Position numbers and translations under genes: made by a program
Part shown: positions 1 to 17,043 of the stretch, piece after piece
Layout: the number at the start of each line of letters is the position of its first letter
How positions within the stretch are numbered: position 1 is the first letter of the stretch
Notes under the pieces: model-generated
The model's database searches: none
The model's input: the letters and a program-made list of their open reading frames with translations, nothing else
What the model was told of the DNA's origin: nothing
Source: a virus
Lineage: Duplodnaviria; Heunggongvirae; Uroviricota; Caudoviricetes
Strand: one strand, 5' to 3'
IMG/VR virus record: IMGVR_UViG_2802429225_000003
Location: 1 to 17,043 of that record
DNA length: 17,043 nt

Positions 1-783
1 ATGGCGGCCGAGAAAAACGTGGAGCCCATCCATATTTCTACCGGCTTGGACTTCTGTTCGATCGCTACTAACGGCGAATCAAAGCGCAAGCGATATAACG
101 AAATTTGCACTAATTTGCAGTTCGACCATGTGGCTATCCTGCTCGATAAGCCGGGAGCAGGTACTCCGGAAGAAGGTGTCGGTATTTTTGTTAATGCCGA
201 CGGCAGCAAGTCAGAAATTGAATGCGTCAATCTGGCTGAGGCAAGTGAGCCGGATGAGGAATCAACGCTTTCCCTTATTTTTAACCAGCTAAAGGCGCTT
301 GTCGGCGCGAAAGAGGACCAAAACCCAATGAAAAATATGATTGCGAACGCGCTGAAGGCGGCGGGTAAAACCGTTGATGGTCTGAATGATGAACAGTTGC
401 TTCAGGCTTATAACTCACAGCTTGAAGAGACTGCAAAAAAGAAAAAGGAGGATGCAGAGAAAAAGGCAGAGGAGGAAGAAGAGAAGAAGAAAAAAGCTAA
501 TAACAGCGAGTCCATACCTGAGTGGTTCAAGCCGTTCGTAACGCAACTGGAATCTATCGCCATTAACTCGAAAAAAGACTCTGACAGCAAACGGTCGGCA
601 GTTAAAACAAAGTTTGGTCTGACAGACATTGCTGTAAACGCCCTTGATGGTGCTGCTCTTGATGAGATGTTTGCGCAAACCGTCACTGCCGCTCCTATTC
701 ACAGTGGCTTTCAACAATTCAACGTCAATCAGGACGACCAGTGGAAAGACTACGACCTGAATAAAATCGCGGAGGAAAAATAA
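1..783 (+). CDS. Head scaffolding / prohead protease-associated protein (possibly N-terminally truncated by the window edge)
   Basis: ORF abutting the window start, directly upstream of the decoration and capsid genes; contains a K/E-rich low-complexity segment ([21 protein letters not shown]) typical of scaffold-like proteins; stop overlaps the next start (TAATG at 781-785). Function inferred from position and composition only. Confidence 0.4.
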
Positions 784-1217
784 TGGCAAACGTAATTTAT
801 CGCGGTCCGGCATATCGTCAGCCGGATACTACAAACATACAGGTTACTGGTGCGTATAAACCAGGTGTGGCGGTCATCATTTCCGCTGGCAAGCTGCTTA
901 CGACCGGTTCCGCAAAAAGCGGACGCTGGCTGATTCTCGGTAATAACGAGTTTTTAGGCCAGGACATCGATACCGCCTACACGGCGCATGAAACAGCAAC
1001 CGCTTACCGGGTACGCGCTGAAGATGAATTTAATGTGCGCCTTGCCGCAGCTACTTACGGCGTCGGACAGGAGATTACCATTGGTGCGAACGGCGTATTT
1101 AAAGCGGCTGCGTCCGGAGATGTCGTTGTCGCTGCTTTTGACGAAAAAGCCAATCGCACTTTGTCCGCTGAGGGATTTGGCGACATCGTGATCCTCAATT
1201 CCGCTTACGTTAAATAA
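783..1217 (+). CDS. Head decoration protein (lambda gpD-like position)
   Basis: 144-aa ORF immediately upstream of the major capsid gene; GGAGGAAAA Shine-Dalgarno upstream; translationally coupled to the upstream ORF; Gly/Ala-rich small protein. Call based on synteny. Confidence 0.5.
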
Positions 1218-1225
1218 GGAAAATC

Positions 1226-2287
1226 ATGCTTAAATTTACACCACAACAGCAACAGCTAATCATTAACTCCCGACGCCACTGGGACATGGAGCAGGAGCAT
1301 ATGGCACTGCGGGCGGGATATAAGGTTAACAAGGTGGGCGGCGCCATTCTTGCGGCAAACTCAGGTGACGGTAATGTGCTTGGGTTAAATCAGGGGATTA
1401 TTGGTAACGCATCCACGTTACCAAAGGATGCCTGGGGGGCATGGGACCGCTCTTTTGTTGAAGTGCAACGCGATGTTCTTGCGGTGTTTAATGACCTGGC
1501 GGGAACTGTTTCGCAGACTGTACCACTGGGTAAAATCGTGCATTTCTTCCAGATGCTGTCAGATTCCGGTGATATCAATATCAGCCTGGACGGCCGCAGC
1601 AAAGCGAAAGTCGATCAGCCAGTTCACTCGTATGAAGGTACGCCGGTTCCAATCATCGATTCGGAGCTGGAATACGGATGGCGCCAGATGTTATCTGCTC
1701 AGACTGAGGGGTATTCACTCGACTCTGACGGAATCATGAACCATCAGCGAAAAATTGCTGAAAAACTGGAAGATCTGGCTATTAATGGCGATTCCACCAT
1801 CAATGTTGGCGGAGCGACGATTTACGGTCTTCGCACAGCGCCATATCGCGCCACAGGTACTCATGGTTATACGTTGAATGGCGCGTCTGGCGCGAATTGG
1901 TTAAGTGTAATTAAGGCGGTGGTAGCAGCCATCATGGCTAAGAATTTCCGTGCCCCGGTCACCATTTATCTGAATTACGATGACTGGTTCTACGCGAGCA
2001 CCAACGATTACACGGCGAGTTATCCGAAAACTATTCTGGCGCGTTTGATGGAAATTCCCAACGTCAAGGCAATCATCCCTGCGAGCAAAGTCCCGGTAAA
2101 TGAAGTACTGGCAATTGTTAAGCGCAGTGATGTTGTGAAAGTGTTGAACGGAATGCCTCCGACTACGCGCCCGAAATCTAGACAGAATCCGGAAGATAAC
2201 TACATCTTCACTGTCATGGCCGCAGCTTCCGTGCAGTACAAGCACGACGCAGAAGGCCAGGCTGGCTACGCTCAATTCACCAAATAA
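1226..2287 (+). CDS. Major capsid protein
   Basis: 353-aa ORF in the canonical position after the decoration protein; AAGGAAAA Shine-Dalgarno 7 nt upstream; size typical of lambda gpE-type major capsid proteins. Confidence 0.65.
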
Positions 2288-2296
2288 GGGATCACC

Positions 2297-2569
2297 ATGA
2301 CCGATAAAAAACGCTGGGTTTTAACCCATGACAGTCACGAACTGAAAAAAGGAGAAATCTATGAAGATGAATCACTCCCGGCCTGGCTCGCAGGAAAAGC
2401 CGTTCCTGCGGCTGATTCTGTCGGCCCTTCTGAAAATCTGGAAAAGGCGCACGAAGCGTTGATTCAGGAGAATGAATCACTACGCGCTCAGATTGCCGAA
2501 GTCACCAGCGAAAAAGACGCCCTGGCGAAAGAAAACGCCGACCTGAAAGCTAAACTCAAAAAGGCGTAA
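2297..2569 (+). CDS. Hypothetical head-associated protein, C-terminal coiled-coil
   Basis: 90-aa ORF with AAGGGA Shine-Dalgarno; C-terminal heptad-like charged segment (ENESLRAQIAEVTSEKDALAKENADLKAKLKKA). Confidence 0.45.
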   Translation: MTDKKRWVLTHDSHELKKGEIYEDESLPAWLAGKAVPAADSVGPSENLEKAHEALIQENESLRAQIAEVTSEKDALAKENADLKAKLKKA

Positions 2570-2571
2570 TT

Positions 2572-2955
2572 ATGGCTGACAGCGGAATCACCGCTGATCA
2601 GATTAACGTGTTCCTTGCCGAACTTGGCTACTCAATACCTGCCGCACTCCTTGATCCAATCCTCTGTCGCGTGAACTCAATAACCGATTGCCTTGAGGCG
2701 AACGGCTATGACTCATGTACGCAAACGCTCATTTTGATGTACGCCGCTGCGCTTATGTGTATGTCATCAGGAGCGAGACGGTTGAAATCACAAGGTGCTC
2801 CCAGCGGGGCGAGCCGGTCATTTGAATACGGTGAGGATGCCGCCATCTGGCTGCGGGAATCATTAGGTCAACTGGATACTGCCGGATGCTCGGCGGATCT
2901 GCCAATCAGTGCTGGTGATGGTGTCGGTTTTTTCCGGGTTGTGGGAGGGGGTTAA
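2572..2955 (+). CDS. Head-tail connector / head completion protein (gp6/FI-like position)
   Basis: 127-aa ORF between the capsid and tail genes, starting 3 nt after the previous stop. Call from synteny only. Confidence 0.4.
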   Translation: MADSGITADQINVFLAELGYSIPAALLDPILCRVNSITDCLEANGYDSCTQTLILMYAAALMCMSSGARRLKSQGAPSGASRSFEYGEDAAIWLRESLGQLDTAGCSADLPISAGDGVGFFRVVGGG

Positions 2956-3125
2956 TGACGTGGAAATCTGTAAAACATTCGCTCCCACGGTCATTTACTC
3001 GCGTCTGGGTAATGACCGATACCGGGCGCGAGACAACCGGTTACGTCAAAAGCGACGGTGAATGGTTTATCAACTGTCCAAAAATCCGCGCTACCGGTGC
3101 GATCGTGTTGCGATGGAGGGAATAA
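2955..3125 (+). CDS. Small hypothetical protein (56 aa), translationally coupled
   Basis: ATG at 2955 overlaps the upstream stop (TAATG) and is preceded by GGGAGGGGG; its stop overlaps the next ATG at 3125 (TAATG). Below the 60-aa cutoff of the supplied ORF track. Confidence 0.35.
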   Translation: MTWKSVKHSLPRSFTRVWVMTDTGRETTGYVKSDGEWFINCPKIRATGAIVLRWRE

Positions 3126-3478
3126 TGTCAGCTACGGCAAACTGGTCTTATACGGCAAAAGCGACCATCTGGAAGCGTAGTGGCGTGGATGAGTGGGGCA
3201 AGCCCGCATATTCTGCGCCCGTTGTTATTACCTGCGATTACGGCGGGGATAATAAATTACCCTCGCCATTGGTCAGTGATGCCGGACAGGAGGTGGTAAT
3301 TAAAAACACCATCTGGACTGAATACGCTGAAGCGAGTCTGGGGGATTTTGCTCTCATTGGTGAATCATCCGAGCCAGATCCGATTTCTGCCGGGGCCGAT
3401 GAAGTTAAGGCGGTTATCCGCTACGCAGATACATTTGACCGGGTGGCTGATGACTTCATGCTCGTAACGGGGGCGTAA
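3125..3478 (+). CDS. Head closure / head-tail joining protein
   Basis: ORF-track start at 3062 lacks a ribosome-binding site; the ATG at 3125 is preceded by GGAGGG and overlaps the upstream stop, so the shorter 117-aa form is preferred. Position between head and tail genes. Confidence 0.5.
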   Translation: MSATANWSYTAKATIWKRSGVDEWGKPAYSAPVVITCDYGGDNKLPSPLVSDAGQEVVIKNTIWTEYAEASLGDFALIGESSEPDPISAGADEVKAVIRYADTFDRVADDFMLVTGA

Positions 3479-3846
3479 TGGCTGCAAAAGTTAAAGGTAT
3501 TAACCGGGCAAAAAAACGGCTGGACCAACTGATAGACACAATCCAGGGGAAAAAAGCTGTTCGGGCTATTTATAAAGCGTTGTACATCGGAGGGGCGCAG
3601 GCTGCGCTGTATACCCCCATCGACACGTCAACATTAATCAACTCTCAGTTTCGCGATGTTCGTCCGGGGCAAAACCGGGTTACGGGCCGCGTTGGGTATT
3701 CAGCGGGCTACGCCATGTTCGTCCACGATCCGCAGGTGAAACAACAGTTCCGGCGCGCGACGGCCAAGAAGGAGTTCCTGAAGTTAGGGTTTGACGAAAT
3801 GCGCGACCAGATTGACAGAGCAGTAGCAGAGGAGATGCGCCTTTGA
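3478..3846 (+). CDS. HK97 gp10-family tail component (neck/tail completion)
   Basis: 122-aa ORF with a PIDTSTLINS motif resembling the conserved DTGxLxNS signature of HK97 gp10-like proteins; TAATG coupling to the upstream gene. Confidence 0.55.
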   Translation: MAAKVKGINRAKKRLDQLIDTIQGKKAVRAIYKALYIGGAQAALYTPIDTSTLINSQFRDVRPGQNRVTGRVGYSAGYAMFVHDPQVKQQFRRATAKKEFLKLGFDEMRDQIDRAVAEEMRL

Positions 3847-4223
3847 GTACGCCAGTATTCATTAAATTTCGCGACTGGCTGGTTGGTGCGGGGTTGGCAG
3901 ATGGCTACACCATTCAGCTTGCGCGCTGGCTGGAGCAACCATCTGACGGCGGCTTCACTCGCTACATTGTTTTTCAGCCGAATGGAGGTACAGCACGGCT
4001 GCAGGATTTAGGGGCTGACGATAATGTGCAGGTGGTACTGGTCAGTGGCAAGAACGATGCGCAGACAGTCGTTCAGCGAGCGCAGGATATTCTGGATTAC
4101 ATCACCGAACATCCTGATAACGATTGTCTGAACGGAGTTTTTAATCTGGGTGGTATTCCTGCTCCCGCCAGTACAGAAGAGGGCCGAACGATTATCTCTT
4201 TGCTGTTCCGCTGCACATCCTGA
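3843..4223 (+). CDS. Tail terminator / tail completion protein (gpU-like position)
   Basis: 126-aa ORF with an apparent TTG start overlapping the upstream stop, AGAGGAG 8 nt upstream; last gene before the major tail protein. Confidence 0.45.
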   Translation: MSTPVFIKFRDWLVGAGLADGYTIQLARWLEQPSDGGFTRYIVFQPNGGTARLQDLGADDNVQVVLVSGKNDAQTVVQRAQDILDYITEHPDNDCLNGVFNLGGIPAPASTEEGRTIISLLFRCTS

Positions 4224-4248
4224 TCAACAAACTCTCTCCAATATACAG

Positions 4249-4271
4249 GCTGCCCCCCGGGTGGCTTTTTT
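4249..4271 (+). terminator. Putative intrinsic terminator or attenuator upstream of the major tail gene
   Basis: GCUGCC / GGUGGC stem (6 bp including G-U pairs) with a 5-nt loop, followed directly by a T6 tract. Confidence 0.35.
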
Positions 4272-4297
4272 ATTTATGAATAATGAATGAGGTTTTT

Positions 4298-5047
4298 ATG
4301 GCTAGTTGCCAGAATGACTATGGAAAATTAATTGGGCGCAACGCAGTGCTTGAGGTTGTCGAGGGCTGTCCGGACACGGTGCCGCAGGAAGCCGACTGGA
4401 AGATCCTGGGGGCGATGACGACCAAATCGTTTGACCTGTCTCCAAACACCGTAACGTCAGAAGCAGACGACACGAAAGGCTTTGTTGAGGGACTGGTAAC
4501 CAGCGTGGACTTCACCATCTCTGGTGACGGCGAATGGCGTAAGCGTGATAAGCCTGGTGATTTCGGTCCGGCGTATATGACTCGCTATTACCTGCAGGAA
4601 ACAAAAGCGGGTCGCCAGCTGTCCGTGTGGGTTCGTCTGTCGTTTGCGACTATTACTATCACGGCGTACATGAATACCACAGCGTGGAGCGGAGAATTTG
4701 GCACTGGAGATATCGCGACATTCTCGGCTGAATTCAAAGTCGCAGATGCTGACAGCGTTACTGTAACGGATGACGGTGATATCGCTGTGACGAGTATAGC
4801 GGTTACGCCCAATTCACTCGGACTGAAAGTGGGAGAAAGCGGTACATTCAGCGTGAATTTTCTCCCTGCAAACGCGACAAACAAAAATTTCACCCTGGCT
4901 ACCGCCGCGCCTGCAATTGCTACAGCCAGCGTAGCAGCCTCCACTGTAACCGTAACGGCAGTAGCGGAGGGCTCGACTACGGTAACCGTGACCAGTGACG
5001 ACGGGAAATACACATCCAGTTGTGCAGTCACTGTAACGAGCGAGTGA
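4298..5047 (+). CDS. Major tail protein with C-terminal Ig-like (Big_2-type) domain
   Basis: Thr/Val/Ala-rich C-terminal segment (TVTVTAVAEGSTTVTVTSDDGK) typical of the Ig-like decoration domains on lambda gpV-type tail tube proteins; GAGG 6 nt upstream of the ATG at 4298 (an alternative ATG at 4283 lacks a Shine-Dalgarno). Confidence 0.7.
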   Translation: MASCQNDYGKLIGRNAVLEVVEGCPDTVPQEADWKILGAMTTKSFDLSPNTVTSEADDTKGFVEGLVTSVDFTISGDGEWRKRDKPGDFGPAYMTRYYLQETKAGRQLSVWVRLSFATITITAYMNTTAWSGEFGTGDIATFSAEFKVADADSVTVTDDGDIAVTSIAVTPNSLGLKVGESGTFSVNFLPANATNKNFTLATAAPAIATASVAASTVTVTAVAEGSTTVTVTSDDGKYTSSCAVTVTSE

Positions 5048-5051
5048 GAGT

Positions 5052-5708
5052 ATGGACGCACTTACAGATATCGGCGAAATGGTGATATCAACACGCGACG
5101 ATGATTTTTTTTTGCGTCCGTCTTTTATCGCTCTGACCCGAATCGGCTCTCCGGAAGAAATTGTGGAGGCGTACTCCATCATTAACGGCAGAGATTTTGG
5201 TGTACTGGTGCGCGCTGCGGAGTTGCAGGGAGTGCCGTCACCATGGCTGGTGGAATCTGTGAGCGGAACGGCATCCAGGCGAATGCTTAACGCCGCAATG
5301 ACGGTAATTCAGGCGTGTTGTGACAGGGATGCCACAACGCTGGTGGGGGAGCTGGCAGATGATTTGACTCGTCAACACGGCCTGATACCGGATACCGATA
5401 TGCTGATTATTGCGCGTGAATTACTGGAGCATGGCGTTATGGGCAAAGCGCCACTACGCAGATTGCAAAAGCACGAGAATCAGCAGACTTATACGGCAGG
5501 CTTTCGGGCTGTAGAGTATATCACCGCCGCACGTTCACACTTTGGACTTCCACGCGCCGAAGCGGAACAGCTCACAATGACCGCATTTCAGTTAATGCTT
5601 AAAGCGAAATACCCTGAAGAGAAAGGCTTCACCCGCGATGAGTACGATGGCATTATGGCTGCGCACGAGCAGCGGAAAATGCAAAAACTGGAAGCGATGA
5701 AGGCGTAG
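5052..5708 (+). CDS. Tail assembly chaperone (G/GT-like position)
   Basis: 218-aa ORF between the major tail and tape measure genes; GAGTGAGAG Shine-Dalgarno. No overlapping -1 frame extension of 60 aa or more is present downstream. Confidence 0.45.
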   Translation: MDALTDIGEMVISTRDDDFFLRPSFIALTRIGSPEEIVEAYSIINGRDFGVLVRAAELQGVPSPWLVESVSGTASRRMLNAAMTVIQACCDRDATTLVGELADDLTRQHGLIPDTDMLIIARELLEHGVMGKAPLRRLQKHENQQTYTAGFRAVEYITAARSHFGLPRAEAEQLTMTAFQLMLKAKYPEEKGFTRDEYDGIMAAHEQRKMQKLEAMKA

Positions 5709-5787
5709 TGGATTTATGTCAGAAGAATTTGCCGACGGCAGGTAATAGAAGAAAGCCCCGGAAACATTAAGCGTTCTGTAAGTAGCT

Positions 5788-5810
5788 AAATGTTTGCCGA
5801 GGCAACATTT
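5788..5810. promoter_or_regulatory. Imperfect inverted repeat (stem of about 10 bp) in an AT-rich intergenic region
   Basis: AAATGTTTGCC-GA-GGCAACATTT; lies downstream of both the + strand chaperone gene and the - strand acidic gene; no adjacent U-tract on either strand. Confidence 0.3.
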
Positions 5811-5901
5811 ATATGCTCAATACATTCAGATTAACCTTTTTCCCCCTCTTGGTTAAGGAGGCGACGGTTATTAAGTTACCAAAACAGGTGCTGCGCTTGT
5901 G

Positions 5902-6270
5902 TTATTCATGATGTGAATATTGCAAATCGTCAGCTTCACGAGATATATCAAAAAGGATATTTATCGCCAGAAGATATGCATTATCTACAACGCCATATGT
6001 CTCTGGAGTGATAGTGTTAGTATATCGATCGAAAGCATCTTCCAGGTAATCAAGCAAATCGTCATTTAAATACTCACTTCTCGGATCAAGCGCATGCAGA
6101 CCTTTAATACTCTCTCTATATTCGCTGAAGATTTTTGATATAAACGCTTGTTGTTCTGACCAATCATACAAATTAGCAATGGTAAGAGGCCTGTTAAGTT
6201 GTTCAAGTCGGGTGAGTTCACGAACCAACGACTGACAACCATCTCGAAGTTTTTCTGCTGTTAATGCCAT
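5902..6270 (-). CDS. Small acidic hypothetical protein (122 aa); antisense moron within the tail module
   Basis: Only convincing minus-strand gene in the window. The ATG at 6270-6268 is preceded by AGAGGG with a 6-nt spacer; the longer ORF-track form (to 6339) has no ribosome-binding site. Protein carries about 24 Asp/Glu against about 11 Lys/Arg. Flanked by AT-rich non-coding DNA. Confidence 0.55.
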   Translation of the reverse strand: MALTAEKLRDGCQSLVRELTRLEQLNRPLTIANLYDWSEQQAFISKIFSEYRESIKGLHALDPRSEYLNDDLLDYLEDAFDRYTNTITPETYGVVDNAYLLAINILFDISREADDLQYSHHE

Positions 6271-6412
6271 AATTAGCCCTCTGAGATTATTTATAGAAAG
6301 TAATATCTTACTATTTTTGCATTGAAGGCGGAGCTTCACCAGCCAGTTTTGTCAATTCAGTTATGGTGAGCGACTCCTGGCCTTCATGATGTATGACGAT
6401 GTAACAAGACCA

Positions 6413-6437
6413 CCTCGCTCCGGCGGGGTTTTTTATT
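6413..6437 (+). terminator. Hairpin plus T-tract just upstream of the tape measure start
   Basis: CCUCGC-UCCG-GCGGGG stem-loop (6 bp with one G-U pair, tetraloop) followed by TTTTTTATT, ending 15 nt before the tape measure ATG. Confidence 0.3.
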
Positions 6438-6451
6438 GCCCGGAGAATGAC

Positions 6452-9400
6452 ATGGCAGATGAGAAGAACGTCGGCAGTATCGTTTATGAAATAAGCGCAG
6501 ATGTCAAACCGCTGCTACAGGGCGGGAAGCAGGCCATTGATGCACTGGACAAACTGGATACTGCAGCCCAGCAGTCTGGAAGAGGGATGAGTAACCTGGA
6601 CCAGAGCGCGTCGCAAACCGGCACCACGTTTACTGAACTGGCCAGTTATGCTAACTCAATGGACAATCAGCTTCGTAAGCTGAACACCAGCGTGAGCGGT
6701 ATTGCGCGCGCGATGATGGAGGCTCGTACTGGTGTCAGCAGTACCACGAGTGAGTTAAATCGTGGCAATGCAGTAATTGAAGCACTCGGTAACCAGGTCG
6801 CAATACTTGAGGAAGCCCAGGAGAACGGAGCCAGAAGCGCAGCAGTTTTCGCCTCGCAGTTAAGAGCTGGTGCCAATGCTACGGAGGAAGAAAAGCGCAC
6901 TATCGCCGAATTGGCAGGCGTGTTTTATGATCTTAGCGCCGCCTCCGCTAAGGCTGCTAAATCAGCCGCATCGATGGCGGCCGCAACCCAACGTACAGAA
7001 TCATCAATATCCGGACTAGAGAAGGAAGTCTCTATTCTGAATACTGAGATGCAAACTGGTTCCAGAAGTGCTGCCATACTTGCTGCTCAGTTTAGTGCTG
7101 GTGAAGGTGCGTCTGACGCGCAAAAAGCCAAAATTGCACAGCTTGCAGGTGCTCTTTTTGATATGCGGGAGGCGCAAAAATCTGCATCTGCGGCATCAGC
7201 GGAGGCAGCTAAGCAACTTGCGCAGCAGGCAAATGAAGCGAACCGTATCAGCGGAATCACATCTGACCTTTCTAATCAAATAGCTATCCTGAGCGAACAG
7301 CAAACCAACGGAGCCCGCAGCGCAGCAATTCTGGCTGCTCAGTTACGAGCCGGAGCAAGTGCAACTGATGCCGATAAGCAGAAAATAGCCCAATTAACCG
7401 GGCAACTGTACGACATGAAGAACAGTGTCGATACAGGCACAAAAAGCCACGTCAACTGGAAAACCAGCGTACAGCAGGCCGGTTACCAGGTTCAGGACTT
7501 CATTGTTCAGGTGCAGGGTGGTCAGTCTGCTCTTGTTGCGCTCTCGCAGCAAGGATCTCAGCTTGCCGGGATTTTCGGCCCTGGCGGTGCGGTGGTTGGG
7601 GCTATAATTGCGCTTGGTTCTGTCCTCGCGGGCGTGTTGATTACGTCGCTGAATGGCGGCAAGAATGCCATGGTTGCGCTGAAAGAGGCTGCCGAGGCAA
7701 TGGACAAGGTGATCATCGTATCATCACAAGGTGTAGCCGCTCTTTCGGATAAATATGCGGCCCTTGCGCGTGTAAACGCTGACGTTGCAACGCTGCTCCG
7801 TAATCAGGCGCTGCTTGAGTATAACCAGGCCATTTCCAAGATACCGAAGGCCATAAGCGAAGCATCTGATGCTTTTATTACGTTCGGCGACCGTGCGATT
7901 GCCGCCGTTGGCGGGGCGTCGCCGAGCATCAAAAAATTCAACGCCGAGTTGTCCGCTCTCGGGGTCACTTCGAAGGAATGGGGAGAGGCAATTCAGCAGG
8001 CCAATAGTCAGGGGCAGTACGCATCTGGCATCGTAAACTCGCTGTCATCAACGGTGAATACACTTTCATCCCGACTTGGAATAAGCAAACAAGCTGCGTT
8101 TGATTTGGCAAGAGAATTGTCAAATCTGAGTAATAACCCATCACCGGAAGCACTTCAGGAGCTGGCGAAAAAACTCCAGGACATGAAGTCGTCATCCACT
8201 GACGGGCAGTCGGCCATCGCAGGACTGGCGGGTAAGCTTGTTGATCTGGCGAGAGAGGCAGCCAACGCGAAGATCAATGTAGACAGCCTGAATCAGTCCA
8301 CCGATAACCTGACCGCCGGACAGAAAAACCTTATCAAGCAGTCCGGACGTAACCTTGCCCTGTCAAAACTACAGGGTGAGGCTCGGGCCCGCCTGCAGGC
8401 ACAGTATGCCGCTGAAGATGCGGGATTTTCGAAGGACGATCCGCACGCCAAACAGATGGAGAACGACGCCGCAGCTACGTACAAAAATACGCAGGCGCAG
8501 AAAGATTTCCAGTCAACACATAAGAAAAGCATTTCACTGGCTGATTCTGTTGCTCAGAAGTTAGCGAATCTCAAGCAGCAATCGGAGCTCGCAGCCGACT
8601 CAACAAATGAGCTGAGCCGTGAGCAGGCCATGCTGACTGCGCAGCAGTCTCTTGGTAAAGGTGCAACCAAAGAGCAGATCGTATTAGCTGGTCAGTATGC
8701 AGCAAAAAAATGGGATACAGCCAACGCCATAAAAGCTGAAGCAGCGGCCCGAAAGCTCCTCCCTGAAGCAGCAGAGAACGCCAGTTACAAACAGGATGTT
8801 GAAGATCTGAATACCGCCCTGGCTGCGAAGAAAATAAGCCAGGAGCAGTACAATCAAACCTCGGAAAGACTGGCAGCAACACACCAGGCTAACCTCGCAA
8901 AAATTCAGTCGCAGCAGGTGGTAACGCCTCAACAGGAACTTGCGGCGCAGGTTGATCCCGTTCAGCAACTGGCGAATGAGAACGCAAAGAAACTGATACT
9001 CATTGATGAGTACAACAAGGCTGCGCTTGCAATCGTAAATGCAAGGCTGGCTAATGAGTCGCTAAGTCAGAGTGAAGCTGCTGCACAGTCAGCCGCTATT
9101 AACGCAAATACTCTTGCGTTAAAAAATACTCAGGAAACACAGTATGAGGAACAGAGGCTGGCAGCTCTGGAGCAGCAGTACCGTGCGCAATCAGTGTTGA
9201 ATGACTTTACGATGGATATGATCGACGCAGTCGGGCAACGAACCACCAACGCAATCACCGGCATTATTACCGGAACGCAGTCAGCAACAGATGCGCTACG
9301 AAATATGGCTTCAACAATTCTTGATCAGGCCGTTGGTGCTTTAGTTCAGATGGGTGTCCAGGCACTTAAAAACATGCTGATAGGGCAGTCAGCCAGTGCT

Positions 9401-9910
9401 GCTTCTGTTGCGCAGGCTGCAATAACAGGGCCTGCCATTGCCGCAGCATACAGCCCGGCAGCGGCGATGGTTTCGCTCGCATCATTTGGTGCAAATGCCG
9501 CAGCAGCTCAGACGGGGATCGCTTCAACAATGGGACTTACAAAAATGCTGTCCGTCGCTGGCGCTCGCTACAACGGTGGCCCGGTTTCCGCTAACTCAAT
9601 GTATCGCGTAGGTGAAAACGGCAAGCCAGAAATATTCCAGGCCAGCAACGGCAGTCAGTACATGATCCCCGGCGATAACGGACGAGTTGTCAGCAACAGA
9701 GATATGCAGGGCGGAAATAGTTCATCTCCTGTAAATATTGTCATTAACAATACGGCAGCGGGAACCGTTGTAGAAAATCAGGGTTTTAATCCGGACACGA
9801 AAACTATCACCCTCGCAGTGAACGAAGTCGCAAGGCAATTACGCTCGCATACGGGGGTAGTTGCTCGTGCATTGTCTGATAGCTGGAACACCACAGGAAA
9901 GGCACAATAA
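6452..9910 (+). CDS. Tail tape measure protein
   Basis: Longest ORF (about 1152 aa from the ATG at 6452, which has GGAGA 5 nt upstream; the upstream ATG at 6386 has none). Ala/Gln-rich helical composition, internal tandem repeats, a central hydrophobic Gly-rich segment (AGIFGPGGAVVGAIIALGSVLAGVLITSL) and placement before the tail-tip genes. Confidence 0.85.
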   Translation: MADEKNVGSIVYEISADVKPLLQGGKQAIDALDKLDTAAQQSGRGMSNLDQSASQTGTTFTELASYANSMDNQLRKLNTSVSGIARAMMEARTGVSSTTSELNRGNAVIEALGNQVAILEEAQENGARSAAVFASQLRAGANATEEEKRTIAELAGVFYDLSAASAKAAKSAASMAAATQRTESSISGLEKEVSILNTEMQTGSRSAAILAAQFSAGEGASDAQKAKIAQLAGALFDMREAQKSASAASAEAAKQLAQQANEANRISGITSDLSNQIAILSEQQTNGARSAAILAAQLRAGASATDADKQKIAQLTGQLYDMKNSVDTGTKSHVNWKTSVQQAGYQVQDFIVQVQGGQSALVALSQQGSQLAGIFGPGGAVVGAIIALGSVLAGVLITSLNGGKNAMVALKEAAEAMDKVIIVSSQGVAALSDKYAALARVNADVATLLRNQALLEYNQAISKIPKAISEASDAFITFGDRAIAAVGGASPSIKKFNAELSALGVTSKEWGEAIQQANSQGQYASGIVNSLSSTVNTLSSRLGISKQAAFDLARELSNLSNNPSPEALQELAKKLQDMKSSSTDGQSAIAGLAGKLVDLAREAANAKINVDSLNQSTDNLTAGQKNLIKQSGRNLALSKLQGEARARLQAQYAAEDAGFSKDDPHAKQMENDAAATYKNTQAQKDFQSTHKKSISLADSVAQKLANLKQQSELAADSTNELSREQAMLTAQQSLGKGATKEQIVLAGQYAAKKWDTANAIKAEAAARKLLPEAAENASYKQDVEDLNTALAAKKISQEQYNQTSERLAATHQANLAKIQSQQVVTPQQELAAQVDPVQQLANENAKKLILIDEYNKAALAIVNARLANESLSQSEAAAQSAAINANTLALKNTQETQYEEQRLAALEQQYRAQSVLNDFTMDMIDAVGQRTTNAITGIITGTQSATDALRNMASTILDQAVGALVQMGVQALKNMLIGQSASAASVAQAAITGPAIAAAYSPAAAMVSLASFGANAAAAQTGIASTMGLTKMLSVAGARYNGGPVSANSMYRVGENGKPEIFQASNGSQYMIPGDNGRVVSNRDMQGGNSSSPVNIVINNTAAGTVVENQGFNPDTKTITLAVNEVARQLRSHTGVVARALSDSWNTTGKAQ
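6750..7440 (+). repeat. Three in-frame tandem repeats of about 77-84 codons inside the tape measure gene
   Basis: Recurring peptide units NGARSAAVFASQLRAGANATEEEKRTIAELAGVFYDL / TGSRSAAILAAQFSAGEGASDAQKAKIAQLAGALFDM / NGARSAAILAAQLRAGASATDADKQKIAQLTGQLYDM, with cores starting near 6824, 7055 and 7307. Confidence 0.6.
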
Positions 9911-10383
9911 TGGCAACGGAAATTAAATGGCCGTTAGGTCTTCACACAATTCAAAAATCCAGTAAAGCGCGCAATCAGTCGGCAGCTTTTCAGTTATCCG
10001 ATCCACGCAGTGGTCCGCCATATCGCAAGCGGCTAAGTGATGACGTGCCGGTTATCTGGGACGTCACATTTATCTTCGCTGGAGACAATGCAACCATATT
10101 CTGGTCGTGGTTTGAAAACGCCATTGACCGTGGGCGCAAAAACTTCATTCTACCCATTGCAACAGAGTTTGGGATTGTTGATCACGAAGTAATGTTTCTG
10201 CCTGGCTCACTGCTACCAGCCAGCGAAGCTGGTACGGTTTTCACGTATACGGCGCAAATCCTTGCCCGCAAACTTGTTATCCCGGCGGAGTTCCCTGACG
10301 ACATCTGGATTGATCCGGATATCTGGAAGTATCGCAGCATTCTCGATCCGGCTGTTAACTGGTACTGGCCAAATAATCCATAG
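9910..10383 (+). CDS. Minor tail protein (tail tip assembly)
   Basis: 157-aa ORF whose ATG overlaps the tape measure stop (ATAATG); first gene after the tape measure, as for lambda gpM or the distal-tail protein of other long-tailed phages. Confidence 0.5.
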   Translation: MATEIKWPLGLHTIQKSSKARNQSAAFQLSDPRSGPPYRKRLSDDVPVIWDVTFIFAGDNATIFWSWFENAIDRGRKNFILPIATEFGIVDHEVMFLPGSLLPASEAGTVFTYTAQILARKLVIPAEFPDDIWIDPDIWKYRSILDPAVNWYWPNNP

Positions 10384-10388
10384 GAAGC

Positions 10389-10889
10389 ATGATGCCTGTC
10401 ACTGATGAGCAGCGGGCGTACTGGAGCCAGAAAAATCCAGCAGCAGAATTTGATACTGTAACATTTACGCACCCGGCCTTTAAGGATCCGATACGACTGG
10501 TCGCCAATGTCTTCAGCGACATGACATTCAACGGTAATACCTACCGCGCCTGCTCAATGGAAATTGACAAGCCCGAACAAGGGAAAGACCCGGTTAGTAG
10601 CGTCAGCGTGAAGTTTAGCCGTCCGCTGGTGGGCGATGAATTTAAGGCAATCATACGGGCGATGGACCCGTTCGACTGGCTGGCGGCACCTATCACTCTA
10701 TGTTTGCAGCAATTCACAGAGGATGACCCGAATAACCCCATTCAAAATTGGTCGCTTTACGTGACCGAAGACGGTATCCGTATTAGCCGAGACACATTGC
10801 AGGTGCAGGCATCCGACGATAACCCGATGATCCTCAATATGAGCCAAGTCTACGATCTCGATCGCTACCCCAGCCTTACATACATATAG
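10389..10889 (+). CDS. Minor tail protein (tail tip assembly)
   Basis: 166-aa ORF, second gene after the tape measure, with a short intergenic gap and an AGGAAG Shine-Dalgarno. Confidence 0.5.
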   Translation: MMPVTDEQRAYWSQKNPAAEFDTVTFTHPAFKDPIRLVANVFSDMTFNGNTYRACSMEIDKPEQGKDPVSSVSVKFSRPLVGDEFKAIIRAMDPFDWLAAPITLCLQQFTEDDPNNPIQNWSLYVTEDGIRISRDTLQVQASDDNPMILNMSQVYDLDRYPSLTYI

Positions 10890-10897
10890 GTTCCTTA

Positions 10898-11326
10898 ATG
10901 ACAAAAGATGAATTTATCCGGCGCGCCGTTGGCCTGCCGTGGGTTGATCGCGCCTGTAGCTGGCGAGCGATGGACTGTTGGGGCGTGGTGGTTATGTATT
11001 TTCGCTATGTCTACGGCGAGGAATTGCCCTGTGTTGAGGGGTATTCCAGCGGCGAAATCAAAATCACCGACGGATTTCAACGCCAAATCCAGAGTGGTAA
11101 ATGGCGGCGCGTTGAATCCCCCGAGGGTGACTGTATTGCATTTATGTTGTTTAAGCAGGGCGTGGCCTCTCACGTTGGCGTGGTTGTGGATGGGCAATAT
11201 GTTTTACACGCCGCAGGTGATGCGCAACATGAGGGGCAGGTGCGCTGCGACCGACTTGATACATTCAGACGGTTTCATCGAGGGGAAATGATTTTTTATG
11301 CCTGGGAGGGGGGCCGATGCTTGTAA
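10898..11326 (+). CDS. NlpC/P60-family tail-associated peptidase (gpK-like)
   Basis: 142-aa protein with a Cys-containing motif (AMDCWGVVV) and a downstream His-rich segment (SHVGVVVDGQYVLHAAG) consistent with the NlpC/P60 Cys-His catalytic core; position matches the lambda K / gene transfer agent g14 slot. Confidence 0.6.
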   Translation: MTKDEFIRRAVGLPWVDRACSWRAMDCWGVVVMYFRYVYGEELPCVEGYSSGEIKITDGFQRQIQSGKWRRVESPEGDCIAFMLFKQGVASHVGVVVDGQYVLHAAGDAQHEGQVRCDRLDTFRRFHRGEMIFYAWEGGRCL

Positions 11327-13832
11327 TTTATCGCGATCCACGCGGTTTGCTGGTAAGGATGTTTATGAGTTCGATTATTCACTTTCCCTGCAAGATAATA
11401 TCGCAAAGCACTTTCCCGGCGGGCTTGATGCCAGCACGACGCTGATTACATGGAACGGTTGCAAAATTAACCCACTTGAAGTTGACTTGTCGCGCCTCGC
11501 GACGCCGCTGGATCACCTGGAAATCATCATCCGACAGCAGGGGATTGGCACCATGCTGATTGTGGCCATCGTGGCGGCAGTTGCTACGGTTGTGCTGATG
11601 CCTAAGCCCACAATCCCCAACTCCAGTGGTTCGCAGAAAGATTCACCTAATAACGATCTCACAGGACAAACCAACGTCGCACGGGTATATCAGGCAGTTC
11701 CGGATATTTACGGTAAGATCCGCGCCTTTCCCGACCTTGTGGCTCCCTCCTTATCTGAATATATAAACAACGTTAAAAACGTAACCGAGGTGTTGTGCGT
11801 TGGGATTGGCGATTATGAATTTGAAAACGTCAAATATGCAGACACATTACTGAGCACCATTGGTGGCGCGTCGTATGAAATATTTAACCCCGGCGACACC
11901 ATTCCAATACTGTATGACGCAGCTGAATCACCGGACGTTGACGGCCAGGAAATTACACCGCCAAACCTGGGCGACACGGTTCTGTATAGCGCGACGACAA
12001 ACAATATTGTTGCTGTTGAGTATGCGAAGGGCAGTAAGGCAATGTCTTTCACGGTACCTAAAAGCGCTGATTTTCAATATTTTGTCGATAAATCAAAGCC
12101 GATTAATGTGAGACTGACGGTAAATCTTGAATATTCAGTTGTCAGCGGCAACGGTAAGACAACAACGAAGAAAGGGGAGTTTCAGGTCAGTGGACAGATC
12201 GTCAGTATTGGTCAGTCAGATAATGGAGATATTATCGCTCCAGAGAACTATTACGATATTGGCATAGATAACGCAACGGTAAGTAACGACTTCCCGGCTG
12301 ATGGCGTCATTACAGGTGATTACCTGAAAATTGAGGATATGGAGGCGTTATTTGTCGGGCCGTTCATCATGGCTTCTGATTCTGATGAAATCTGGTACAA
12401 CGTCATTTTTCAGCGCGGACTGGACGGAACCGCAAATTTAAACGCTGAGTGGTGGCGGGTAGACAAAGACAATAATGTGATTGAGGGGACAGAGGAATCA
12501 GATTCTTTTTCCTATAGCAATGATACGTATGAAGGGCAGTATTTCACTCGCAAGATTATCCCGAAAGCCGGGCGTGGGCGCTACGCATTCCGTATTTCTC
12601 GCACTAATAACGGCAGCGATCAGCTTACTGACCAGGCCAAACTGGAAGAAGTTTATTCAGTTCAGGTTCGACGAAATGTTCGGGTGCAGGACACATTAAT
12701 TCGCTGCGTTACTCCAGCAACGGAACAGGCAACCGGCATTAAAGACCGAAAATTTAATGCTGAGGTGACACGGAAAACGATTACATGGAACGGATCTGGG
12801 GTGGTAGGTGCGTTGACCCCAAGCCGTGATTTTGCTGATGCAGTACTTCATTCGTTTGTCAGGATTGCAGGTCGCGCTGCCAGTGAGCTGGATCTTGATG
12901 CGTTGTACAGTATCAGTCGATCCCTTAAAAACAAGAATGAGCGCATGGGATGGTTCGATTTCTCATTCGATGACAAAGACATCTCACTCGGTCAGCGATT
13001 GCAAACCATATGTAATGCAGCGCGTGTTACGGTATTTCGTGACGGGCTGAAGTGGCGTTTTGTGCGTGACGAGAAGAAAAGCATTATCTCTGCGCAATTT
13101 GATGCCCGTAATCTGGCGAACGTCGATGATGGCGGTACGCTTCAGTATAAGGGACACCTGCCGACAAGTTACGATGGGATTGAACTGGAATGGGTGGACG
13201 CCACGGATACAAATGATGATGGCACAGATAAAAAGGCGTACATCCGATTACGCATTGACGCGTCTCGCAAACGTATTGTGGAAGGCACTTCAAATCGCCC
13301 CTATAAAATCCAGCTTGCCGGGTGCCGCAACAAAGACCAGGCGATGAATCGTGCGCAGCTTGAAGCGAGGCGACTTATCTATCAGCGACTGAGTGTGGAG
13401 GATACGGCACTTAACGATGCGTGGATGCTGTCGCTTGGTGATCGGGTGCGCTGGGCTGACGTTTACGATGAGGCGATTGCCAGCGGTGAAATATTGTCAA
13501 TTGACGGTAATGTGTTCACCACTTCTGAAACTCTCATTTTTGAAAGTGGGGAAACATACAAAGTCAGTATCACAGATCAGTACGGATACCCTTCAGCATG
13601 GATAAGCGCATTGCCAGTAAATGGTAATAAAAGCGCCTTCAGTACTGATTTCAGCAAGGCTTATACCGCCGACGGCATTACTTCCATGCTTGGCAGTCGT
13701 TTCATTATGACGCCTTCAGTTGCCAGTGAACCTATGGATTTCACGCTTACTGAGAAAGGGCCTGGAAGTGACCCTTCACAAACCAGGATCTCGCTCACTC
13801 AATATGATGAACGAGTGTACGAATACGATTAA
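11298..13832 (+). CDS. Tail tip / host-specificity protein (J-like), possibly with an I-like N-terminal region
   Basis: 844-aa ORF overlapping the upstream gene by 29 nt; hydrophobic helix (GIGTMLIVAIVAAVATVVLMP, about nt 11541-11603) followed by a YGKIR motif reminiscent of the C-terminus of tail assembly protein I family members; large protein in the slot before the tailspike. Confidence 0.55.
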   Translation: MPGRGADACNLSRSTRFAGKDVYEFDYSLSLQDNIAKHFPGGLDASTTLITWNGCKINPLEVDLSRLATPLDHLEIIIRQQGIGTMLIVAIVAAVATVVLMPKPTIPNSSGSQKDSPNNDLTGQTNVARVYQAVPDIYGKIRAFPDLVAPSLSEYINNVKNVTEVLCVGIGDYEFENVKYADTLLSTIGGASYEIFNPGDTIPILYDAAESPDVDGQEITPPNLGDTVLYSATTNNIVAVEYAKGSKAMSFTVPKSADFQYFVDKSKPINVRLTVNLEYSVVSGNGKTTTKKGEFQVSGQIVSIGQSDNGDIIAPENYYDIGIDNATVSNDFPADGVITGDYLKIEDMEALFVGPFIMASDSDEIWYNVIFQRGLDGTANLNAEWWRVDKDNNVIEGTEESDSFSYSNDTYEGQYFTRKIIPKAGRGRYAFRISRTNNGSDQLTDQAKLEEVYSVQVRRNVRVQDTLIRCVTPATEQATGIKDRKFNAEVTRKTITWNGSGVVGALTPSRDFADAVLHSFVRIAGRAASELDLDALYSISRSLKNKNERMGWFDFSFDDKDISLGQRLQTICNAARVTVFRDGLKWRFVRDEKKSIISAQFDARNLANVDDGGTLQYKGHLPTSYDGIELEWVDATDTNDDGTDKKAYIRLRIDASRKRIVEGTSNRPYKIQLAGCRNKDQAMNRAQLEARRLIYQRLSVEDTALNDAWMLSLGDRVRWADVYDEAIASGEILSIDGNVFTTSETLIFESGETYKVSITDQYGYPSAWISALPVNGNKSAFSTDFSKAYTADGITSMLGSRFIMTPSVASEPMDFTLTEKGPGSDPSQTRISLTQYDERVYEYD

Positions 13833-13855
13833 CAGATAACTCCTGTTCACCAATG

Positions 13856-13878
13856 CTCGCCGCTGTGCGGGTTTTTTT
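13856..13878 (+). terminator. Putative intrinsic terminator after the tail-tip gene
   Basis: CUCGC / GCGGG stem (5 bp) with a 6-nt loop, followed by a T7 tract. Confidence 0.4.
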
Positions 13879-13889
13879 ATGGAAAAATT

Positions 13890-15864
13890 ATGGCCACACG
13901 TTACAACACCAATAATCCTGTGCCGTCCCATGCGGTTAAAGATTACAGCAACAACGCCCAAATCATTGATGAACTTGTTCATAAACAGGAATCAACAACA
14001 AAAGACCGGTTCGGAAAAGATCTGAAAACCTGGTACGGAATTAATAAAGAGGCGACCGACGCAACGAACGAGTTCATCGAAAACGGTCAGAATGCAATAA
14101 ATACGTTTAACCAGAATGGCAAGGATGCTATCGATAAATTTAGCAACGATAGCAATGCTGCGATTAATGATTTCGAGAGTGATGCGAATCAGGCGATAAT
14201 TAATTACGGTTATATTCTGGTTGACTCATTTCAGATCGGTGCTGAGATCACGCTCCGGAATCAGGCTCTTCACTGGCCTGCGCCAGAGGGTGACGGAGAA
14301 TATTATCGCTGGGACGGTGAATTGCCGAAGACGGTTCCAGCCGGAGCTACGCCGGAAACGTCAGGTGGGGTTGGGCCGGGAGCGTGGATTGACGTTGGTG
14401 ATGCTTCGCTGCGTAGCGATCTGGCGTCTGGAGGTAAGGCTGCATTGGTTGGCTATGGCAGCGCGACTGTAGAGGGTGCTCTTGACGATCTTTATGCCGC
14501 TAACGCTGCTCAGGGGGGGAAACTGGTTTTGATACTGTTGGCCACTTTCTTAATCTGACTGAATTACGTGCGCAGGCGCCTGCTTCAGCCGGAATGATTG
14601 TATATGTTGTTTCAGCAGCCAGCTTGTCACATGCAGAAACTCATCTTGGCGGCGGTTTTTTTGAGTCAGTCGATAATGTCCAGGCATGGCCTGATGATGG
14701 TGGTATTGTAATTAAACCAGACACAGGGTCGATTGTGTGGCGACGCATTAACTTCACCTCATACGATATGCAATTCTGGGGTGTCAAGCCGGACGGGGCT
14801 ACAGATAATGCGGAGGCAATTACGAAGGCCACACAGTATGCAAAGATGAATAAAGTTATCCTGGATGCACCCGCAGGGAATATTAACACAAGCGAAATGG
14901 TCCCTATTTATAATAATATGGGGATTCGAGGCCACGGAAAGGCTGAAGCTACGGTTTTCTATAAAACAACTAACAATATTTTTAATTATAAAAAAATGGA
15001 ACCACAGTTTTATCTGTGGACGCATTGGTAGGTTTTGTTCCAAATAATTGGGATCTTGCTGACTCTTCAATGGATTCATTTTGCTCTAACGGCAGAATTG
15101 AGAGCTGTATGTTTCGTAGACAGGGACTTGACCAATCAAACGTTGACACCTACAGAAATTATTATGGGTTGTTTTTTGGGAAGGCTGCTGCACCTGTAGT
15201 TCGGCAATGTTCATTTGAATGCGCATATATTGGATGTTATTCATACTGTCCATTCTCAGGAGTCATGGAAATGGTTGCATTCCCTCAATATGCAGGGAAG
15301 GGGTATGGTGGGATCGTTTTTGAGGATTTTCGTGGCGGTCAGATAAGGGTAATTGGTACATCAATGGACATGCGTCTTGTTCAAATAAGCGGTTATCAGT
15401 TTGGTTTTATTTTGTCAGGAATGCAATATACAACAATGACAAACTGTACTGCAGAAAATTGCACTCCAATGGCTGGAGAAACGACTTGCTTTGCATTTAG
15501 CTTCATGAACCCTTATTGTATTGTCATGAATACGTGCGCAACAGAAGAAGTAAAGGGCGGGCAGTTAAGAGTAATAGTTCAAGGAGATCCGTCTTTCAGA
15601 CCATCTTTAATTATAAATGGATTTTTGCCTATAGGTCAGAAAAACCCAATTTCAACAACCCCAATCATTTATGTAGACAATGCGGGCCTTGCAGAAACCA
15701 GCGTGATAATTAACGGAGGTGATTGGGCTATAAGTCCATCAGCAACCAACCTTGTCGCACCATCGGCTAGTGGTGGTGGCACGAAGGTCAGAATGATAGG
15801 AGTCAATGGCTCACCTAAATCAATTTGGACCATCTCCGCTAACGCCGATGTGCAGGAGTTTTGA
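13890..15864 (+). pseudogene. Tailspike / depolymerase-like receptor-binding protein, interrupted by two frameshifts at homopolymer tracts (or intact if the tracts are under-called)
   Basis: Three consecutive ORFs in three frames (13890..14558, 14594..15031, 15016..15864). Adding one G to the G7 run at 14513-14519 and one A to the A7 run at 14990-14996 gives one continuous protein of about 658 aa. It has an Asn-rich repeat N-terminus, an LRSDLASGGKAALVGYG segment, a beta-helix-like start (FWGVKPDGATDNAEAITKATQYA) and a Cys-rich C-terminal part. Confidence 0.6.
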
Positions 15865-15927
15865 TTCCCTGTCATTGACATAGCATCTATATGAAACTAC
15901 CCTGCCAGAAACTACACATATTTTGGC

Positions 15928-17043
15928 ATGGTTATGACTAAGAAAAGCAATATAATACATAGTCTTACTTCATTGAGGATGTTTGCTGCCCTTGGCGTGT
16001 TTGTAAGCCATCTGGGAATTTTGTCTCAGTCCTCAATACATCAGTTCAACATAGCTGCAAAATACTTTTTTAATGGGTATGTTGGCGTAACGTTCTTCTA
16101 TATCCTCTCTGGCTTTATTATTAATTACAGTTTTAGCAAGCATTTATCTGAGGGGATGTTTAGCAATAAAGACTTTATTATCTATCGTCTGGCCAGACTA
16201 TTCCCTGTTCATCTTGTTTCACTGGTCTGTGTTCTGTTTTTATTCGGCTATGCAAATAATTGGGGATCTACAAACAAAGAAGCTTTATTCTATAATACAT
16301 TTCTACTTCAATCATTCATACCTGATGCAGGCTATTACTTTTCGTTCAATCCTGTATCATGGAGCATTTCATGCGAAATGTTCTTTTATTTTTGTTTTTG
16401 CCTACTCGTTAAATGCAAAACCAAATATCTCGTATTTCTATTTGCTGCCGTTCAGACTGTAAATGTTTACTTCCTTATACAACCACCAACAGGAATTTCC
16501 TTGCATTGGTTATTCTATATAAATCCTGTATTCAGGATTACAGATTTCATCCTTGGCATTATTATATGTAGAATATTTCTTTCGAAGCCTGTTACTCCAA
16601 AAGTTGTGGCGTGTAGCGCAATGGAATTTGGCTCAATTATTTTTCTAGTGTTAACAATTTATGTGGCAACAAACTACGTGGGCAATATGAATGTTAAATA
16701 TGATCTTTTATATATCCCTTGCATGGCTTCTATTGTTGTTGCGTTTGCCTTTAATGGTGGGGTTATTTCTCGTATTCTTGCAAATAAATATTTAATTTTG
16801 CTTGGAGAAGCTTCATTTTCTTTCTACATGTTCCACTGGATGATAGTATCTAAGTTAATAGAAATAATACAACCTAACAAAAACGATGTGCGTGATGTCA
16901 CTATTTATATAGTTAGCTGCTTAATCAGCTCCGTATTTGTCTCTGTTATTTCGTTTAAATTAATTGAAATGCCAGCAAATAAGTTAATAAGGAATACGTG
17001 GGTAAAGATTAAAATTCAATTACACACAAGAAAACGCGCATAA
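15928..17043 (+). CDS. Acyltransferase-3 family integral membrane protein (O-antigen acetyltransferase-like, probable lysogenic conversion gene)
   Basis: 371-aa strongly hydrophobic multi-pass protein; N-terminal LTSLRMFAALGVFVSH matches the conserved Arg/His-containing first helix of acyltransferase-3 (OafA/Oac-type) enzymes; very low GC; immediately downstream of the tailspike. Start could be the ATG at 15934 instead. Confidence 0.7.
   Translation: MVMTKKSNIIHSLTSLRMFAALGVFVSHLGILSQSSIHQFNIAAKYFFNGYVGVTFFYILSGFIINYSFSKHLSEGMFSNKDFIIYRLARLFPVHLVSLVCVLFLFGYANNWGSTNKEALFYNTFLLQSFIPDAGYYFSFNPVSWSISCEMFFYFCFCLLVKCKTKYLVFLFAAVQTVNVYFLIQPPTGISLHWLFYINPVFRITDFILGIIICRIFLSKPVTPKVVACSAMEFGSIIFLVLTIYVATNYVGNMNVKYDLLYIPCMASIVVAFAFNGGVISRILANKYLILLGEASFSFYMFHWMIVSKLIEIIQPNKNDVRDVTIYIVSCLISSVFVSVISFKLIEMPANKLIRNTWVKIKIQLHTRKRA

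What the first reader, a model, noticed from the sequence alone, without database searches (positions are those of the whole stretch)
5052..5708. Tail assembly chaperone without the expected frameshift partner, carrying a T9 tract
In lambda-like long-tailed phages the chaperone is normally made as two products through a programmed -1 frameshift into an overlapping downstream ORF. Here the 218-aa ORF ends cleanly, and the only thing downstream is non-coding DNA and the antisense moron. Either the chaperone is a fused single-frame form, or the frameshift partner was lost or displaced when the moron inserted. A T9 homopolymer at 5105-5113, inside codons 18-20, is an unusually long in-frame slippery tract.
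Basis: partly seen in the sequence, partly recalled or inferred. Interest (0 to 1): 0.4.

Follow-up and report, generated by a model that had tools for sequence, protein, structure and literature searches.

The report
Single-ORF DUF6246 tail gene, incidental T9
The gene between the tail-tube and tape-measure genes is an ordinary member of a widespread phage family (DUF6246) that is always one reading frame with no frameshift partner, and its run of nine T's is a lineage-specific by-product of coding, not a recoding signal.

Summary
ORF 5052-5708 encodes 218 aa, nothing overlaps or extends it on the + strand, and T9 lies at 5105-5113.

- **Family:** the protein is a full-length member of Pfam DUF6246 (PF19759) and phrog_791, the family of Salmonella phage ES18 gp17. 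It lies directly after the major tail protein gene in 80 of 80 related loci.
- **Single frame is normal:** 319 of 322 sequenced phages carry it as one continuous frame. There are about 450 clusters at 50% identity, and full-length members are 180-246 aa.
- **No frameshift signal:** no aligned column has a slippery heptamer in more than 9 of 78 homologues. No -1 or +1 extension is conserved, and synonymous sites show no constrained stretch.
- **The moron displaced nothing:** in the 68%-identical Salmonella relative, which lacks the moron, the tape-measure gene starts 38 nt after the stop.
- **T9 is incidental:** only this lineage has it, through Y19F in the motif D-[YF]-[FL]-[FL]-R-P-S. It is not statistically unusual (72 of 200 shuffles), has no downstream structure, and leads to stops after 24 or 7 codons.

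The chaperone role rests on gene position and a two-domain model. No sequence or fold link to known chaperones was found. This is ordinary, and the question of how this family works without a frameshift applies to the whole family.

The parts
4283..5047 (+). Major tail (tube) protein with a C-terminal Big_2 Ig-like domain. Its stop lies 4 nt before the DUF6246 start.
   Evidence: phrog_853 at E 7.9e-89 and PF02368 at E 1.3e-15. A homologue lies directly upstream of DUF6246 in 80 of 80 related loci.
5052..5708 (+). DUF6246 family gene (218 aa plus stop). It is the only gene in the chaperone slot and is a single reading frame.
   Evidence: PF19759 at 201 bits against a cut-off of 27, covering residues 21-199. 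phrog_791 at E 4e-72, covering 1-215 of a 227-position profile. ES18 gp17 is a homologue.
5052..5441 (+). N-terminal domain, residues 1-130: two short beta hairpins plus five helices. Conserved motifs are RPSF, RxGxP, CC-x2-D and HG.
   Evidence: AlphaFold2 model with pLDDT mostly 78-94.
5105..5113 (+). T9 homopolymer inside codons 18-21 (D F F L). It is lineage-specific and incidental.
5442..5495 (+). Inter-domain linker, residues 131-148. Model confidence is low, but the sequence is conserved (G-K-A-x2-R-x-L-Q-x-H-E). It is a candidate peptide-binding motif.
   Evidence: pLDDT is about 40. G131, K132, A133, R136, L138, Q139 and E142 are invariant or nearly so. Synonymous diversity is highest here, at 0.88-0.91, so the constraint acts on the protein.
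5496..5705 (+). C-terminal helical domain, residues 149-218, holding the most conserved block of the family (AEQLTMTxFQ...KYPxxKGFTRxEYD).
   Evidence: phrog_29657 matches residues 168-209.
5709..5901 (.). Non-coding spacer between the DUF6246 stop and the 3' end of the antisense gene. It holds no remnant of an extension ORF.
   Evidence: Three-frame translation. tblastx and blastn against 85 related loci find nothing in this stretch.
5902..6270 (-). Antisense moron of 122 aa and unknown function, inserted in the variable slot between DUF6246 and the tape-measure gene.
   Evidence: Called as 122 aa in L002-L005. No Pfam, PHROG, PADLOC or NCBIfam match. Homologues at about 62% aa identity sit in the same slot and orientation in L025, L028, L041 and L049.
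6412..6451 (+). Conserved terminator-like hairpin (7 bp, UCCG loop), then T6, then GGAG, immediately before the tape-measure start codon.
   Evidence: It is shared with ES18, L007 and about 20 other loci.
6452..9910 (+). Tape measure protein, 1152 aa from ATG 6452. The ORF list's start at 6386 lies upstream of the hairpin.
   Evidence: phrog_1538 at E 2.4e-181. The start aligns with the annotated start of ES18 gp21.

Best explanation
ORF 5052-5708 is a typical member of the DUF6246 / phrog_791 family, whose type example is ES18 gp17.

**Shown.**
- The family is encoded as one uninterrupted ORF of about 190-245 aa, directly downstream of the major tail protein gene and upstream of the tape-measure gene.
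- It has no programmed frameshift, no overlapping ORF and no separate partner gene.
- The gap between it and the tape-measure gene is a hot spot for moron insertion. Here that gap holds one antisense gene.

**Inferred.**
- The protein is the functional equivalent of the lambda G/GT tail assembly chaperone, made as a single polypeptide.
- The N domain and the conserved linker hold the tape measure protein. The highly conserved C-terminal helical domain recruits the tube protein, so no G:GT ratio has to be set by recoding.
- Relative dosage is instead set by gene order. The gene is coupled to the abundant tube protein gene, and a terminator-like hairpin sits just before the tape-measure gene.

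**T9 tract.** It is a by-product of a Tyr-to-Phe change in a T-rich coding motif. At most it costs some full-length product through RNA polymerase or ribosome slippage into dead-end frames.
For: **Family membership.**
- PF19759 scores 201 bits against a cut-off of 27, and phrog_791 matches over the full length.
- There are 267 relatives of 218-246 aa, all carrying PF19759.
- The family makes about 450 clusters at 50% identity, with E up to 0.001.

**Single frame.**
- 319 of 322 phage genomes cover at least 80% of the protein in one tblastn piece.
- Open stretches in the -1 and +1 frames across the stop are short and inconsistent in 79 distinct loci.
- No aligned column holds a slippery heptamer in more than 9 of 78 sequences.
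- Synonymous-codon diversity is flat, at 0.68-0.91, with no dip.
- Split forms come from contigs whose tube and tape-measure genes are also fragmented.

**Synteny.**
- A tube protein homologue lies upstream in 80 of 80 loci.
- The tape-measure gene follows after 0 to more than 1200 nt.
- L007 has a 38-nt gap, and ES18 has three morons in this slot.
- No other candidate chaperone gene lies between the terminator protein gene and the J-like gene.

**Two-domain model.** pLDDT is 76.6 and pTM 0.68. In BFVD, the weak hits beyond family members are enriched in proteins named tail assembly chaperone or tail assembly protein.

**T9 is incidental.**
Against: - No sequence link to any Phage_TAC family was found. 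All 64 members were scanned at E up to 10, and one matched Phage_TAC_6 at 0.18. PHROGs gave no better.
- In lambda, an excess of GT over G blocks tail assembly (Xu et al. 2013, as cited in PMC5009743). A protein that always carries both domains would therefore have to work differently.
- No experiment on any DUF6246 protein was found in the searchable literature.
- The assignment of partners to the two domains is pure inference.
Confidence: 0.6

Rival explanations
1. DUF6246 is not a chaperone. It could be a tail or virion component, or a regulator that happens to sit in this slot. These phages would then assemble tails without a G/GT-type chaperone, or with a host factor.
For: No sequence or fold similarity to known chaperones was found. 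PHROGs and Pfam both list the family as of unknown function.
Against: The position between the tube and tape-measure genes is invariant, with the tube gene upstream in 80 of 80 loci. That position is the classical chaperone slot (PMC5009743). No other candidate gene exists in the tail module. Weak BFVD fold hits lean towards chaperone-named proteins. Known chaperone families are themselves too diverged to detect by sequence, which is my own knowledge of Pell et al. 2013 and was not checked here.
Confidence: 0.25
2. A cryptic, non-canonical recoding event still makes a second product. One candidate is a +1 shift at the 3' end, as the ES18 GenBank note suggests. Another is slippage at the T9 tract.
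For: The ES18 gp17 annotation reads 'possible +1 frameshift at 3' end of gene'. In ES18 the +1 frame is open for 39 codons before the stop and 27 after it. T9 is a formal U_UUU_UUU heptamer, and runs of 9 A or T cause RNA polymerase slippage in bacteria (PMC5009743).
Against: In the window the +1 frame is open for only 2 codons before the stop and 12 after it. The -1 frame has no slippery site in the last 21 codons. Extensions vary from 1 to 80 codons with no conservation across 79 loci. Frames reached from T9 stop after 24 (-1) or 7 (+1) codons. T9 is absent from all other family members. RNA downstream of it folds no better than shuffles, z = +1.05. There is no synonymous-site constraint anywhere in the gene.
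Confidence: 0.06
3. An ancestral frameshift partner (T-like ORF) was destroyed or displaced when the antisense moron inserted downstream.
For: The moron and 190 nt of non-coding DNA do lie where an extension ORF would be.
Against: The Salmonella relative L007 (68% aa identity) and many IMG/VR loci have no insert. The tape-measure gene starts 0-58 nt after the stop, and the DUF6246 ORF has the same length. In Klebsiella phages the DUF6246 gene overlaps the tape-measure start. Stretch 5709-5901 resembles nothing in related loci. The window protein aligns end to end with the family.
Confidence: 0.02
4. The T9 tract is a selected expression attenuator or phase-variable switch for the chaperone in this lineage.
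For: T9 is kept unchanged in the window and in five independent metagenome contigs that differ at 17 other positions of the gene. A run of 9 T is at the length known to cause transcriptional slippage.
Against: The five contigs are identical to one another across this gene, so they amount to one close lineage. No T8 or T10 variants were seen. The tract is explained by one Y-to-F change plus codon choice in a T-rich motif. It is not unusual by chance.
Confidence: 0.05

Closest known systems
ES18 gp17 / Pfam DUF6246 (PF19759) / phrog_791
   Same: Homologous over the full length (31% identity to gp17; 42-47% to Jerseyvirus, Klebsiella and Enterobacter phage homologues). It has the same position after the Ig-domain tube protein gene and before the tape-measure gene. 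It is the same single ORF, with the same moron-prone gap downstream and the same hairpin element before the tape-measure start.
   Different: The nearest sequenced phage is only 47% identical. Closer relatives are known only from metagenomes (99%) and one Salmonella enterica assembly (68%). This lineage alone has the T9 tract. The moron here is antisense, whereas ES18's three are sense.
Lambda gpG / gpGT tail assembly chaperone pair (-1 programmed frameshift)
   Same: It has the same gene position between the tube protein and tape-measure genes. The total size is comparable to a G-plus-part-of-T fusion. The predicted two-domain layout could map onto a TMP-binding part and a tube-protein-binding part.
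   Different: There is no slippery site near a first stop, no overlapping ORF and only one product. No sequence or fold similarity was detected. The 30:1 G:GT ratio that lambda needs cannot be produced this way.
Lactococcal phage p2 ORF12 (PDB 3D8L), a tape-measure chaperone
   Same: Helical, with 68 residues superposed at 3.6 A rmsd.
Transcriptional slippage sites at A9/T9 runs (dnaX of Thermus, IS elements)
   Same: A run of nine T's in a coding region, at the length reported to cause slippage.
   Different: There is no productive alternative frame, no conservation and no evidence of use.

Membership tests
Pfam DUF6246 (PF19759) / phrog_791 | Score above the curated gathering threshold, over the full profile length | tested here: met
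   201.1 bits against a cut-off of 27, covering profile positions 1-184 of 185. phrog_791 at E 4e-72, covering 1-222 of 227.
Pfam DUF6246 (PF19759) / phrog_791 | Family-invariant residues present (G8, E9, S24, G32, C89, H127-G128, G131, R136, Q139, E142, LTMT 174-177, P188, G192, T194, EY 197-198) | tested here: met
   All invariant columns of the 64-sequence alignment are kept in the window protein.
Pfam DUF6246 (PF19759) / phrog_791 | Gene context: directly downstream of the Ig-domain major tail protein gene and upstream of the tape-measure gene | tested here: met
   This holds in the window. The tube protein gene lies upstream in 80 of 80 related loci. The same order is seen in ES18 and the Klebsiella phages.
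Lambda-type G/GT tail assembly chaperone with programmed frameshift | Encoded between the major tail protein and tape-measure genes | tested here: met
Lambda-type G/GT tail assembly chaperone with programmed frameshift | Slippery sequence near the 3' end of a first ORF, with an overlapping second ORF that extends it | tested here: not met
   The only heptamers are in the T9 tract at codons 19-20. No alternative-frame ORF of 40 aa or more exists. Extensions past the stop are 21 (-1) and 12 (+1) codons. No slippery site is conserved across the family, and there is no synonymous constraint.
Lambda-type G/GT tail assembly chaperone with programmed frameshift | Sequence membership in a described Phage_TAC or Phage_tail_T family | tested here: not met
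   64 members were scanned against Pfam at E up to 10. Only DUF6246 recurred, and one member matched Phage_TAC_6 at 0.18. In PHROGs, one member matched a chaperone family at 0.015.
Lambda-type G/GT tail assembly chaperone with programmed frameshift | Fold similarity to a solved chaperone | tested here: inconclusive
Lambda-type G/GT tail assembly chaperone with programmed frameshift | Binds the tape measure protein and the tube protein, is required for tail assembly, and is absent from virions | not testable with these tools
   This needs genetics and biochemistry. No published experiment on a DUF6246 protein was found.
Programmed slippage site (ribosomal -1 frameshift or transcriptional) | Slippery motif in the right frame | tested here: met
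   T TTT TTT at 5105-5111, and a run of 9 T.
Programmed slippage site (ribosomal -1 frameshift or transcriptional) | Conservation of the motif among homologues | tested here: not met
   Only the window lineage has T9. One homologue has T7 and six have T6, so 9 of 78 have any heptamer there. The nearest outside relative has T4.
Programmed slippage site (ribosomal -1 frameshift or transcriptional) | Downstream stimulatory RNA structure | tested here: not met
   Stretch 5114-5190 folds at -15.4 kcal/mol against a shuffle mean of -18.6, z = +1.05.
Programmed slippage site (ribosomal -1 frameshift or transcriptional) | A meaningful trans-frame product | tested here: not met
   The -1 frame stops after 24 codons and the +1 frame after 7.

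The most novel reading that the evidence does not exclude
DUF6246 proteins are a distinct, frameshift-independent class of tail assembly chaperone. A large clade of siphophages would then build length-controlled tails with one two-domain polypeptide and no G:GT ratio. That clade includes ES18-like phages, Jerseyviruses and many Klebsiella, Pseudomonas, Vibrio and Mannheimia phages. It would be a broad exception to the 'conserved translational frameshift' rule, and it would apply to the whole family rather than to this window in particular.
Probability: 0.5. Interest if true: 0.45.

Novelty: new member of a known kind. Interest (0 to 1): 0.2.

Why it matters
For this window it matters mostly for annotation. 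The gene should be called a DUF6246 family protein (putative tail assembly chaperone, no frameshift). No ribosomal_slippage feature should be added, and the tape-measure start should be moved to 6452.

The wider point concerns the family, not this sequence. The G/GT frameshift is described as conserved in long-tailed phages except T4 (PMC5009743). Yet hundreds of sequenced phages carry DUF6246 in that slot with no recoding signal, and nobody appears to have tested what it does. ES18 or a Jerseyvirus would be a tractable system to ask how tail length control works without a fixed chaperone ratio.

Tried and rejected
- **DNA-level relatives:** megablast of 4283-6500 against phages and E. coli genomes found only the ~45-nt hairpin element.
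- **Eroded extension ORF:** three-frame translation of 5052-5950, plus tblastx and blastn of 5700-6460 against 85 related loci, found nothing in 5709-5901.
- **Conserved slippery site or premature-stop (dnaX-like) truncation:** none was found in a codon alignment of 78 sequences.
- **Embedded RNA element or overlapping ORF:** the synonymous-codon entropy profile is flat.
- **Rfam on 4900-6700:** only sub-threshold noise, namely sok at 17.9 bits against 59 and sR10.
- **Naturally split (G/T-like) DUF6246 genes:** the short N-only and C-only proteins in the representative search come from contigs with many broken genes and are assembly artefacts.
- **In-frame readthrough into the tape measure:** the stop is in frame with the downstream ORF in only some lineages, about what chance gives.
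- **Literature:** the ES18 paper could not be retrieved. The Shashou genome note on a missing slippery sequence concerns a different chaperone family, IPR014859. The eiAU paper concerns a canonical frameshift pair. The T102 virion proteomics could not be mapped to this gene without its supplementary table.

Full report
**What is in the sequence**

The window is the morphogenesis region of a siphovirus or prophage. In order it encodes:
- a capsid protease or scaffold fragment, a decoration protein and the major capsid protein;
- head-tail connector proteins;
- a tail terminator, 3843-4223 (PF23842);
- a major tail protein with a Big_2 domain, 4283-5047 (phrog_853);
- the ORF in question, 5052-5708;
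- an antisense ORF, 5902-6270/6339;
- a tape measure protein ending at 9910 (phrog_1538);
- lambda M/L/K/J-like tip proteins;
- a Tail_spike_N protein and an acyltransferase.

ORF 5052-5708 encodes 218 aa and ends at TAG. No + strand ORF of 40 aa or more overlaps it. Beyond its stop, the -1 frame runs 21 codons and the +1 frame 12.

T9 lies at 5105-5113. It reads GA[T TTT TTT] TTG across codons 18-21, not 18-20.

**What the gene is**

The protein is a full-length member of Pfam DUF6246 (201 bits against a cut-off of 27). It also matches phrog_791, listed as 'unknown function', at E 4e-72.

Salmonella phage ES18 gp17 is a homologue. Its GenBank entry reads 'function unknown; possible +1 frameshift at 3' end of gene'. 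It lists three 'possible morons' between gp17 and the tape-measure gene.

tblastn finds the protein in 322 sequenced phages. They include Salmonella Jerseyviruses and Klebsiella, Pseudomonas, Escherichia, Vibrio, Aeromonas, Erwinia and Mannheimia phages. In 319 of them, one continuous frame covers at least 80% of the protein, and the best identity is 47%.

The large protein collection gives 267 relatives of 218-246 aa, all DUF6246. One metagenomic cluster is 99% identical, and one Salmonella enterica protein is 68% identical. An exhaustive profile search finds about 450 clusters at 50% identity, and full-length members are 180-240 aa.

**Is there a hidden frameshift partner?**

I collected 80 IMG/VR loci, ES18, two Klebsiella phages and the contigs that carry the closest relatives.

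- **No conserved extension.** Across 79 distinct loci, the open stretch that crosses the stop in the -1 or +1 frame is short and erratic. There is no conserved extension.
- **No conserved slippery site.** In a codon alignment of 78 distinct genes, no column holds an X_XXY_YYZ heptamer in more than 9 sequences.
- **No hidden constraint.** Synonymous-codon diversity in 26 representatives below 85% nt identity is flat, at 0.68-0.91. It is highest in the conserved linker, which argues against a hidden RNA signal or overlapping ORF.
- **Split forms are artefacts.** Short 'split' DUF6246 proteins in metagenomes come from contigs whose tube and tape-measure genes are also broken.
- **The moron displaced nothing.** In the 68%-identical Salmonella relative L007, the tape-measure gene starts 38 nt after the DUF6246 stop. 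In many other loci the gap is 0-58 nt. Elsewhere it grows beyond 1200 nt.
- **No remnant in the spacer.** Stretch 5709-5901 resembles nothing in related loci.

The single ORF is therefore the family's normal state. The gap downstream is a moron insertion hot spot, as it is in ES18.

**The T9 tract**

Only the window and its 97.4%-identical metagenomic relatives have T9. Those are five contigs, all with T9.

The family motif here is D-[YF]-[FL]-[FL]-R-P-S. L007 has GAT TAT TTT CTG, a run of only four T's. Of the other homologues, one has T7 and six have T6. A Tyr-to-Phe change plus TTT/TTG codon choice is enough to make T9.

A T9 or A9 run appears in 72 of 200 dinucleotide-preserving shuffles of the window. 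The RNA downstream folds no better than shuffles, z = +1.05. A -1 shift stops after 24 codons and a +1 shift after 7.

Runs of nine A or T are known to cause RNA polymerase slippage in bacteria (PMC5009743). Some loss of full-length product is therefore plausible, but nothing suggests that the tract is used.

**What the protein probably does**

*Shown.* The gene always follows the tube protein gene, in 80 of 80 loci, and precedes the tape-measure gene. It is the only gene in that slot, and no other chaperone candidate exists in the tail module.

The AlphaFold2 model (pLDDT 76.6, pTM 0.68) has three parts:
- an N domain, residues 1-130;
- a linker at 131-148 with low confidence but a conserved sequence (GKAxxRxLQxHE);
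- a C-terminal helical domain holding the family's most conserved block.

*Inferred.* This protein is a single-polypeptide counterpart of lambda gpG/gpGT. One part would hold the tape measure protein and the other would recruit the tube protein.

*Not shown.* No homology to known chaperones was found:
- Pfam and PHROG scans of 64 members find no chaperone family.
- BFVD gives only weak hits, TM 0.35-0.46, that lean towards chaperone-named proteins.

Lambda needs roughly 30 G per GT (PMC5009743). A protein that always carries both parts must therefore work somewhat differently. That is the open question for the family.

**Comparison and verdict**

The gene is a new member of a known family of unknown function. 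It is 47% identical to the nearest sequenced phage. The missing canonical frameshift was already flagged in the 2005 ES18 annotation.

'Partner lost to the moron' is refuted. The T9 tract is incidental. Interest for this window is low. The family-level puzzle deserves an experiment in ES18 or a Jerseyvirus.

Noticed in passing
window 6412-6456: A ~45-nt element lies directly before the tape-measure start codon. It is a 7-bp GC hairpin with a UCCG loop, then T6, then ATTGCCCGGAG, then ATG at 6452. It is 85-100% identical in ES18, mEp390, several Klebsiella phages, four E. coli chromosomes and about 20 related loci, although the flanking genes are only 30-50% identical as proteins. In moron-free L007 it fills the whole 38-nt gap, so morons insert upstream of it. 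The SD-containing CCGGAG is the reverse complement of CTCCGG in the hairpin. It may be a partial terminator that sets tape-measure dosage, or a recombination boundary. The tape-measure start listed at 6386 is probably wrong.
   Followed up: partly
window 5902-6270 (-): The antisense 122-aa moron has no Pfam, PHROG, PADLOC or NCBIfam match. Homologues at about 62% aa identity sit in the same slot and the same antisense orientation in four otherwise different DUF6246 phages (L025, L028, L041, L049). It therefore behaves as a mobile cassette specific to this gap. No sigma-70-like promoter was picked up for it.
   Followed up: partly
window 13890-15864: The Tail_spike_N head-binding domain is a separate 222-aa ORF here. 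Relatives L002 and L003 have one tailspike gene of at least 710 aa that matches only over the first ~180 residues. The next ORFs, 14594-15031 (weak pectate-lyase-like match) and 15016-15864, overlap each other. Homopolymers G7 (14513-14519) and A7 (14990-14996) lie near the ORF ends. This could be a swapped receptor-binding module, a frameshifted tailspike, or sequencing indels.
   Followed up: partly
window 15928-17043: An Acyl_transf_3 family acyltransferase (E 8e-20) lies directly after the tailspike region. It is probably an O-antigen-modifying lysogenic conversion gene, which suggests a temperate phage or prophage.
   Followed up: no
protein P0136 (metagenome, 443 aa): This single predicted protein joins a tube-protein C-terminal piece, a DUF6246 that lacks its C-terminal domain, and a tape-measure N-terminus (weak TMP_3 match). 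It is probably a deletion or misassembly. It is still the only fusion seen between DUF6246 and its presumed partners.
   Followed up: no
L088 and L089 (Klebsiella phages RSU-F4K5, KlebP_265): In these phages the antisense morons (a DNA methyltransferase, DUF2591 and small ORFs) sit between the tube protein gene and DUF6246 instead. DUF6246 overlaps the tape-measure start. Either side of the DUF6246 gene can therefore take insertions.
   Followed up: no

What the first reader, a model, noticed from the sequence alone, without database searches (positions are those of the whole stretch)
5788..5861. Structured AT-rich intergenic region with two inverted repeats and an orphan Shine-Dalgarno
The roughly 190-nt spacer between the chaperone gene and the antisense gene contains a 10-bp imperfect palindrome (5788-5810), a second inverted repeat TTAACC...GGTTAA (5831-5856) and a perfect TAAGGAGG (5854-5861) with no start codon at functional spacing. 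Such clustered structure in otherwise compact phage DNA suggests a regulatory element (convergent terminator, operator or small RNA) or the scar of an insertion that delivered the moron.
Basis: seen in the sequence. Interest (0 to 1): 0.25.

Follow-up and report, generated by a model that had tools for sequence, protein, structure and literature searches.

The report
Decayed hok/sok toxin–antitoxin relic
The hairpins and the "orphan" ribosome-binding site between the tail chaperone gene and the antisense moron are the leftovers of a well-known hok/sok killer-gene cassette whose toxin gene has been destroyed, so the feature is real but ordinary.

Summary
All three features are in the sequence at the stated coordinates. 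They are not a new regulatory element. [quoted passage not shown]

- It is homologous to the leaders of intact hok/sok loci: nhmmer E 9e-10 to a P1-like phage locus, and 81% identity to an intact metagenomic locus. It matches Rfam RF01794 end to end but only at 17.9 bits (cut-off 59).
- TAAGGAGG is the hok Shine-Dalgarno. The hok ATG, 8 nt downstream, has become ATT, and the reading frame stops after 13 codons.
- GGTTAA and AGATTA are probably the -35 and -10 boxes of the antisense sok promoter, read on the other strand.
- The conserved structure is a longer hairpin (5755-5803). On the minus strand it is the Sok stem followed by GGGGCUUUCUUCU.

The closest cargo-free relative joins the chaperone stop codon directly to a terminator and the tape-measure gene. 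That makes ~5709-6411 an insert: the hok/sok relic plus the moron. The moron lost its own stop codon and terminator at the junction (~5922/5923). The Sok terminator is therefore the first one downstream of it and probably ends its transcript; this last step is inferred. Interest is low.

The parts
5052..5708 (+). DUF6246 tail-assembly-chaperone-position gene (context; left flank of the insert)
   Evidence: Pfam PF19759 at 1.8e-59 and PHROG 791. It is 68% identical to the chaperone of the cargo-free relative L114.
5726..5875 (+). Decayed hok-mRNA leader / sok region, in hok-sense orientation
   Evidence: nhmmer with the leader of an intact P1-like hok/sok locus (L106) aligns to window 5726-5873 at E 9.4e-10. 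blastn gives 73-74% identity to P1-like phages and plasmids over 5743-5844, and 81% over 5745-5812 to the intact metagenomic locus L118. Rfam RF01794 aligns end to end over 5701-5875 at only 17.9 bits (cut-off 59). The same model scores 95-115 bits on the intact loci.
5742..5803 (-). Sok-like stem-loop (5803-5755) plus U tract (5754-5742, UUUCUUCUAUUAC). This is the antitoxin RNA's terminator and the probable terminator of the moron transcript. On the + strand the same stem is the ucb (anti-SD)/mok-SD hairpin.
   Evidence: The fold is -21.2 kcal/mol and has the same architecture as L106 (-27.0) with an identical tail, GGGGCUUUCUUCUAU. AGAAGAAAGCCCC is invariant among the window, L106 and L107. 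One stem pair is A-U in L106 and G-C in the window and L118. On the + strand the stem is followed by AACAUUUAUAU, which is not a U tract.
5788..5810 (.).
   Evidence: It is present and folds at z -2.45. It is absent from the intact relatives: L118 has TTAACATTTACCGAGGCCACATCT and L106 has TTAACATTAATCTGAGGCCATATC.
5799..5815 (+). mok-type SD (GAGG, 5799-5802) and mok-type ATG (5813-5815)
   Evidence: They align with GAGG...ATG of the intact loci. GAGG is named as the mok SD in PMC9841398. The resulting 32-codon ORF, 5813-5911, was called as a gene in one public assembly (L093).
5828..5856 (-). Probable sok promoter: -35 TTAACC (5856-5851), 17-nt spacer, -10 TAATCT (5833-5828).
   Evidence: In the minus-strand alignment these hexamers align with TTGACC/TAATCT (L106), TTGACC/TAGTCT (L118), TTGCTC/TAATCT (L107) and TTGCGC/TATCCT (R1-type L111). 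Only the window lacks the G of TTG. Assigning these as promoter hexamers is my inference from position. The sigma-70 scan did not report them.
5854..5861 (+). hok Shine-Dalgarno (the 'orphan' TAAGGAGG)
   Evidence: Window TAAGGAGGCGACGGTTATTAAGTTACCA aligns with R1-type CAAGGAGAAGAAGGCCATGAAACTACCA and P1-like CAAGGAGAAGCAGGCTATGAAGCAG.
5870..5911 (+). hok coding remnant: ATT (formerly ATG) followed by KLPKQVLRLCYS and a stop
   Evidence: It aligns with the N-terminus of R1-type Hok, MKLPRSSLVWC. tblastn with three Hok proteins finds no Hok-like ORF anywhere in the window.
5902..6270 (-). Antisense moron (122 aa); right-hand neighbour of the relic. The junction lies at ~5922/5923.
   Evidence: The family ends at residue 116 (READxx*). 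The window copy carries a 6-residue tail, QYSHHE, read from foreign sequence. Homologues lie antisense in the tail regions of other prophage types.
6412..6452 (+). Family-conserved intrinsic terminator and SD just upstream of the true tape-measure start (6453); right edge of the insert
   Evidence: Terminator scan. In L114 the same element follows the chaperone stop codon directly. It is conserved in most family loci and in unrelated phages.

Best explanation
[quoted passage not shown] It lies in the same orientation as the late genes, inside a ~700-bp cargo insert at the chaperone/tape-measure junction.

What each feature is:
- The conserved long hairpin (5755-5803) is the stem that pairs the anti-SD (ucb) with the mok SD in hok mRNA. 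On the other strand it is the body and terminator of the Sok antitoxin RNA.
- TAAGGAGG is the hok ribosome-binding site.
- TTAACC and TAATCT on the minus strand are most likely the sok promoter hexamers.

Why the toxin cannot be made:
- Its ATG is now ATT.
- The frame stops after 13 codons.
- Everything 3' of about codon 17, including the fbi element, has been replaced by the oppositely oriented moron.
- The 5' tac stem is not recognisable.

Shown: homology, anatomy, the insert boundaries and the loss of the toxin.

Inferred: the moron lost its own stop codon and terminator at the junction, so its transcript runs through the relic and is ended by the Sok hairpin and U tract at ~5745, before it can read antisense into the tail genes. 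Late (+ strand) transcription passes through, because the same hairpin has no U tract on that strand.

The lineage-specific 5788-5810 palindrome and the SD have no present role that I can support.
For: - Homology to bona fide hok/sok leaders: nhmmer E 9.4e-10; blastn hits in 398 E. coli genomes, 431 plasmids and 7 phage records, all P1-like in every row checked; 81% identity to intact L118.
- RF01794 aligns full-length at 5701-5875 and ends at the hok start position. The same model scores 95-115 bits on the homologous intact loci, each followed by a 50-51-aa Hok ORF.
- SD and start-codon alignment with R1-type and P1-like hok.
- The Sok hairpin and U tract have the same architecture as in the intact loci.
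- Cargo-free relative L114: stop codon, then terminator, then tape-measure gene. This junction is a cargo hot spot across the family.
- The moron carries a 6-residue foreign tail. Moron homologues that end a transcription unit have a canonical terminator 15-30 nt after their stop.
- hok is reported enriched in prophages, and degenerate hok CDS are reported (bioRxiv 10.1101/2025.08.07.668861). A prophage hokW/sokW system is characterised (PMC8621323).
Against: - The Rfam score is far below the gathering cut-off, and about nine pairs of the first helix are non-canonical. Left of ~5726-5743 the homology is doubtful.
- The 13-codon Hok remnant is too short for a significant protein match on its own.
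- The terminator role is not measured. The stem-loop is 49 nt with a 12-nt apical loop, longer than typical terminators, and the simple scan did not flag it.
- All ~25 contigs that carry the locus are 99.6-100% identical, so there is no conservation test within the lineage.
Confidence: 0.82

Rival explanations
1. A functional orphan antitoxin. A Sok-like small RNA of ~75 nt is still made, either from its own promoter or carried in the moron's 3' UTR. It acts in trans on hok mRNAs of the same lineage. This would protect the lysogen or phage from hok-based post-segregational killing or phage exclusion.
For: The sok transcription unit is the part that survives, with an intact stem and U tract (z -4.1). 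A second, independent relic in P1-like plasmids (L107 type, 127 E. coli genomes) keeps the same unit.
Against: - The -35 hexamer has lost the conserved G (TTAACC against TTG in all four comparators).
- No sequence in 5,426 complete E. coli genomes, 72,556 plasmids or 50,697 phage records is more than ~74-77% identical to it, so no target is in sight.
- Diverged chromosomal Sok RNAs did not inhibit R1 hok (PMC9841398).
- Survival of the sok part may be a detection bias, because it was the search query.
Confidence: 0.06
2. A wholly inert scar. The relic is hok/sok-derived, but none of it does anything now. The moron transcript ends by Rho action or at another site.
For: The identity evidence is the same as for the best explanation. 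The apical part of the stem has decayed relative to L106 and L118. There is a weak hairpin at 5884-5900.
Against: On the minus strand, a -21 kcal/mol GC-based stem is followed directly by UUUCUUCU, which is a competent terminator signature. It is the first such signal downstream of a gene that has lost its own terminator.
Confidence: 0.1
3. A purpose-built regulatory element for the moron or the late operon: an operator palindrome, an attenuator, or a translated small ORF (32 aa, 5813-5911), unrelated to hok/sok.
For: There are alternative pairings: AAACATT (5762-5768) and AACATTT (5804-5810) both complement AAATGTT (5788-5794). One assembly calls the 32-aa ORF.
Against: - The sequence is explained base by base by homology to hok/sok.
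- The palindrome is absent from relatives.
- The flanks of moron homologues share nothing with it.
- The 32-aa ORF matches no family and is simply a mok start fused to a hok remnant.
Confidence: 0.02

Closest known systems
hok/sok (parB) of plasmid R1 and its family of type I toxin-antitoxin loci (Rfam RF01794 leader; Hok/Gef toxins)
   Same: It has the same order of elements in the leader: the ucb/anti-SD block AAAGCCCC, the GAGG mok SD, the mok ATG, the AAGGAG hok SD and a KLP... N-terminus. An antisense sok unit with a stem and U tract lies on the other strand. The element names are from PMC9841398.
   Different: There is no toxin: ATG has become ATT, the frame has 13 codons, and the C-terminal two thirds are replaced. 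There is no fbi element and no recognisable tac stem or hok promoter. The Rfam score is 17.9 against a cut-off of 59. The sok -35 hexamer is weakened.
hokW/sokW of the Stx2 prophage Sp5, and the homologous locus of P1-like phages (L106, annotated MokW)
   Same: These are phage-borne hok/sok loci. The P1-like locus is the best database match in the annotated collections (73-74% identity) and shares the invariant AGAAGAAAGCCCC block and the TAATCT -10 hexamer.
   Different: They are intact: 51-aa Hok, RF01794 at ~115 bits, and hokW/sokW is experimentally active (PMC8621323). In the phage records I checked (PhiR42_1 and PPompW), the Hok genes lie beside relBE, rem, ydfU and Q genes; in P1-like elements the locus is next to repL. 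Neither is in a tail module.
Degenerate hok loci, including the sok-only relic of P1-like plasmids (L107 type) found here
   Same: The toxin is lost and the leader survives. In L107 a minus-strand gene ends exactly where hok should start, as in the window. A census of Hok reports 5.1% of unique CDS under 40 aa and 2.6% with internal stops, which it removed as degenerate (10.1101/2025.08.07.668861).
   Different: The events and lineages are independent, and the neighbouring genes differ. The window copy is more diverged and retains the first hok codons.
Morons of lambdoid and HK97-like phages (a promoter-gene-terminator unit inserted between neighbouring late genes; my knowledge of Juhala et al. 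2000, not checked here)
   Same: The cargo lies between two genes that are adjacent in a close relative, at a junction that carries different cargo in many relatives.
   Different: The insert is composite, made of a TA relic plus an antisense gene. The gene's terminator appears to be borrowed from the relic, and no sigma-70-like promoter was found.

Membership tests
[quoted passage not shown] | Hok toxin ORF of ~50 aa with a transmembrane helix and a conserved C-terminal part | tested here: not met
   tblastn with three Hok proteins finds nothing Hok-like in the window. The aligned frame is 13 codons long, IKLPKQVLRLCYS*.
[quoted passage not shown] | Canonical start codon at working distance from the hok SD | tested here: not met
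   ATT at 5870 sits where intact loci have ATG. No ATG, GTG or TTG lies within 4-12 nt.
[quoted passage not shown] | Leader RNA reaches the Rfam RF01794 gathering score (59 bits) | tested here: not met
   The score is 17.9 bits, with E 0.05-0.2, and there is no hit at gathering threshold. Intact comparators score 95-115 bits.
[quoted passage not shown] | Sequence homology to leaders of proven or intact loci (descent from the family) | tested here: met
   nhmmer E 9.4e-10 to the L106 leader. blastn 81% over 68 nt, E 1e-11, to L118. Co-linear alignment with four loci.
[quoted passage not shown] | Antisense sok gene: promoter, stem-loop and U tract opposite the mok/hok initiation region | tested here: inconclusive
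   The stem (-21.2 kcal/mol) and the tail UUUCUUCUAUU are present and homologous. The putative -35 is TTAACC, with the conserved G lost, and the promoter scan finds no match. Expression is not testable here.
[quoted passage not shown] | 5' tac element and 3' fbi element for the long-range fold-back | tested here: not met
   About nine pairs of Rfam helix 1 are non-canonical. nhmmer homology starts only at 5726. The 3' end of the locus is replaced by the moron from ~5923.
Rho-independent terminator (minus strand, 5803-5742) | GC-rich stem followed directly by a U-rich tract on the transcribed strand | tested here: met
   The base of the stem is GCCUCGG/CCGGGGC, followed by UUUCUUCUAUU. The stem-loop is long (49 nt), so the simple scan, which allows loops of 3-8 nt, did not list it.
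Rho-independent terminator (minus strand, 5803-5742) | Transcripts actually end there | not testable with these tools
   This needs Term-seq or 3'-RACE in a lysogen.
Moron-type cargo insert | Lies between two genes that are adjacent in related phages | tested here: met
   L114 has only 38 nt between the chaperone and the tape-measure gene, and those 38 nt are the terminator and SD. IMG/VR relatives have from zero to several kb of varied cargo here.

The most novel reading that the evidence does not exclude
The surviving sok unit is a working orphan antitoxin. A Sok-like RNA would be made from its own weakened promoter or as part of the moron's 3' UTR. It would silence hok mRNAs of the same lineage that enter on plasmids or other phages. 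This would make it an 'anti-addiction' or anti-exclusion device carried in a tail module. The parallel sok-only relic in P1-like plasmids would then be a second example.
Probability: 0.05. Interest if true: 0.55.

Novelty: already known. Interest (0 to 1): 0.15.

Why it matters
It matters mainly for annotation. An apparently mysterious cluster of hairpins with a perfect, unused ribosome-binding site has a complete and mundane explanation, and it need not be pursued as a new regulatory RNA.

Two smaller points may interest phage genomicists:
- Cargo at the chaperone/tape-measure junction can be composite. Here a later arrival (the moron) overwrote an earlier one (hok/sok) and seems to have taken over its terminator.
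- Sub-threshold Rfam hits combined with nhmmer against one intact homologue can identify decayed type I toxin-antitoxin loci that protein-based censuses discard.

Tried and rejected
- **Chaperone G/GT-style frameshift extension into the spacer.** The -1 frame closes after ~20 codons and I saw no slippery heptamer by eye. Relatives place the tape-measure gene directly after the chaperone. Rejected.
- **Flank belonging to the moron cassette.** Nine loci with moron homologues (Salmonella, Enterobacter, Serratia, Yersinia) share nothing with 5709-5901. Rejected.
- **Conservation at the same junction in 80 IMG/VR relatives of the chaperone.** No similarity was found. The single nhmmer hit in L039 (E 0.01) lies in coding sequence and has no Rfam support, so I treat it as spurious.
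- **Closer relatives of the relic.**
  - Exact and degenerate pattern scans of IMG/VR found none.
  - The GTDB genome scan found only P1-like intact loci.
  - Of two metagenome scans, the first found nothing and the second found one intact locus, L118.
- **Live type I toxin.** The 32-aa ORF matches no family. It is a fused mok/hok remnant.
- **Other RNA families, tRNA or tmRNA.** None found.
- **Promoters.** The sigma-70 scan found no promoter for the moron or for sok in 5000-7000.
- **Hok genes near tail genes in other phages.** In the two loci I opened, Hok lay next to relBE, rem, ydfU and Q genes, not in tail modules.
- **Variation within the lineage.** It is too low to test selection: 0-3 differences in 851 nt, and only one of them (5883 A>C) falls in the relic.

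Full report
**1. Observation**

The window is a siphovirus-type structural module. It runs from a major capsid-like protein through a tail terminator and an Ig-domain major tail protein (4283-5047) to a DUF6246 protein in the tail-chaperone position (5052-5708). A short antisense ORF follows, then a ~1150-aa tape-measure protein and the distal tail genes.

The spacer between the chaperone stop and the antisense gene's stop is 193 nt (5709-5901).
- TAAGGAGG occurs twice in 17 kb, against 0.29 expected. The only start-like triplet at working distance is ATT, 8 nt downstream.
- The spacer has more short perfect stems than shuffles (5 against 0.85).
- The 5788-5810 hairpin is modestly better than chance (z -2.45). 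The TTAACC/GGTTAA region is not (z +0.75 on the + strand).

**2. Context: the spacer is part of an insert**

Exact-protein look-ups found the same locus in about 25 contigs, including Escherichia chromosomes. All are 99.6-100% identical across 5650-6500, so they give no comparative signal.

The closest diverged relative is a Salmonella prophage, L114, with 68% chaperone identity. It has only 38 nt between the chaperone and the tape-measure gene: the stop codon TAA, then the hairpin CCCGCTCCGGCGGG with a T6 run, an SD, and the ATG.

The window carries the same terminator and SD at 6412-6452. The true tape-measure start is 6453, not the mechanical ORF start at 6386. So ~5709-6411 is inserted DNA.

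Among 80 IMG/VR relatives of the chaperone, this junction holds anything from nothing to several kb of unrelated genes in either orientation. It is a cargo hot spot.

**3. What the spacer is**

A permissive Rfam scan gave one full-length but weak hit: RF01794 'sok', window 5701-5875 on the + strand, 17.9 bits against a gathering score of 59.

Independently, sensitive blastn matched window 5743-5844 at 73-74% identity. The matches were unannotated DNA in 398 E. coli genomes (395 on plasmids), 431 plasmids and 7 phage records, and every row I checked was P1-like.

In a P1-like phage (L106), the matching place is RF01794 at 114.9 bits. It is followed immediately by an intact 51-aa Hok toxin ORF, annotated MokW. 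nhmmer with that 175-nt leader hits the window at 5726-5873 with E 9.4e-10. It hits nothing else among the chaperone-family or moron-family loci.

A metagenome scan found a closer intact locus, L118: RF01794 at 95 bits, a 50-aa Hok, and 81% identity to window 5745-5812.

Homology to hok/sok leaders is therefore established. The sub-threshold Rfam score reflects decay.

**4. Feature-by-feature assignment**

These assignments rest on the alignments. Element names are from PMC9841398.
- AGAAGAAAGCCCC (5746-5758) is invariant among the window and the P1-like loci. It contains the ucb/anti-SD.
- That block pairs with the GAGG mok SD (5799-5802) in a long stem, 5755-5803.
- The mok-type ATG is at 5813.
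- The 'orphan' TAAGGAGG aligns with the AAGGAG hok SD of the R1-type and P1-like loci. Those loci have ATG 7-8 nt downstream; the window has ATT (5870).
- The following codons, KLPKQVLRLC, align with R1-type Hok MKLPRSSLVWC. The frame stops at 5909-5911.
- No Hok-like ORF exists anywhere in the window.

On the minus strand the same DNA reads as a sok unit.
- The hexamers are TTAACC (5856-5851), a 17-nt spacer, then TAATCT (5833-5828). They align with TTGACC/TAATCT, TTGACC/TAGTCT, TTGCTC/TAATCT and TTGCGC/TATCCT in the four comparators. Calling these the promoter hexamers is my inference from their position.
- Downstream lies a stem-loop (5803-5755, -21.2 kcal/mol) followed by UUUCUUCUAUU. The architecture and tail match the intact loci.
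- One stem pair is A-U in the P1-like loci and G-C in the window and L118.

Two window-specific changes create it: CA>TG in the right arm of the conserved stem, and CACATCT>AACATTT downstream.

**5. Boundaries and history**

The antisense gene belongs to a small Enterobacterales family of 116-aa proteins. They sit antisense in the tail regions of several prophage types. Their profile matches an integron-cassette protein of unknown function, PDB 3FXH, at E 1e-20.

All homologues end ...READxx*. The window copy reads on for six more residues, QYSHHE, to a stop at 5902. The junction between moron-derived and hok-derived DNA is therefore at ~5922/5923. The moron's tail and stop codon are antisense hok sequence.

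Where homologues end a transcription unit, they have a canonical terminator 15-30 nt after the stop. The window copy has lost that.

The left edge of the relic lies somewhere between 5709 and 5743. Its exact position is unresolved:
- nhmmer homology starts at 5726.
- blastn homology starts at 5743.
- The tiny ORF MSEEFADGR (5716-5745) looks a little like family tape-measure N-termini such as MSEEQVGE.

**6. How it most likely works now**

Shown: the toxin half is dead. There is no start codon, the frame has 13 codons, there is no fbi element, and the tac stem is not recognisable.

Inferred: the moron transcript, lacking its own terminator, runs about 150 nt through the relic and ends at the Sok stem and U tract. 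This is the first hairpin with a U tract downstream on that strand. The same stem has no U tract on the + strand, so late transcription toward the tape-measure gene is not blocked.

The sok promoter may be weak or dead, because the conserved G of its -35 hexamer is lost.

A trans-acting antitoxin role is unlikely. Nothing in the E. coli, plasmid or phage collections is more than ~77% identical to it. Diverged chromosomal Sok RNAs also failed to inhibit R1 hok (PMC9841398).

**7. Comparison with what is known, and novelty**

hok/sok is a textbook type I toxin-antitoxin system.
- hok genes are reported enriched in prophages, with 9.3% of Escherichia phages carrying one (10.1101/2025.08.07.668861).
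- A prophage system, hokW/sokW, has been characterised (PMC8621323).
- Degenerate hok CDS are common enough to be filtered out of censuses.

This locus fails the defining tests for a functional member: no toxin ORF, no start codon, and an Rfam score below the cut-off. It passes the test of descent. It is best described as a relic of a known family, with a plausible second life as a terminator.

Interest is low. The main value is that the finding is explained.

**8. Limits**
- No expression data are available.
- There is no informative variation within the lineage.
- The promoter and terminator assignments come from sequence and alignment only.
- The order of the two insertions, and the origin of 5709-5742, are open.

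Noticed in passing
window 6412-6452 (+): An intrinsic terminator (ACCTCGCTCCGGCGGGGT plus a T run) and an SD lie just upstream of the true tape-measure start. They are 92-100% identical in otherwise unrelated phages, prophages and phage-plasmids (ES18, HK225 and mEp390, where it is annotated 'terminator'; also Klebsiella and Salmonella elements). In most loci of this chaperone family the element lies just upstream of the tape-measure gene where that gene is visible, and it sometimes occurs twice per locus. A strong sense-strand terminator inside a late operon implies antiterminated late transcription, and it may serve as a shared recombination joint for cargo exchange.
   Followed up: partly
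window 5708/5709 to 6411/6412; loci L001-L080, L114: The DUF6246-chaperone/tape-measure junction is a cargo hot spot. Relatives carry from nothing to several kb of unrelated genes in both orientations at this one point.
   Followed up: partly
window 5902-6270 (-): The moron belongs to a small Enterobacterales family of 116-aa proteins with no Pfam, PHROG, NCBIfam or PADLOC match. Its profile matches PDB 3FXH, 'integron gene cassette protein HFX_CASS2' (E 1e-20). Homologues sit antisense inside the tail modules of several different prophage types. In Yersinia the homologue lies just downstream of a cI-like HTH/S24 repressor.
   Followed up: partly
L107 2497-2632 (E. coli AR435 P1-like plasmid) and 127 E. 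coli genomes: Many P1-like plasmids carry a 'sok-only' relic at the place where other P1-like elements have an intact hok/sok (next to repL in L106). The sok unit and hok SD are kept, the hok CDS and tac stem are gone, and a minus-strand gene ends exactly at the old hok start. This is the same layout as in the window, arrived at independently.
   Followed up: partly
window 6386-6452: The mechanical tape-measure ORF (6386..9910, 1174 aa) starts upstream of the terminator. Alignment with L114 and the public gene calls put the real start at 6453 (1152 aa). One public assembly uses the long form.
   Followed up: yes
window 5716-5745 (+): The tiny ORF MSEEFADGR* begins like family tape-measure proteins (MSEEQVGE..., MASEEQVG...). 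It could be the stump of an older tape-measure 5' end left at the insertion point. The similarity is too short to be significant.
   Followed up: partly
window 6271-6411 (-): No sigma-70-like promoter was found upstream of the moron. The scan found 0 hits in 5000-7000, against 2.6 expected in shuffles. How the moron is expressed is not evident from the sequence.
   Followed up: no

Follow-up and report, generated by a model that had tools for sequence, protein, structure and literature searches.

An antisense acidic gene assigned to the Hfx_cass2 family in a cargo slot of a siphovirus prophage tail operon

Why does a lone minus-strand gene sit inside a prophage module whose other genes all run the opposite way, and what might its product do? 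The window, meaning the whole 17,043-nucleotide stretch of viral DNA analyzed here, covers the head-tail module of a siphovirus prophage in which plus-strand genes lie end to end. The sole large gap in that series, 5709-6451, holds one minus-strand ORF (5902-6270) encoding a small, strongly acidic protein. A first-pass annotation, made by reading the sequence by eye, took this ORF for an independently transcribed moron in an unusual place and suggested a DNA-mimic anti-restriction protein or an immunity protein as its product. Overall, that interpretation is partly supported. The cargo status holds and a family can now be named, whereas the DNA-mimic idea and the unusual placement do not fit what was found.

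A conserved minus-strand gene

All other prophage genes, both in the window and in four public contigs with the identical acidic protein (L001-L004), are tightly packed on the opposite strand, as had been described. The AT-rich surroundings noted earlier are likewise evident, with a GC content of 0.37-0.43 across 5700-6400 versus 0.50-0.58 in the flanks; the acidic gene itself is at 0.383, compared with about 52% in the flanks. No plus-strand ORF of at least 50 aa occurs in 5709-6385, which holds only the remnant of a hok gene. The minus-strand ORF of 122 aa stands at 5902-6270. The first-pass annotation had marked 5902-6340 for this 122-aa ORF; a 145-aa version starting from GTG 6339 is not supported, because 23 of 23 aligned homologues begin at ATG 6270. 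The Shine-Dalgarno sequence AGAGGG with its 6-nt spacer, read earlier from the sequence, is indeed located ahead of this codon (6282-6277). The description of the product as strongly acidic also stands, although the computed net charge is -12 rather than about -13, with a pI of 4.5 (23 Asp and Glu, 11 Lys and Arg, and 3 His over 122 aa). Homologues carry net charges of -3 to -11 and have pI values of up to 5.9. Coordinates are collected in Table 1.

Table 1. Features in and around the gap in the plus-strand gene series of the window
Feature	Position	Strand	Basis or remark
DUF6246 gene, 218 aa, left phage flank	5052..5708	+	relatives' homology ends at about 5647-5668
Decayed hok/sok-type type I toxin-antitoxin locus	5709..5901	+	blastn and alignment to P1-like loci
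sok/hok-leader homologue, with hok Shine-Dalgarno AAGGAGG at 5855-5861	about 5745-5869	+	alignment
Inverted repeats within the hok/sok remnant	5762..5811		folding and repeat search
Truncated hok-like ORF, IKLPKQVLRLCYS followed by a stop	5870-5911	+	ATT replaces ATG; 13 codons
Acidic-protein CDS, 122 aa, assigned to the Hfx_cass2 (PDB 3FXH) family	5902..6270	-	ATG at 6270
Shine-Dalgarno AGAGGG	6277..6282	-	6-nt spacer to ATG; read from sequence
AT-rich 5' flank, presumed promoter-bearing	6283..6411	-	composition
Terminator-like hairpin and T-run	6412..6446	+	right edge of cargo slot; stem 6412-6429
Tail tape measure gene, 1152 aa	6452..9910	+	PHROG 1538/1107; Shine-Dalgarno GGAG at 6442-6445

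Searches at several depths place this ORF in a family that is real but small. Of the 26 clusters recovered from 5.8 billion proteins, nearly all are 116 aa long and share 52-68% identity; they come from Salmonella, Enterobacter, Serratia, Cedecea, Klebsiella, Yersinia, and Acerihabitans. With a profile, the count rose to about 47 clusters across Enterobacterales at 46-68% identity, and an exhaustive HMM search of 1.84 billion representatives returned only 18 matches at E <= 0.001. No family copy was detected by tblastn in the INPHARED phages (50,697 records, E <= 1) or the PLSDB plasmids. The identical protein is present on 24 contigs that were read (the index gives 25 collection blocks), where it is annotated as "hypothetical protein [Escherichia]" or "E. 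marmotae," and a second member of its cluster is found on ~20 additional contigs.

Several lines of evidence identify the ORF as a real, conserved accessory gene. Across eight homologous loci, pN is 0.17-0.34 and pS is 0.72-0.95 per site, with synonymous sites saturated, so that pN lies far below pS and the locus is conserved as coding, a check that the first-pass annotation had itself proposed. The window copy has an intact, full-length frame and retains all of the family-invariant residues, which include R17, R21, R82, R111, and E77. Its 3' end departs from the family pattern, as the normal family end at residue 116 is replaced by six additional codons. A chance ORF or a decaying, non-functional remnant might be suspected from the loss of the native stop and terminator, from the six codons that run into hok-derived sequence, and from promoter prediction that came up empty. 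However, the intact frame with its invariant residues, the recurrence of the identical protein and its cluster mate on so many contigs, and the low pN relative to pS make a non-functional ORF highly improbable.

Because the acidic gene points against the late operon, it would need a promoter of its own. A sigma-70 scan of the window predicted no site upstream of the gene; a perfect -35-like TTGACA is found at 6355-6350 on the minus strand, without a matching -10. Promoter scans of three other family copies performed no better than on shuffled sequence, and the 6283-6411 flank has no detectable similarity to any phage record. Intrinsic terminators are clear at other family copies, whereas the window copy lacks a canonical one.

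The cargo slot and its edges

The genes on either side of the gap identify the slot. The upstream gene had been called a tail assembly chaperone; the gene itself is confirmed, and its label is DUF6246 / PHROG 791, with a chaperone assignment resting on position only. The tape measure gene is also where it had been placed, but its start is most likely ATG 6452 rather than 6386, as indicated by the gene calls in L001-L004. The longest tape measure ORF, from 6386, would read through a conserved hairpin.

The distance between these two genes was measured in 80 viral contigs encoding DUF6246 relatives. The genes are -11 to +49 nt apart in 17 of the 52 resolved loci, which provides the cargo-free comparison that had been suggested, and they are separated by 375-2,679 bp in the other 35. 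In 14 further loci, the tape measure gene is more than 4 kb away, owing to cargo. The placement once described as unusual is in fact a hot spot, with cargo in 35 of 52 relatives as well as in those 14 beyond 4 kb. Homology between the window and its relatives stops at ~5647-5668 and resumes exactly at 6412. Extra DNA separates two genes that 17 of 52 relatives have side by side, homology breaks at ~5668 and 6412, and composition deviates between these points. The acidic gene is thus a real moron, as the first-pass annotation had argued, and its slot is of a known type.

The contents of the slot are varied. GC content in the gaps is 0.39-0.47, versus 0.48-0.55 overall, and the cargo comprises 81 protein clusters. 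These include Arc-like repressors accompanied by P22-type antirepressors, lipoproteins, membrane proteins, and DUF2513-like proteins, as well as a YafO toxin and a SocA/Panacea antitoxin. Most cargo ORFs (72 of 86) are co-oriented with the late genes. Cargo hot spots hold many kinds of genes, and location alone gives no function. At the distal end of the window (13890-17043) are genes for three further products, a Tail_spike_N protein, a Phage_tail_beta-like protein, and an acyltransferase (Acyl_transf_3), all co-oriented with the tail genes (Pfam labels taken from contigs with the identical acidic protein). The Acyl_transf_3 gene is probably an O-antigen-modifying lysogenic conversion gene.

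The right edge of the slot is formed by a hairpin directly upstream of the tape measure gene. This element of 31-47 nt carries a terminator annotation in ES18, HK225, and mEp390, and the ES18 copy is 93.6% identical over 47 nt. It precedes the tape measure gene in nearly all relatives, cargo-free ones included, with 75-100% identity across nearly all DUF6246-type phages. In cargo-free relatives it makes up the entire 49-nt spacer and is 100% identical, against an identity of only ~45-48% for the flanking proteins. The 6412-6429 hairpin was considered as the moron's own terminator and rejected because it is on the plus strand and is present where cargo is absent. It belongs to the phage backbone or to a module boundary and not to the acidic-gene moron. 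Copies also occur in HK225 (after cor), in Klebsiella phages, in a Pseudomonas phage, and in a few E. coli chromosomes. The family gene of E. coli MB07152 has Q on one side and a plus-strand terminator, AGAACCTCGCCGAAATGGCGGGGTTTT (L106, 7467-7493), on the other; the stem of this terminator resembles the window hairpin (ACCTCGC...GCGGGGTTTT). To judge from this resemblance, the MB07152 terminator may belong to the same family of elements, here at a different cargo slot.

The left edge has a different history. The stretch 5745-5843 is 74% identical over 99 nt (blastn, E 4e-4) to P1-like phages just upstream of mokW. Rfam recognizes the P1 region as a bona fide sok locus (114.9 bits), whereas the window scores 17.9 bits (E 0.17) against a gathering score of 59. 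The hok/sok remnant is accepted despite this sub-threshold score because both blastn and the alignment with P1-like loci support it. P1 Hok is intact at 51 aa; the window conserves the hok Shine-Dalgarno sequence and retains a stub of 13 codons, which overlaps the last codons of the acidic gene at its 3' end. From the sequence of this junction, the acidic gene appears to have been joined onto older hok/sok cargo, with loss of its own stop and terminator. The hok/sok remnant indicates that cargo in the slot has been replaced successively.

The inverted repeat reported earlier at 5788-5810 is real and falls within this remnant, with perfect 8-nt arms at 5787-5794 and 5804-5811 and an alternative pairing of 5762-5772 with 5785-5795. 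The hairpin has a dG of -11 kcal/mol (z -2.7) and is not followed by a T-run; a 146-nt fold of the remnant reaches -40.5 kcal/mol (z -2.7). Read on the minus strand, the remnant presents a long hairpin followed by CUUUCUUCU, and the same hairpin and tract appear in the alignment with the P1 locus. This sok-derived hairpin with its U-rich tract may serve as a terminator for the acidic gene.

Relationship to Hfx_cass2 and genomic distribution

The first-pass annotation recognized no family by eye and proposed sensitive homology searches. These recovered one strong match in the PDB, 3FXH, "Integron gene cassette protein HFX_CASS2." The profile match (hmmsearch) has an E value of 3.2e-21, aligning profile positions 9-113 with chain positions 28-131, and a single-sequence phmmer search gives 1.8e-13. 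Hfx_cass2 was described as a new six-helix all-alpha fold in which helices 1 and 6 hold together a stable homodimer (Sureshan et al. 2013, PMC3548836). Its exposed face is strongly acidic and bears an acidic stripe of 19 A, and Glu47 and Asp60 gate a hydrophobic crevice (PMC3548836). The protein was reported in 2013 without homologues and without an assigned function (PMC3548836). The fold predicted for the acidic protein is likewise a compact six-helix all-alpha one. By sequence and predicted fold, the acidic protein is a new member of this structurally known, functionally orphan family. Its sequence lacks transmembrane and signal segments, and the protein is predicted to be cytoplasmic and all-alpha and is probably homodimeric.

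Residues were mapped by hand, using the PMC3548836 numbering on the pairwise alignment with 3FXH. The dimer-interface residues L97, I100, L104, and L107 correspond to L100, I103, F107, and S110, so that three of four remain hydrophobic. Hfx_cass2 D30, E34, E37, and E39 correspond to A32, D36, E39, and Q41, and E47, D60, and E74 to S49 (with E50 adjacent), P63 (with D62 adjacent), and E77. Of these seven stripe and crevice positions, three match exactly and two have an acidic residue next to them; D32, E39, E41, and E77 are kept in the family consensus. Other resources were uninformative for the acidic protein: no Pfam, PHROG, NCBIfam, or PADLOC model matched it, and no match was returned by Foldseek against BFVD. 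No family in the PADLOC-DB 2.0 defence models was hit at E <= 1, and a Pfam scan of 19 family members gave scattered weak matches only.

Family members occupy both integrons and prophages. Distant relatives (~30% identical) are genuine single-gene integron cassettes with attC on both sides. In one example (L111), GCCTAAC...GTTAGGC lies upstream and GCCTAAC...GTTATGT downstream, and a second (L025) is similar; the adjoining cassettes vary from contig to contig. No convincing R''/R' pair of an attC site was seen by eye around the window copy (~5700-6450). Imm33-like and Rap1a (T6SS immunity) cassettes share metagenomic integron arrays with the family gene (L109-L112). A Cys-rich cassette of 77 aa also stays beside the family cassette from array to array.

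Among prophages, a Serratia copy occupies the same DUF6246/tape-measure slot. In two myoviruses the family gene is flanked by baseplate genes (Salmonella) or by tail genes (Enterobacter), and in a lambda-like prophage of Yersinia it separates the K and I tail genes. The copy in E. coli MB07152, the sole match among 5,426 complete E. coli genomes, is found between the Q and holin genes. Further copies occur in a primase island in Acerihabitans and adjoining GmrSD and HEPN genes in Polycyclovorans. In Serratia rubidaea, the family gene stands alone in a small island between flagellar operons, with fliT on one side and fliE on the other (L017/L018, about 5100-7750). Within this island, a 41-nt piece of the 3' end of DUF6246 keeps the same orientation relative to the family gene, a scar that suggests a decayed prophage whose cargo gene was retained.

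The single-gene, attC-bounded cassettes and the neighbours that differ between loci indicate a stand-alone protein with no obligatory partner gene. Downstream genes of 157-177 aa (DUF2513-like, DUF4236) were considered as obligate partners and rejected, as neither the window nor the cassette copies have them. A protein of 154-165 aa recurs beside the family gene in several phages (L010 8394-8867; L125 565-1062; L127 5394-5867; L137 1624-2088) and is absent from the window. Pfam found no match for it in L125 and L137, and a longer homologue in its cluster is a weak, sub-threshold DUF2513 match. Because the DNA flanking the family gene differs between host loci, no mobile unit larger than the ORF can be defined.

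Orientation is constant among the prophage copies examined. A pattern search of IMG/VR found the family gene in 29 viral contigs and antisense to the flanking phage genes in 29 of 29, with 90% of flanking coding bases on the opposite strand and 26 distinct immediate neighbourhoods among the 29 loci. Prophages of Salmonella, Enterobacter, Serratia, Yersinia, and E. coli MB07152 show the same antisense arrangement. At 12 loci (L116-L123, L128, L133, L136, and L140), a co-oriented HTH and Peptidase_S24 repressor gene lies directly upstream with a 9-nt gap, and in Yersinia a gene of the same type (258-278 aa) is 83 nt ahead of the family gene. Arc-like repressor genes (81-118 aa) are found upstream in L132 and L135, with overlapping stop and start codons in L135. 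P22-type antirepressor genes often adjoin the family gene, and in L013/L014 divergent Bro-N, KilA-N, ANT, or P22-type antirepressor genes (Pfam) adjoin the module. These repressor and family gene modules resemble secondary immunity regions of the immI type, set within tail operons. The window copy has neither repressor nor antirepressor neighbours.

Candidate functions and parallels in known systems

The reading favoured here is that of a horizontally acquired factor that protects the lysogen, although the full chain from moron to superinfection defence is put forward tentatively, as something short of probable. A single-gene cargo element would have entered a hypervariable slot of an Escherichia (E. 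marmotae-type) siphovirus prophage by horizontal transfer, and its soluble, probably homodimeric, all-alpha product would work without a partner gene. Transcription in the lysogen would start from the gene's own promoter or from the promoter of a repressor gene, and late transcription through the gene would damp its expression by transcriptional interference. A predicted acidic groove may then sequester a positively charged or hydrophobic ligand by stoichiometric binding and so shield the lysogen from an invader, of which a superinfecting phage is the most plausible.

A protective role is favoured because of the genomic architecture, the precedents of sieA, taiEcA, and Tab, and one screen in which approximately one third of integron cassettes of unknown function gave phage resistance (bioRxiv 10.1101/2024.07.02.601719). 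On the other side are the failure to predict a sigma-70 promoter, the lack of any PADLOC, Pfam, PHROG, or NCBIfam match, and a window copy that has neither a repressor partner nor a canonical terminator. Two general points also count against an exclusion role: known exclusion proteins are mostly membrane proteins, whereas the acidic protein is soluble, and small acidic dimers are equally typical of anti-defence or immunity proteins. A broader and more doubtful proposal is that Hfx_cass2-fold proteins constitute an unrecognized class of stand-alone, lysogen-expressed protective proteins common to integron arrays and prophage cargo slots. Their antisense, repressor-coupled placement might act as a lytic off-switch, and their activity would be anti-phage exclusion or toxin neutralization, by sequestration.

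Three other functions can account for parts of the same evidence. An orphan immunity or antitoxin-like protein that neutralizes a basic toxin (e.g. a nuclease delivered via T6SS, CDI, or bacteriocins, or one from a toxin-antitoxin system), protecting the lysogen from competitors, is suggested by a product that is acidic, helical, stand-alone, and probably dimeric, and both the Imm33-like and Rap1a cassettes in the same integron arrays and the YafO toxin and SocA/Panacea antitoxin genes among the slot cargo are in keeping with it. Yet no toxin gene is consistently adjacent in any context examined, and no Pfam immunity or antitoxin family recurs, with one of 19 members giving a weak RelB-like match (E 0.035); this role is judged quite unlikely. 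Anti-defence activity, in which an acidic DNA mimic or another inhibitor blocks host restriction, CRISPR, or other immunity, draws on a protein that is small, acidic, probably dimeric, free of enzymatic motifs, and able to act as a single gene (PMC3548836), and one relative is in an island beside GmrSD and HEPN genes. The DNA-mimic form of this idea, which the first-pass annotation had raised, is weakened by the lack of an Ocr/ArdA fold match, by a modest and variable family charge of only -3 to -12, and by the invariant arginines. Ocr and ArdA resemble the acidic protein in being small, acidic, and helical, and they are dimeric, as the acidic protein probably is, but they have another fold and another genomic placement, and the charge density of the acidic protein is much lower and poorly conserved. 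An anti-defence role is distinctly unlikely.

The remaining alternative takes its cue from the repressor neighbours. Repeated coupling to HTH-S24 or Arc-like repressor genes, the adjoining P22-type antirepressors, and the antisense dinI moron of HK225 could point to a modulator of the prophage's own switch that binds a repressor, an antirepressor, or RecA in a DinI-like manner. However, the copies in the window, in integron cassettes, and in the S. rubidaea chromosome have no such module nearby, and the repressor association may reflect only shared cargo slots. A switch modulator is considered improbable.

Whichever function applies, the orphan structure 3FXH gains a family and a habitat, namely the cargo slots of prophages and the arrays of integrons. 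It also gains a regulatory pattern, in that family members in prophages are always antisense and often lie behind a lysogeny repressor gene. A single-gene candidate of 116 aa is simple to assay for phage exclusion, toxin immunity, or anti-defence activity. The DUF6246/tape-measure junction, a rich cargo hot spot with a conserved hairpin at its edge, aids the mining of prophage accessory genes. Even if the function proves ordinary, the result is a clean annotation of a moron.

Known systems offer parallels for the slot, the placement, and the fold. ES18 genes 19 and 20, described as "possible morons," occupy the same or an equivalent slot directly upstream of the tape measure gene, but they are co-oriented with the late genes and encode unrelated proteins, whereas the acidic gene is antisense. 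HK97 gp15, reportedly a moron described by Cumby and colleagues in 2012, lies directly upstream of the tape measure gene, in the same or an equivalent slot.

The favoured protective role has precedents in phi80 taiEcA and JBD26 Tab, defence morons in late operons that block tail assembly of competing phages and are constitutive in the lysogen. The phi80 taiEcA gene is antisense in the Q operon, expressed in lysogens, and reduced by Q (PMC11364771), and Tab is a small protein without a recognizable domain (PMC10884400). A tblastn search of 50,697 phage records, assumed to include phi80 and JBD26, found no homology at E <= 1 to link them to the acidic protein. No adjacent counter-defence gene of the kind expected of a Tai or Tab system was found at the window locus.

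In P22, the immI genes mnt, orf59a, and sieA are oriented opposite to the late genes around them and adjoin an antirepressor module. P22 sieA is a lysogeny-expressed accessory gene downstream of a maintenance repressor, and the family gene at repressor-coupled loci is placed alike. SieA has no sequence relationship to the acidic protein, and it is a membrane protein, whereas the acidic protein is soluble. For the protein itself, the comparison is with Hfx_cass2, its solved and likewise soluble relative. The window copy differs from Hfx_cass2 in residing in a prophage tail operon without attC rather than in an integron, and its product comes from an enterobacterial sub-branch of 116-aa proteins, to which the window copy adds a 6-residue C-terminal extension.

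What the first reader, a model, noticed from the sequence alone, without database searches (positions are those of the whole stretch)
11298..13832. Tail-tip protein with an N-terminal hydrophobic helix and 29-nt overlap with the upstream peptidase gene
The 844-aa protein begins inside the NlpC/P60 gene and carries a membrane-like helix followed by a YGKIR-type motif. This resembles a tail assembly protein I-like module fused in frame to the central tip protein rather than encoded separately. The tip-gene layout (157 aa, 166 aa, 142-aa NlpC/P60, large protein) is more reminiscent of the gene-transfer-agent-like arrangement than of lambda M-L-K-I-J.
Basis: inference. Interest (0 to 1): 0.35.

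Follow-up and report, generated by a model that had tools for sequence, protein, structure and literature searches.

The report
Frameshifted phage tail-hub gene with gpI-like head
This is the central tail-tip (lambda J-type) gene of an Escherichia marmotae prophage, which carries a lambda-I-like module at its front, a fusion described in 2006; in this copy a one-base deletion has cut off the real start, so the reported start codon and 29-base overlap are by-products of that deletion.

Summary
The 844-codon ORF at 11298..13832 exists, and its hydrophobic helix and YGKIR motif are real. Its start is not the native one. All close relatives are 838 aa and begin MLVIYRDPRGLLGKDVYEF. The window lacks one G (GCTGGGTAAG to GCTGGTAAG, at 11352-53). 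The native start, ATG 11317, has a strong Shine-Dalgarno sequence and a 10-nt overlap with the peptidase gene, but now stops after 42 codons. The long ORF runs back to an accidental ATG at 11298. The first 18 residues and the 29-nt overlap come from that.

The main interpretation holds. The native N-terminus has three parts:
- a ubiquitin-like beta-grasp domain, residues 1-76, ending in a conserved Gly;
- one very hydrophobic helix;
- a conserved PKP...DSPNN.LTGQTN.AR.YQA.PD.YG..R segment.

This is collinear with lambda gpI and is fused to a gpJ-type hub body. That body is homologous to Sf11 gp14 (PDB 9OCC).

This I-J fusion, next to an NlpC/P60 gene without a JAB domain, was described by Iyer et al. 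in 2006. The gene-transfer-agent comparison is not supported: the fold is far closer to lambda gpJ. The downstream tailspike gene carries two more frameshifts, so this is most likely a decaying prophage. It is ordinary and already known.

The parts
9910..10383 (+). 157-aa distal tail protein (Dit; the gpM position)
   Evidence: It matches the N-terminal 153 residues of Sf11 distal tail protein gp17 (9occ_C, E 4.4e-8) and phrog_384. It directly follows the 1174-aa tape measure gene (6386-9910).
10389..10889 (+). 166-aa DUF1833 protein, equivalent to baseplate hub 1 (the gpL position)
   Evidence: Pfam DUF1833 scores 27.6 bits against a cut-off of 21. It matches Sf11 gp16 'baseplate hub 1' (9occ_F, E 2e-20) and phrog_396 minor tail protein. 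BLASTP shows no similarity to lambda gpL.
10898..11326 (+). 142-aa NlpC/P60 peptidase (gpK-like, without a JAB domain)
   Evidence: Pfam NLPC_P60 scores 29.9 bits against a cut-off of 23, with no Prok-JAB hit. Cys27, His92 and His104 are invariant in an alignment with five relatives and lambda gpK.
11304..11313 (+). Shine-Dalgarno sequence (GGGAGGGGGG) of the native start
   Evidence: Read directly from the sequence. The GGAGG core ends 7 nt before ATG 11317. The element is conserved in L006 and partly in L007.
11317..11445 (+). Native 5' end of the hub gene, now a 42-codon dead-end ORF (MLVIYRDPRGLL, then out-of-frame residues, then TGA)
   Evidence: Translation. The first 12 residues equal the N-terminus of the intact 838-aa relatives. 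The 10-nt overlap with the peptidase stop codon fits the 7-20 nt overlaps seen in relatives.
11352..11353 (+). Site of the 1-nt deletion (GGG in relatives, GG here)
   Evidence: Alignment A2 with L006 and L007. It is the only gap in 9011 aligned nt. The allele is identical in L002, L003 and L004.
11298..13832 (+). The 844-codon ORF as reported. Codons 1-18 are spurious; codons 19-844 equal residues 13-838 of the native protein.
   Evidence: phrog_469 matches residues 19-844 at E 2.6e-173. It is identical to WP_105267619.1 of Escherichia marmotae.
11317..11543 (+). Ubiquitin-like beta-grasp domain (native residues 1-76), interrupted by the frameshift after strand 1
   Evidence: The AlphaFold2 model has pLDDT about 90 over residues 1-75. 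Foldseek top hits are ThiS, MoaD, TtuB, SUMO and ubiquitin. hhalign aligns this region to the gpI Ub-like domain. The terminal Gly76 is conserved in 35 of 40 relatives.
11544..11600 (+). Hydrophobic helix (ORF residues 83-101, IGTMLIVAIVAAVATVVLM)
   Evidence: Mean Kyte-Doolittle value 2.70. Predicted as a helix at residues 78-94 and 80-94. It aligns to the hydrophobic helix region of gpI that precedes LAPK.
11553..11555 (+). In-frame ATG (Met86), used by NCBI as an alternative start for this allele (759-aa product)
   Evidence: P0241 and P0243 (WP_157945139.1, WP_426472498.1) start MLIVAIVAAV. AGGGGA lies 8 nt upstream.
11601..11738 (+). Conserved gpI-C-like 'plug / insertion' segment (PKPTIPN...DSPNNDLTGQTNVARVYQAVPDIYGKIRAFPDL)
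   Evidence: This is the most conserved part of the N-terminal region: S, N, N, N, R, G and P are invariant. It aligns to gpI 154-208 by BLASTP (E 0.007) and within the hhalign match.
11739..13829 (+). gpJ-type hub body ('baseplate hub 2')
   Evidence: It matches PDB 9occ_E, Sf11 gp14, at E 5.2e-144. NCBIfam NF040662 attach_TipJ_rel scores 336 bits against a cut-off of 140 over residues 361-842. Foldseek gives 9occ_E at 1e-78 and lambda gpJ (8k35_A) at 3.5e-27.

Best explanation
The locus is the central tail-hub gene of a siphovirus prophage of Escherichia marmotae. Its protein belongs to the TipJ / lambda gpJ kind and to the Sf11 gp14 'baseplate hub 2' subfamily.

In intact relatives the gene encodes an 838-aa protein with four parts:
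1. a ubiquitin-like beta-grasp domain (residues 1-76, ending in a conserved Gly);
2. one strongly hydrophobic helix;
3. a conserved extended segment (PKP...DSPNN.LTGQTN.AR.YQA.PD.YG..R);
4. the hub-domain body.

Parts 1-3 correspond, in the same order, to lambda gpI, here joined to J in a single polypeptide.

By analogy with lambda (inferred, not shown here), the helix and the conserved segment sit in the lumen of the trimeric tip. [quoted passage not shown] On receptor binding the plug opens and the hydrophobic helix drops toward the outer membrane. The beta-grasp domain acts during assembly and is either flexible or removed. The neighbouring NlpC/P60 cysteine peptidase, which has no JAB domain, is the obvious candidate for removing it.

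In this window a 1-nt deletion after codon 12 separates the native start (ATG 11317) from the rest of the gene. The 844-aa ORF is what remains in frame from an accidental upstream ATG. Together with two frameshifts in the adjacent tailspike gene, this marks a prophage that is losing its tail genes.
For: Frameshift:
- Close relatives start MLVIYRDPRGLLGKDVYEF.
- The deletion is the single gap against L006 in 9011 nt.
- The native start has a strong Shine-Dalgarno sequence and now yields a 42-codon dead end.
- The same allele occurs in four assemblies and on nine contigs.
- NCBI annotates this allele inconsistently, as 844 aa or as 759 aa.
- An intact 838-aa allele is found on 17 E. marmotae contigs.

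Hub identity:
- phrog_469 at E 2.6e-173.
- 9occ_E at E 5e-144.
- NF040662 at 336 bits.
- Foldseek: Sf11 1e-78, lambda gpJ 3.5e-27, T1 5.7e-20, T5 7.5e-11.

gpI-like module:
- A confident beta-grasp model with ubiquitin-like Foldseek hits.
- A collinear hhalign match to gpI and a BLASTP match to the gpI C-terminus.
- Conserved Gly76 and conserved plug motif.
- A hydrophobic helix with Kyte-Doolittle mean 2.70.

Conserved operon: tape measure, about 157 aa, DUF1833, NlpC/P60 without JAB, then the fusion, in Salmonella, Proteus, Citrobacter, Utexia and a soil metagenome assembly.

Literature:
- TAPI-TAPJ fusions with JAB-less NlpC are described in PMC1779556.
- The gpI trimer as a luminal plug with predicted transmembrane helices and an unresolved N-terminal domain is described in PMC10721106 and PMC11101478.
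- Sf11 gp14 was modelled only from residue 81.

Prophage decay: the tailspike gene is broken at a G7 run and an A7 run.
Against: - Pfam PF06805 (Lambda_tail_I) does not hit the N-terminus directly.
- The hhalign probability is only 78%, and the gpI alignment it was run against has low diversity.
- Foldseek E-values for the beta-grasp domain are about 0.02; none is at or below 0.001.
- The helix and plug region has low pLDDT in both models, so its luminal position rests on analogy.
- In the Sf11 and Proteus clade the equivalent helix is amphipathic rather than hydrophobic (Kyte-Doolittle about 1.2).
- Sf11-like phages lack the NlpC/P60 gene altogether, so this peptidase cannot be a universal processing partner.
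- No expression or protein data exist for this allele. Translation from ATG 11298 or from Met86 is not excluded.
Confidence: 0.85

Rival explanations
1. The gene is intact as first read. Translation starts at ATG 11298 inside the peptidase gene, and the 844-aa protein, with its own 18-residue N-terminus, is the functional tip protein.
For: The ORF is open from 11298. NCBI lists this 844-aa product as WP_105267619.1. A weak GAGGGG lies 12 nt upstream.
Against: Residues 1-18 match nothing: the phrog_469 match begins at residue 19. Every close relative has MLVIYRDPRGLL instead. The ATG is an accidental TAT-GCC junction in the peptidase frame and is not conserved in L007. The replaced residues include strand 1 of the beta-grasp domain. 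The strong Shine-Dalgarno sequence serves ATG 11317 instead.
Confidence: 0.04
2. The frameshifted allele still yields a working hub protein. This could occur by initiation at Met86 (ATG 11553), giving a 759-aa product that begins at the hydrophobic helix and lacks only the ubiquitin-like domain. It could also occur by occasional -1 slippage between 11317 and 11352.
For: NCBI annotates the 759-aa form on two genomes. AGGGGA lies 8 nt upstream of Met86. The ubiquitin-like domain is not seen in mature lambda or Sf11 tips. The reading frame downstream is otherwise intact, and P0243 differs from the window protein at only one residue.
Against: There is no canonical slippery heptamer at the site (sequence). 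The tailspike gene next door carries two further frameshifts, which argues for loss of function of the whole tail module. Lambda gene I is required for tail assembly according to the literature read, and nothing shows that the beta-grasp domain is dispensable.
Confidence: 0.08
3. The hydrophobic helix is an ordinary inner-membrane anchor or signal-anchor for a membrane-bound assembly intermediate. On this reading it is unrelated to gpI, and the N-terminal domain is a family-specific domain rather than an I-like module.
For: PF06805 does not hit. The helix is Ala/Val-rich and single, whereas gpI has a longer Gly-rich region with two helices. pLDDT is low in this region.
Against: hhalign gives a collinear match across all three elements. 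BLASTP matches the gpI C-terminus. The equivalent residues from 81 onward are ordered within the Sf11 tail tip structure. The gene sits directly after the K-like gene, as I does in lambda. Iyer et al. classified such fusions as TAPI-TAPJ.
Confidence: 0.04
4. The tip module is of the gene-transfer-agent type (g12-g15) rather than the lambda type.
For: Foldseek does find the RcGTA chain 6tba_8A at E 1.9e-6.
Against: Lambda gpJ matches about 20 orders of magnitude better (3.5e-27). TIGR02219, the GTA-type NlpC family, scores 14.9 bits against a cut-off of 81.9, lower than lambda gpK's own 24.3 bits. No NCBIfam model at all hits the 157-aa or 166-aa proteins, so TIGR02217 and TIGR02218 are not met, and there is no GTA_TIM hit. 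Head, tail and tailspike genes of a complete siphovirus surround the locus.
Confidence: 0.02

Closest known systems
Shigella siphophage Sf11 gp14, 'baseplate hub 2 protein' (PDB 9OCC chain E; PMC12724387); PHROG family phrog_469
   Same: Full-length homologue: E 5e-144 by sequence, about 39% identity by tblastn to Sf11-like phages, and Foldseek E 1e-78 with TM 0.71-0.80. It has the same N-terminal plan of a roughly 70-aa domain ending in Gly, a helix, and the SPNN.L..QTN.AR...P..G.IRAFPDL segment. Its neighbours gp17 (distal tail protein) and gp16 (hub 1) correspond to the 157-aa and 166-aa proteins here. It is followed by a tailspike with the same kind of N-terminal adaptor domain.
   Different: The Sf11 helix is amphipathic (Kyte-Doolittle about 1.2 in that clade, against 2.70 here). 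Sf11-like phages have no NlpC/P60 gene between hub 1 and hub 2. The window copy is frameshifted.
Lambda tail assembly / insertion protein gpI (Pfam PF06805 Lambda_tail_I plus 'TAPI-C')
   Same: The order of elements is the same: ubiquitin-like beta-grasp ending in Gly, a hydrophobic helix region, and a segment (L/M)(A/M)PK..(T/I)P...N......N.....G/A..P..YG..R. The gene position directly after the K-like peptidase gene is also the same.
   Different: Here it is fused to the J-type protein rather than made as a separate 223-aa protein. It has one Ala/Val-rich helix instead of a long Gly-rich region with two helices. PF06805 itself does not hit.
TAPI-TAPJ fusion operons of Iyer, Burroughs and Aravind 2006 (PMC1779556, Table 1 row 5)
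   Same: The description fits exactly: TAPI fused to TAPJ in prophages, an NlpC domain lacking JAB, and an extra beta-strand-rich protein in the operon. The layout is conserved in six relatives examined here.
   Different: Nothing in the architecture differs. This copy has lost its reading frame after codon 12.
Lambda gpJ / NCBIfam NF040662 'host specificity factor TipJ family'
   Same: The hub-domain body matches: NF040662 at 336 bits, Foldseek E 3.5e-27 to 8k35_A, and BLASTP E 3e-4 over J 221-415.
   Different: It is much shorter (838 aa against 1132 aa). The Foldseek alignment to lambda gpJ (8k35_A) is 756 columns long, so the protein has no room for J's roughly 300 C-terminal fibre and receptor-binding residues. 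Receptor binding is presumably done by the separate tailspike gene downstream.
RcGTA g12-g15 tip module
   Same: The general order is the same: distal tail protein, hub, small NlpC/P60 without JAB, large hub protein. There is a remote fold match to 6tba_8A (E 1.9e-6).
   Different: No GTA-specific family model is met. Structural similarity is far weaker than to lambda, T1 or T5. Whether RcGTA g15 has a beta-grasp N-terminus was not tested.

Membership tests
TipJ / gpJ-type central hub protein (NCBIfam NF040662; Pfam PF13550) | Score above the curated cut-off of NF040662 attach_TipJ_rel | tested here: met
   336 bits against a cut-off of 140, over residues 361-842. The intact relative P0001 scores 324.9 bits.
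TipJ / gpJ-type central hub protein (NCBIfam NF040662; Pfam PF13550) | Pfam Phage-tail_3 (PF13550) domain above the gathering score | tested here: not met
   22.1 bits against a cut-off of 23, over residues 567-722. This is just below threshold. Six relatives carry a precomputed PF13550 hit.
TipJ / gpJ-type central hub protein (NCBIfam NF040662; Pfam PF13550) | Hub-domain fold shared with lambda gpJ | tested here: met
   The AlphaFold2 model has mean pLDDT 83. Foldseek gives E 3.5e-27 to 8k35_A, 4.8e-24 to 8iyk_F and 5.7e-20 to the T1 tip.
TipJ / gpJ-type central hub protein (NCBIfam NF040662; Pfam PF13550) | Trimer at the tail tip of the virion | not testable with these tools
   Shown only for the homologue Sf11 gp14, at 3 copies per virion.
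Sf11 gp14 / phrog_469 'baseplate hub 2' | Full-length sequence homology | tested here: met
   phrog_469 at E 2.6e-173, residues 19-844 against profile positions 15-895 of 903. 9occ_E at E 5.2e-144, residues 63-843.
Lambda tail assembly protein I (TAPI; PF06805 plus TAPI-C) | Hit to the Pfam PF06805 Lambda_tail_I model | tested here: not met
   No hit at E up to 10 for the repaired 152-aa N-terminus. Lambda gpI itself scores 100 bits.
Lambda tail assembly protein I (TAPI; PF06805 plus TAPI-C) | N-terminal ThiS/MoaD-like beta-grasp fold ending in a conserved glycine | tested here: met
   pLDDT is about 90 for residues 1-75, with strand-strand-helix-strand-strand-strand order. All top Foldseek hits are ubiquitin-like, with probability up to 0.99 and E about 0.02. 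Gly76 is present in 35 of 40 relatives. In the window itself strand 1 is lost to the frameshift.
Lambda tail assembly protein I (TAPI; PF06805 plus TAPI-C) | Hydrophobic or glycine-rich linker after the beta-grasp domain | tested here: met
   Residues 83-101 have a Kyte-Doolittle mean of 2.70. The segment is Ala/Val-rich rather than Gly-rich and forms one helix, not two.
Lambda tail assembly protein I (TAPI; PF06805 plus TAPI-C) | C-terminal TAPI-C (plug and beta-strand) segment homologous to gpI 154-213 | tested here: inconclusive
   hhalign gives probability 78% and E 1.7e-5 for the whole collinear match. BLASTP gives E 0.007. No structural superposition was possible because pLDDT is below 50 in this region.
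Lambda tail assembly protein I (TAPI; PF06805 plus TAPI-C) | Separate polypeptide encoded between K and J | tested here: not met
   It is fused in frame to the J-type body in all 58 non-redundant full-length relatives whose N-termini were inspected. No separate I-like gene is present in the eight contexts examined.
Gene transfer agent tip module (RcGTA g12-g15) | Membership of the GTA-associated families TIGR02217, TIGR02218, TIGR02219 or Pfam GTA_TIM | tested here: not met
   The 157-aa and 166-aa proteins have no NCBIfam hit. The NlpC protein scores 14.9 bits against TIGR02219 (cut-off 81.9). The 844-aa protein has no GTA_TIM hit.
Intact protein-coding gene | Native start codon in frame with the body of the gene | tested here: not met
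   The 1-nt deletion at 11352-53 puts ATG 11317 out of frame, with a stop after 42 codons.

The most novel reading that the evidence does not exclude
In this I-J fusion family the small NlpC/P60 cysteine peptidase (Cys27, His92 and His104 invariant), rather than a JAB metalloprotease, might act as the dedicated 'deubiquitinase'. It would cut after the conserved Gly76 and release the beta-grasp domain. The hydrophobic helix would then be the new N-terminus of the hub protein inside the tail lumen. On that reading the Met86-start product of the frameshifted allele would mimic the mature protein and might still assemble. Nothing found here excludes this. Sf11-like phages, which keep the beta-grasp domain but have no peptidase gene, argue that cleavage is at least not universal.
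Probability: 0.15. Interest if true: 0.5.

Novelty: already known. Interest (0 to 1): 0.15.

Why it matters
The result matters mainly as a correction. An ORF finder, and one version of the NCBI annotation, report a start codon, an 18-residue N-terminus and a 29-nt overlap that exist only because of a single-base deletion. This allele should be treated as a frameshifted pseudogene or as an N-terminally damaged gene.

The architecture beneath it was predicted in 2006 and is now anchored by solved tail-tip structures. It consists of a ubiquitin-like domain, a hydrophobic helix and a plug segment fused to the hub protein, next to a JAB-less NlpC/P60.

One question remains open. It is not known whether, or by what enzyme, the ubiquitin-like domain is removed, or what gpK-type peptidases do. 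This family would be a convenient system for that question, because substrate and putative enzyme are adjacent and the cleavage site would lie within one polypeptide.

Tried and rejected
- Megablast of 9900-13900 and of the tailspike region against the phage collection and against complete E. coli genomes found nothing. The host is E. marmotae, which is not in the E. coli set.
- The genome-contig scan with P0001 returned only one locus, from Scandinavium sp., at 61% identity. It did not identify the host. The host came from the exact-sequence cluster look-up.
- Pfam and NCBIfam scans of the repaired N-terminal 152 aa gave no hit at all. The gpI relationship therefore rests on profile-profile and fold evidence.
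- The gpI homologue search returned only close relatives, at least 69% identical among those listed. The gpI profile used for hhalign is shallow.
- BLASTP of the 166-aa protein against gpL, and of the 142-aa protein against gpK, gave no significant alignment.
- Programmed frameshifting was considered and rejected. There is no X XXY YYZ heptamer at 11340-11355, intact relatives simply carry one more G, and two other frameshifts lie in the next gene.
- A sequencing error was considered and rejected. The deletion is identical in one NCBI assembly and in Logan assemblies of two sequencing runs, ERR11019294 and SRR18551723.
- The phage chi tail-tip paper is not in the searchable library.

Full report
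**What is in the sequence**

The window is the late, structural arm of a siphovirus prophage. It contains the following genes, in order:
- head protease or scaffold, decoration protein and major capsid protein;
- connector proteins;
- an Ig-decorated tail tube protein;
- a DUF6246 protein;
- a 1174-aa tape measure protein;
- ORFs of 157, 166, 142 and 844 codons;
- a tailspike region;
- an O-acetyltransferase gene.

The ORF in the finding, 11298..13832 on the + strand, is there and is 844 codons long. It overlaps the 142-codon ORF 10898..11326 by 29 nt. The 142-aa protein is an NlpC/P60 peptidase: Pfam gives 29.9 bits against a cut-off of 23, and there is no JAB domain.

The hydrophobic segment is real and unique in the protein. 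Residues 83-101 (IGTMLIVAIVAAVATVVLM) have a mean Kyte-Doolittle value of 2.70, against 0.81 for the next best window. YGKIR lies at residues 138-142.

**The start codon is a by-product of a frameshift**

The phrog_469 profile matches the protein only from residue 19. Just downstream of ATG 11298, and out of frame with it, lies ATG 11317. It is preceded by GGGAGGGGGG at ideal spacing and reads MLVIYRDPRGLL before running into a stop after 42 codons.

The 21 closest full-length ones (60-97% identical, 825-854 aa; 838 aa in the nearest ones) all begin MLVIYRDPRGLLGKDVYEF or a close variant.

The 97%-identical relative P0001 lies on metagenomic locus L006. That locus aligns with window 5317-14326 at 97.4% identity with exactly one gap in 9011 columns. 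The gap is a G missing from the window at 11352-53, where GCTGGGTAAG has become GCTGGTAAG.

In intact relatives the hub gene overlaps the peptidase gene by 10 nt. More distant relatives show overlaps of 7-20 nt.

ATG 11298 is an accidental ATG across the TAT-GCC codons of the peptidase gene. It is not present in the Salmonella relative.

The deletion is identical in one NCBI assembly and in Logan assemblies of two sequencing runs. The exact 844-aa product is on nine contigs. It is therefore a real allele.

The exact-sequence look-up places the allele in Escherichia marmotae as WP_105267619.1. NCBI has also annotated the same allele as a 759-aa protein starting at Met86 (ATG 11553). An intact 838-aa allele is present on 17 other E. 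marmotae contigs.

**What the protein is**

By sequence it is a full-length homologue of Shigella siphophage Sf11 gp14, the 'baseplate hub 2 protein' in the cryo-EM structure 9OCC (E 5.2e-144). The 166-aa and 157-aa neighbours match Sf11 hub 1 (gp16) and the N-terminal part of the distal tail protein (gp17).

NCBIfam places residues 361-842 in the TipJ family, at 336 bits against a cut-off of 140.

A full-length AlphaFold2 model of P0001 has mean pLDDT 83. Its Foldseek matches in the PDB are as follows:

| Target | Foldseek E-value |
|---|---|
| Sf11 gp14 | 1e-78 |
| Lambda gpJ | 3.5e-27 to 4.8e-24 |
| T1 tail tip | 5.7e-20 |
| T5 pb3 | 7.5e-11 |
| RcGTA chain 6tba_8A | 1.9e-6 |

**The N-terminal module**

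An alignment of 40 diverse N-termini shows a conserved three-part plan:
1. About 75 residues ending in a Gly (35 of 40).
2. A hydrophobic stretch of about 20 residues.
3. The most conserved segment of the region, PKP..PN...DSPNN.LTGQTN.AR.YQA.PD.YG..R..PDL.

AlphaFold2 folds residues 1-75 with pLDDT about 90 into a strand-strand-helix-strand-strand-strand unit. This is followed by a helix at 78-94 and then a low-confidence region.

Every top Foldseek hit for this model is a ubiquitin-like beta-grasp protein (TtuB, ThiS, MoaD, SAMP1, SUMO, ubiquitin). Probabilities reach 0.99, but E-values are only about 0.02.

Profile-profile comparison with a lambda gpI family alignment gives a single collinear match. 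Residues 12-152 align to gpI 36-213, with probability 78% and E 1.7e-5. BLASTP aligns VLMPKPTIPN...YGKIRAFPDLV to gpI MLAPKARTPR...YGEMRVGSRVV at E 0.007.

Pfam's Lambda_tail_I model does not hit directly. NCBI nevertheless names several relatives 'MoaD/ThiS family protein'.

The fold evidence is good and the sequence evidence moderate.

**How it most likely works (inference from lambda)**

In lambda, gpI is an 'insertion protein'. Residues of about 101/135 to 223 form a trimeric tripod in the tip lumen. The tripod plugs the channel and contacts the C-terminal coiled coil of the tape measure protein. It also threads beta-strands through the gpJ hub domains.

The hydrophobic helices of gpI are predicted to be transmembrane. 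They disappear from the density when LamB opens the tip, and the authors propose that they insert into the outer membrane. The N-terminal domain is never resolved. These points come from PMC10721106, PMC11101478 and PMC12617516.

In Sf11 gp14 only residues 81-827 were modelled, that is, from the helix onward.

The simplest reading is that the fused protein does in one chain what gpI and gpJ do in two. What happens to the beta-grasp domain is not known; it may be cleaved or merely flexible.

Iyer et al. proposed that the K peptidase releases the domain at the terminal glycine. Here the K-like protein has only the NlpC/P60 domain, with Cys27, His92 and His104 invariant. However, Sf11-like phages have no such gene at all.

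**Comparison with what is known**

[quoted passage not shown] That is this operon. I found the same layout in Salmonella, Proteus, Citrobacter, Utexia and a soil metagenome assembly. The architecture is therefore already known.

The gene order is M-L-K-(I-J). No GTA family model is met. The fold is about 20 orders of magnitude closer to lambda gpJ than to the RcGTA protein.

**State of the prophage**

The tailspike gene that follows is split into three ORFs (13890-14558, 14594-15031, 15016-15864). tblastn with the intact 697-aa tailspike of phage TL-2011b shows the reading frame changing at a G7 run (14513-19) and at an A7 run (14991-97). The same fragments are called in the other assemblies.

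That makes three frameshifts in two essential tail genes, while the 97%-identical relative L006 has both genes intact. This points to a prophage in decay.

Translation from ATG 11298, which would give a beta-grasp domain lacking strand 1, cannot be excluded with these tools. Nor can translation from Met86, which would give a product without the beta-grasp domain.

**Verdict**

The biology is ordinary and was described before. The useful outcome is the corrected gene model, with the native start at 11317 and a 1-nt deletion at 11352-53.

Noticed in passing
window 13890-15864: The tailspike gene is split into three ORFs of 222, 145 and 282 aa. The two frameshifts fall at homopolymer runs G7 (14513-14519) and A7 (14991-14997). 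The N-terminal adaptor part (13890-14429) is 90% identical to that of the intact L006 tailspike. The rest is of the type found in the O103 phage TL-2011b (73% identical over the last 282 aa). The same fragments are seen in other assemblies.
   Followed up: partly
window 14326 onward, compared with L006 9011 onward: Similarity to the 97%-identical relative L006 stops inside the tailspike gene at 14326. The receptor-binding part of the tailspike has therefore been exchanged between otherwise near-identical prophages.
   Followed up: partly
window 15928-17043 (runs off the end): An Acyl_transf_3 O-acetyltransferase gene (phrog_3333, E 1.7e-67) lies directly after the tailspike, in the same pairing as in phage TL-2011b. 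It is a likely O-antigen-modifying (serotype conversion) gene.
   Followed up: no
window 11553 (Met86 of the ORF): NCBI annotates the same frameshifted allele in two ways. One is 844 aa from ATG 11298 (WP_105267619.1). The other is 759 aa from ATG 11553 (WP_157945139.1, WP_426472498.1). The second starts exactly at the hydrophobic helix.
   Followed up: yes
window 13855-13872: A terminator-like GC-rich hairpin followed by a T run lies between the hub gene stop (13832) and the tailspike start (13890).
   Followed up: no
window 5902-6339, minus strand: A 145-codon ORF on the opposite strand sits between the DUF6246 gene and the tape measure gene, with no Pfam hit. The relative L006 has a 122-aa minus-strand gene called at the same place. 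It may be an inserted accessory gene.
   Followed up: no
L001 (Escherichia phage Sa179lw, Sf11-like), locus 5370-5546: Sf11-like lytic phages keep the beta-grasp N-terminus on the hub protein but have no NlpC/P60 gene. A 58-aa gene on the opposite strand sits in its place. The peptidase is therefore not an obligatory partner of the ubiquitin-like domain.
   Followed up: partly
L014 (Utexia brackfieldae), locus 9989-10508: A Cas1 gene lies about 3.5 kb downstream of the related prophage tail module in this genome. This is probably just the prophage boundary.
   Followed up: no

What the first reader, a model, noticed from the sequence alone, without database searches (positions are those of the whole stretch)
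13890..15864. Tailspike reading frame broken twice, each time at a 7-nt homopolymer
Adding one G to the G7 run (14513-14519) and one A to the A7 run (14990-14996) fuses the three ORFs into one coherent tailspike with a continuous, sensible sequence across both junctions. Two independent breaks, both single-base deficits in long homopolymers, point to either (a) systematic homopolymer under-calling by the sequencing platform, (b) a decaying receptor-binding gene in a cryptic prophage, or (c) slipped-strand switching of the receptor-binding protein. The third would be the interesting case, since homopolymer phase variation is well established in bacterial surface genes but not typical for phage tailspikes.
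Basis: seen in the sequence. Interest (0 to 1): 0.65.

Follow-up and report, generated by a model that had tools for sequence, protein, structure and literature searches.

The report
Twice-frameshifted prophage tailspike pseudogene
A tailspike gene in an Escherichia marmotae prophage really is broken by one-base losses in a G run and an A run, but it looks like an ordinary dead gene in a decaying prophage, not a sequencing error or an on/off switch.

Summary
G7 (14513-14519) and A7 (14990-14996) sit in the only two stretches where the reading frame can change. Adding one G and one A gives a 658-aa protein that aligns in one piece with intact tailspikes (57-77% identity); the A junction, FNYKKNGTTVLSVDAL, matches three of them exactly.

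It is not an assembly error. The window is 100% identical to an E. marmotae-group contig (PTSR01000003.1). The same G7+A7 allele is in at least 6 loci from separate sequencing records, including 3 SNP genotypes and a complete genome. The other four long runs in the window are in frame.

It does not look like a switch:
- No in-frame allele of either tract exists in the ~15-billion-protein collection.
- A7 is invariant.
- A diverged sister copy has G9, also out of frame and needing the opposite correction, which also argues against programmed frameshifting.
- Intact relatives have no runs at these sites.

The same prophage also carries a G10/G11 run in its portal gene, broken in 4 of 5 contigs, and a sister tailspike allele is broken by an unrelated +2 insertion. 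The downstream acyltransferase stays intact.

Verdict: a replication-slippage pseudogene in a decaying prophage; low interest.

The parts
13855..13878 (+). Terminator-like hairpin plus T7 run between the TipJ stop (13832) and the tailspike start
   Evidence: One search reports a stem of 6 pairs followed by a T run. Function was not tested.
13890..14558 (+). Tailspike fragment 1 (frame 0, 222 aa): N-terminal virion-anchor region with a Tail_spike_N domain. The last 12 residues after the G run are out-of-frame junk.
   Evidence: Pfam PF18668, E=1.5e-17. PHROG tail fibre and tail spike families. PDB sequence matches to CBA120-type tailspike N-terminal regions.
14513..14519 (+). G7 run, frameshift site 1. 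G8 would be in frame; a sister copy has G9.
   Evidence: G9 was deduced from two ORF products of the sister contig and is the only run length from 4 to 12 that reproduces both.
14504..15031 (+). Tailspike fragment 2 (frame 2 open stretch; called ORF 14594-15031, 145 aa): linker and first third of the beta-helix receptor-binding domain
   Evidence: It aligns to intact homologues from ETGFDTVGHFLNL onward. The precomputed Pfam hit is PF27114, weak.
14990..14996 (+). A7 run, frameshift site 2. A8 would be in frame. It is invariant in all copies seen.
   Evidence: Intact relatives read TAT AAG AAA AAT/AAC or TAT AAG AAG AAT here.
14992..15864 (+). Tailspike fragment 3 (frame 1 open stretch; called ORF 15016-15864, 282 aa): remaining two thirds of the beta-helix and the C-terminus
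   Evidence: phrog_38237, E=1e-152, profile positions 416-697 of 697. Alignment.
15934..17043 (+). Intact Acyl_transf_3 gene (369 aa), the cassette partner of the tailspike receptor-binding module and probably an O-antigen acetylase (lysogenic conversion)
   Evidence: Pfam PF01757, E=8e-20. Exact protein found in 9 contigs. 61% identical to the gene in the same position in phage TL-2011b. The same adjacency is seen in L012, L018 and L019.
11298..13832 (+). Intact TipJ / central tail fibre J-like gene (844 aa) immediately upstream; context showing the rest of the tail module is open
   Evidence: phrog_469, E=3e-173, and phrog_31 'central tail fiber J'. NCBI name.

Best explanation
This is a real, inherited pseudogene of an O-antigen-type tailspike, a parallel beta-helix depolymerase. 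It lies in a temperate siphovirus prophage of Escherichia marmotae integrated next to yecA-tyrP-ftnA. Two lineage-specific homopolymers arose in the gene: A8, probably through a synonymous AAG>AAA change, and G8 in a variable linker. Replication slippage then removed one base from the A run. That lesion (A8>A7) is shared by both known copies, so it is the older one, and it cuts the beta-helix after about a third. With the gene already dead, the G run drifted to G7 in this lineage and to G9 in a sister copy. Only a 222-aa N-terminal stub and two C-terminal fragments without normal starts can be made, so no functional spike is produced. The prophage as a whole is decaying, because its portal gene is also broken at a polyG run in most copies. 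The downstream acyltransferase, which benefits the host, is kept intact. Shown here: the lesions, their fixation across isolates, the absence of in-frame alleles, the absence of the runs in intact homologues, and the portal lesion. Inferred: the order of events, the ancestral G8 and A8 lengths, the O-antigen specificity, and the loss of function.
For: (1) Repair by +1G and +1A gives a protein collinear with intact tailspikes. The A junction FNYKKNG(T/V/A)TVLSVDAL is identical to P0003, P0004 and P0064.
(2) The identical G7+A7 allele is in L006-L011 at 99.95-100% identity over 4-13 kb, with 0, 2 or 6 SNPs. These come from NCBI assemblies GCA_002965345.1 and GCA_049959075.1 (complete genome) and from separate SRA or ENA runs.
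(3) The sister copy, on a 49-kb Logan contig, has A7 and G9. Its TipJ differs at 17 of 826 residues, its capsid protein at 4 of 353 and its tailspike at 5 residues, so the A7 lesion predates that divergence.
(4) There are no in-frame alleles. The best full-length hit among 5.8 billion clusters is 64% identical. The three clusters that hold the fragments contain no fused form. Exact look-ups of the G8A8, G8A7 and G7A8 products are all absent.
(5) Intact relatives lack the runs: AAG AAA, AAG AAG or ACA AAA at the A site, and no polyG at the G site.
(6) The other runs in the window (A7 at 3510, T9 at 5105, A7 at 8704, T7 at 14656) are in frame.
(7) The portal gene of the same prophage has a G10 run that splits it into 122 + 363 aa in 4 contigs, against an in-frame G11 in 1 contig.
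(8) A different tailspike allele in the sister prophage is broken by a +2 insertion that is not in a long run, in 15-17 contigs, so tailspike loss recurs in these resident prophages.
(9) In E. coli, indel rates rise exponentially with run length, and 8-bp G.C runs are strong hot spots (PMC8510543).
(10) The A junction maps to residues 314/315 of the AlphaFold model of intact relative P0001, inside beta-strands with pLDDT above 90. The fold matches tailspike depolymerases.
Against: No read-level data were available, so minority in-frame subpopulations cannot be excluded. The G9 call rests on one short-read contig whose DNA I could not retrieve. dN/dS could not be measured, so relaxed selection is inferred rather than shown. 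The rest of the tail module (tape measure, TipJ, minor tail proteins) and the capsid gene are intact and nearly identical across isolates, so the prophage is not heavily degraded and the lesions may be recent. The copies carrying G7+A7 are nearly clonal (at most 6 SNPs in 13 kb), so 'fixed in many isolates' may reflect only one or a few ancestral events.
Confidence: 0.8

Rival explanations
1. Sequencing or assembly artefact: the true genome has G8 and A8, and the platform under-called both homopolymers.
For: Both lesions are one-base deficits in homopolymers, the classic error signature. Some assemblies of the same prophage disagree at a longer run, the portal G10 versus G11.
Against: The same G7 and A7 appear in at least 6 loci from separate records: two NCBI assemblies and four Logan assemblies of different SRA or ENA runs, including 3 SNP genotypes. 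RefSeq lists the fragments as MULTISPECIES proteins. T9, T7 and two other A7 runs in the same window are in frame. A diverged sister copy shares A7 and has G9, which is an excess and not an under-call. The platforms themselves could not be checked with these tools.
Confidence: 0.03
2. Contingency locus: the tailspike, and perhaps the portal, is switched on and off by slipped-strand mispairing at the runs, giving the prophage population heterogeneous particle production or host range.
For: The G tract differs between related copies, G7 versus G9. A second, longer polyG (G10/G11) in the portal gene of the same prophage is seen in both in-frame and out-of-frame states. There is precedent in Campylobacter phage receptor-binding genes (Sorensen 2021, cited in PMC10877375) and in T2 agt and T4 rIIA (bioRxiv 10.1101/2025.10.21.683753).
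Against: No ON allele of either tailspike tract was seen in about 11 contigs or in the whole protein collection. A7 is invariant, so the gene is off whatever the G tract does. The ON state needs two simultaneous events. The runs are not conserved in intact homologues. Runs of 7-8 bases are short for high-frequency switching in a mismatch-repair-proficient enterobacterium (general knowledge). Homopolymers of 6 or more bases are depleted in coliphage tail-fibre genes. A sister tailspike allele is inactivated by a lesion outside any long run, which points to relaxed selection rather than switching.
Confidence: 0.08
3. Recoding: full-length tailspike is made from the G7/A7 DNA by two programmed -1 ribosomal frameshifts or by transcriptional slippage at the runs.
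For: Both shifts are in the -1 direction. A P-site slip of Lys-tRNA on AAA AAA A would give YKKNG. A 6-bp hairpin starts 5 nt after the A run, at 15002-15019.
Against: The sister copy has G9 and would need the opposite shift, so the site is not a conserved recoding signal. All homologues encode a single ORF without the runs. There is no structure downstream of the G run (z = +0.36), and the hairpin after the A run is weak (-9 kcal/mol, z = -1.9, matched by 10 of 200 shuffles). The A run lacks a proper heptamer because the preceding base is T. Yield would be the product of two inefficient events, for a protein needed as trimers.
Confidence: 0.03

Closest known systems
Phage lambda PaPa stf (side tail fibre) frameshift versus Ur-lambda (Hendrix & Duda 1992, as described in PMC12617516)
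   Same: In both, a siphovirus with an intact central fibre (J or TipJ) has its accessory receptor-binding gene split into separate ORFs by a frameshift, and the lesion is inherited stably.
   Different: Here there are two lesions, both at homopolymers. The gene is an enzymatic beta-helix tailspike rather than a fibre. The element is a resident prophage whose portal gene is also damaged. Whether particles still form is unknown. The exact sequence context of the lambda lesion was not checked here.
PolyG phase variation of receptor-binding genes in Campylobacter Fletchervirus phages (Sorensen et al. 2021, Cell Rep 35:109214, cited in PMC10877375)
   Same: In both, a homopolymeric G tract inside a phage receptor-binding gene changes length and shifts the frame.
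   Different: In the Campylobacter phages both ON and OFF states coexist and were shown to be functional. Here no ON state is seen, a second fixed lesion (A7) keeps the gene off, and the tract is short and not conserved.
Contingency loci in coliphages T2 (agt) and T4 (rIIA) (bioRxiv 10.1101/2025.10.21.683753)
   Same: Both involve reversible-type frameshifts at homopolymers of 6 or more bases in coliphage genes.
   Different: Those were shown by reversion assays and read-level heterogeneity in lytic phages. The same study found such runs depleted in tail-fibre genes. Nothing comparable could be measured here.
Tailspike plus acyltransferase cassette of Stx phage TL-2011b (E. coli O103:H25) and P22-like prophages
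   Same: The receptor-binding domain is 57% identical and the downstream acyltransferase 61% identical, in the same order. The same pairing occurs in Yersinia aldovae, Cronobacter-type and other prophages.
   Different: Those tailspikes are intact and sit on podovirus-type or other N-terminal anchor domains. This copy has a CBA120-like Tail_spike_N anchor on a siphovirus and is broken.

Membership tests
Phage tailspike (parallel beta-helix depolymerase) | N-terminal virion-anchor domain | tested here: met
   PF18668 Tail_spike_N, E=1.5e-17, residues 113-171. PDB sequence matches to N-terminal regions of CBA120 TSP1-4 and other tailspikes.
Phage tailspike (parallel beta-helix depolymerase) | Beta-helix receptor-binding or catalytic domain, collinear with intact members | tested here: met
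   One-piece alignment with TL-2011b. An 11-homologue alignment has many invariant columns on both sides of both junctions. The AlphaFold model of intact relative P0001 matches tailspike depolymerases, with Foldseek E down to 2e-14.
Phage tailspike (parallel beta-helix depolymerase) | Single uninterrupted ORF able to give a full-length subunit | tested here: not met
   The sequence is in three frames, with stops at 14556-14558 and 15029-15031.
Simple-sequence contingency locus (phase-variable gene) | Homopolymer inside the coding sequence whose length sets the frame | tested here: met
   G7 and A7 lie in the only possible frame-switch stretches.
Simple-sequence contingency locus (phase-variable gene) | Tract-length polymorphism among close relatives | tested here: inconclusive
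   The G tract is G7 in about 10 contigs and G9 in 1. The A tract is A7 in all of them.
Simple-sequence contingency locus (phase-variable gene) | Both ON and OFF alleles occur | tested here: not met
   There is no fused or full-length allele in the 5.8-billion-cluster search, in the clusters that hold the fragments, or by exact look-up.
Simple-sequence contingency locus (phase-variable gene) | Within-population length heterogeneity and measurable switching | not testable with these tools
   This needs raw reads or amplicons from the strains.
Programmed -1 frameshift or transcriptional slippage site | Slippery motif in the correct phase | tested here: inconclusive
   G_GGG_GGG is in phase at site 1. 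Site 2 is T_AAA_AAA, which is not a canonical heptamer.
Programmed -1 frameshift or transcriptional slippage site | Stimulatory structure downstream of the slippery site | tested here: not met
   Site 1 has no structure (z = +0.36). Site 2 has only a 6-bp hairpin, z = -1.9, matched by 10 of 200 shuffles.
Programmed -1 frameshift or transcriptional slippage site | Shift site and direction conserved in relatives | tested here: not met
   The sister copy has G9, which needs the opposite shift. Intact homologues are single ORFs without the runs.
Pseudogene in a defective prophage | Disrupted relative to intact homologues, with the lesion inherited across isolates | tested here: met
Pseudogene in a defective prophage | Other essential phage genes also damaged | tested here: met
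   The portal gene is split at a G10 run in 4 contigs, including the complete genome, and is intact (G11) in 1.
Pseudogene in a defective prophage | Relaxed selection (dN/dS near 1) | not testable with these tools
   The DNA of the only diverged copy could not be retrieved. Only 5 amino-acid differences are visible.

The most novel reading that the evidence does not exclude
The prophage carries a set of hypermutable runs: portal G10/G11, tailspike G7/G8/G9 and perhaps A7/A8. These would act as stochastic switches, so that only rare cells in a lysogen population can release infectious, spike-bearing particles. That would be a prophage-borne contingency system in an enterobacterium. The consensus assemblies would then show only the majority OFF state.
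Probability: 0.06. Interest if true: 0.6.

Novelty: already known. Interest (0 to 1): 0.15.

Why it matters
As found, it matters little. It is one more case of a prophage losing its adsorption apparatus by slippage at mutational hot spots while the host keeps the useful conversion gene.

There are two practical points. The three RefSeq 'hypothetical proteins' (WP_157945140, WP_157945141 and WP_157945142) are fragments of one tailspike pseudogene. Homopolymer frameshifts seen in one assembly can be separated from artefacts by looking up the exact fragment products in independent assemblies.

If the contingency reading were true, it would extend phage phase variation to temperate enterobacterial phages and to a portal gene. 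The evidence here points away from that.

Tried and rejected
- Megablast of the region against complete E. coli genomes and GenBank phages found nothing. The host is E. marmotae and no close cultured phage exists; the best capsid-protein match is 59%.
- The scan of GTDB representative genomes found only distant relatives.
- I could not get the DNA of the G9 sister contig. Look-ups through identical neighbouring proteins returned only the window's own lineage. Four pattern scans of the viral and metagenome collections that allowed variable run length found nothing. So dN/dS and a direct reading of the G9 run were not possible; G9 was deduced instead from two ORF products.
- A second homologue search with the middle fragment returned only its own cluster.
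An intact relative was modelled instead.
- No tRNA gene lies at the prophage's right end.
- Programmed frameshifting was considered because the G run is in heptamer phase and a hairpin follows the A run. It was rejected on the G9 allele and the weak folds.
- The sequencing-artefact reading was rejected on multi-assembly agreement and in-frame control runs.

Full report
**Observation**

The window has G7 at 14513-14519 and A7 at 14990-14996. Three ORFs in frames 0, 2 and 1 cover 13890-14558, 14594-15031 and 15016-15864. Frames 0 and 2 are simultaneously open only over 14504-14558, which contains the G run. Frames 2 and 1 are simultaneously open only over 14992-15031, which begins inside the A run. 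Only 7 runs of 7 or more bases exist in the 17-kb window, so two such coincidences have a chance of about 5e-4. Adding one G and one A gives a 658-aa ORF.

**What the gene is**

The repaired protein has a Tail_spike_N domain (PF18668, E=1.5e-17). Its N-terminal region matches solved CBA120-type tailspikes. It aligns in one piece, residues 11-658 at 57% identity, to the tailspike of Stx phage TL-2011b from E. coli O103:H25. It is 57-77% identical to many intact tailspikes.

In a 12-sequence alignment, homology resumes right after the G run (ETGFDTVGHFLNL against the consensus KTGFNxVGRFLNL). The A junction FNYKKNGTTVLSVDAL is identical to three intact proteins.

An AlphaFold model of the intact relative P0001 is a confident beta-rich domain from about residue 250. 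Its best Foldseek matches are tailspike depolymerases. The G junction maps to a low-confidence linker. The A junction maps to residues 314/315, inside beta-strands with pLDDT above 90. The A7 lesion therefore removes about two thirds of the receptor-binding domain.

**Context**

The window is the late region of a temperate siphovirus prophage:
- capsid gene (1226-2287)
- major tail protein
- tape measure (6386-9910)
- minor tail proteins
- TipJ, the central fibre J-like gene (11298-13832)
- the tailspike
- an intact Acyl_transf_3 gene (15934-17043)

The window is 100% identical to PTSR01000003.1 (Escherichia sp. MOD1-EC5950, an E. marmotae-group strain). In the chromosome the prophage ends next to yecA-tyrP-ftnA.

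The receptor-binding module and the acyltransferase travel together in unrelated phage backbones:
- a related siphovirus (L012)
- a prophage contig of unclassified backbone, with lysis genes following the pair (L018)
- a P22-like prophage of Yersinia aldovae (L019)
- TL-2011b, whose acyltransferase is 61% identical

This adjacency was seen.

**Is it an artefact? No.**

The exact 222-aa product is in 10 contigs. Six loci were read:
- the complete genome CP188181.1
- PTSR01000003.1
- Logan assemblies of SRR35967244, SRR3987709, ERR12509513 and SRR18551723

All six carry G7 and A7, with 0, 2 or 6 SNPs relative to the window over up to 13 kb. The window's other long runs (A7 at 3510, T9 at 5105, A7 at 8704, T7 at 14656) are in frame in otherwise open ORFs. 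I could not verify the sequencing platforms.

**Is it a switch? The evidence points away.**

A diverged sister copy lies on a 49-kb Logan contig. It differs from the window at 17 of 826 TipJ residues, 4 of 353 capsid residues and 5 tailspike residues. It yields ORF products ending ...AAQGGGNWF* and starting MTIFMPLTLLRGGETGF.... Only a G9 run reproduces both. Its middle fragment still reads ...NYKKMEPQ..., so it has A7. The A lesion is therefore shared and older, and the G run has gone to -1 in one lineage and +1 in the other. Both are out of frame.

No in-frame allele was found:
- The full-length search found nothing above 77% identity over any part, and nothing above 64% over the full length.
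- The three clusters holding the fragments contain no fused form.
- A search with the middle fragment returned only its own cluster.
- Exact look-ups of the G8A8, G8A7 and G7A8 products are all negative.

Intact relatives read TAT AAG AAA AAT/AAC, TAT AAG AAG AAT or ACA AAA AAT at the A site, and have no polyG at the G site. The runs are therefore lineage-specific accidents and not a conserved device. A published survey found homopolymers of 6 or more bases depleted in coliphage tail-fibre genes.

**Is it recoding?**

A 6-bp hairpin starts 5 nt after the A run. But the G9 allele needs the opposite shift. There is no structure after the G run (z = +0.36). The A-site hairpin is weak (z = -1.9, matched by 10 of 200 shuffles). 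This reading is rejected.

**State of the prophage**

Upstream of the window, the portal gene of the same prophage carries a polyG run. G11 is in frame (472 aa) in one contig. G10 splits the gene into 122 + 363 aa in four contigs, including the complete genome. The related prophage has GAG GGG GAG GAG at that position.

In that related prophage the tailspike has a different receptor-binding domain, and it is also broken. The lesion is a +2 insertion at a short A run, giving 167 + 526/566 aa in 15-17 contigs. An intact 710-aa allele exists in 5 contigs. Its downstream acyltransferase-SGNH gene is intact. Tailspike loss with retention of the conversion gene therefore recurs in these resident prophages.

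**Mechanism**

In E. coli, indel rates rise exponentially with homopolymer length, and 8-bp G.C runs are strong hot spots (PMC8510543). The simplest history is as follows:
1. A8 arose through a synonymous AAG>AAA change.
2. It then slipped to A7.
3. After that loss of function, the G8 run drifted to G7 or G9.

The order of events and the ancestral run lengths are inferences.

**Comparison with known cases**

The nearest analogue is lambda PaPa, whose side-fibre gene stf is split by a frameshift while the central fibre J suffices for infection (PMC12617516). True phage contingency loci exist: Campylobacter phage polyG tracts (Sorensen 2021, cited in PMC10877375) and T2 agt and T4 rIIA. This locus fails the key test for membership, which is the coexistence of ON and OFF alleles.

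**Verdict**

This is an ordinary pseudogene made by replication slippage. Interest is low. A residual 6% goes to a prophage contingency system, which read-level tract counts would settle.

Noticed in passing
L023:5635-5645; L024:5636-5645; L025:5636-5645 (same prophage, about 5 kb upstream of the window start): The portal gene carries a polyG run. G11 is in frame (472 aa) in one Logan contig. G10 splits the gene into 122 + 363 aa in four contigs, including the complete genome CP188181.1. The related prophage L022 reads GAG GGG GAG GAG at the same place. This is by far the longest run in the prophage and the best candidate for real hypermutability.
   Followed up: partly
L032:4447-4950 and 5001-6581 (also L033, L034): A sister prophage of E. 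marmotae has the same tailspike N-terminus joined to a different receptor-binding domain, and it too is frameshifted. The lesion is a +2 insertion (GGA GAA TAT becomes GGG GAA AAT AT), giving 167 + 526/566 aa in 15-17 contigs. An intact 710-aa allele (P0126) exists in 5 contigs. One Logan contig has a further break that is reproduced by G6>G4 at L032:5991.
   Followed up: partly
window 13890-17043; L012:10001-12977; L018:6001-9286; L019:3001-6017; L031:3252-6522: The beta-helix receptor-binding module is always followed by an Acyl_transf_3 gene. The pair moves between siphovirus, P22-like podovirus and TL-2011b-type backbones with co-varying identity (57% and 61% to TL-2011b). It looks like a mobile 'recognise and then modify the O-antigen' cassette.
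   Followed up: partly
window 5105-5113: A T9 run, the longest in the window, lies in frame near the start of the DUF6246 gene (5052-5708) between the major tail protein and the tape measure. It is also T9 in the diverged relative L022.
   Followed up: no
window 5902-6339 (- strand): An ORF on the opposite strand (145 aa; called as 122 aa in the assemblies) lies between the DUF6246 gene and the tape measure. It has no Pfam match. It may be a moron inside the tail operon.
   Followed up: partly
window 1-783: The 260-aa ORF at the window start is the 3' part of a 390-aa gene. Contig PTSR01000003.1 begins only 96 nt upstream of the window, so this assembly breaks inside the prophage.
   Followed up: yes
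L024:5711-6802 (P0153, P0155): NCBI names the portal protein and its fragment 'anti-CBASS protein Acb1 family', while the precomputed Pfam hit is Phage_portal_3 (another source calls it DUF1073). The name is probably misleading.
   Followed up: no
L001:2842-4311: A contig binned as 'Acinetobacter sp.' (MAG JAVXBC010000141.1) encodes a P22-type head-binding tailspike 75% identical to this enterobacterial receptor-binding domain. This is probably mis-binning of an enterobacterial phage contig.
   Followed up: no
window 15002-15019: An inverted repeat, CCACAG-TTTTAT-CTGTGG, starts 5 nt after the A7 run. It is weak (-9 kcal/mol, z = -1.9). On the minus strand the scan scores it as terminator-like.
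   Followed up: yes

Follow-up and report, generated by a model that had tools for sequence, protein, structure and literature searches.

Probable acquisition by recombination of a tailspike receptor-binding domain and O-acetyltransferase cassette, its tailspike half disrupted, in the right arm of a prophage of Escherichia marmotae

The right end of this prophage raises the question of whether the AT-rich DNA that begins inside its tailspike gene and continues through a neighboring acyltransferase gene is an inherited part of the tail operon or a module acquired by recombination, and whether that module is still complete. A first-pass annotation of the window (the whole 17,043-nt stretch of DNA that was analyzed) had read it as a swapped receptor-binding and conversion module, with a break at about 14,560. 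All features described below lie on the plus strand.

Genomic setting of the prophage

The window covers the terminal part of a siphovirus-type prophage that is inserted at the tRNA gene leuZ, beside yecA, in Escherichia marmotae. It is 100% identical to two E. marmotae loci (L002 and L004), and its coordinates equal those of L002 plus 3889. The flank runs leuZ fragment, yecA, tyrP, and ftnA, where the fragment is what we take to be a leuZ remnant, recognized by eye; Rfam and ARAGORN gave no match in the right arm. A terminator scan located an intrinsic-terminator-like hairpin with a T7 run 3' of the TipJ gene (13855..13878; L002 9966-9983), which separates the tailspike/acyltransferase pair from the tail operon. 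Megablast found no match to positions 13700-17043 in collections of phage and E. coli genomes; for positions 1-13890, its only matches to phages were fragments 35-90 nt long. Among species-representative genomes, a TipJ scan found no relative and a scan with the tailspike alignment found three loci only.

Base composition and codon usage

The shift from roughly 50% GC to AT-rich DNA is real. The single maximum-likelihood change point for the window is at 14879, with a GC content of 0.500 before it (1-14878) and 0.372 after it (14879-17043); its log-likelihood ratio of 62.6 was equaled by 0 of 500 shuffles of 300-nt blocks, the highest of which reached 29.3. In sliding windows, the structural operon has values of ~0.50-0.54, falling to 0.44 at 14501-15000, to ~0.41 up to 16250, and to 0.32-0.35 beyond. 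Codon usage also differs from that of the upstream genes, as had been claimed. The third-position GC content (GC3) of the backbone is 0.517 (15 upstream genes; per-gene range, 0.473-0.605); in the receptor-binding domain, it drops to 0.357 (chi2 41, p 1.5e-10), and in the acyltransferase, to 0.330 (chi2 47, p 6e-12). No GC3 difference from the backbone was seen in the tailspike N terminus (0.476) or in the linker that follows it (0.46). Poor ribosome-binding sites had been listed as a further mark of the region, and the tailspike and acyltransferase starts are indeed poor, but this is not distinctive, as a Shine-Dalgarno-like motif is likewise absent at 6 of the 14 upstream starts examined. 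Low-GC patches also occur at 5750-6500, 11750-12500, and 13500-14250, each shorter and shallower.

Within the tailspike, the change point is only loosely placed: the support interval for total GC spans 14591-14972, and that for GC3 spans 14333-14980, with a best position of 14468. The proposed break at 14,560 is thus covered by the GC3 interval but misses the total-GC interval by 31 nt.

The tailspike junction

The N-terminal adaptor of the tailspike (amino acids 1-146; 13890..14326) belongs to the prophage backbone, as judged by Pfam and by 97-100% DNA identity to the E. marmotae loci L011 and L014. It includes a stretch rich in repeats and ends halfway through the Tail_spike_N domain (PF18668), which matches amino acids 113-171 (E 1.5e-17), making the anchor domain recognizable. 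A search with the N-terminal 210 amino acids returned no close relative except a Salmonella Ank fragment (73%), and its own cluster was likewise not returned. In a homologous protein (P0151), the first 146 amino acids are nearly the same as those of the window tailspike and the C terminus is different.

The sister prophage L011 has 97% identity to the window up to 14387 by BLAST; the two are the same across 14268-14326, and dense divergence begins at 14327. L014 has L011-type variants through 14267 and the window-type cassette from 14327, i.e., an L011-type backbone joined to the cassette of the window, and its acyltransferase differs from that of L002 by 1 SNP in 1.1 kb. From these two independent comparisons, we place the within-species junction in a recombination interval at 14268..14326 (amino acid 146), which codes for HWPAPEGDGEYYRWDGELPK, part of the Tail_spike_N domain. 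The 5' end of the incoming block (14327..14519; GC 0.61, GC3 0.46) codes for the rest of this domain and a Gly/Ala-rich linker (…LRSDLASGGKAALVGYGSATVEGALDD…), and total GC drops downstream of the junction because these first ~190 nt are Gly/Ala-rich and 61% GC. On the other side, L011 and the window are unrelated until L002 position 14214 and 100% identical over the last 162 nt compared, and the swapped block runs from 14327 to ~130 nt short of the prophage end at leuZ. In L011, the tailspike is 710 aa long, and the acyltransferase is an AT3-SGNH protein of 627 aa.

More distant relatives diverge at other points. Homology of a Salmonella prophage (L007) to the window stops at 14425, proteins on other N-terminal anchors start aligning at amino acids 172-177 (14403-14420), and the cassette DNA homology with other phage types (L008) starts at 14520. 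With three nested boundaries (14327, 14425, and 14520), there is no single universal junction.

The swapped module inside the tailspike is thus upheld, since a sister with the same backbone carries a different C terminus and acyltransferase from 14327, and relatives are not colinear across the whole tailspike. Its position has to be revised, as the recombination interval is ~235 nt upstream of 14,560; it follows the N-terminal adaptor and precedes the beta-helix, as predicted, but lies within the Tail_spike_N domain and not after that domain. Likewise, the expected pattern of a conserved N terminus and a variable C terminus is seen in relatives, but the conserved part is ~146 and not 200 amino acids, and the G7 frameshift described as near the junction abuts the start of cassette homology at 14520 but comes 186 nt later than the allelic junction.

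We considered whether the low GC could simply reflect the amino acid content of beta-helix and membrane proteins in a colinear, vertically inherited operon, and regard the chance of this as negligible. The acyltransferase is a hydrophobic multipass membrane protein, and the 61% GC of the linker is taken as amino acid driven because its GC3 is only 0.46, but synonymous third positions show the shift as well (0.517 versus 0.357 and 0.330, p ~1e-10), the sequence of same-backbone relatives is unrelated from 14327, and the same block is found in unrelated phage backbones. It is also quite improbable that the junction is the G7 tract itself (~14,520-14,560) and the frameshift a scar of the joining. 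Against the within-species interval from two independent comparisons, and against protein homology of the receptor-binding domain that on other anchors begins already at amino acids 172-177, this placement can set the L008 homology that begins one base past the tract and a GC3 change point compatible with it; but where BLAST ends an alignment of 71% identity hinges on how far the sequences diverge locally, and the length of the G tract varied (G7 and G9) after the join.

The receptor-binding domain and O103 specificity

The receptor-binding domain (14520..15864) is read in two frames and is predicted to be a parallel beta-helix of the Phage_tail_beta family (PF27114), of the O103-type subtype. 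It is 70-79% identical in amino acids to the C termini of P0003, P0004, and P0012, and it matches phrog_38237 (E 4e-243). With 94-100% of the domain covered, its amino acid identity is 73% to TL-2011b, 54.5% to PAS7, and 42% to Ro103C3lw. The published O103 subtype criterion asks for at least 30% amino acid identity with a subtype member over the receptor-binding domain (PMC10408124), and by it the domain is classified, from its sequence, in the O103-specific subtype. PAS7 has been reported as an O103 determinant (PMC11522302), and in the literature the TL-2011b domain ("group C") is assigned to O103 indirectly. As for the host, Escherichia sp. MOD1-EC5950 was typed O103:H56 in silico (PMC11546641, Table 1), E. 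marmotae O103 typing relying on ~87% identity to E. coli markers (PMC11546641). This is the probable source strain of the window, so the host O serogroup probably matches the O103 subtype.

A PDB sequence search matched the tailspike at the N-terminal domain only. The AlphaFold model of a homologue with the same architecture and 63% overall identity (P0001) has a pLDDT of 85.8 overall and >90 in the body, and Foldseek matched it to tailspike depolymerase beta-helices (E 6e-18 to 1e-9). With this model as a proxy, the C terminus of the window tailspike is predicted to be a parallel beta-helix.

The acyltransferase and its leader

The second gene (15934..17043; GC 0.338) is intact and codes for a predicted 369-aa O-acetyltransferase of the acyltransferase-3 (AT3) family. 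An alternative ATG at 15928 would give a 371-aa ORF, and gene callers use the second ATG. PF01757 matches amino acids 11-341 (E 8e-20) over profile positions 2-323 of 326, i.e., a full-length AT3 domain, and phrog_3333 ("O-acetyltransferase") matches with an E value of 1.7e-67; the protein is also 60.5% identical to the O-acetyltransferase of TL-2011b. No NCBIfam equivalog matched it, and no SGNH domain was found in its 369 aa, unlike in the sister allele. A Kyte-Doolittle scan gave 12 partly overlapping hydrophobic windows (~8-10 segments), as in a multipass membrane protein. Its GC of 0.34 against 0.50 in the backbone may point to a candidate moron, an autonomously expressed accessory gene of the prophage. 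Family and position make it a putative O-antigen conversion gene.

The two genes are separated by a conserved 69-nt spacer (15865..15933), defined by the alignment of five cassette relatives. It contains TTGACA (15875-15880), 17 nt, TACCCT (15898-15903), and an inverted repeat (15902-15928) ending at the start codon. The TTGAC and TA..CT columns are invariant in the five relatives aligned, and the consensus hairpin has one compensatory pair; the TTGACA site is below the threshold of a consensus promoter scan. The spacer probably supplies the acyltransferase with a promoter and 5' leader of its own. A terminator-like hairpin is found 3' of the gene (L002 13177-13194).

A travelling two-gene cassette

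Both TL-2011b and P22-like E. coli prophages carry a cassette to which 14520-17002 is ~70% identical in DNA, unbroken over both genes, and L008 shows ~71% over the same unbroken stretch. The acyltransferase is directly downstream of the receptor-binding domain in five of six relatives, and the identities of the two fall in step (79/71, 78/72, 74/60, 73/60, and 57/52%). In TL-2011b and the P22-like E. coli prophages, the same gene pair has a 70-nt spacer. The cassette is AT-rich in every background, with a GC content of 0.41-0.44 in the receptor-binding domain and 0.30-0.34 in the acyltransferase versus 0.43-0.55 in the backbones, and other proteins bear the same C terminus on PF09008 and Uetakevirus-type anchors. 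The block swapped in E. marmotae adds ~1 kb past the acyltransferase, with a lipoprotein gene, so the two-gene cassette and the right-arm block overlap yet differ as units.

Disruption of the tailspike gene

Three-frame translation and alignment to intact homologues located two frameshifts, one at a G7 tract (14513..14519), where the frame changes from 0 to -1, and one at an A7 tract (14990..14996), again by -1. Eight Gs at the first would restore …AAQGG-ETGFDTVGHFLNL…, and eight As at the second would yield …FNYKKNGTTVLSVDA…, matching intact homologues. The tailspike is not one uninterrupted ORF, as the two frame changes split it into ORFs of 222, 145, and 282 aa. Six assemblies have seven Gs at the first tract, whose length in L014 is G9; the second tract is A7 in every one of the seven loci, L014 among them. 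An intact tailspike copy was not found among 5.8 billion protein clusters, none of which was >79% identical to the repaired receptor-binding domain. Both frameshifts are very probably genuine one-base deficits, and the tailspike half of the cassette is most likely now a pseudogene.

In the corrected frame, L002 and L014 differ in the tailspike by 12 synonymous and 6 non-synonymous changes, too few of them downstream of the frameshifts to test; mostly synonymous changes are not as long neutral decay predicts. The tailspike knockouts differ by allele, with G and A tract deficits in one and a GG insertion in the other. Programmed -1 ribosomal frameshifting was tried as a candidate and rejected, with a heptamer only at the G tract, folds that are not significant at either tract (z -0.9 and -1.8), homologues in single ORFs, and G9 in L014.

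Each lesion is a one-base deficit in a run of at least seven identical bases, the classic signature of homopolymer sequencing or assembly errors, under which the tailspike would really be an intact, functional 658-aa gene. We find this extremely unlikely, as G7 and A7 are shared by six assemblies that come from different projects (a finished chromosome and independent read-set assemblies among them), the seventh has G9 and A7, other coding A7, T7, and T9 runs in the window leave their ORFs uninterrupted, and the protein clusters hold no intact copy. The tracts could instead be functional switches, with some full-length tailspike made through programmed -1 ribosomal or transcriptional slippage or through phase variation, which we consider very unlikely. 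In the zero frame, the G tract reads CA-G-GGG-GGG, a formal slippery X-XXY-YYZ heptamer at which a -1 slip gives homologue-consistent sequence, but the fold downstream of it is unremarkable; a small hairpin begins 5 nt past the A tract, but that site is out of canonical register. The tract length does differ between isolates, but G9 would have to be corrected by a shift the other way, which leaves no single mechanism of programmed slippage that suits both alleles, and both observed lengths are out of frame, with the in-frame G8 never seen among the copies found. The mostly synonymous substitutions between L002 and L014 in the repaired frame would suit such a switch, but the best 120 homologues listed are single ORFs across both sites (bar some marked partial), two successive low-efficiency events would be needed, and the sister allele is broken by another lesion, a GG insertion outside long tracts, which fits decay.

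Proposed explanation and significance

The most satisfactory explanation, and in our judgment a likely one, is that a cassette of a tailspike receptor-binding domain and an O-acetyltransferase was recombined into the right arm of this E. marmotae prophage and that its tailspike half has been inactivated. The first 146 residues of the tailspike would anchor the protein to the phage tail and be inherited with the backbone, and the segment from 14327 to ~130 nt before the prophage end would be a replaceable right-arm block. Here, that block would comprise the rest of Tail_spike_N, the linker, the O103-subtype beta-helix domain and, 69 nt on, the AT3 O-acetyltransferase, with a conserved promoter-like leader and a terminator of its own. 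The exchange probably took place by homologous recombination between the conserved left sequence and the shared att-proximal and chromosomal right flank. The receptor-binding domain and the acetyltransferase seem to move jointly, as an AT-rich two-gene cassette, on at least three tailspike anchor types, likely because the two share one O-antigen as their target, which the spike would bind or cleave at adsorption and the acetyltransferase would modify in the lysogen, blocking adsorption by phages of that specificity. With the tailspike apparently inactivated by one-base deficits in the G and A tracts and the acetyltransferase kept intact, the element is most likely now a resident serotype-modifying locus and not an adsorbing phage.

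A more far-reaching version, which we hold to be rather unlikely, is that this is a co-evolving, self-contained serotype cassette across at least three anchors, in a leuZ prophage that is either undergoing domestication, with the tailspike repeatedly lost and the acetyltransferase selected, or reversibly switching, through mutable tracts, a spike that could turn on the O-antigen of its own lysogen.

Phage mosaicism of this kind is ordinary and well known, and the current understanding of tailspike modularity is unchanged. The locus offers an example, with a 59-nt breakpoint interval, of host range and serotype conversion being exchanged together in temperate phages. O103 is the second most common in silico O type of E. 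marmotae, a little-studied species (PMC11546641), and the O103-type receptor-binding domain is of interest for applications that detect or target Shiga-toxin-producing E. coli O103 (PMC10408124, PMC11522302). The acetyltransferase linked to it could change O103 antigenicity or phage sensitivity.

Comparison with known systems

Among the nearest systems are the sister prophages L011 and L018, which share with the window the backbone (97-100% DNA identity), the first 146 tailspike residues, the leuZ-yecA site, and the layout of tailspike followed by acyltransferase. They differ in an unrelated 560-aa tailspike C terminus and a longer AT3-SGNH acyltransferase (627-647 aa), and their tailspike allele is intact in some isolates (P0151) and disrupted by the GG insertion in others.

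The tailspikes of the virulent myovirus CBA120 resemble that of the window in the N-terminal adaptor by sequence (TSP1, TSP3, and TSP4; PDB 4oj5, 5w6f, and 5w6h; E 1e-14 to 1e-15) and in the beta-helix body by fold, with just 12-17% identity in the receptor-binding domain. Unlike the window, CBA120 has multispike branched assemblies and no linked conversion gene.

A conversion gene beside the tailspike is a classic arrangement, as in Sf6 oac and P22 gtr. In the P22 group, the conversion gene adjoins the tailspike (PMC2629481). P22-like (Lederbergvirus-type) E. coli prophages, e.g., GPEC349-628, carry a tailspike with a head-binding domain, the acyltransferase, and then intS, with amino acid identities to the window of 74% in the receptor-binding domain and 60% in the acyltransferase and ~69% DNA identity continuous over both. 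As in the window, the gene pair is at the right end of the prophage beside the attachment site, but these prophages use the PF09008 anchor, have the integrase next to their tRNA-Arg integration site, and keep an intact tailspike.

Escherichia phage TL-2011b (Uetakevirus, from E. coli O103:H25) codes for a tailspike (gp48) and an O-acetyltransferase (gp49) that are 73% and 60.5% identical in amino acids to those of the window. It has the same gene order, a ~70-nt spacer with the TTGACA…TAAyCT leader, and low GC (0.41 and 0.30). In contrast, its podovirus-type N-terminal anchor is unrelated and lacks PF18668, its tailspike is a single intact 697-aa ORF while that of the window is split, and its cassette is placed before the lysis genes, whereas in the window it lies at the prophage end.

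Prophage setting and tail operon

The final 3.2 kb of the window are made up of a tailspike gene (13890-15864) and, past a 69-nt spacer (15865-15933), an acyltransferase gene (15934-17043) that stops at the window's final base. Pfam matches were obtained for Tail_spike_N (PF18668) at aa 113-171 of the tailspike N-terminus and for Acyl_transf_3 along the downstream gene, which PHROGs labels as an O-acetyltransferase. Two of the loci compared match the window at 100% identity, and the rest at 99.95% or more. Ten contigs carry the 222-aa first tailspike fragment, whose protein records are named Escherichia marmotae or Escherichia sp. MOD1-EC5950, the latter being the probable source strain of the window. 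The tail operon is of the siphovirus type (Big_2 protein, DUF6246, tape measure, DUF1833, NlpC/P60, and TipJ), and the window is followed on its 3' side by a terminator, a gene for a 139-aa lipoprotein, the final 56 nt of a tRNA-Leu gene, yecA, tyrP, and ftnA, in that order. We take the tRNA fragment to be leuZ, as recognized by eye. This gene order identifies the window as the right arm of a prophage integrated at leuZ, with the 56-nt 3' fragment as the prophage end; ARAGORN detected no complete tRNA in the locus. In L002, an E. marmotae locus identical to the window, positions 13155-14401 (1-1358 nt past the window end) hold a terminator-like hairpin, a G9 run (13337-13345), the lipoprotein gene (phrog_890), and the leuZ fragment.

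Within the tail operon, a 145-aa ORF on the minus strand (5902-6339; GC, ~0.40) lies between the DUF6246 and tape-measure genes and had no match in Pfam or NCBIfam. As it is found in E. marmotae prophages and missing from the Salmonella serovar Ank relative, it looks like an inserted moron. The window's longest homopolymer, a T9 run (5105-5113), lies within the DUF6246 gene with the frame kept. The TipJ start (11292-11326) varies among records, giving 844, 838, or 759 aa; the longest of these readings shares 29 nt with the NlpC/P60 gene and starts right after a T6 run, within a G6 run.

Module exchange inside the tailspike

Comparison with relatives supports a swapped receptor-binding and conversion module inside the tailspike, as proposed by the first-pass annotation, with a corrected breakpoint. 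The compositional break that it had placed near 14,560 is real. A single GC change point for the whole window fits best at 14879 (0.500 on the 5' side, 0.372 on the 3' side), with a log-likelihood ratio of 62.6, while the highest value in 500 shuffles of 300-nt blocks was 29.3. GC3, at 0.517 in the 15 upstream genes, falls to 0.357 for the receptor-binding domain and to 0.330 for the acyltransferase (P ~1e-10 in each case), and that of the tailspike N-terminus and linker does not differ from the backbone. Composition alone places the break only loosely, with support intervals of 14591-14972 for total GC and 14333-14980 for GC3 (optimum, 14468). The AT-rich signature is a property of the cassette, as GC is 0.41 to 0.44 in the receptor-binding domain and 0.30 to 0.34 in the acyltransferase of every cassette genome, whatever the GC of the backbone. 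The ribosome-binding sites of the module are indeed weak, but this is not distinctive, since a Shine-Dalgarno-like motif is likewise missing from 6 of 14 upstream starts that were examined.

The sister E. marmotae prophages L011 to L013 have a common backbone with the window at 97 to 100% identity. L011 is identical to the window at 14268-14326 (aa 127-146) and densely divergent from 14327, and its homology returns only at L002 position 14214, ~130 nt before the leuZ fragment; in between, these prophages code for another tailspike C-terminus and another, longer AT3-SGNH acyltransferase. Their 710-aa tailspike (P0151) has its first 146 residues nearly as in the window and a different C-terminus. 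Another sister E. marmotae prophage, L014, has L011-type backbone variants up to 14267 and then the cassette of the window from 14327, at ~0.9% divergence, and this mosaic implies at least two crossover events within 14268-14326, which encodes HWPAPEGDGEYYRWDGELPK inside the Tail_spike_N domain. The Salmonella serovar Ank prophage shares its gene order with the window, has 76% identity to it at 9134-14425, and is unrelated beyond. For spikes anchored by a P22 head-binding domain or by an N-terminus of the Uetakevirus type, alignment starts only at residues 172 to 177 (14403-14420), at 70 to 79% identity, and DNA homology to the cassette relative L008 begins at 14520. Together, the boundaries set by the sister prophages, the Salmonella prophage, and the spikes with other anchors confirm a junction between the backbone-linked anchor and the beta-helix, but place it ~235 nt 5' of 14,560. 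The drop in composition lags behind the junction because the first ~190 nt of the incoming block, which encode a Gly/Ala-rich linker, have 61% GC.

A linked receptor-binding and acyltransferase cassette

In five of six relatives, an orthologous acyltransferase lies directly 3' of the receptor-binding domain. DNA homology to L008 (~71%) is unbroken at 14520-17002, across receptor-binding domain, spacer, and acyltransferase, and phage TL-2011b (from E. coli O103:H25) has the pair too, with a spacer of ~70 nt, as do P22-like E. coli prophages, where it adjoins intS. Identities of the two parts drop together in the five relatives: 79% for the receptor-binding domain and 71% for the acyltransferase in L008, 78% and 72% in L015, 74% and 60% in L010 (E. 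coli, P22-like), 73% and 60% in TL-2011b, and 57% and 52% in L016 (Morganella). TL-2011b is the only cultured phage with a close acyltransferase homolog, the next match being at 35%. These alignments indicate that both genes move together as a pair. L015 is a 7-kb contig (JAVXBC010000141.1) binned as an Acinetobacter sp. MAG, with a P22-type head-binding tailspike and the acyltransferase; it is probably a mis-binned enterobacterial phage.

The spacer is conserved in five cassette relatives and contains TTGACA, 17 nt, and TAnnCT. An inverted repeat 3' of TAnnCT (CTGCCAGAA…TTCTGGCAG in relatives), with one compensatory pair (A-U to G-C), abuts the acyltransferase start codon in place of any Shine-Dalgarno sequence, and a terminator is located 3' of the gene. 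The promoter-like motif, hairpin, and terminator are consistent with autonomous, moron-like expression of the acyltransferase.

Probable decay of the tailspike

The tailspike is spread over three frames, frame 0 to a G7 tract (14513-14519), -1 to an A7 tract (14990-14996), and a further -1 to the stop. Alignment with intact homologs predicts an uninterrupted protein reading …AAQGG-ETGFDTVGHFLNL… and …FNYKKNGTTVLSVDA…, so that each lesion is a one-base deficit with respect to G8 and A8. An intact copy was not found in the protein collection searched. Sequencing error was rejected as the cause, as six assemblies agree on G7 and A7 and L014 (one isolate) has the same A7 lesion together with G9 in place of G7, both G7 and G9 being out of frame. 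Programmed frameshifting could also yield a full-length tailspike from these tracts, but it is unlikely, as the homologs are single ORFs, G9 would require a shift in the opposite direction, and the folds 3' of the tracts are unremarkable. The tracts may be phase-variable.

The sister tailspike allele (9567-11701 in L018 and L019) is split into 167 and 566 aa by a GG insertion with respect to the intact L011 copy. The insertion is present in many isolates, where the AT3-SGNH acyltransferase is intact, and represents a second, independent spike inactivation in this prophage family. Between L002 and L014, the acyltransferase has 1 SNP in 1.1 kb and the tailspike within the cassette has 12 in 1.5 kb. 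Judging from these sequences, the simplest reading is that the adsorption function is decaying and the conversion gene is kept.

Predicted function and comparison with known systems

The AlphaFold model of an intact homolog, P0001 (pLDDT, 85.8), matches the beta-helices of solved tailspike depolymerases. The receptor-binding domain is 73% identical to that of TL-2011b, 54.5% to that of PAS7, and 42% to that of Ro103C3lw, which places it in the O103 receptor-binding subtype under the published threshold of at least 30% identity (PMC10408124). MOD1-EC5950 has been typed as O103:H56, and among the in silico O types of E. marmotae, O103 ranks second in frequency (PMC11546641). The tailspike would recognize the host's O-antigen, and the acetyltransferase would alter the same polymer in the lysogen; we infer that the pair works as lysogenic conversion usually does. 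In P22-like and related phages, exchange of tailspike modules with a linked gene for O-antigen modification is well established (PMC2629481, PMC10408124). Our results support assigning the window to this known type, so it adds a further case to the phenomenon rather than a new one.

Follow-up and report, generated by a model that had tools for sequence, protein, structure and literature searches.

A prophage AT3-only acyltransferase gene coupled to a tailspike receptor-binding domain is a candidate O-antigen-modifying conversion gene

The locus and the acyltransferase gene

The window (by which we mean the whole stretch of 17,043 nucleotides analysed here) carries, in order, genes for a tape measure protein, a DUF1833 protein, an NlpC/P60 protein, a J-like protein (844 aa), a tailspike and an acyltransferase-3 (AT3) protein, and a hairpin terminator follows the AT3 gene 23 nt past the window's end. 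Features given with coordinates below all lie on the + strand. A complete ORF of 371 codons occupies 15928-17043, its TAA stop codon being the final three bases of the window. A preliminary description had called an acyltransferase-3 gene at these positions, and both the intact ORF and its match to Pfam PF01757 uphold the call. A chance ORF is ruled out, because the frame extends for 1.1 kb in DNA of 34% GC and its product has 282 database relatives at E <= 1e-3.

The ORF offers two in-frame ATG codons. The upstream one, at 15928, is the product of a G-to-T substitution within a conserved inverted repeat, and every homologue starts at the position of the second, 15934; for these reasons the start is set at 15934, and the homologue alignment suggests that the ATG at 15928 is probably unused. 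The AT3 gene so defined runs from 15934 to 17043 (stop codon 17041-17043) and encodes 369 aa. The database protein WP_105267625.1 ("acyltransferase family protein [Escherichia]", 369 aa) is identical to the product from the ATG at 15934, and residues are numbered here from that codon.

Family, motifs and predicted fold

The profile search proposed as a check in the preliminary description finds Acyl_transf_3 (PF01757) at 71.5 bits (cut-off 31; E 8e-20), with profile positions 2-323 of 326 aligned to protein residues 11-341. The protein also matches PHROG 3333, "O-acetyltransferase" (E 1.7e-67, residues 7-363), while NCBIfam and PADLOC give no match and a sequence-profile search of the PDB returns no relative. 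An alignment of 44 homologous sequences (32-79% identity) shows as invariant H26, F54, F55, L58, S59, G60, F61, R85, R88, W143, S144, S146, E148, H301 and E345, with R15 near-invariant (conserved in at least 90%). These positions include the R/K-X10-H motif of the first transmembrane helix (R15-X10-H26), the FFxxLSGF motif (residues 54-61) and the RxxR motif of the first cytoplasmic loop (R85-L-A-R88), which stands opposite RARR of Sf6 Oac in the alignment. R/K-X10-H and RxxR are reportedly essential motifs of OafA/OafB and of Sf6 Oac (PMC9558356). The 369 residues hold a single Pfam domain and no SGNH domain, and because the latter is absent the protein is classed as "AT3-only", like Oac.

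The product had been described as a membrane protein, in agreement with a hydropathy profile whose peaks fit about ten membrane segments and with an all-helical AlphaFold2 model (pLDDT 90.7, pTM 0.89). The only strong structural matches of the model are to the transmembrane acetyl/acyl-transferases HGSNAT (8jkv, 8tu9) and GWT1 (8xik), solved eukaryotic enzymes that share 9-13% identity with it and differ in having extra domains; Foldseek did not return either of them for the model. The AT3 gene thus encodes a single-domain integral-membrane acyltransferase of about ten transmembrane helices. The alignment has 63 columns in which conservation among the other 43 homologues reaches 90% or more, and the window's protein departs from none of them; comparison with three relatives gives a dN/dS of 0.09-0.10 (dS > 1.3), and the gene is free of frameshifts despite its 34% GC and many homopolymers. 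At the sequence level these comparisons show a gene that is intact and under purifying selection.

An inactivated tailspike gene

The AT3 gene lies directly downstream of a tailspike gene (13890-15864), as the preliminary description had it, though that tailspike gene is inactivated, being spread over three frames by two one-base frameshifts. Piece 1 (frame 0, 13890-14558) contains Tail_spike_N (PF18668). Piece 2 (frame 2, 14594-15031, with homology from 14519) and piece 3 (frame 1, 15016-15864, with homology from 14992) match positions 276-407 and 416-697 of PHROG 38237, at E 5e-71 and 1e-152, respectively. The first frameshift falls at a G7 homopolymer (14513-14519) where G8 would restore the frame, and the second at an A7 homopolymer (14990-14996) where A8 would do the same. 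In-silico repair by addition of one G and one A yields a single 658-aa ORF that is colinear with intact homologues, without gaps, across both sites. Intact tailspikes of the same Tail_spike_N plus beta-helix architecture are 603-610 aa long, none closer than 64%, and long G and A runs are absent from intact homologues and specific to this lineage.

Both frameshifts recur unchanged in four independent records, namely a complete genome, a draft genome and two read-set assemblies made independently, and for that reason are not sequencing errors. Programmed frameshifting was considered and rejected: the A run is not phased as an X XXY YYZ heptamer, and the homologues are single ORFs that do not contain these homopolymers. 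The prophage is probably unable to make adsorbing particles, with its acyltransferase gene untouched. Because the four retrieved records are 100% identical to window positions 13701-17043 (the stretch compared, 3.3 kb), they give no independent evidence that the AT3 gene has been maintained since the tailspike decayed.

Host and prophage end

Exact look-up of the AT3 product finds it on 9 contigs, all Escherichia, including the 4.71-Mb chromosome CP188181.1, which belongs to an Escherichia marmotae from a rodent (PMC12211086). Beyond the terminator come about 500 bp with no called gene, a gene for a 139-aa lipoprotein (PHROG 890), the 3' part of a tRNA-Leu with its terminator, and then yecA-tyrP-yecH-ftnA; ARAGORN finds no complete tRNA at this right end of the prophage. 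We read the tRNA-Leu fragment as attR, and the prophage as integrated in the tRNA-Leu gene adjoining yecA. From the K-12 map, we take the tRNA-Leu gene beside yecA to be leuZ. In this siphovirus-type Escherichia marmotae prophage, AT3 is thus second-to-last among the genes at the right end, a classic moron position.

A mobile cassette of receptor-binding domain, spacer and acyltransferase

Blastn finds unbroken homology from window position 14523 or 14596 to about 17000, running across the intergenic spacer, and the contiguous block (14523-17002, about 2.5 kb) comprises the receptor-binding half of the tailspike, a 69-nt spacer and AT3. Its start coincides with a drop in GC. This cassette is 72% identical to P22-like prophages of E. 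coli (a Head_binding tailspike, then AT3 and an integrase), 74% identical to epsilon15-like prophages of Cronobacter (a 697-aa tailspike, then AT3, followed by holin and lysis genes) and 69% identical to gp48-gp49 of phage TL-2011b, where gp48 (697 aa), of the family that is PHROG 38237, precedes an "O-acetyltransferase", gp49. One further epsilon15-like example of the tailspike-AT3 arrangement was found, and a sister siphovirus has an intact 603-aa tailspike followed by an AT3 gene. A Cedecea Mu-like prophage shares only 15844-16978 (spacer plus AT3); its AT3 gene follows a tail fibre and a chaperone and adjoins gtrB/gtrC-like genes. In all, close AT3 relatives lie directly behind tailspikes or tail fibres in four phage types.

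The two parts of the tailspike have different affinities: its C-part has 73-79% protein identity to the tailspikes of all three other backbones, whereas the figures for its N-part are 17-22% with the podovirus types and 54.5% with the sister siphovirus. Judging from these identities and the homology blocks, the moving unit is either receptor-binding domain plus spacer plus AT3, or spacer plus AT3 alone. The alignments thus show AT3 and the tailspike's receptor-binding half physically joined, as a 2.5-kb cassette that unrelated phage backbones exchange. Genes of O-antigen glucosylation (gtr) adjoin AT3 in three relatives: in the Cedecea prophage; in Franconibacter, where AT3 faces gtrA-gtrB-gtrC with no phage genes around; and in Hafnia, where the order is tailspike, a 436-aa ORF with no family match, gtrB, gtrA and AT3. 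In a search of genome contigs, the matches listed were mostly distant AT3 genes, with one close relative among them.

Conserved elements of the spacer

A promoter-like site lies at 15875-15903, with a -35 element TTGACA (15875-15880), 17 nt of spacing and a -10 element TACCCT (15898-15903). It was compared among 13 distinct homologous spacers (at least 60% protein identity), which measure 69-70 nt from tailspike stop codon to ATG. TTGACA and TAnnCT are invariant in 13/13, the 17 nt between them vary, and TTGACA keeps a fixed position at -59 from the ATG. A consensus promoter scan did not report the TTGACA-17-TACCCT site, because its -10 matches the consensus at 3/6 positions; from its conservation we infer that TTGACA-17-TAnnCT is a candidate promoter with a weak -10. 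A pattern scan of viral contigs gave one new variant, and in metagenomes 1/120 among the matches listed preceded an AT3 gene.

Overlapping this site is an inverted repeat and possible RNA hairpin (15902-15929), made of CTGCCAGAA (15902-15910), a 10-nt loop and TTTTGGCAT (15921-15929); the form given for the homologous spacers is CTGCCAGAA-N10-TTCTGGCAG over the same window positions, 15902-15910 and 15921-15929. Between the repeat and the ATG lie 4 nt, and the 5' arm shares bases with the -10. In the hairpin alignment 90.6% of cells are paired, versus 26-50% when the partner is slid, and compensatory double changes occur in 3/9 pairs, with G-U pairs in the window and in Cedecea. This covariation is suggestive only, because 9-45 of 500 shuffles attain the values observed. 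RNA folding of the region gives -11.8 to -19.3 kcal/mol (z -3.2 to -5.1), and an Rfam search finds no family there. Two other explanations of these elements were set aside: a sigma-54 promoter in TGGCA, for which the GG-N10-GC spacing is unmet (by eye), and a terminator of the late operon, for which the hairpin would need the T-run that does not follow it.

Since 5' arm and -10 overlap, a transcript beginning at the promoter would not carry that arm, and the hairpin would form only in read-through from the tailspike gene. One may then imagine the cassette as a "receptor reader plus receptor eraser" with its own expression logic, in which hairpin-free lysogenic transcripts would be translated without a Shine-Dalgarno, while late read-through would fold across the start region and hold the acyltransferase silent in lytic growth, so that host range and a promoter-dependent translational switch would be carried together between phage backbones. 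We offer this scheme as a speculative and rather doubtful one.

Base composition and age of acquisition

The preliminary description had noted that the gene is more AT-rich than the structural operon and has no Shine-Dalgarno, and both observations hold. GC is 0.338 in the AT3 gene and 0.50 in the tail operon (window 1-13889), and no GGAGG-like sequence occurs within 20 nt before either ATG (15928 or 15934). The AT-rich segment extends beyond the AT3 gene, since GC begins to fall in the tailspike's C-terminal half, which has 0.427. The conclusion drawn from these two traits, a recent foreign origin, does not survive comparison with homologues: GC is 30-40% for the homologous AT3 genes and 42-57% for the loci that contain them, and a Shine-Dalgarno is missing at all homologous AT3 loci examined. 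Being common to the whole AT3 subfamily, neither trait marks a recent arrival. A similar argument against low GC as a sign of recent transfer has been made for neaT, an unrelated prophage AT3 gene that is AT-rich and "unameliorated" irrespective of host GC (PMC3573123).

Nor was near-identical donor DNA found, the closest DNA being 74% identical; the nearest relatives of the AT3 gene have 72-74% DNA identity, with synonymous sites saturated. Megablast of 13800-17043 against phage and complete E. coli genome collections gave no match, and the whole window gave trivial matches only, of at most 90 bases.

The AT3 gene might also be silent cargo of a decaying prophage, intact because little time has passed since inactivation and with no current effect on the cell. 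Such an account draws on the two frameshifts of the tailspike, on the identity of all known copies over the 3.3 kb compared (which supplies no within-lineage evidence of selection), and on the missing Shine-Dalgarno and weak -10. We nevertheless judge it very unlikely, given that 63/63 highly conserved columns are kept in a homopolymer-rich gene of 34% GC with no frameshift, that the promoter-like element is intact in a layout identical to that of all relatives, and that a missing Shine-Dalgarno is the norm for the subfamily.

Comparison with characterized acyltransferases

The closest named relative is gp49 of TL-2011b ("O-acetyltransferase", YP_007002000.1), with 61% full-length protein identity and membership of PHROG 3333 as well. 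It likewise lies directly after a tailspike (gp48) whose receptor-binding part is 72.8% identical to the window's, and its spacer likewise measures 69-70 nt and has TTGACA-17-TAnnCT as well as the hairpin, in which one G-C pair is compensatory. It differs in its Uetakevirus (epsilon15-like podovirus) backbone and in its tailspike, which is intact and 20.5% identical at the N-terminus; moreover, gp49 is followed by lysis genes, whereas the window's AT3 stands at a prophage end. An experimental test of gp49 was not found, and its function is given by annotation.

Sf6 Oac, from a Shigella phage, is the serotype-converting enzyme whose O-antigen acetylation blocks Sf6's own tailspike (PMC9558356). 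It resembles the window's protein in being AT3-only, in having the R...H and RxxR motifs, and in its gene's place, between tailspike gene and int/att of a temperate phage, but the two proteins align only across the first 96 residues, at 31% identity (E 1e-5; hhalign gives a probability of 90.6% for 149 columns), and Sf6 Oac, at 333 aa, is transcribed convergently to its tailspike, unlike the window's AT3. Escherichia phage phiV10 has an Oac that is described as acetylating the O157 antigen and giving superinfection immunity (PMC11854483). Its gene, too, adjoins the tailspike in an epsilon15-like temperate phage, but lies on the opposite strand, and its product (338 aa) has no significant pairwise similarity to the window's (E 0.06). 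OafA/OafB (GtrC family II) of Salmonella share the AT3 domain, the same motifs and O-antigen acetylation, and some are prophage-borne (PMC9558356), but they carry a fused periplasmic SGNH domain that the window's protein does not have. With similarity limited to 31% over 96 aa for Sf6 Oac and E 0.06 for phiV10 Oac, the pairwise comparisons place the AT3 protein in the superfamily of Oac but in a different subfamily, and it is not an orthologue of any characterized Oac. No characterized enzyme is a close homologue, and the AT3 subfamily has no member known to be characterized.

NeaT of E. coli CFT073 is a prophage AT3 protein needed for systemic virulence, and its gene, of 29.8% GC, adjoins tail-fibre genes (PMC3573123). 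Its gene is like the one studied here in being prophage-borne, strongly AT-rich and beside tail-fibre genes, and unlike it in belonging to a P2-like prophage, where it lies on the opposite strand. By this precedent, the main benefit of the window's gene might lie in interaction with the host animal (antigenic change, aggregation or phagocyte uptake), with phage exclusion secondary, and the dead tailspike fits, since self-exclusion no longer benefits this phage. The protein, however, has no detectable sequence similarity to NeaT (BLASTP E 4.8), and its tight linkage to one tailspike receptor-binding domain argues that a phage-receptor relation keeps the two together. We regard a mainly host-animal role as extremely unlikely, although it and phage exclusion are not mutually exclusive; modification of the phage receptor is the reading developed below.

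Proposed function

By analogy with the characterized Oac enzymes, the AT3 enzyme probably O-acetylates the O-antigen recognized by the linked tailspike, thereby blocking phage attachment (lysogenic conversion). The preliminary description had named it a candidate O-antigen-modifying conversion gene, and family, motifs, predicted fold, position at the prophage end and linkage to tailspike and gtr genes all support that candidacy as far as DNA and protein comparisons reach. Following Sf6 Oac and phiV10 Oac, an acetyl group would be taken from cytoplasmic acetyl-CoA, with R15...H26 (helix 1) and R85-x-x-R88 (first cytoplasmic loop) taking part in its transfer, and would be passed across the inner membrane to O-acetylate the polysaccharide that the linked tailspike reads. 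The modified O-antigen would be neither bound nor cleaved by tailspikes of that subtype, and the lysogen would thereby be protected from superinfection and changed in its surface antigen. In the lysogen, expression would proceed from the TTGACA-17-TAnnCT site of the spacer, and the transcript would end at the hairpin terminator beyond the window. Because its own tailspike is dead while the acyltransferase is intact, the AT3 gene now probably serves the bacterium and not the phage.

The acceptor would most probably be an O103-like O-antigen. [quoted passage not shown] Because the acceptors of AT3-only proteins are many, with enterobacterial common antigen (ECA), periplasmic glucans, exopolysaccharides and antibiotics among them (PMC9558356), we infer the acceptor of this enzyme from context alone. 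That same diversity lends weight to the possibility that the enzyme acylates another envelope glycan (capsule/K-antigen, colanic acid, ECA, periplasmic glucans or peptidoglycan) and that the "tailspike" is a capsule or exopolysaccharide depolymerase. The middle tailspike piece does match a PHROG "EPS depolymerase" as well (E 1.4e-11), and the window's receptor-binding subtype also occurs in Cronobacter, Cedecea, Yersinia and Proteus, genera that are not producers of E. coli O103. We consider another glycan unlikely, however, since the gtr genes that adjoin three relatives act on O-antigen, the tailspike subtype is itself assigned to O103 O-antigen, and AT3 is an accessory prophage gene in few Escherichia records (the 9 contigs), unlike housekeeping AT3 genes such as wecH, which is conserved outside phage elements in many Enterobacteriaceae (PMC9558356).

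The gene is an ordinary example of a well-known type of prophage gene and nothing conceptually new. Prophage O-antigen acetylases alter the serotype, the epitopes used in vaccines and diagnostics, and susceptibility to phages. If the proposed function is true, an uncharacterized AT3 subfamily with this role would extend across Escherichia, Cronobacter, Cedecea, Franconibacter, Hafnia and Aeromonas, and the probable O103-like target would be relevant to STEC typing and phage-based detection. Added interest, short of a new principle, lies in the cassette structure, in the conserved spacer elements and in a conversion gene that is intact where the tailspike has decayed. The linkage of a receptor-binding domain to a receptor-masking enzyme would let host range and exclusion travel jointly across podo-, sipho- and myovirus backbones, and the survival of the acyltransferase beside a decayed tailspike suggests how bacteria can keep a useful conversion gene of a decaying prophage.

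AT3 had further been put forward as the phenotype-conferring cargo of this prophage, a singular that does not stand, there being other candidates: the lipoprotein gene that follows AT3, and a minus-strand ORF that could not be annotated. This minus-strand ORF sits in a second low-GC patch.

The tailspike-acyltransferase cassette

Within the 69-nt spacer 5' of the acyltransferase-3 (AT3) gene, window 15875-15929 holds two elements, both conserved across 13 distinct loci on four phage backbones: TTGACA-17-TAnnCT, which is invariant, and a 9-bp inverted repeat in which some pairs show compensatory changes. The repeat overlaps the -10 with its 5' arm, and its 3' arm stops 4 nt short of the ATG. 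Further upstream, the tailspike gene is preceded by a terminator-like hairpin with a T-run (window 13855-13872), which follows the J-like tail gene; for this reason the tailspike-AT3 cassette may form its own transcription unit or, alternatively, depend on antitermination.

The tailspike gene (window 13890-15864) is spread over three frames by two one-base losses, one in a G7 homopolymer (14513-14519) and the other in an A7 homopolymer (14990-14996). Both homopolymers are lineage-specific, and the frameshift state is the same in all four independent records. With one G and one A added back, the gene reads as an ORF of 658 aa that is colinear with intact homologues.

The J-like gene is called at 759 aa in the complete genome (L002 5620-7899) versus 844 aa in the other three records with this locus (L003-L005, 5365-7899), reflecting either a sequence difference or merely a difference in gene calling.

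AT3 relatives elsewhere

In Franconibacter pulveris, a 79%-identical AT3 gene faces gtrA-gtrB-gtrC (L249/L250, 2708-7113), the gtr genes being those of O-antigen glucosylation. This islet is chromosomal, lies between cls/yciY on one side and tonB on the other, and has no phage genes in its vicinity; it resembles an O-antigen modification module that has been left stranded. Separately, the 714-aa database protein P0219 has Pfam matches to both Acyl_transf_3 and Phage_tail_beta; either gene calling has fused two genes, or the protein is a genuine tailspike-acyltransferase fusion.

Other candidate cargo genes and the right prophage end

A second patch of low GC (0.40-0.42), with the DUF6246 gene on one side and the tape-measure gene on the other, includes a minus-strand ORF (window 5902-6339). 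Read from a GTG, this ORF has 145 codons; from the internal ATG that the L002 gene call uses as its start, it encodes about 122 aa. The ORF has no match in Pfam, PHROG, NCBIfam or PADLOC. The sister siphovirus L258 has a different, plus-strand ORF at this place. The minus-strand ORF is possibly a second moron, that is, an accessory cargo gene.

The last gene of the prophage, starting about 620 nt past the window end, encodes a predicted lipoprotein of 139 aa (L002 11661-12080; PHROG 890, E 3.8e-52) and is a further candidate cargo gene; the roughly 500 bp preceding it hold no called gene and contain G8 and A-run tracts. Beyond it, at about L002 12304-12358, where ARAGORN finds no whole tRNA, a tRNA-Leu gene is represented by its 3' part, which runs from the anticodon loop to the CCA end; a terminator and then yecA come next. 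This tRNA-Leu remnant is probably the attR of the prophage.
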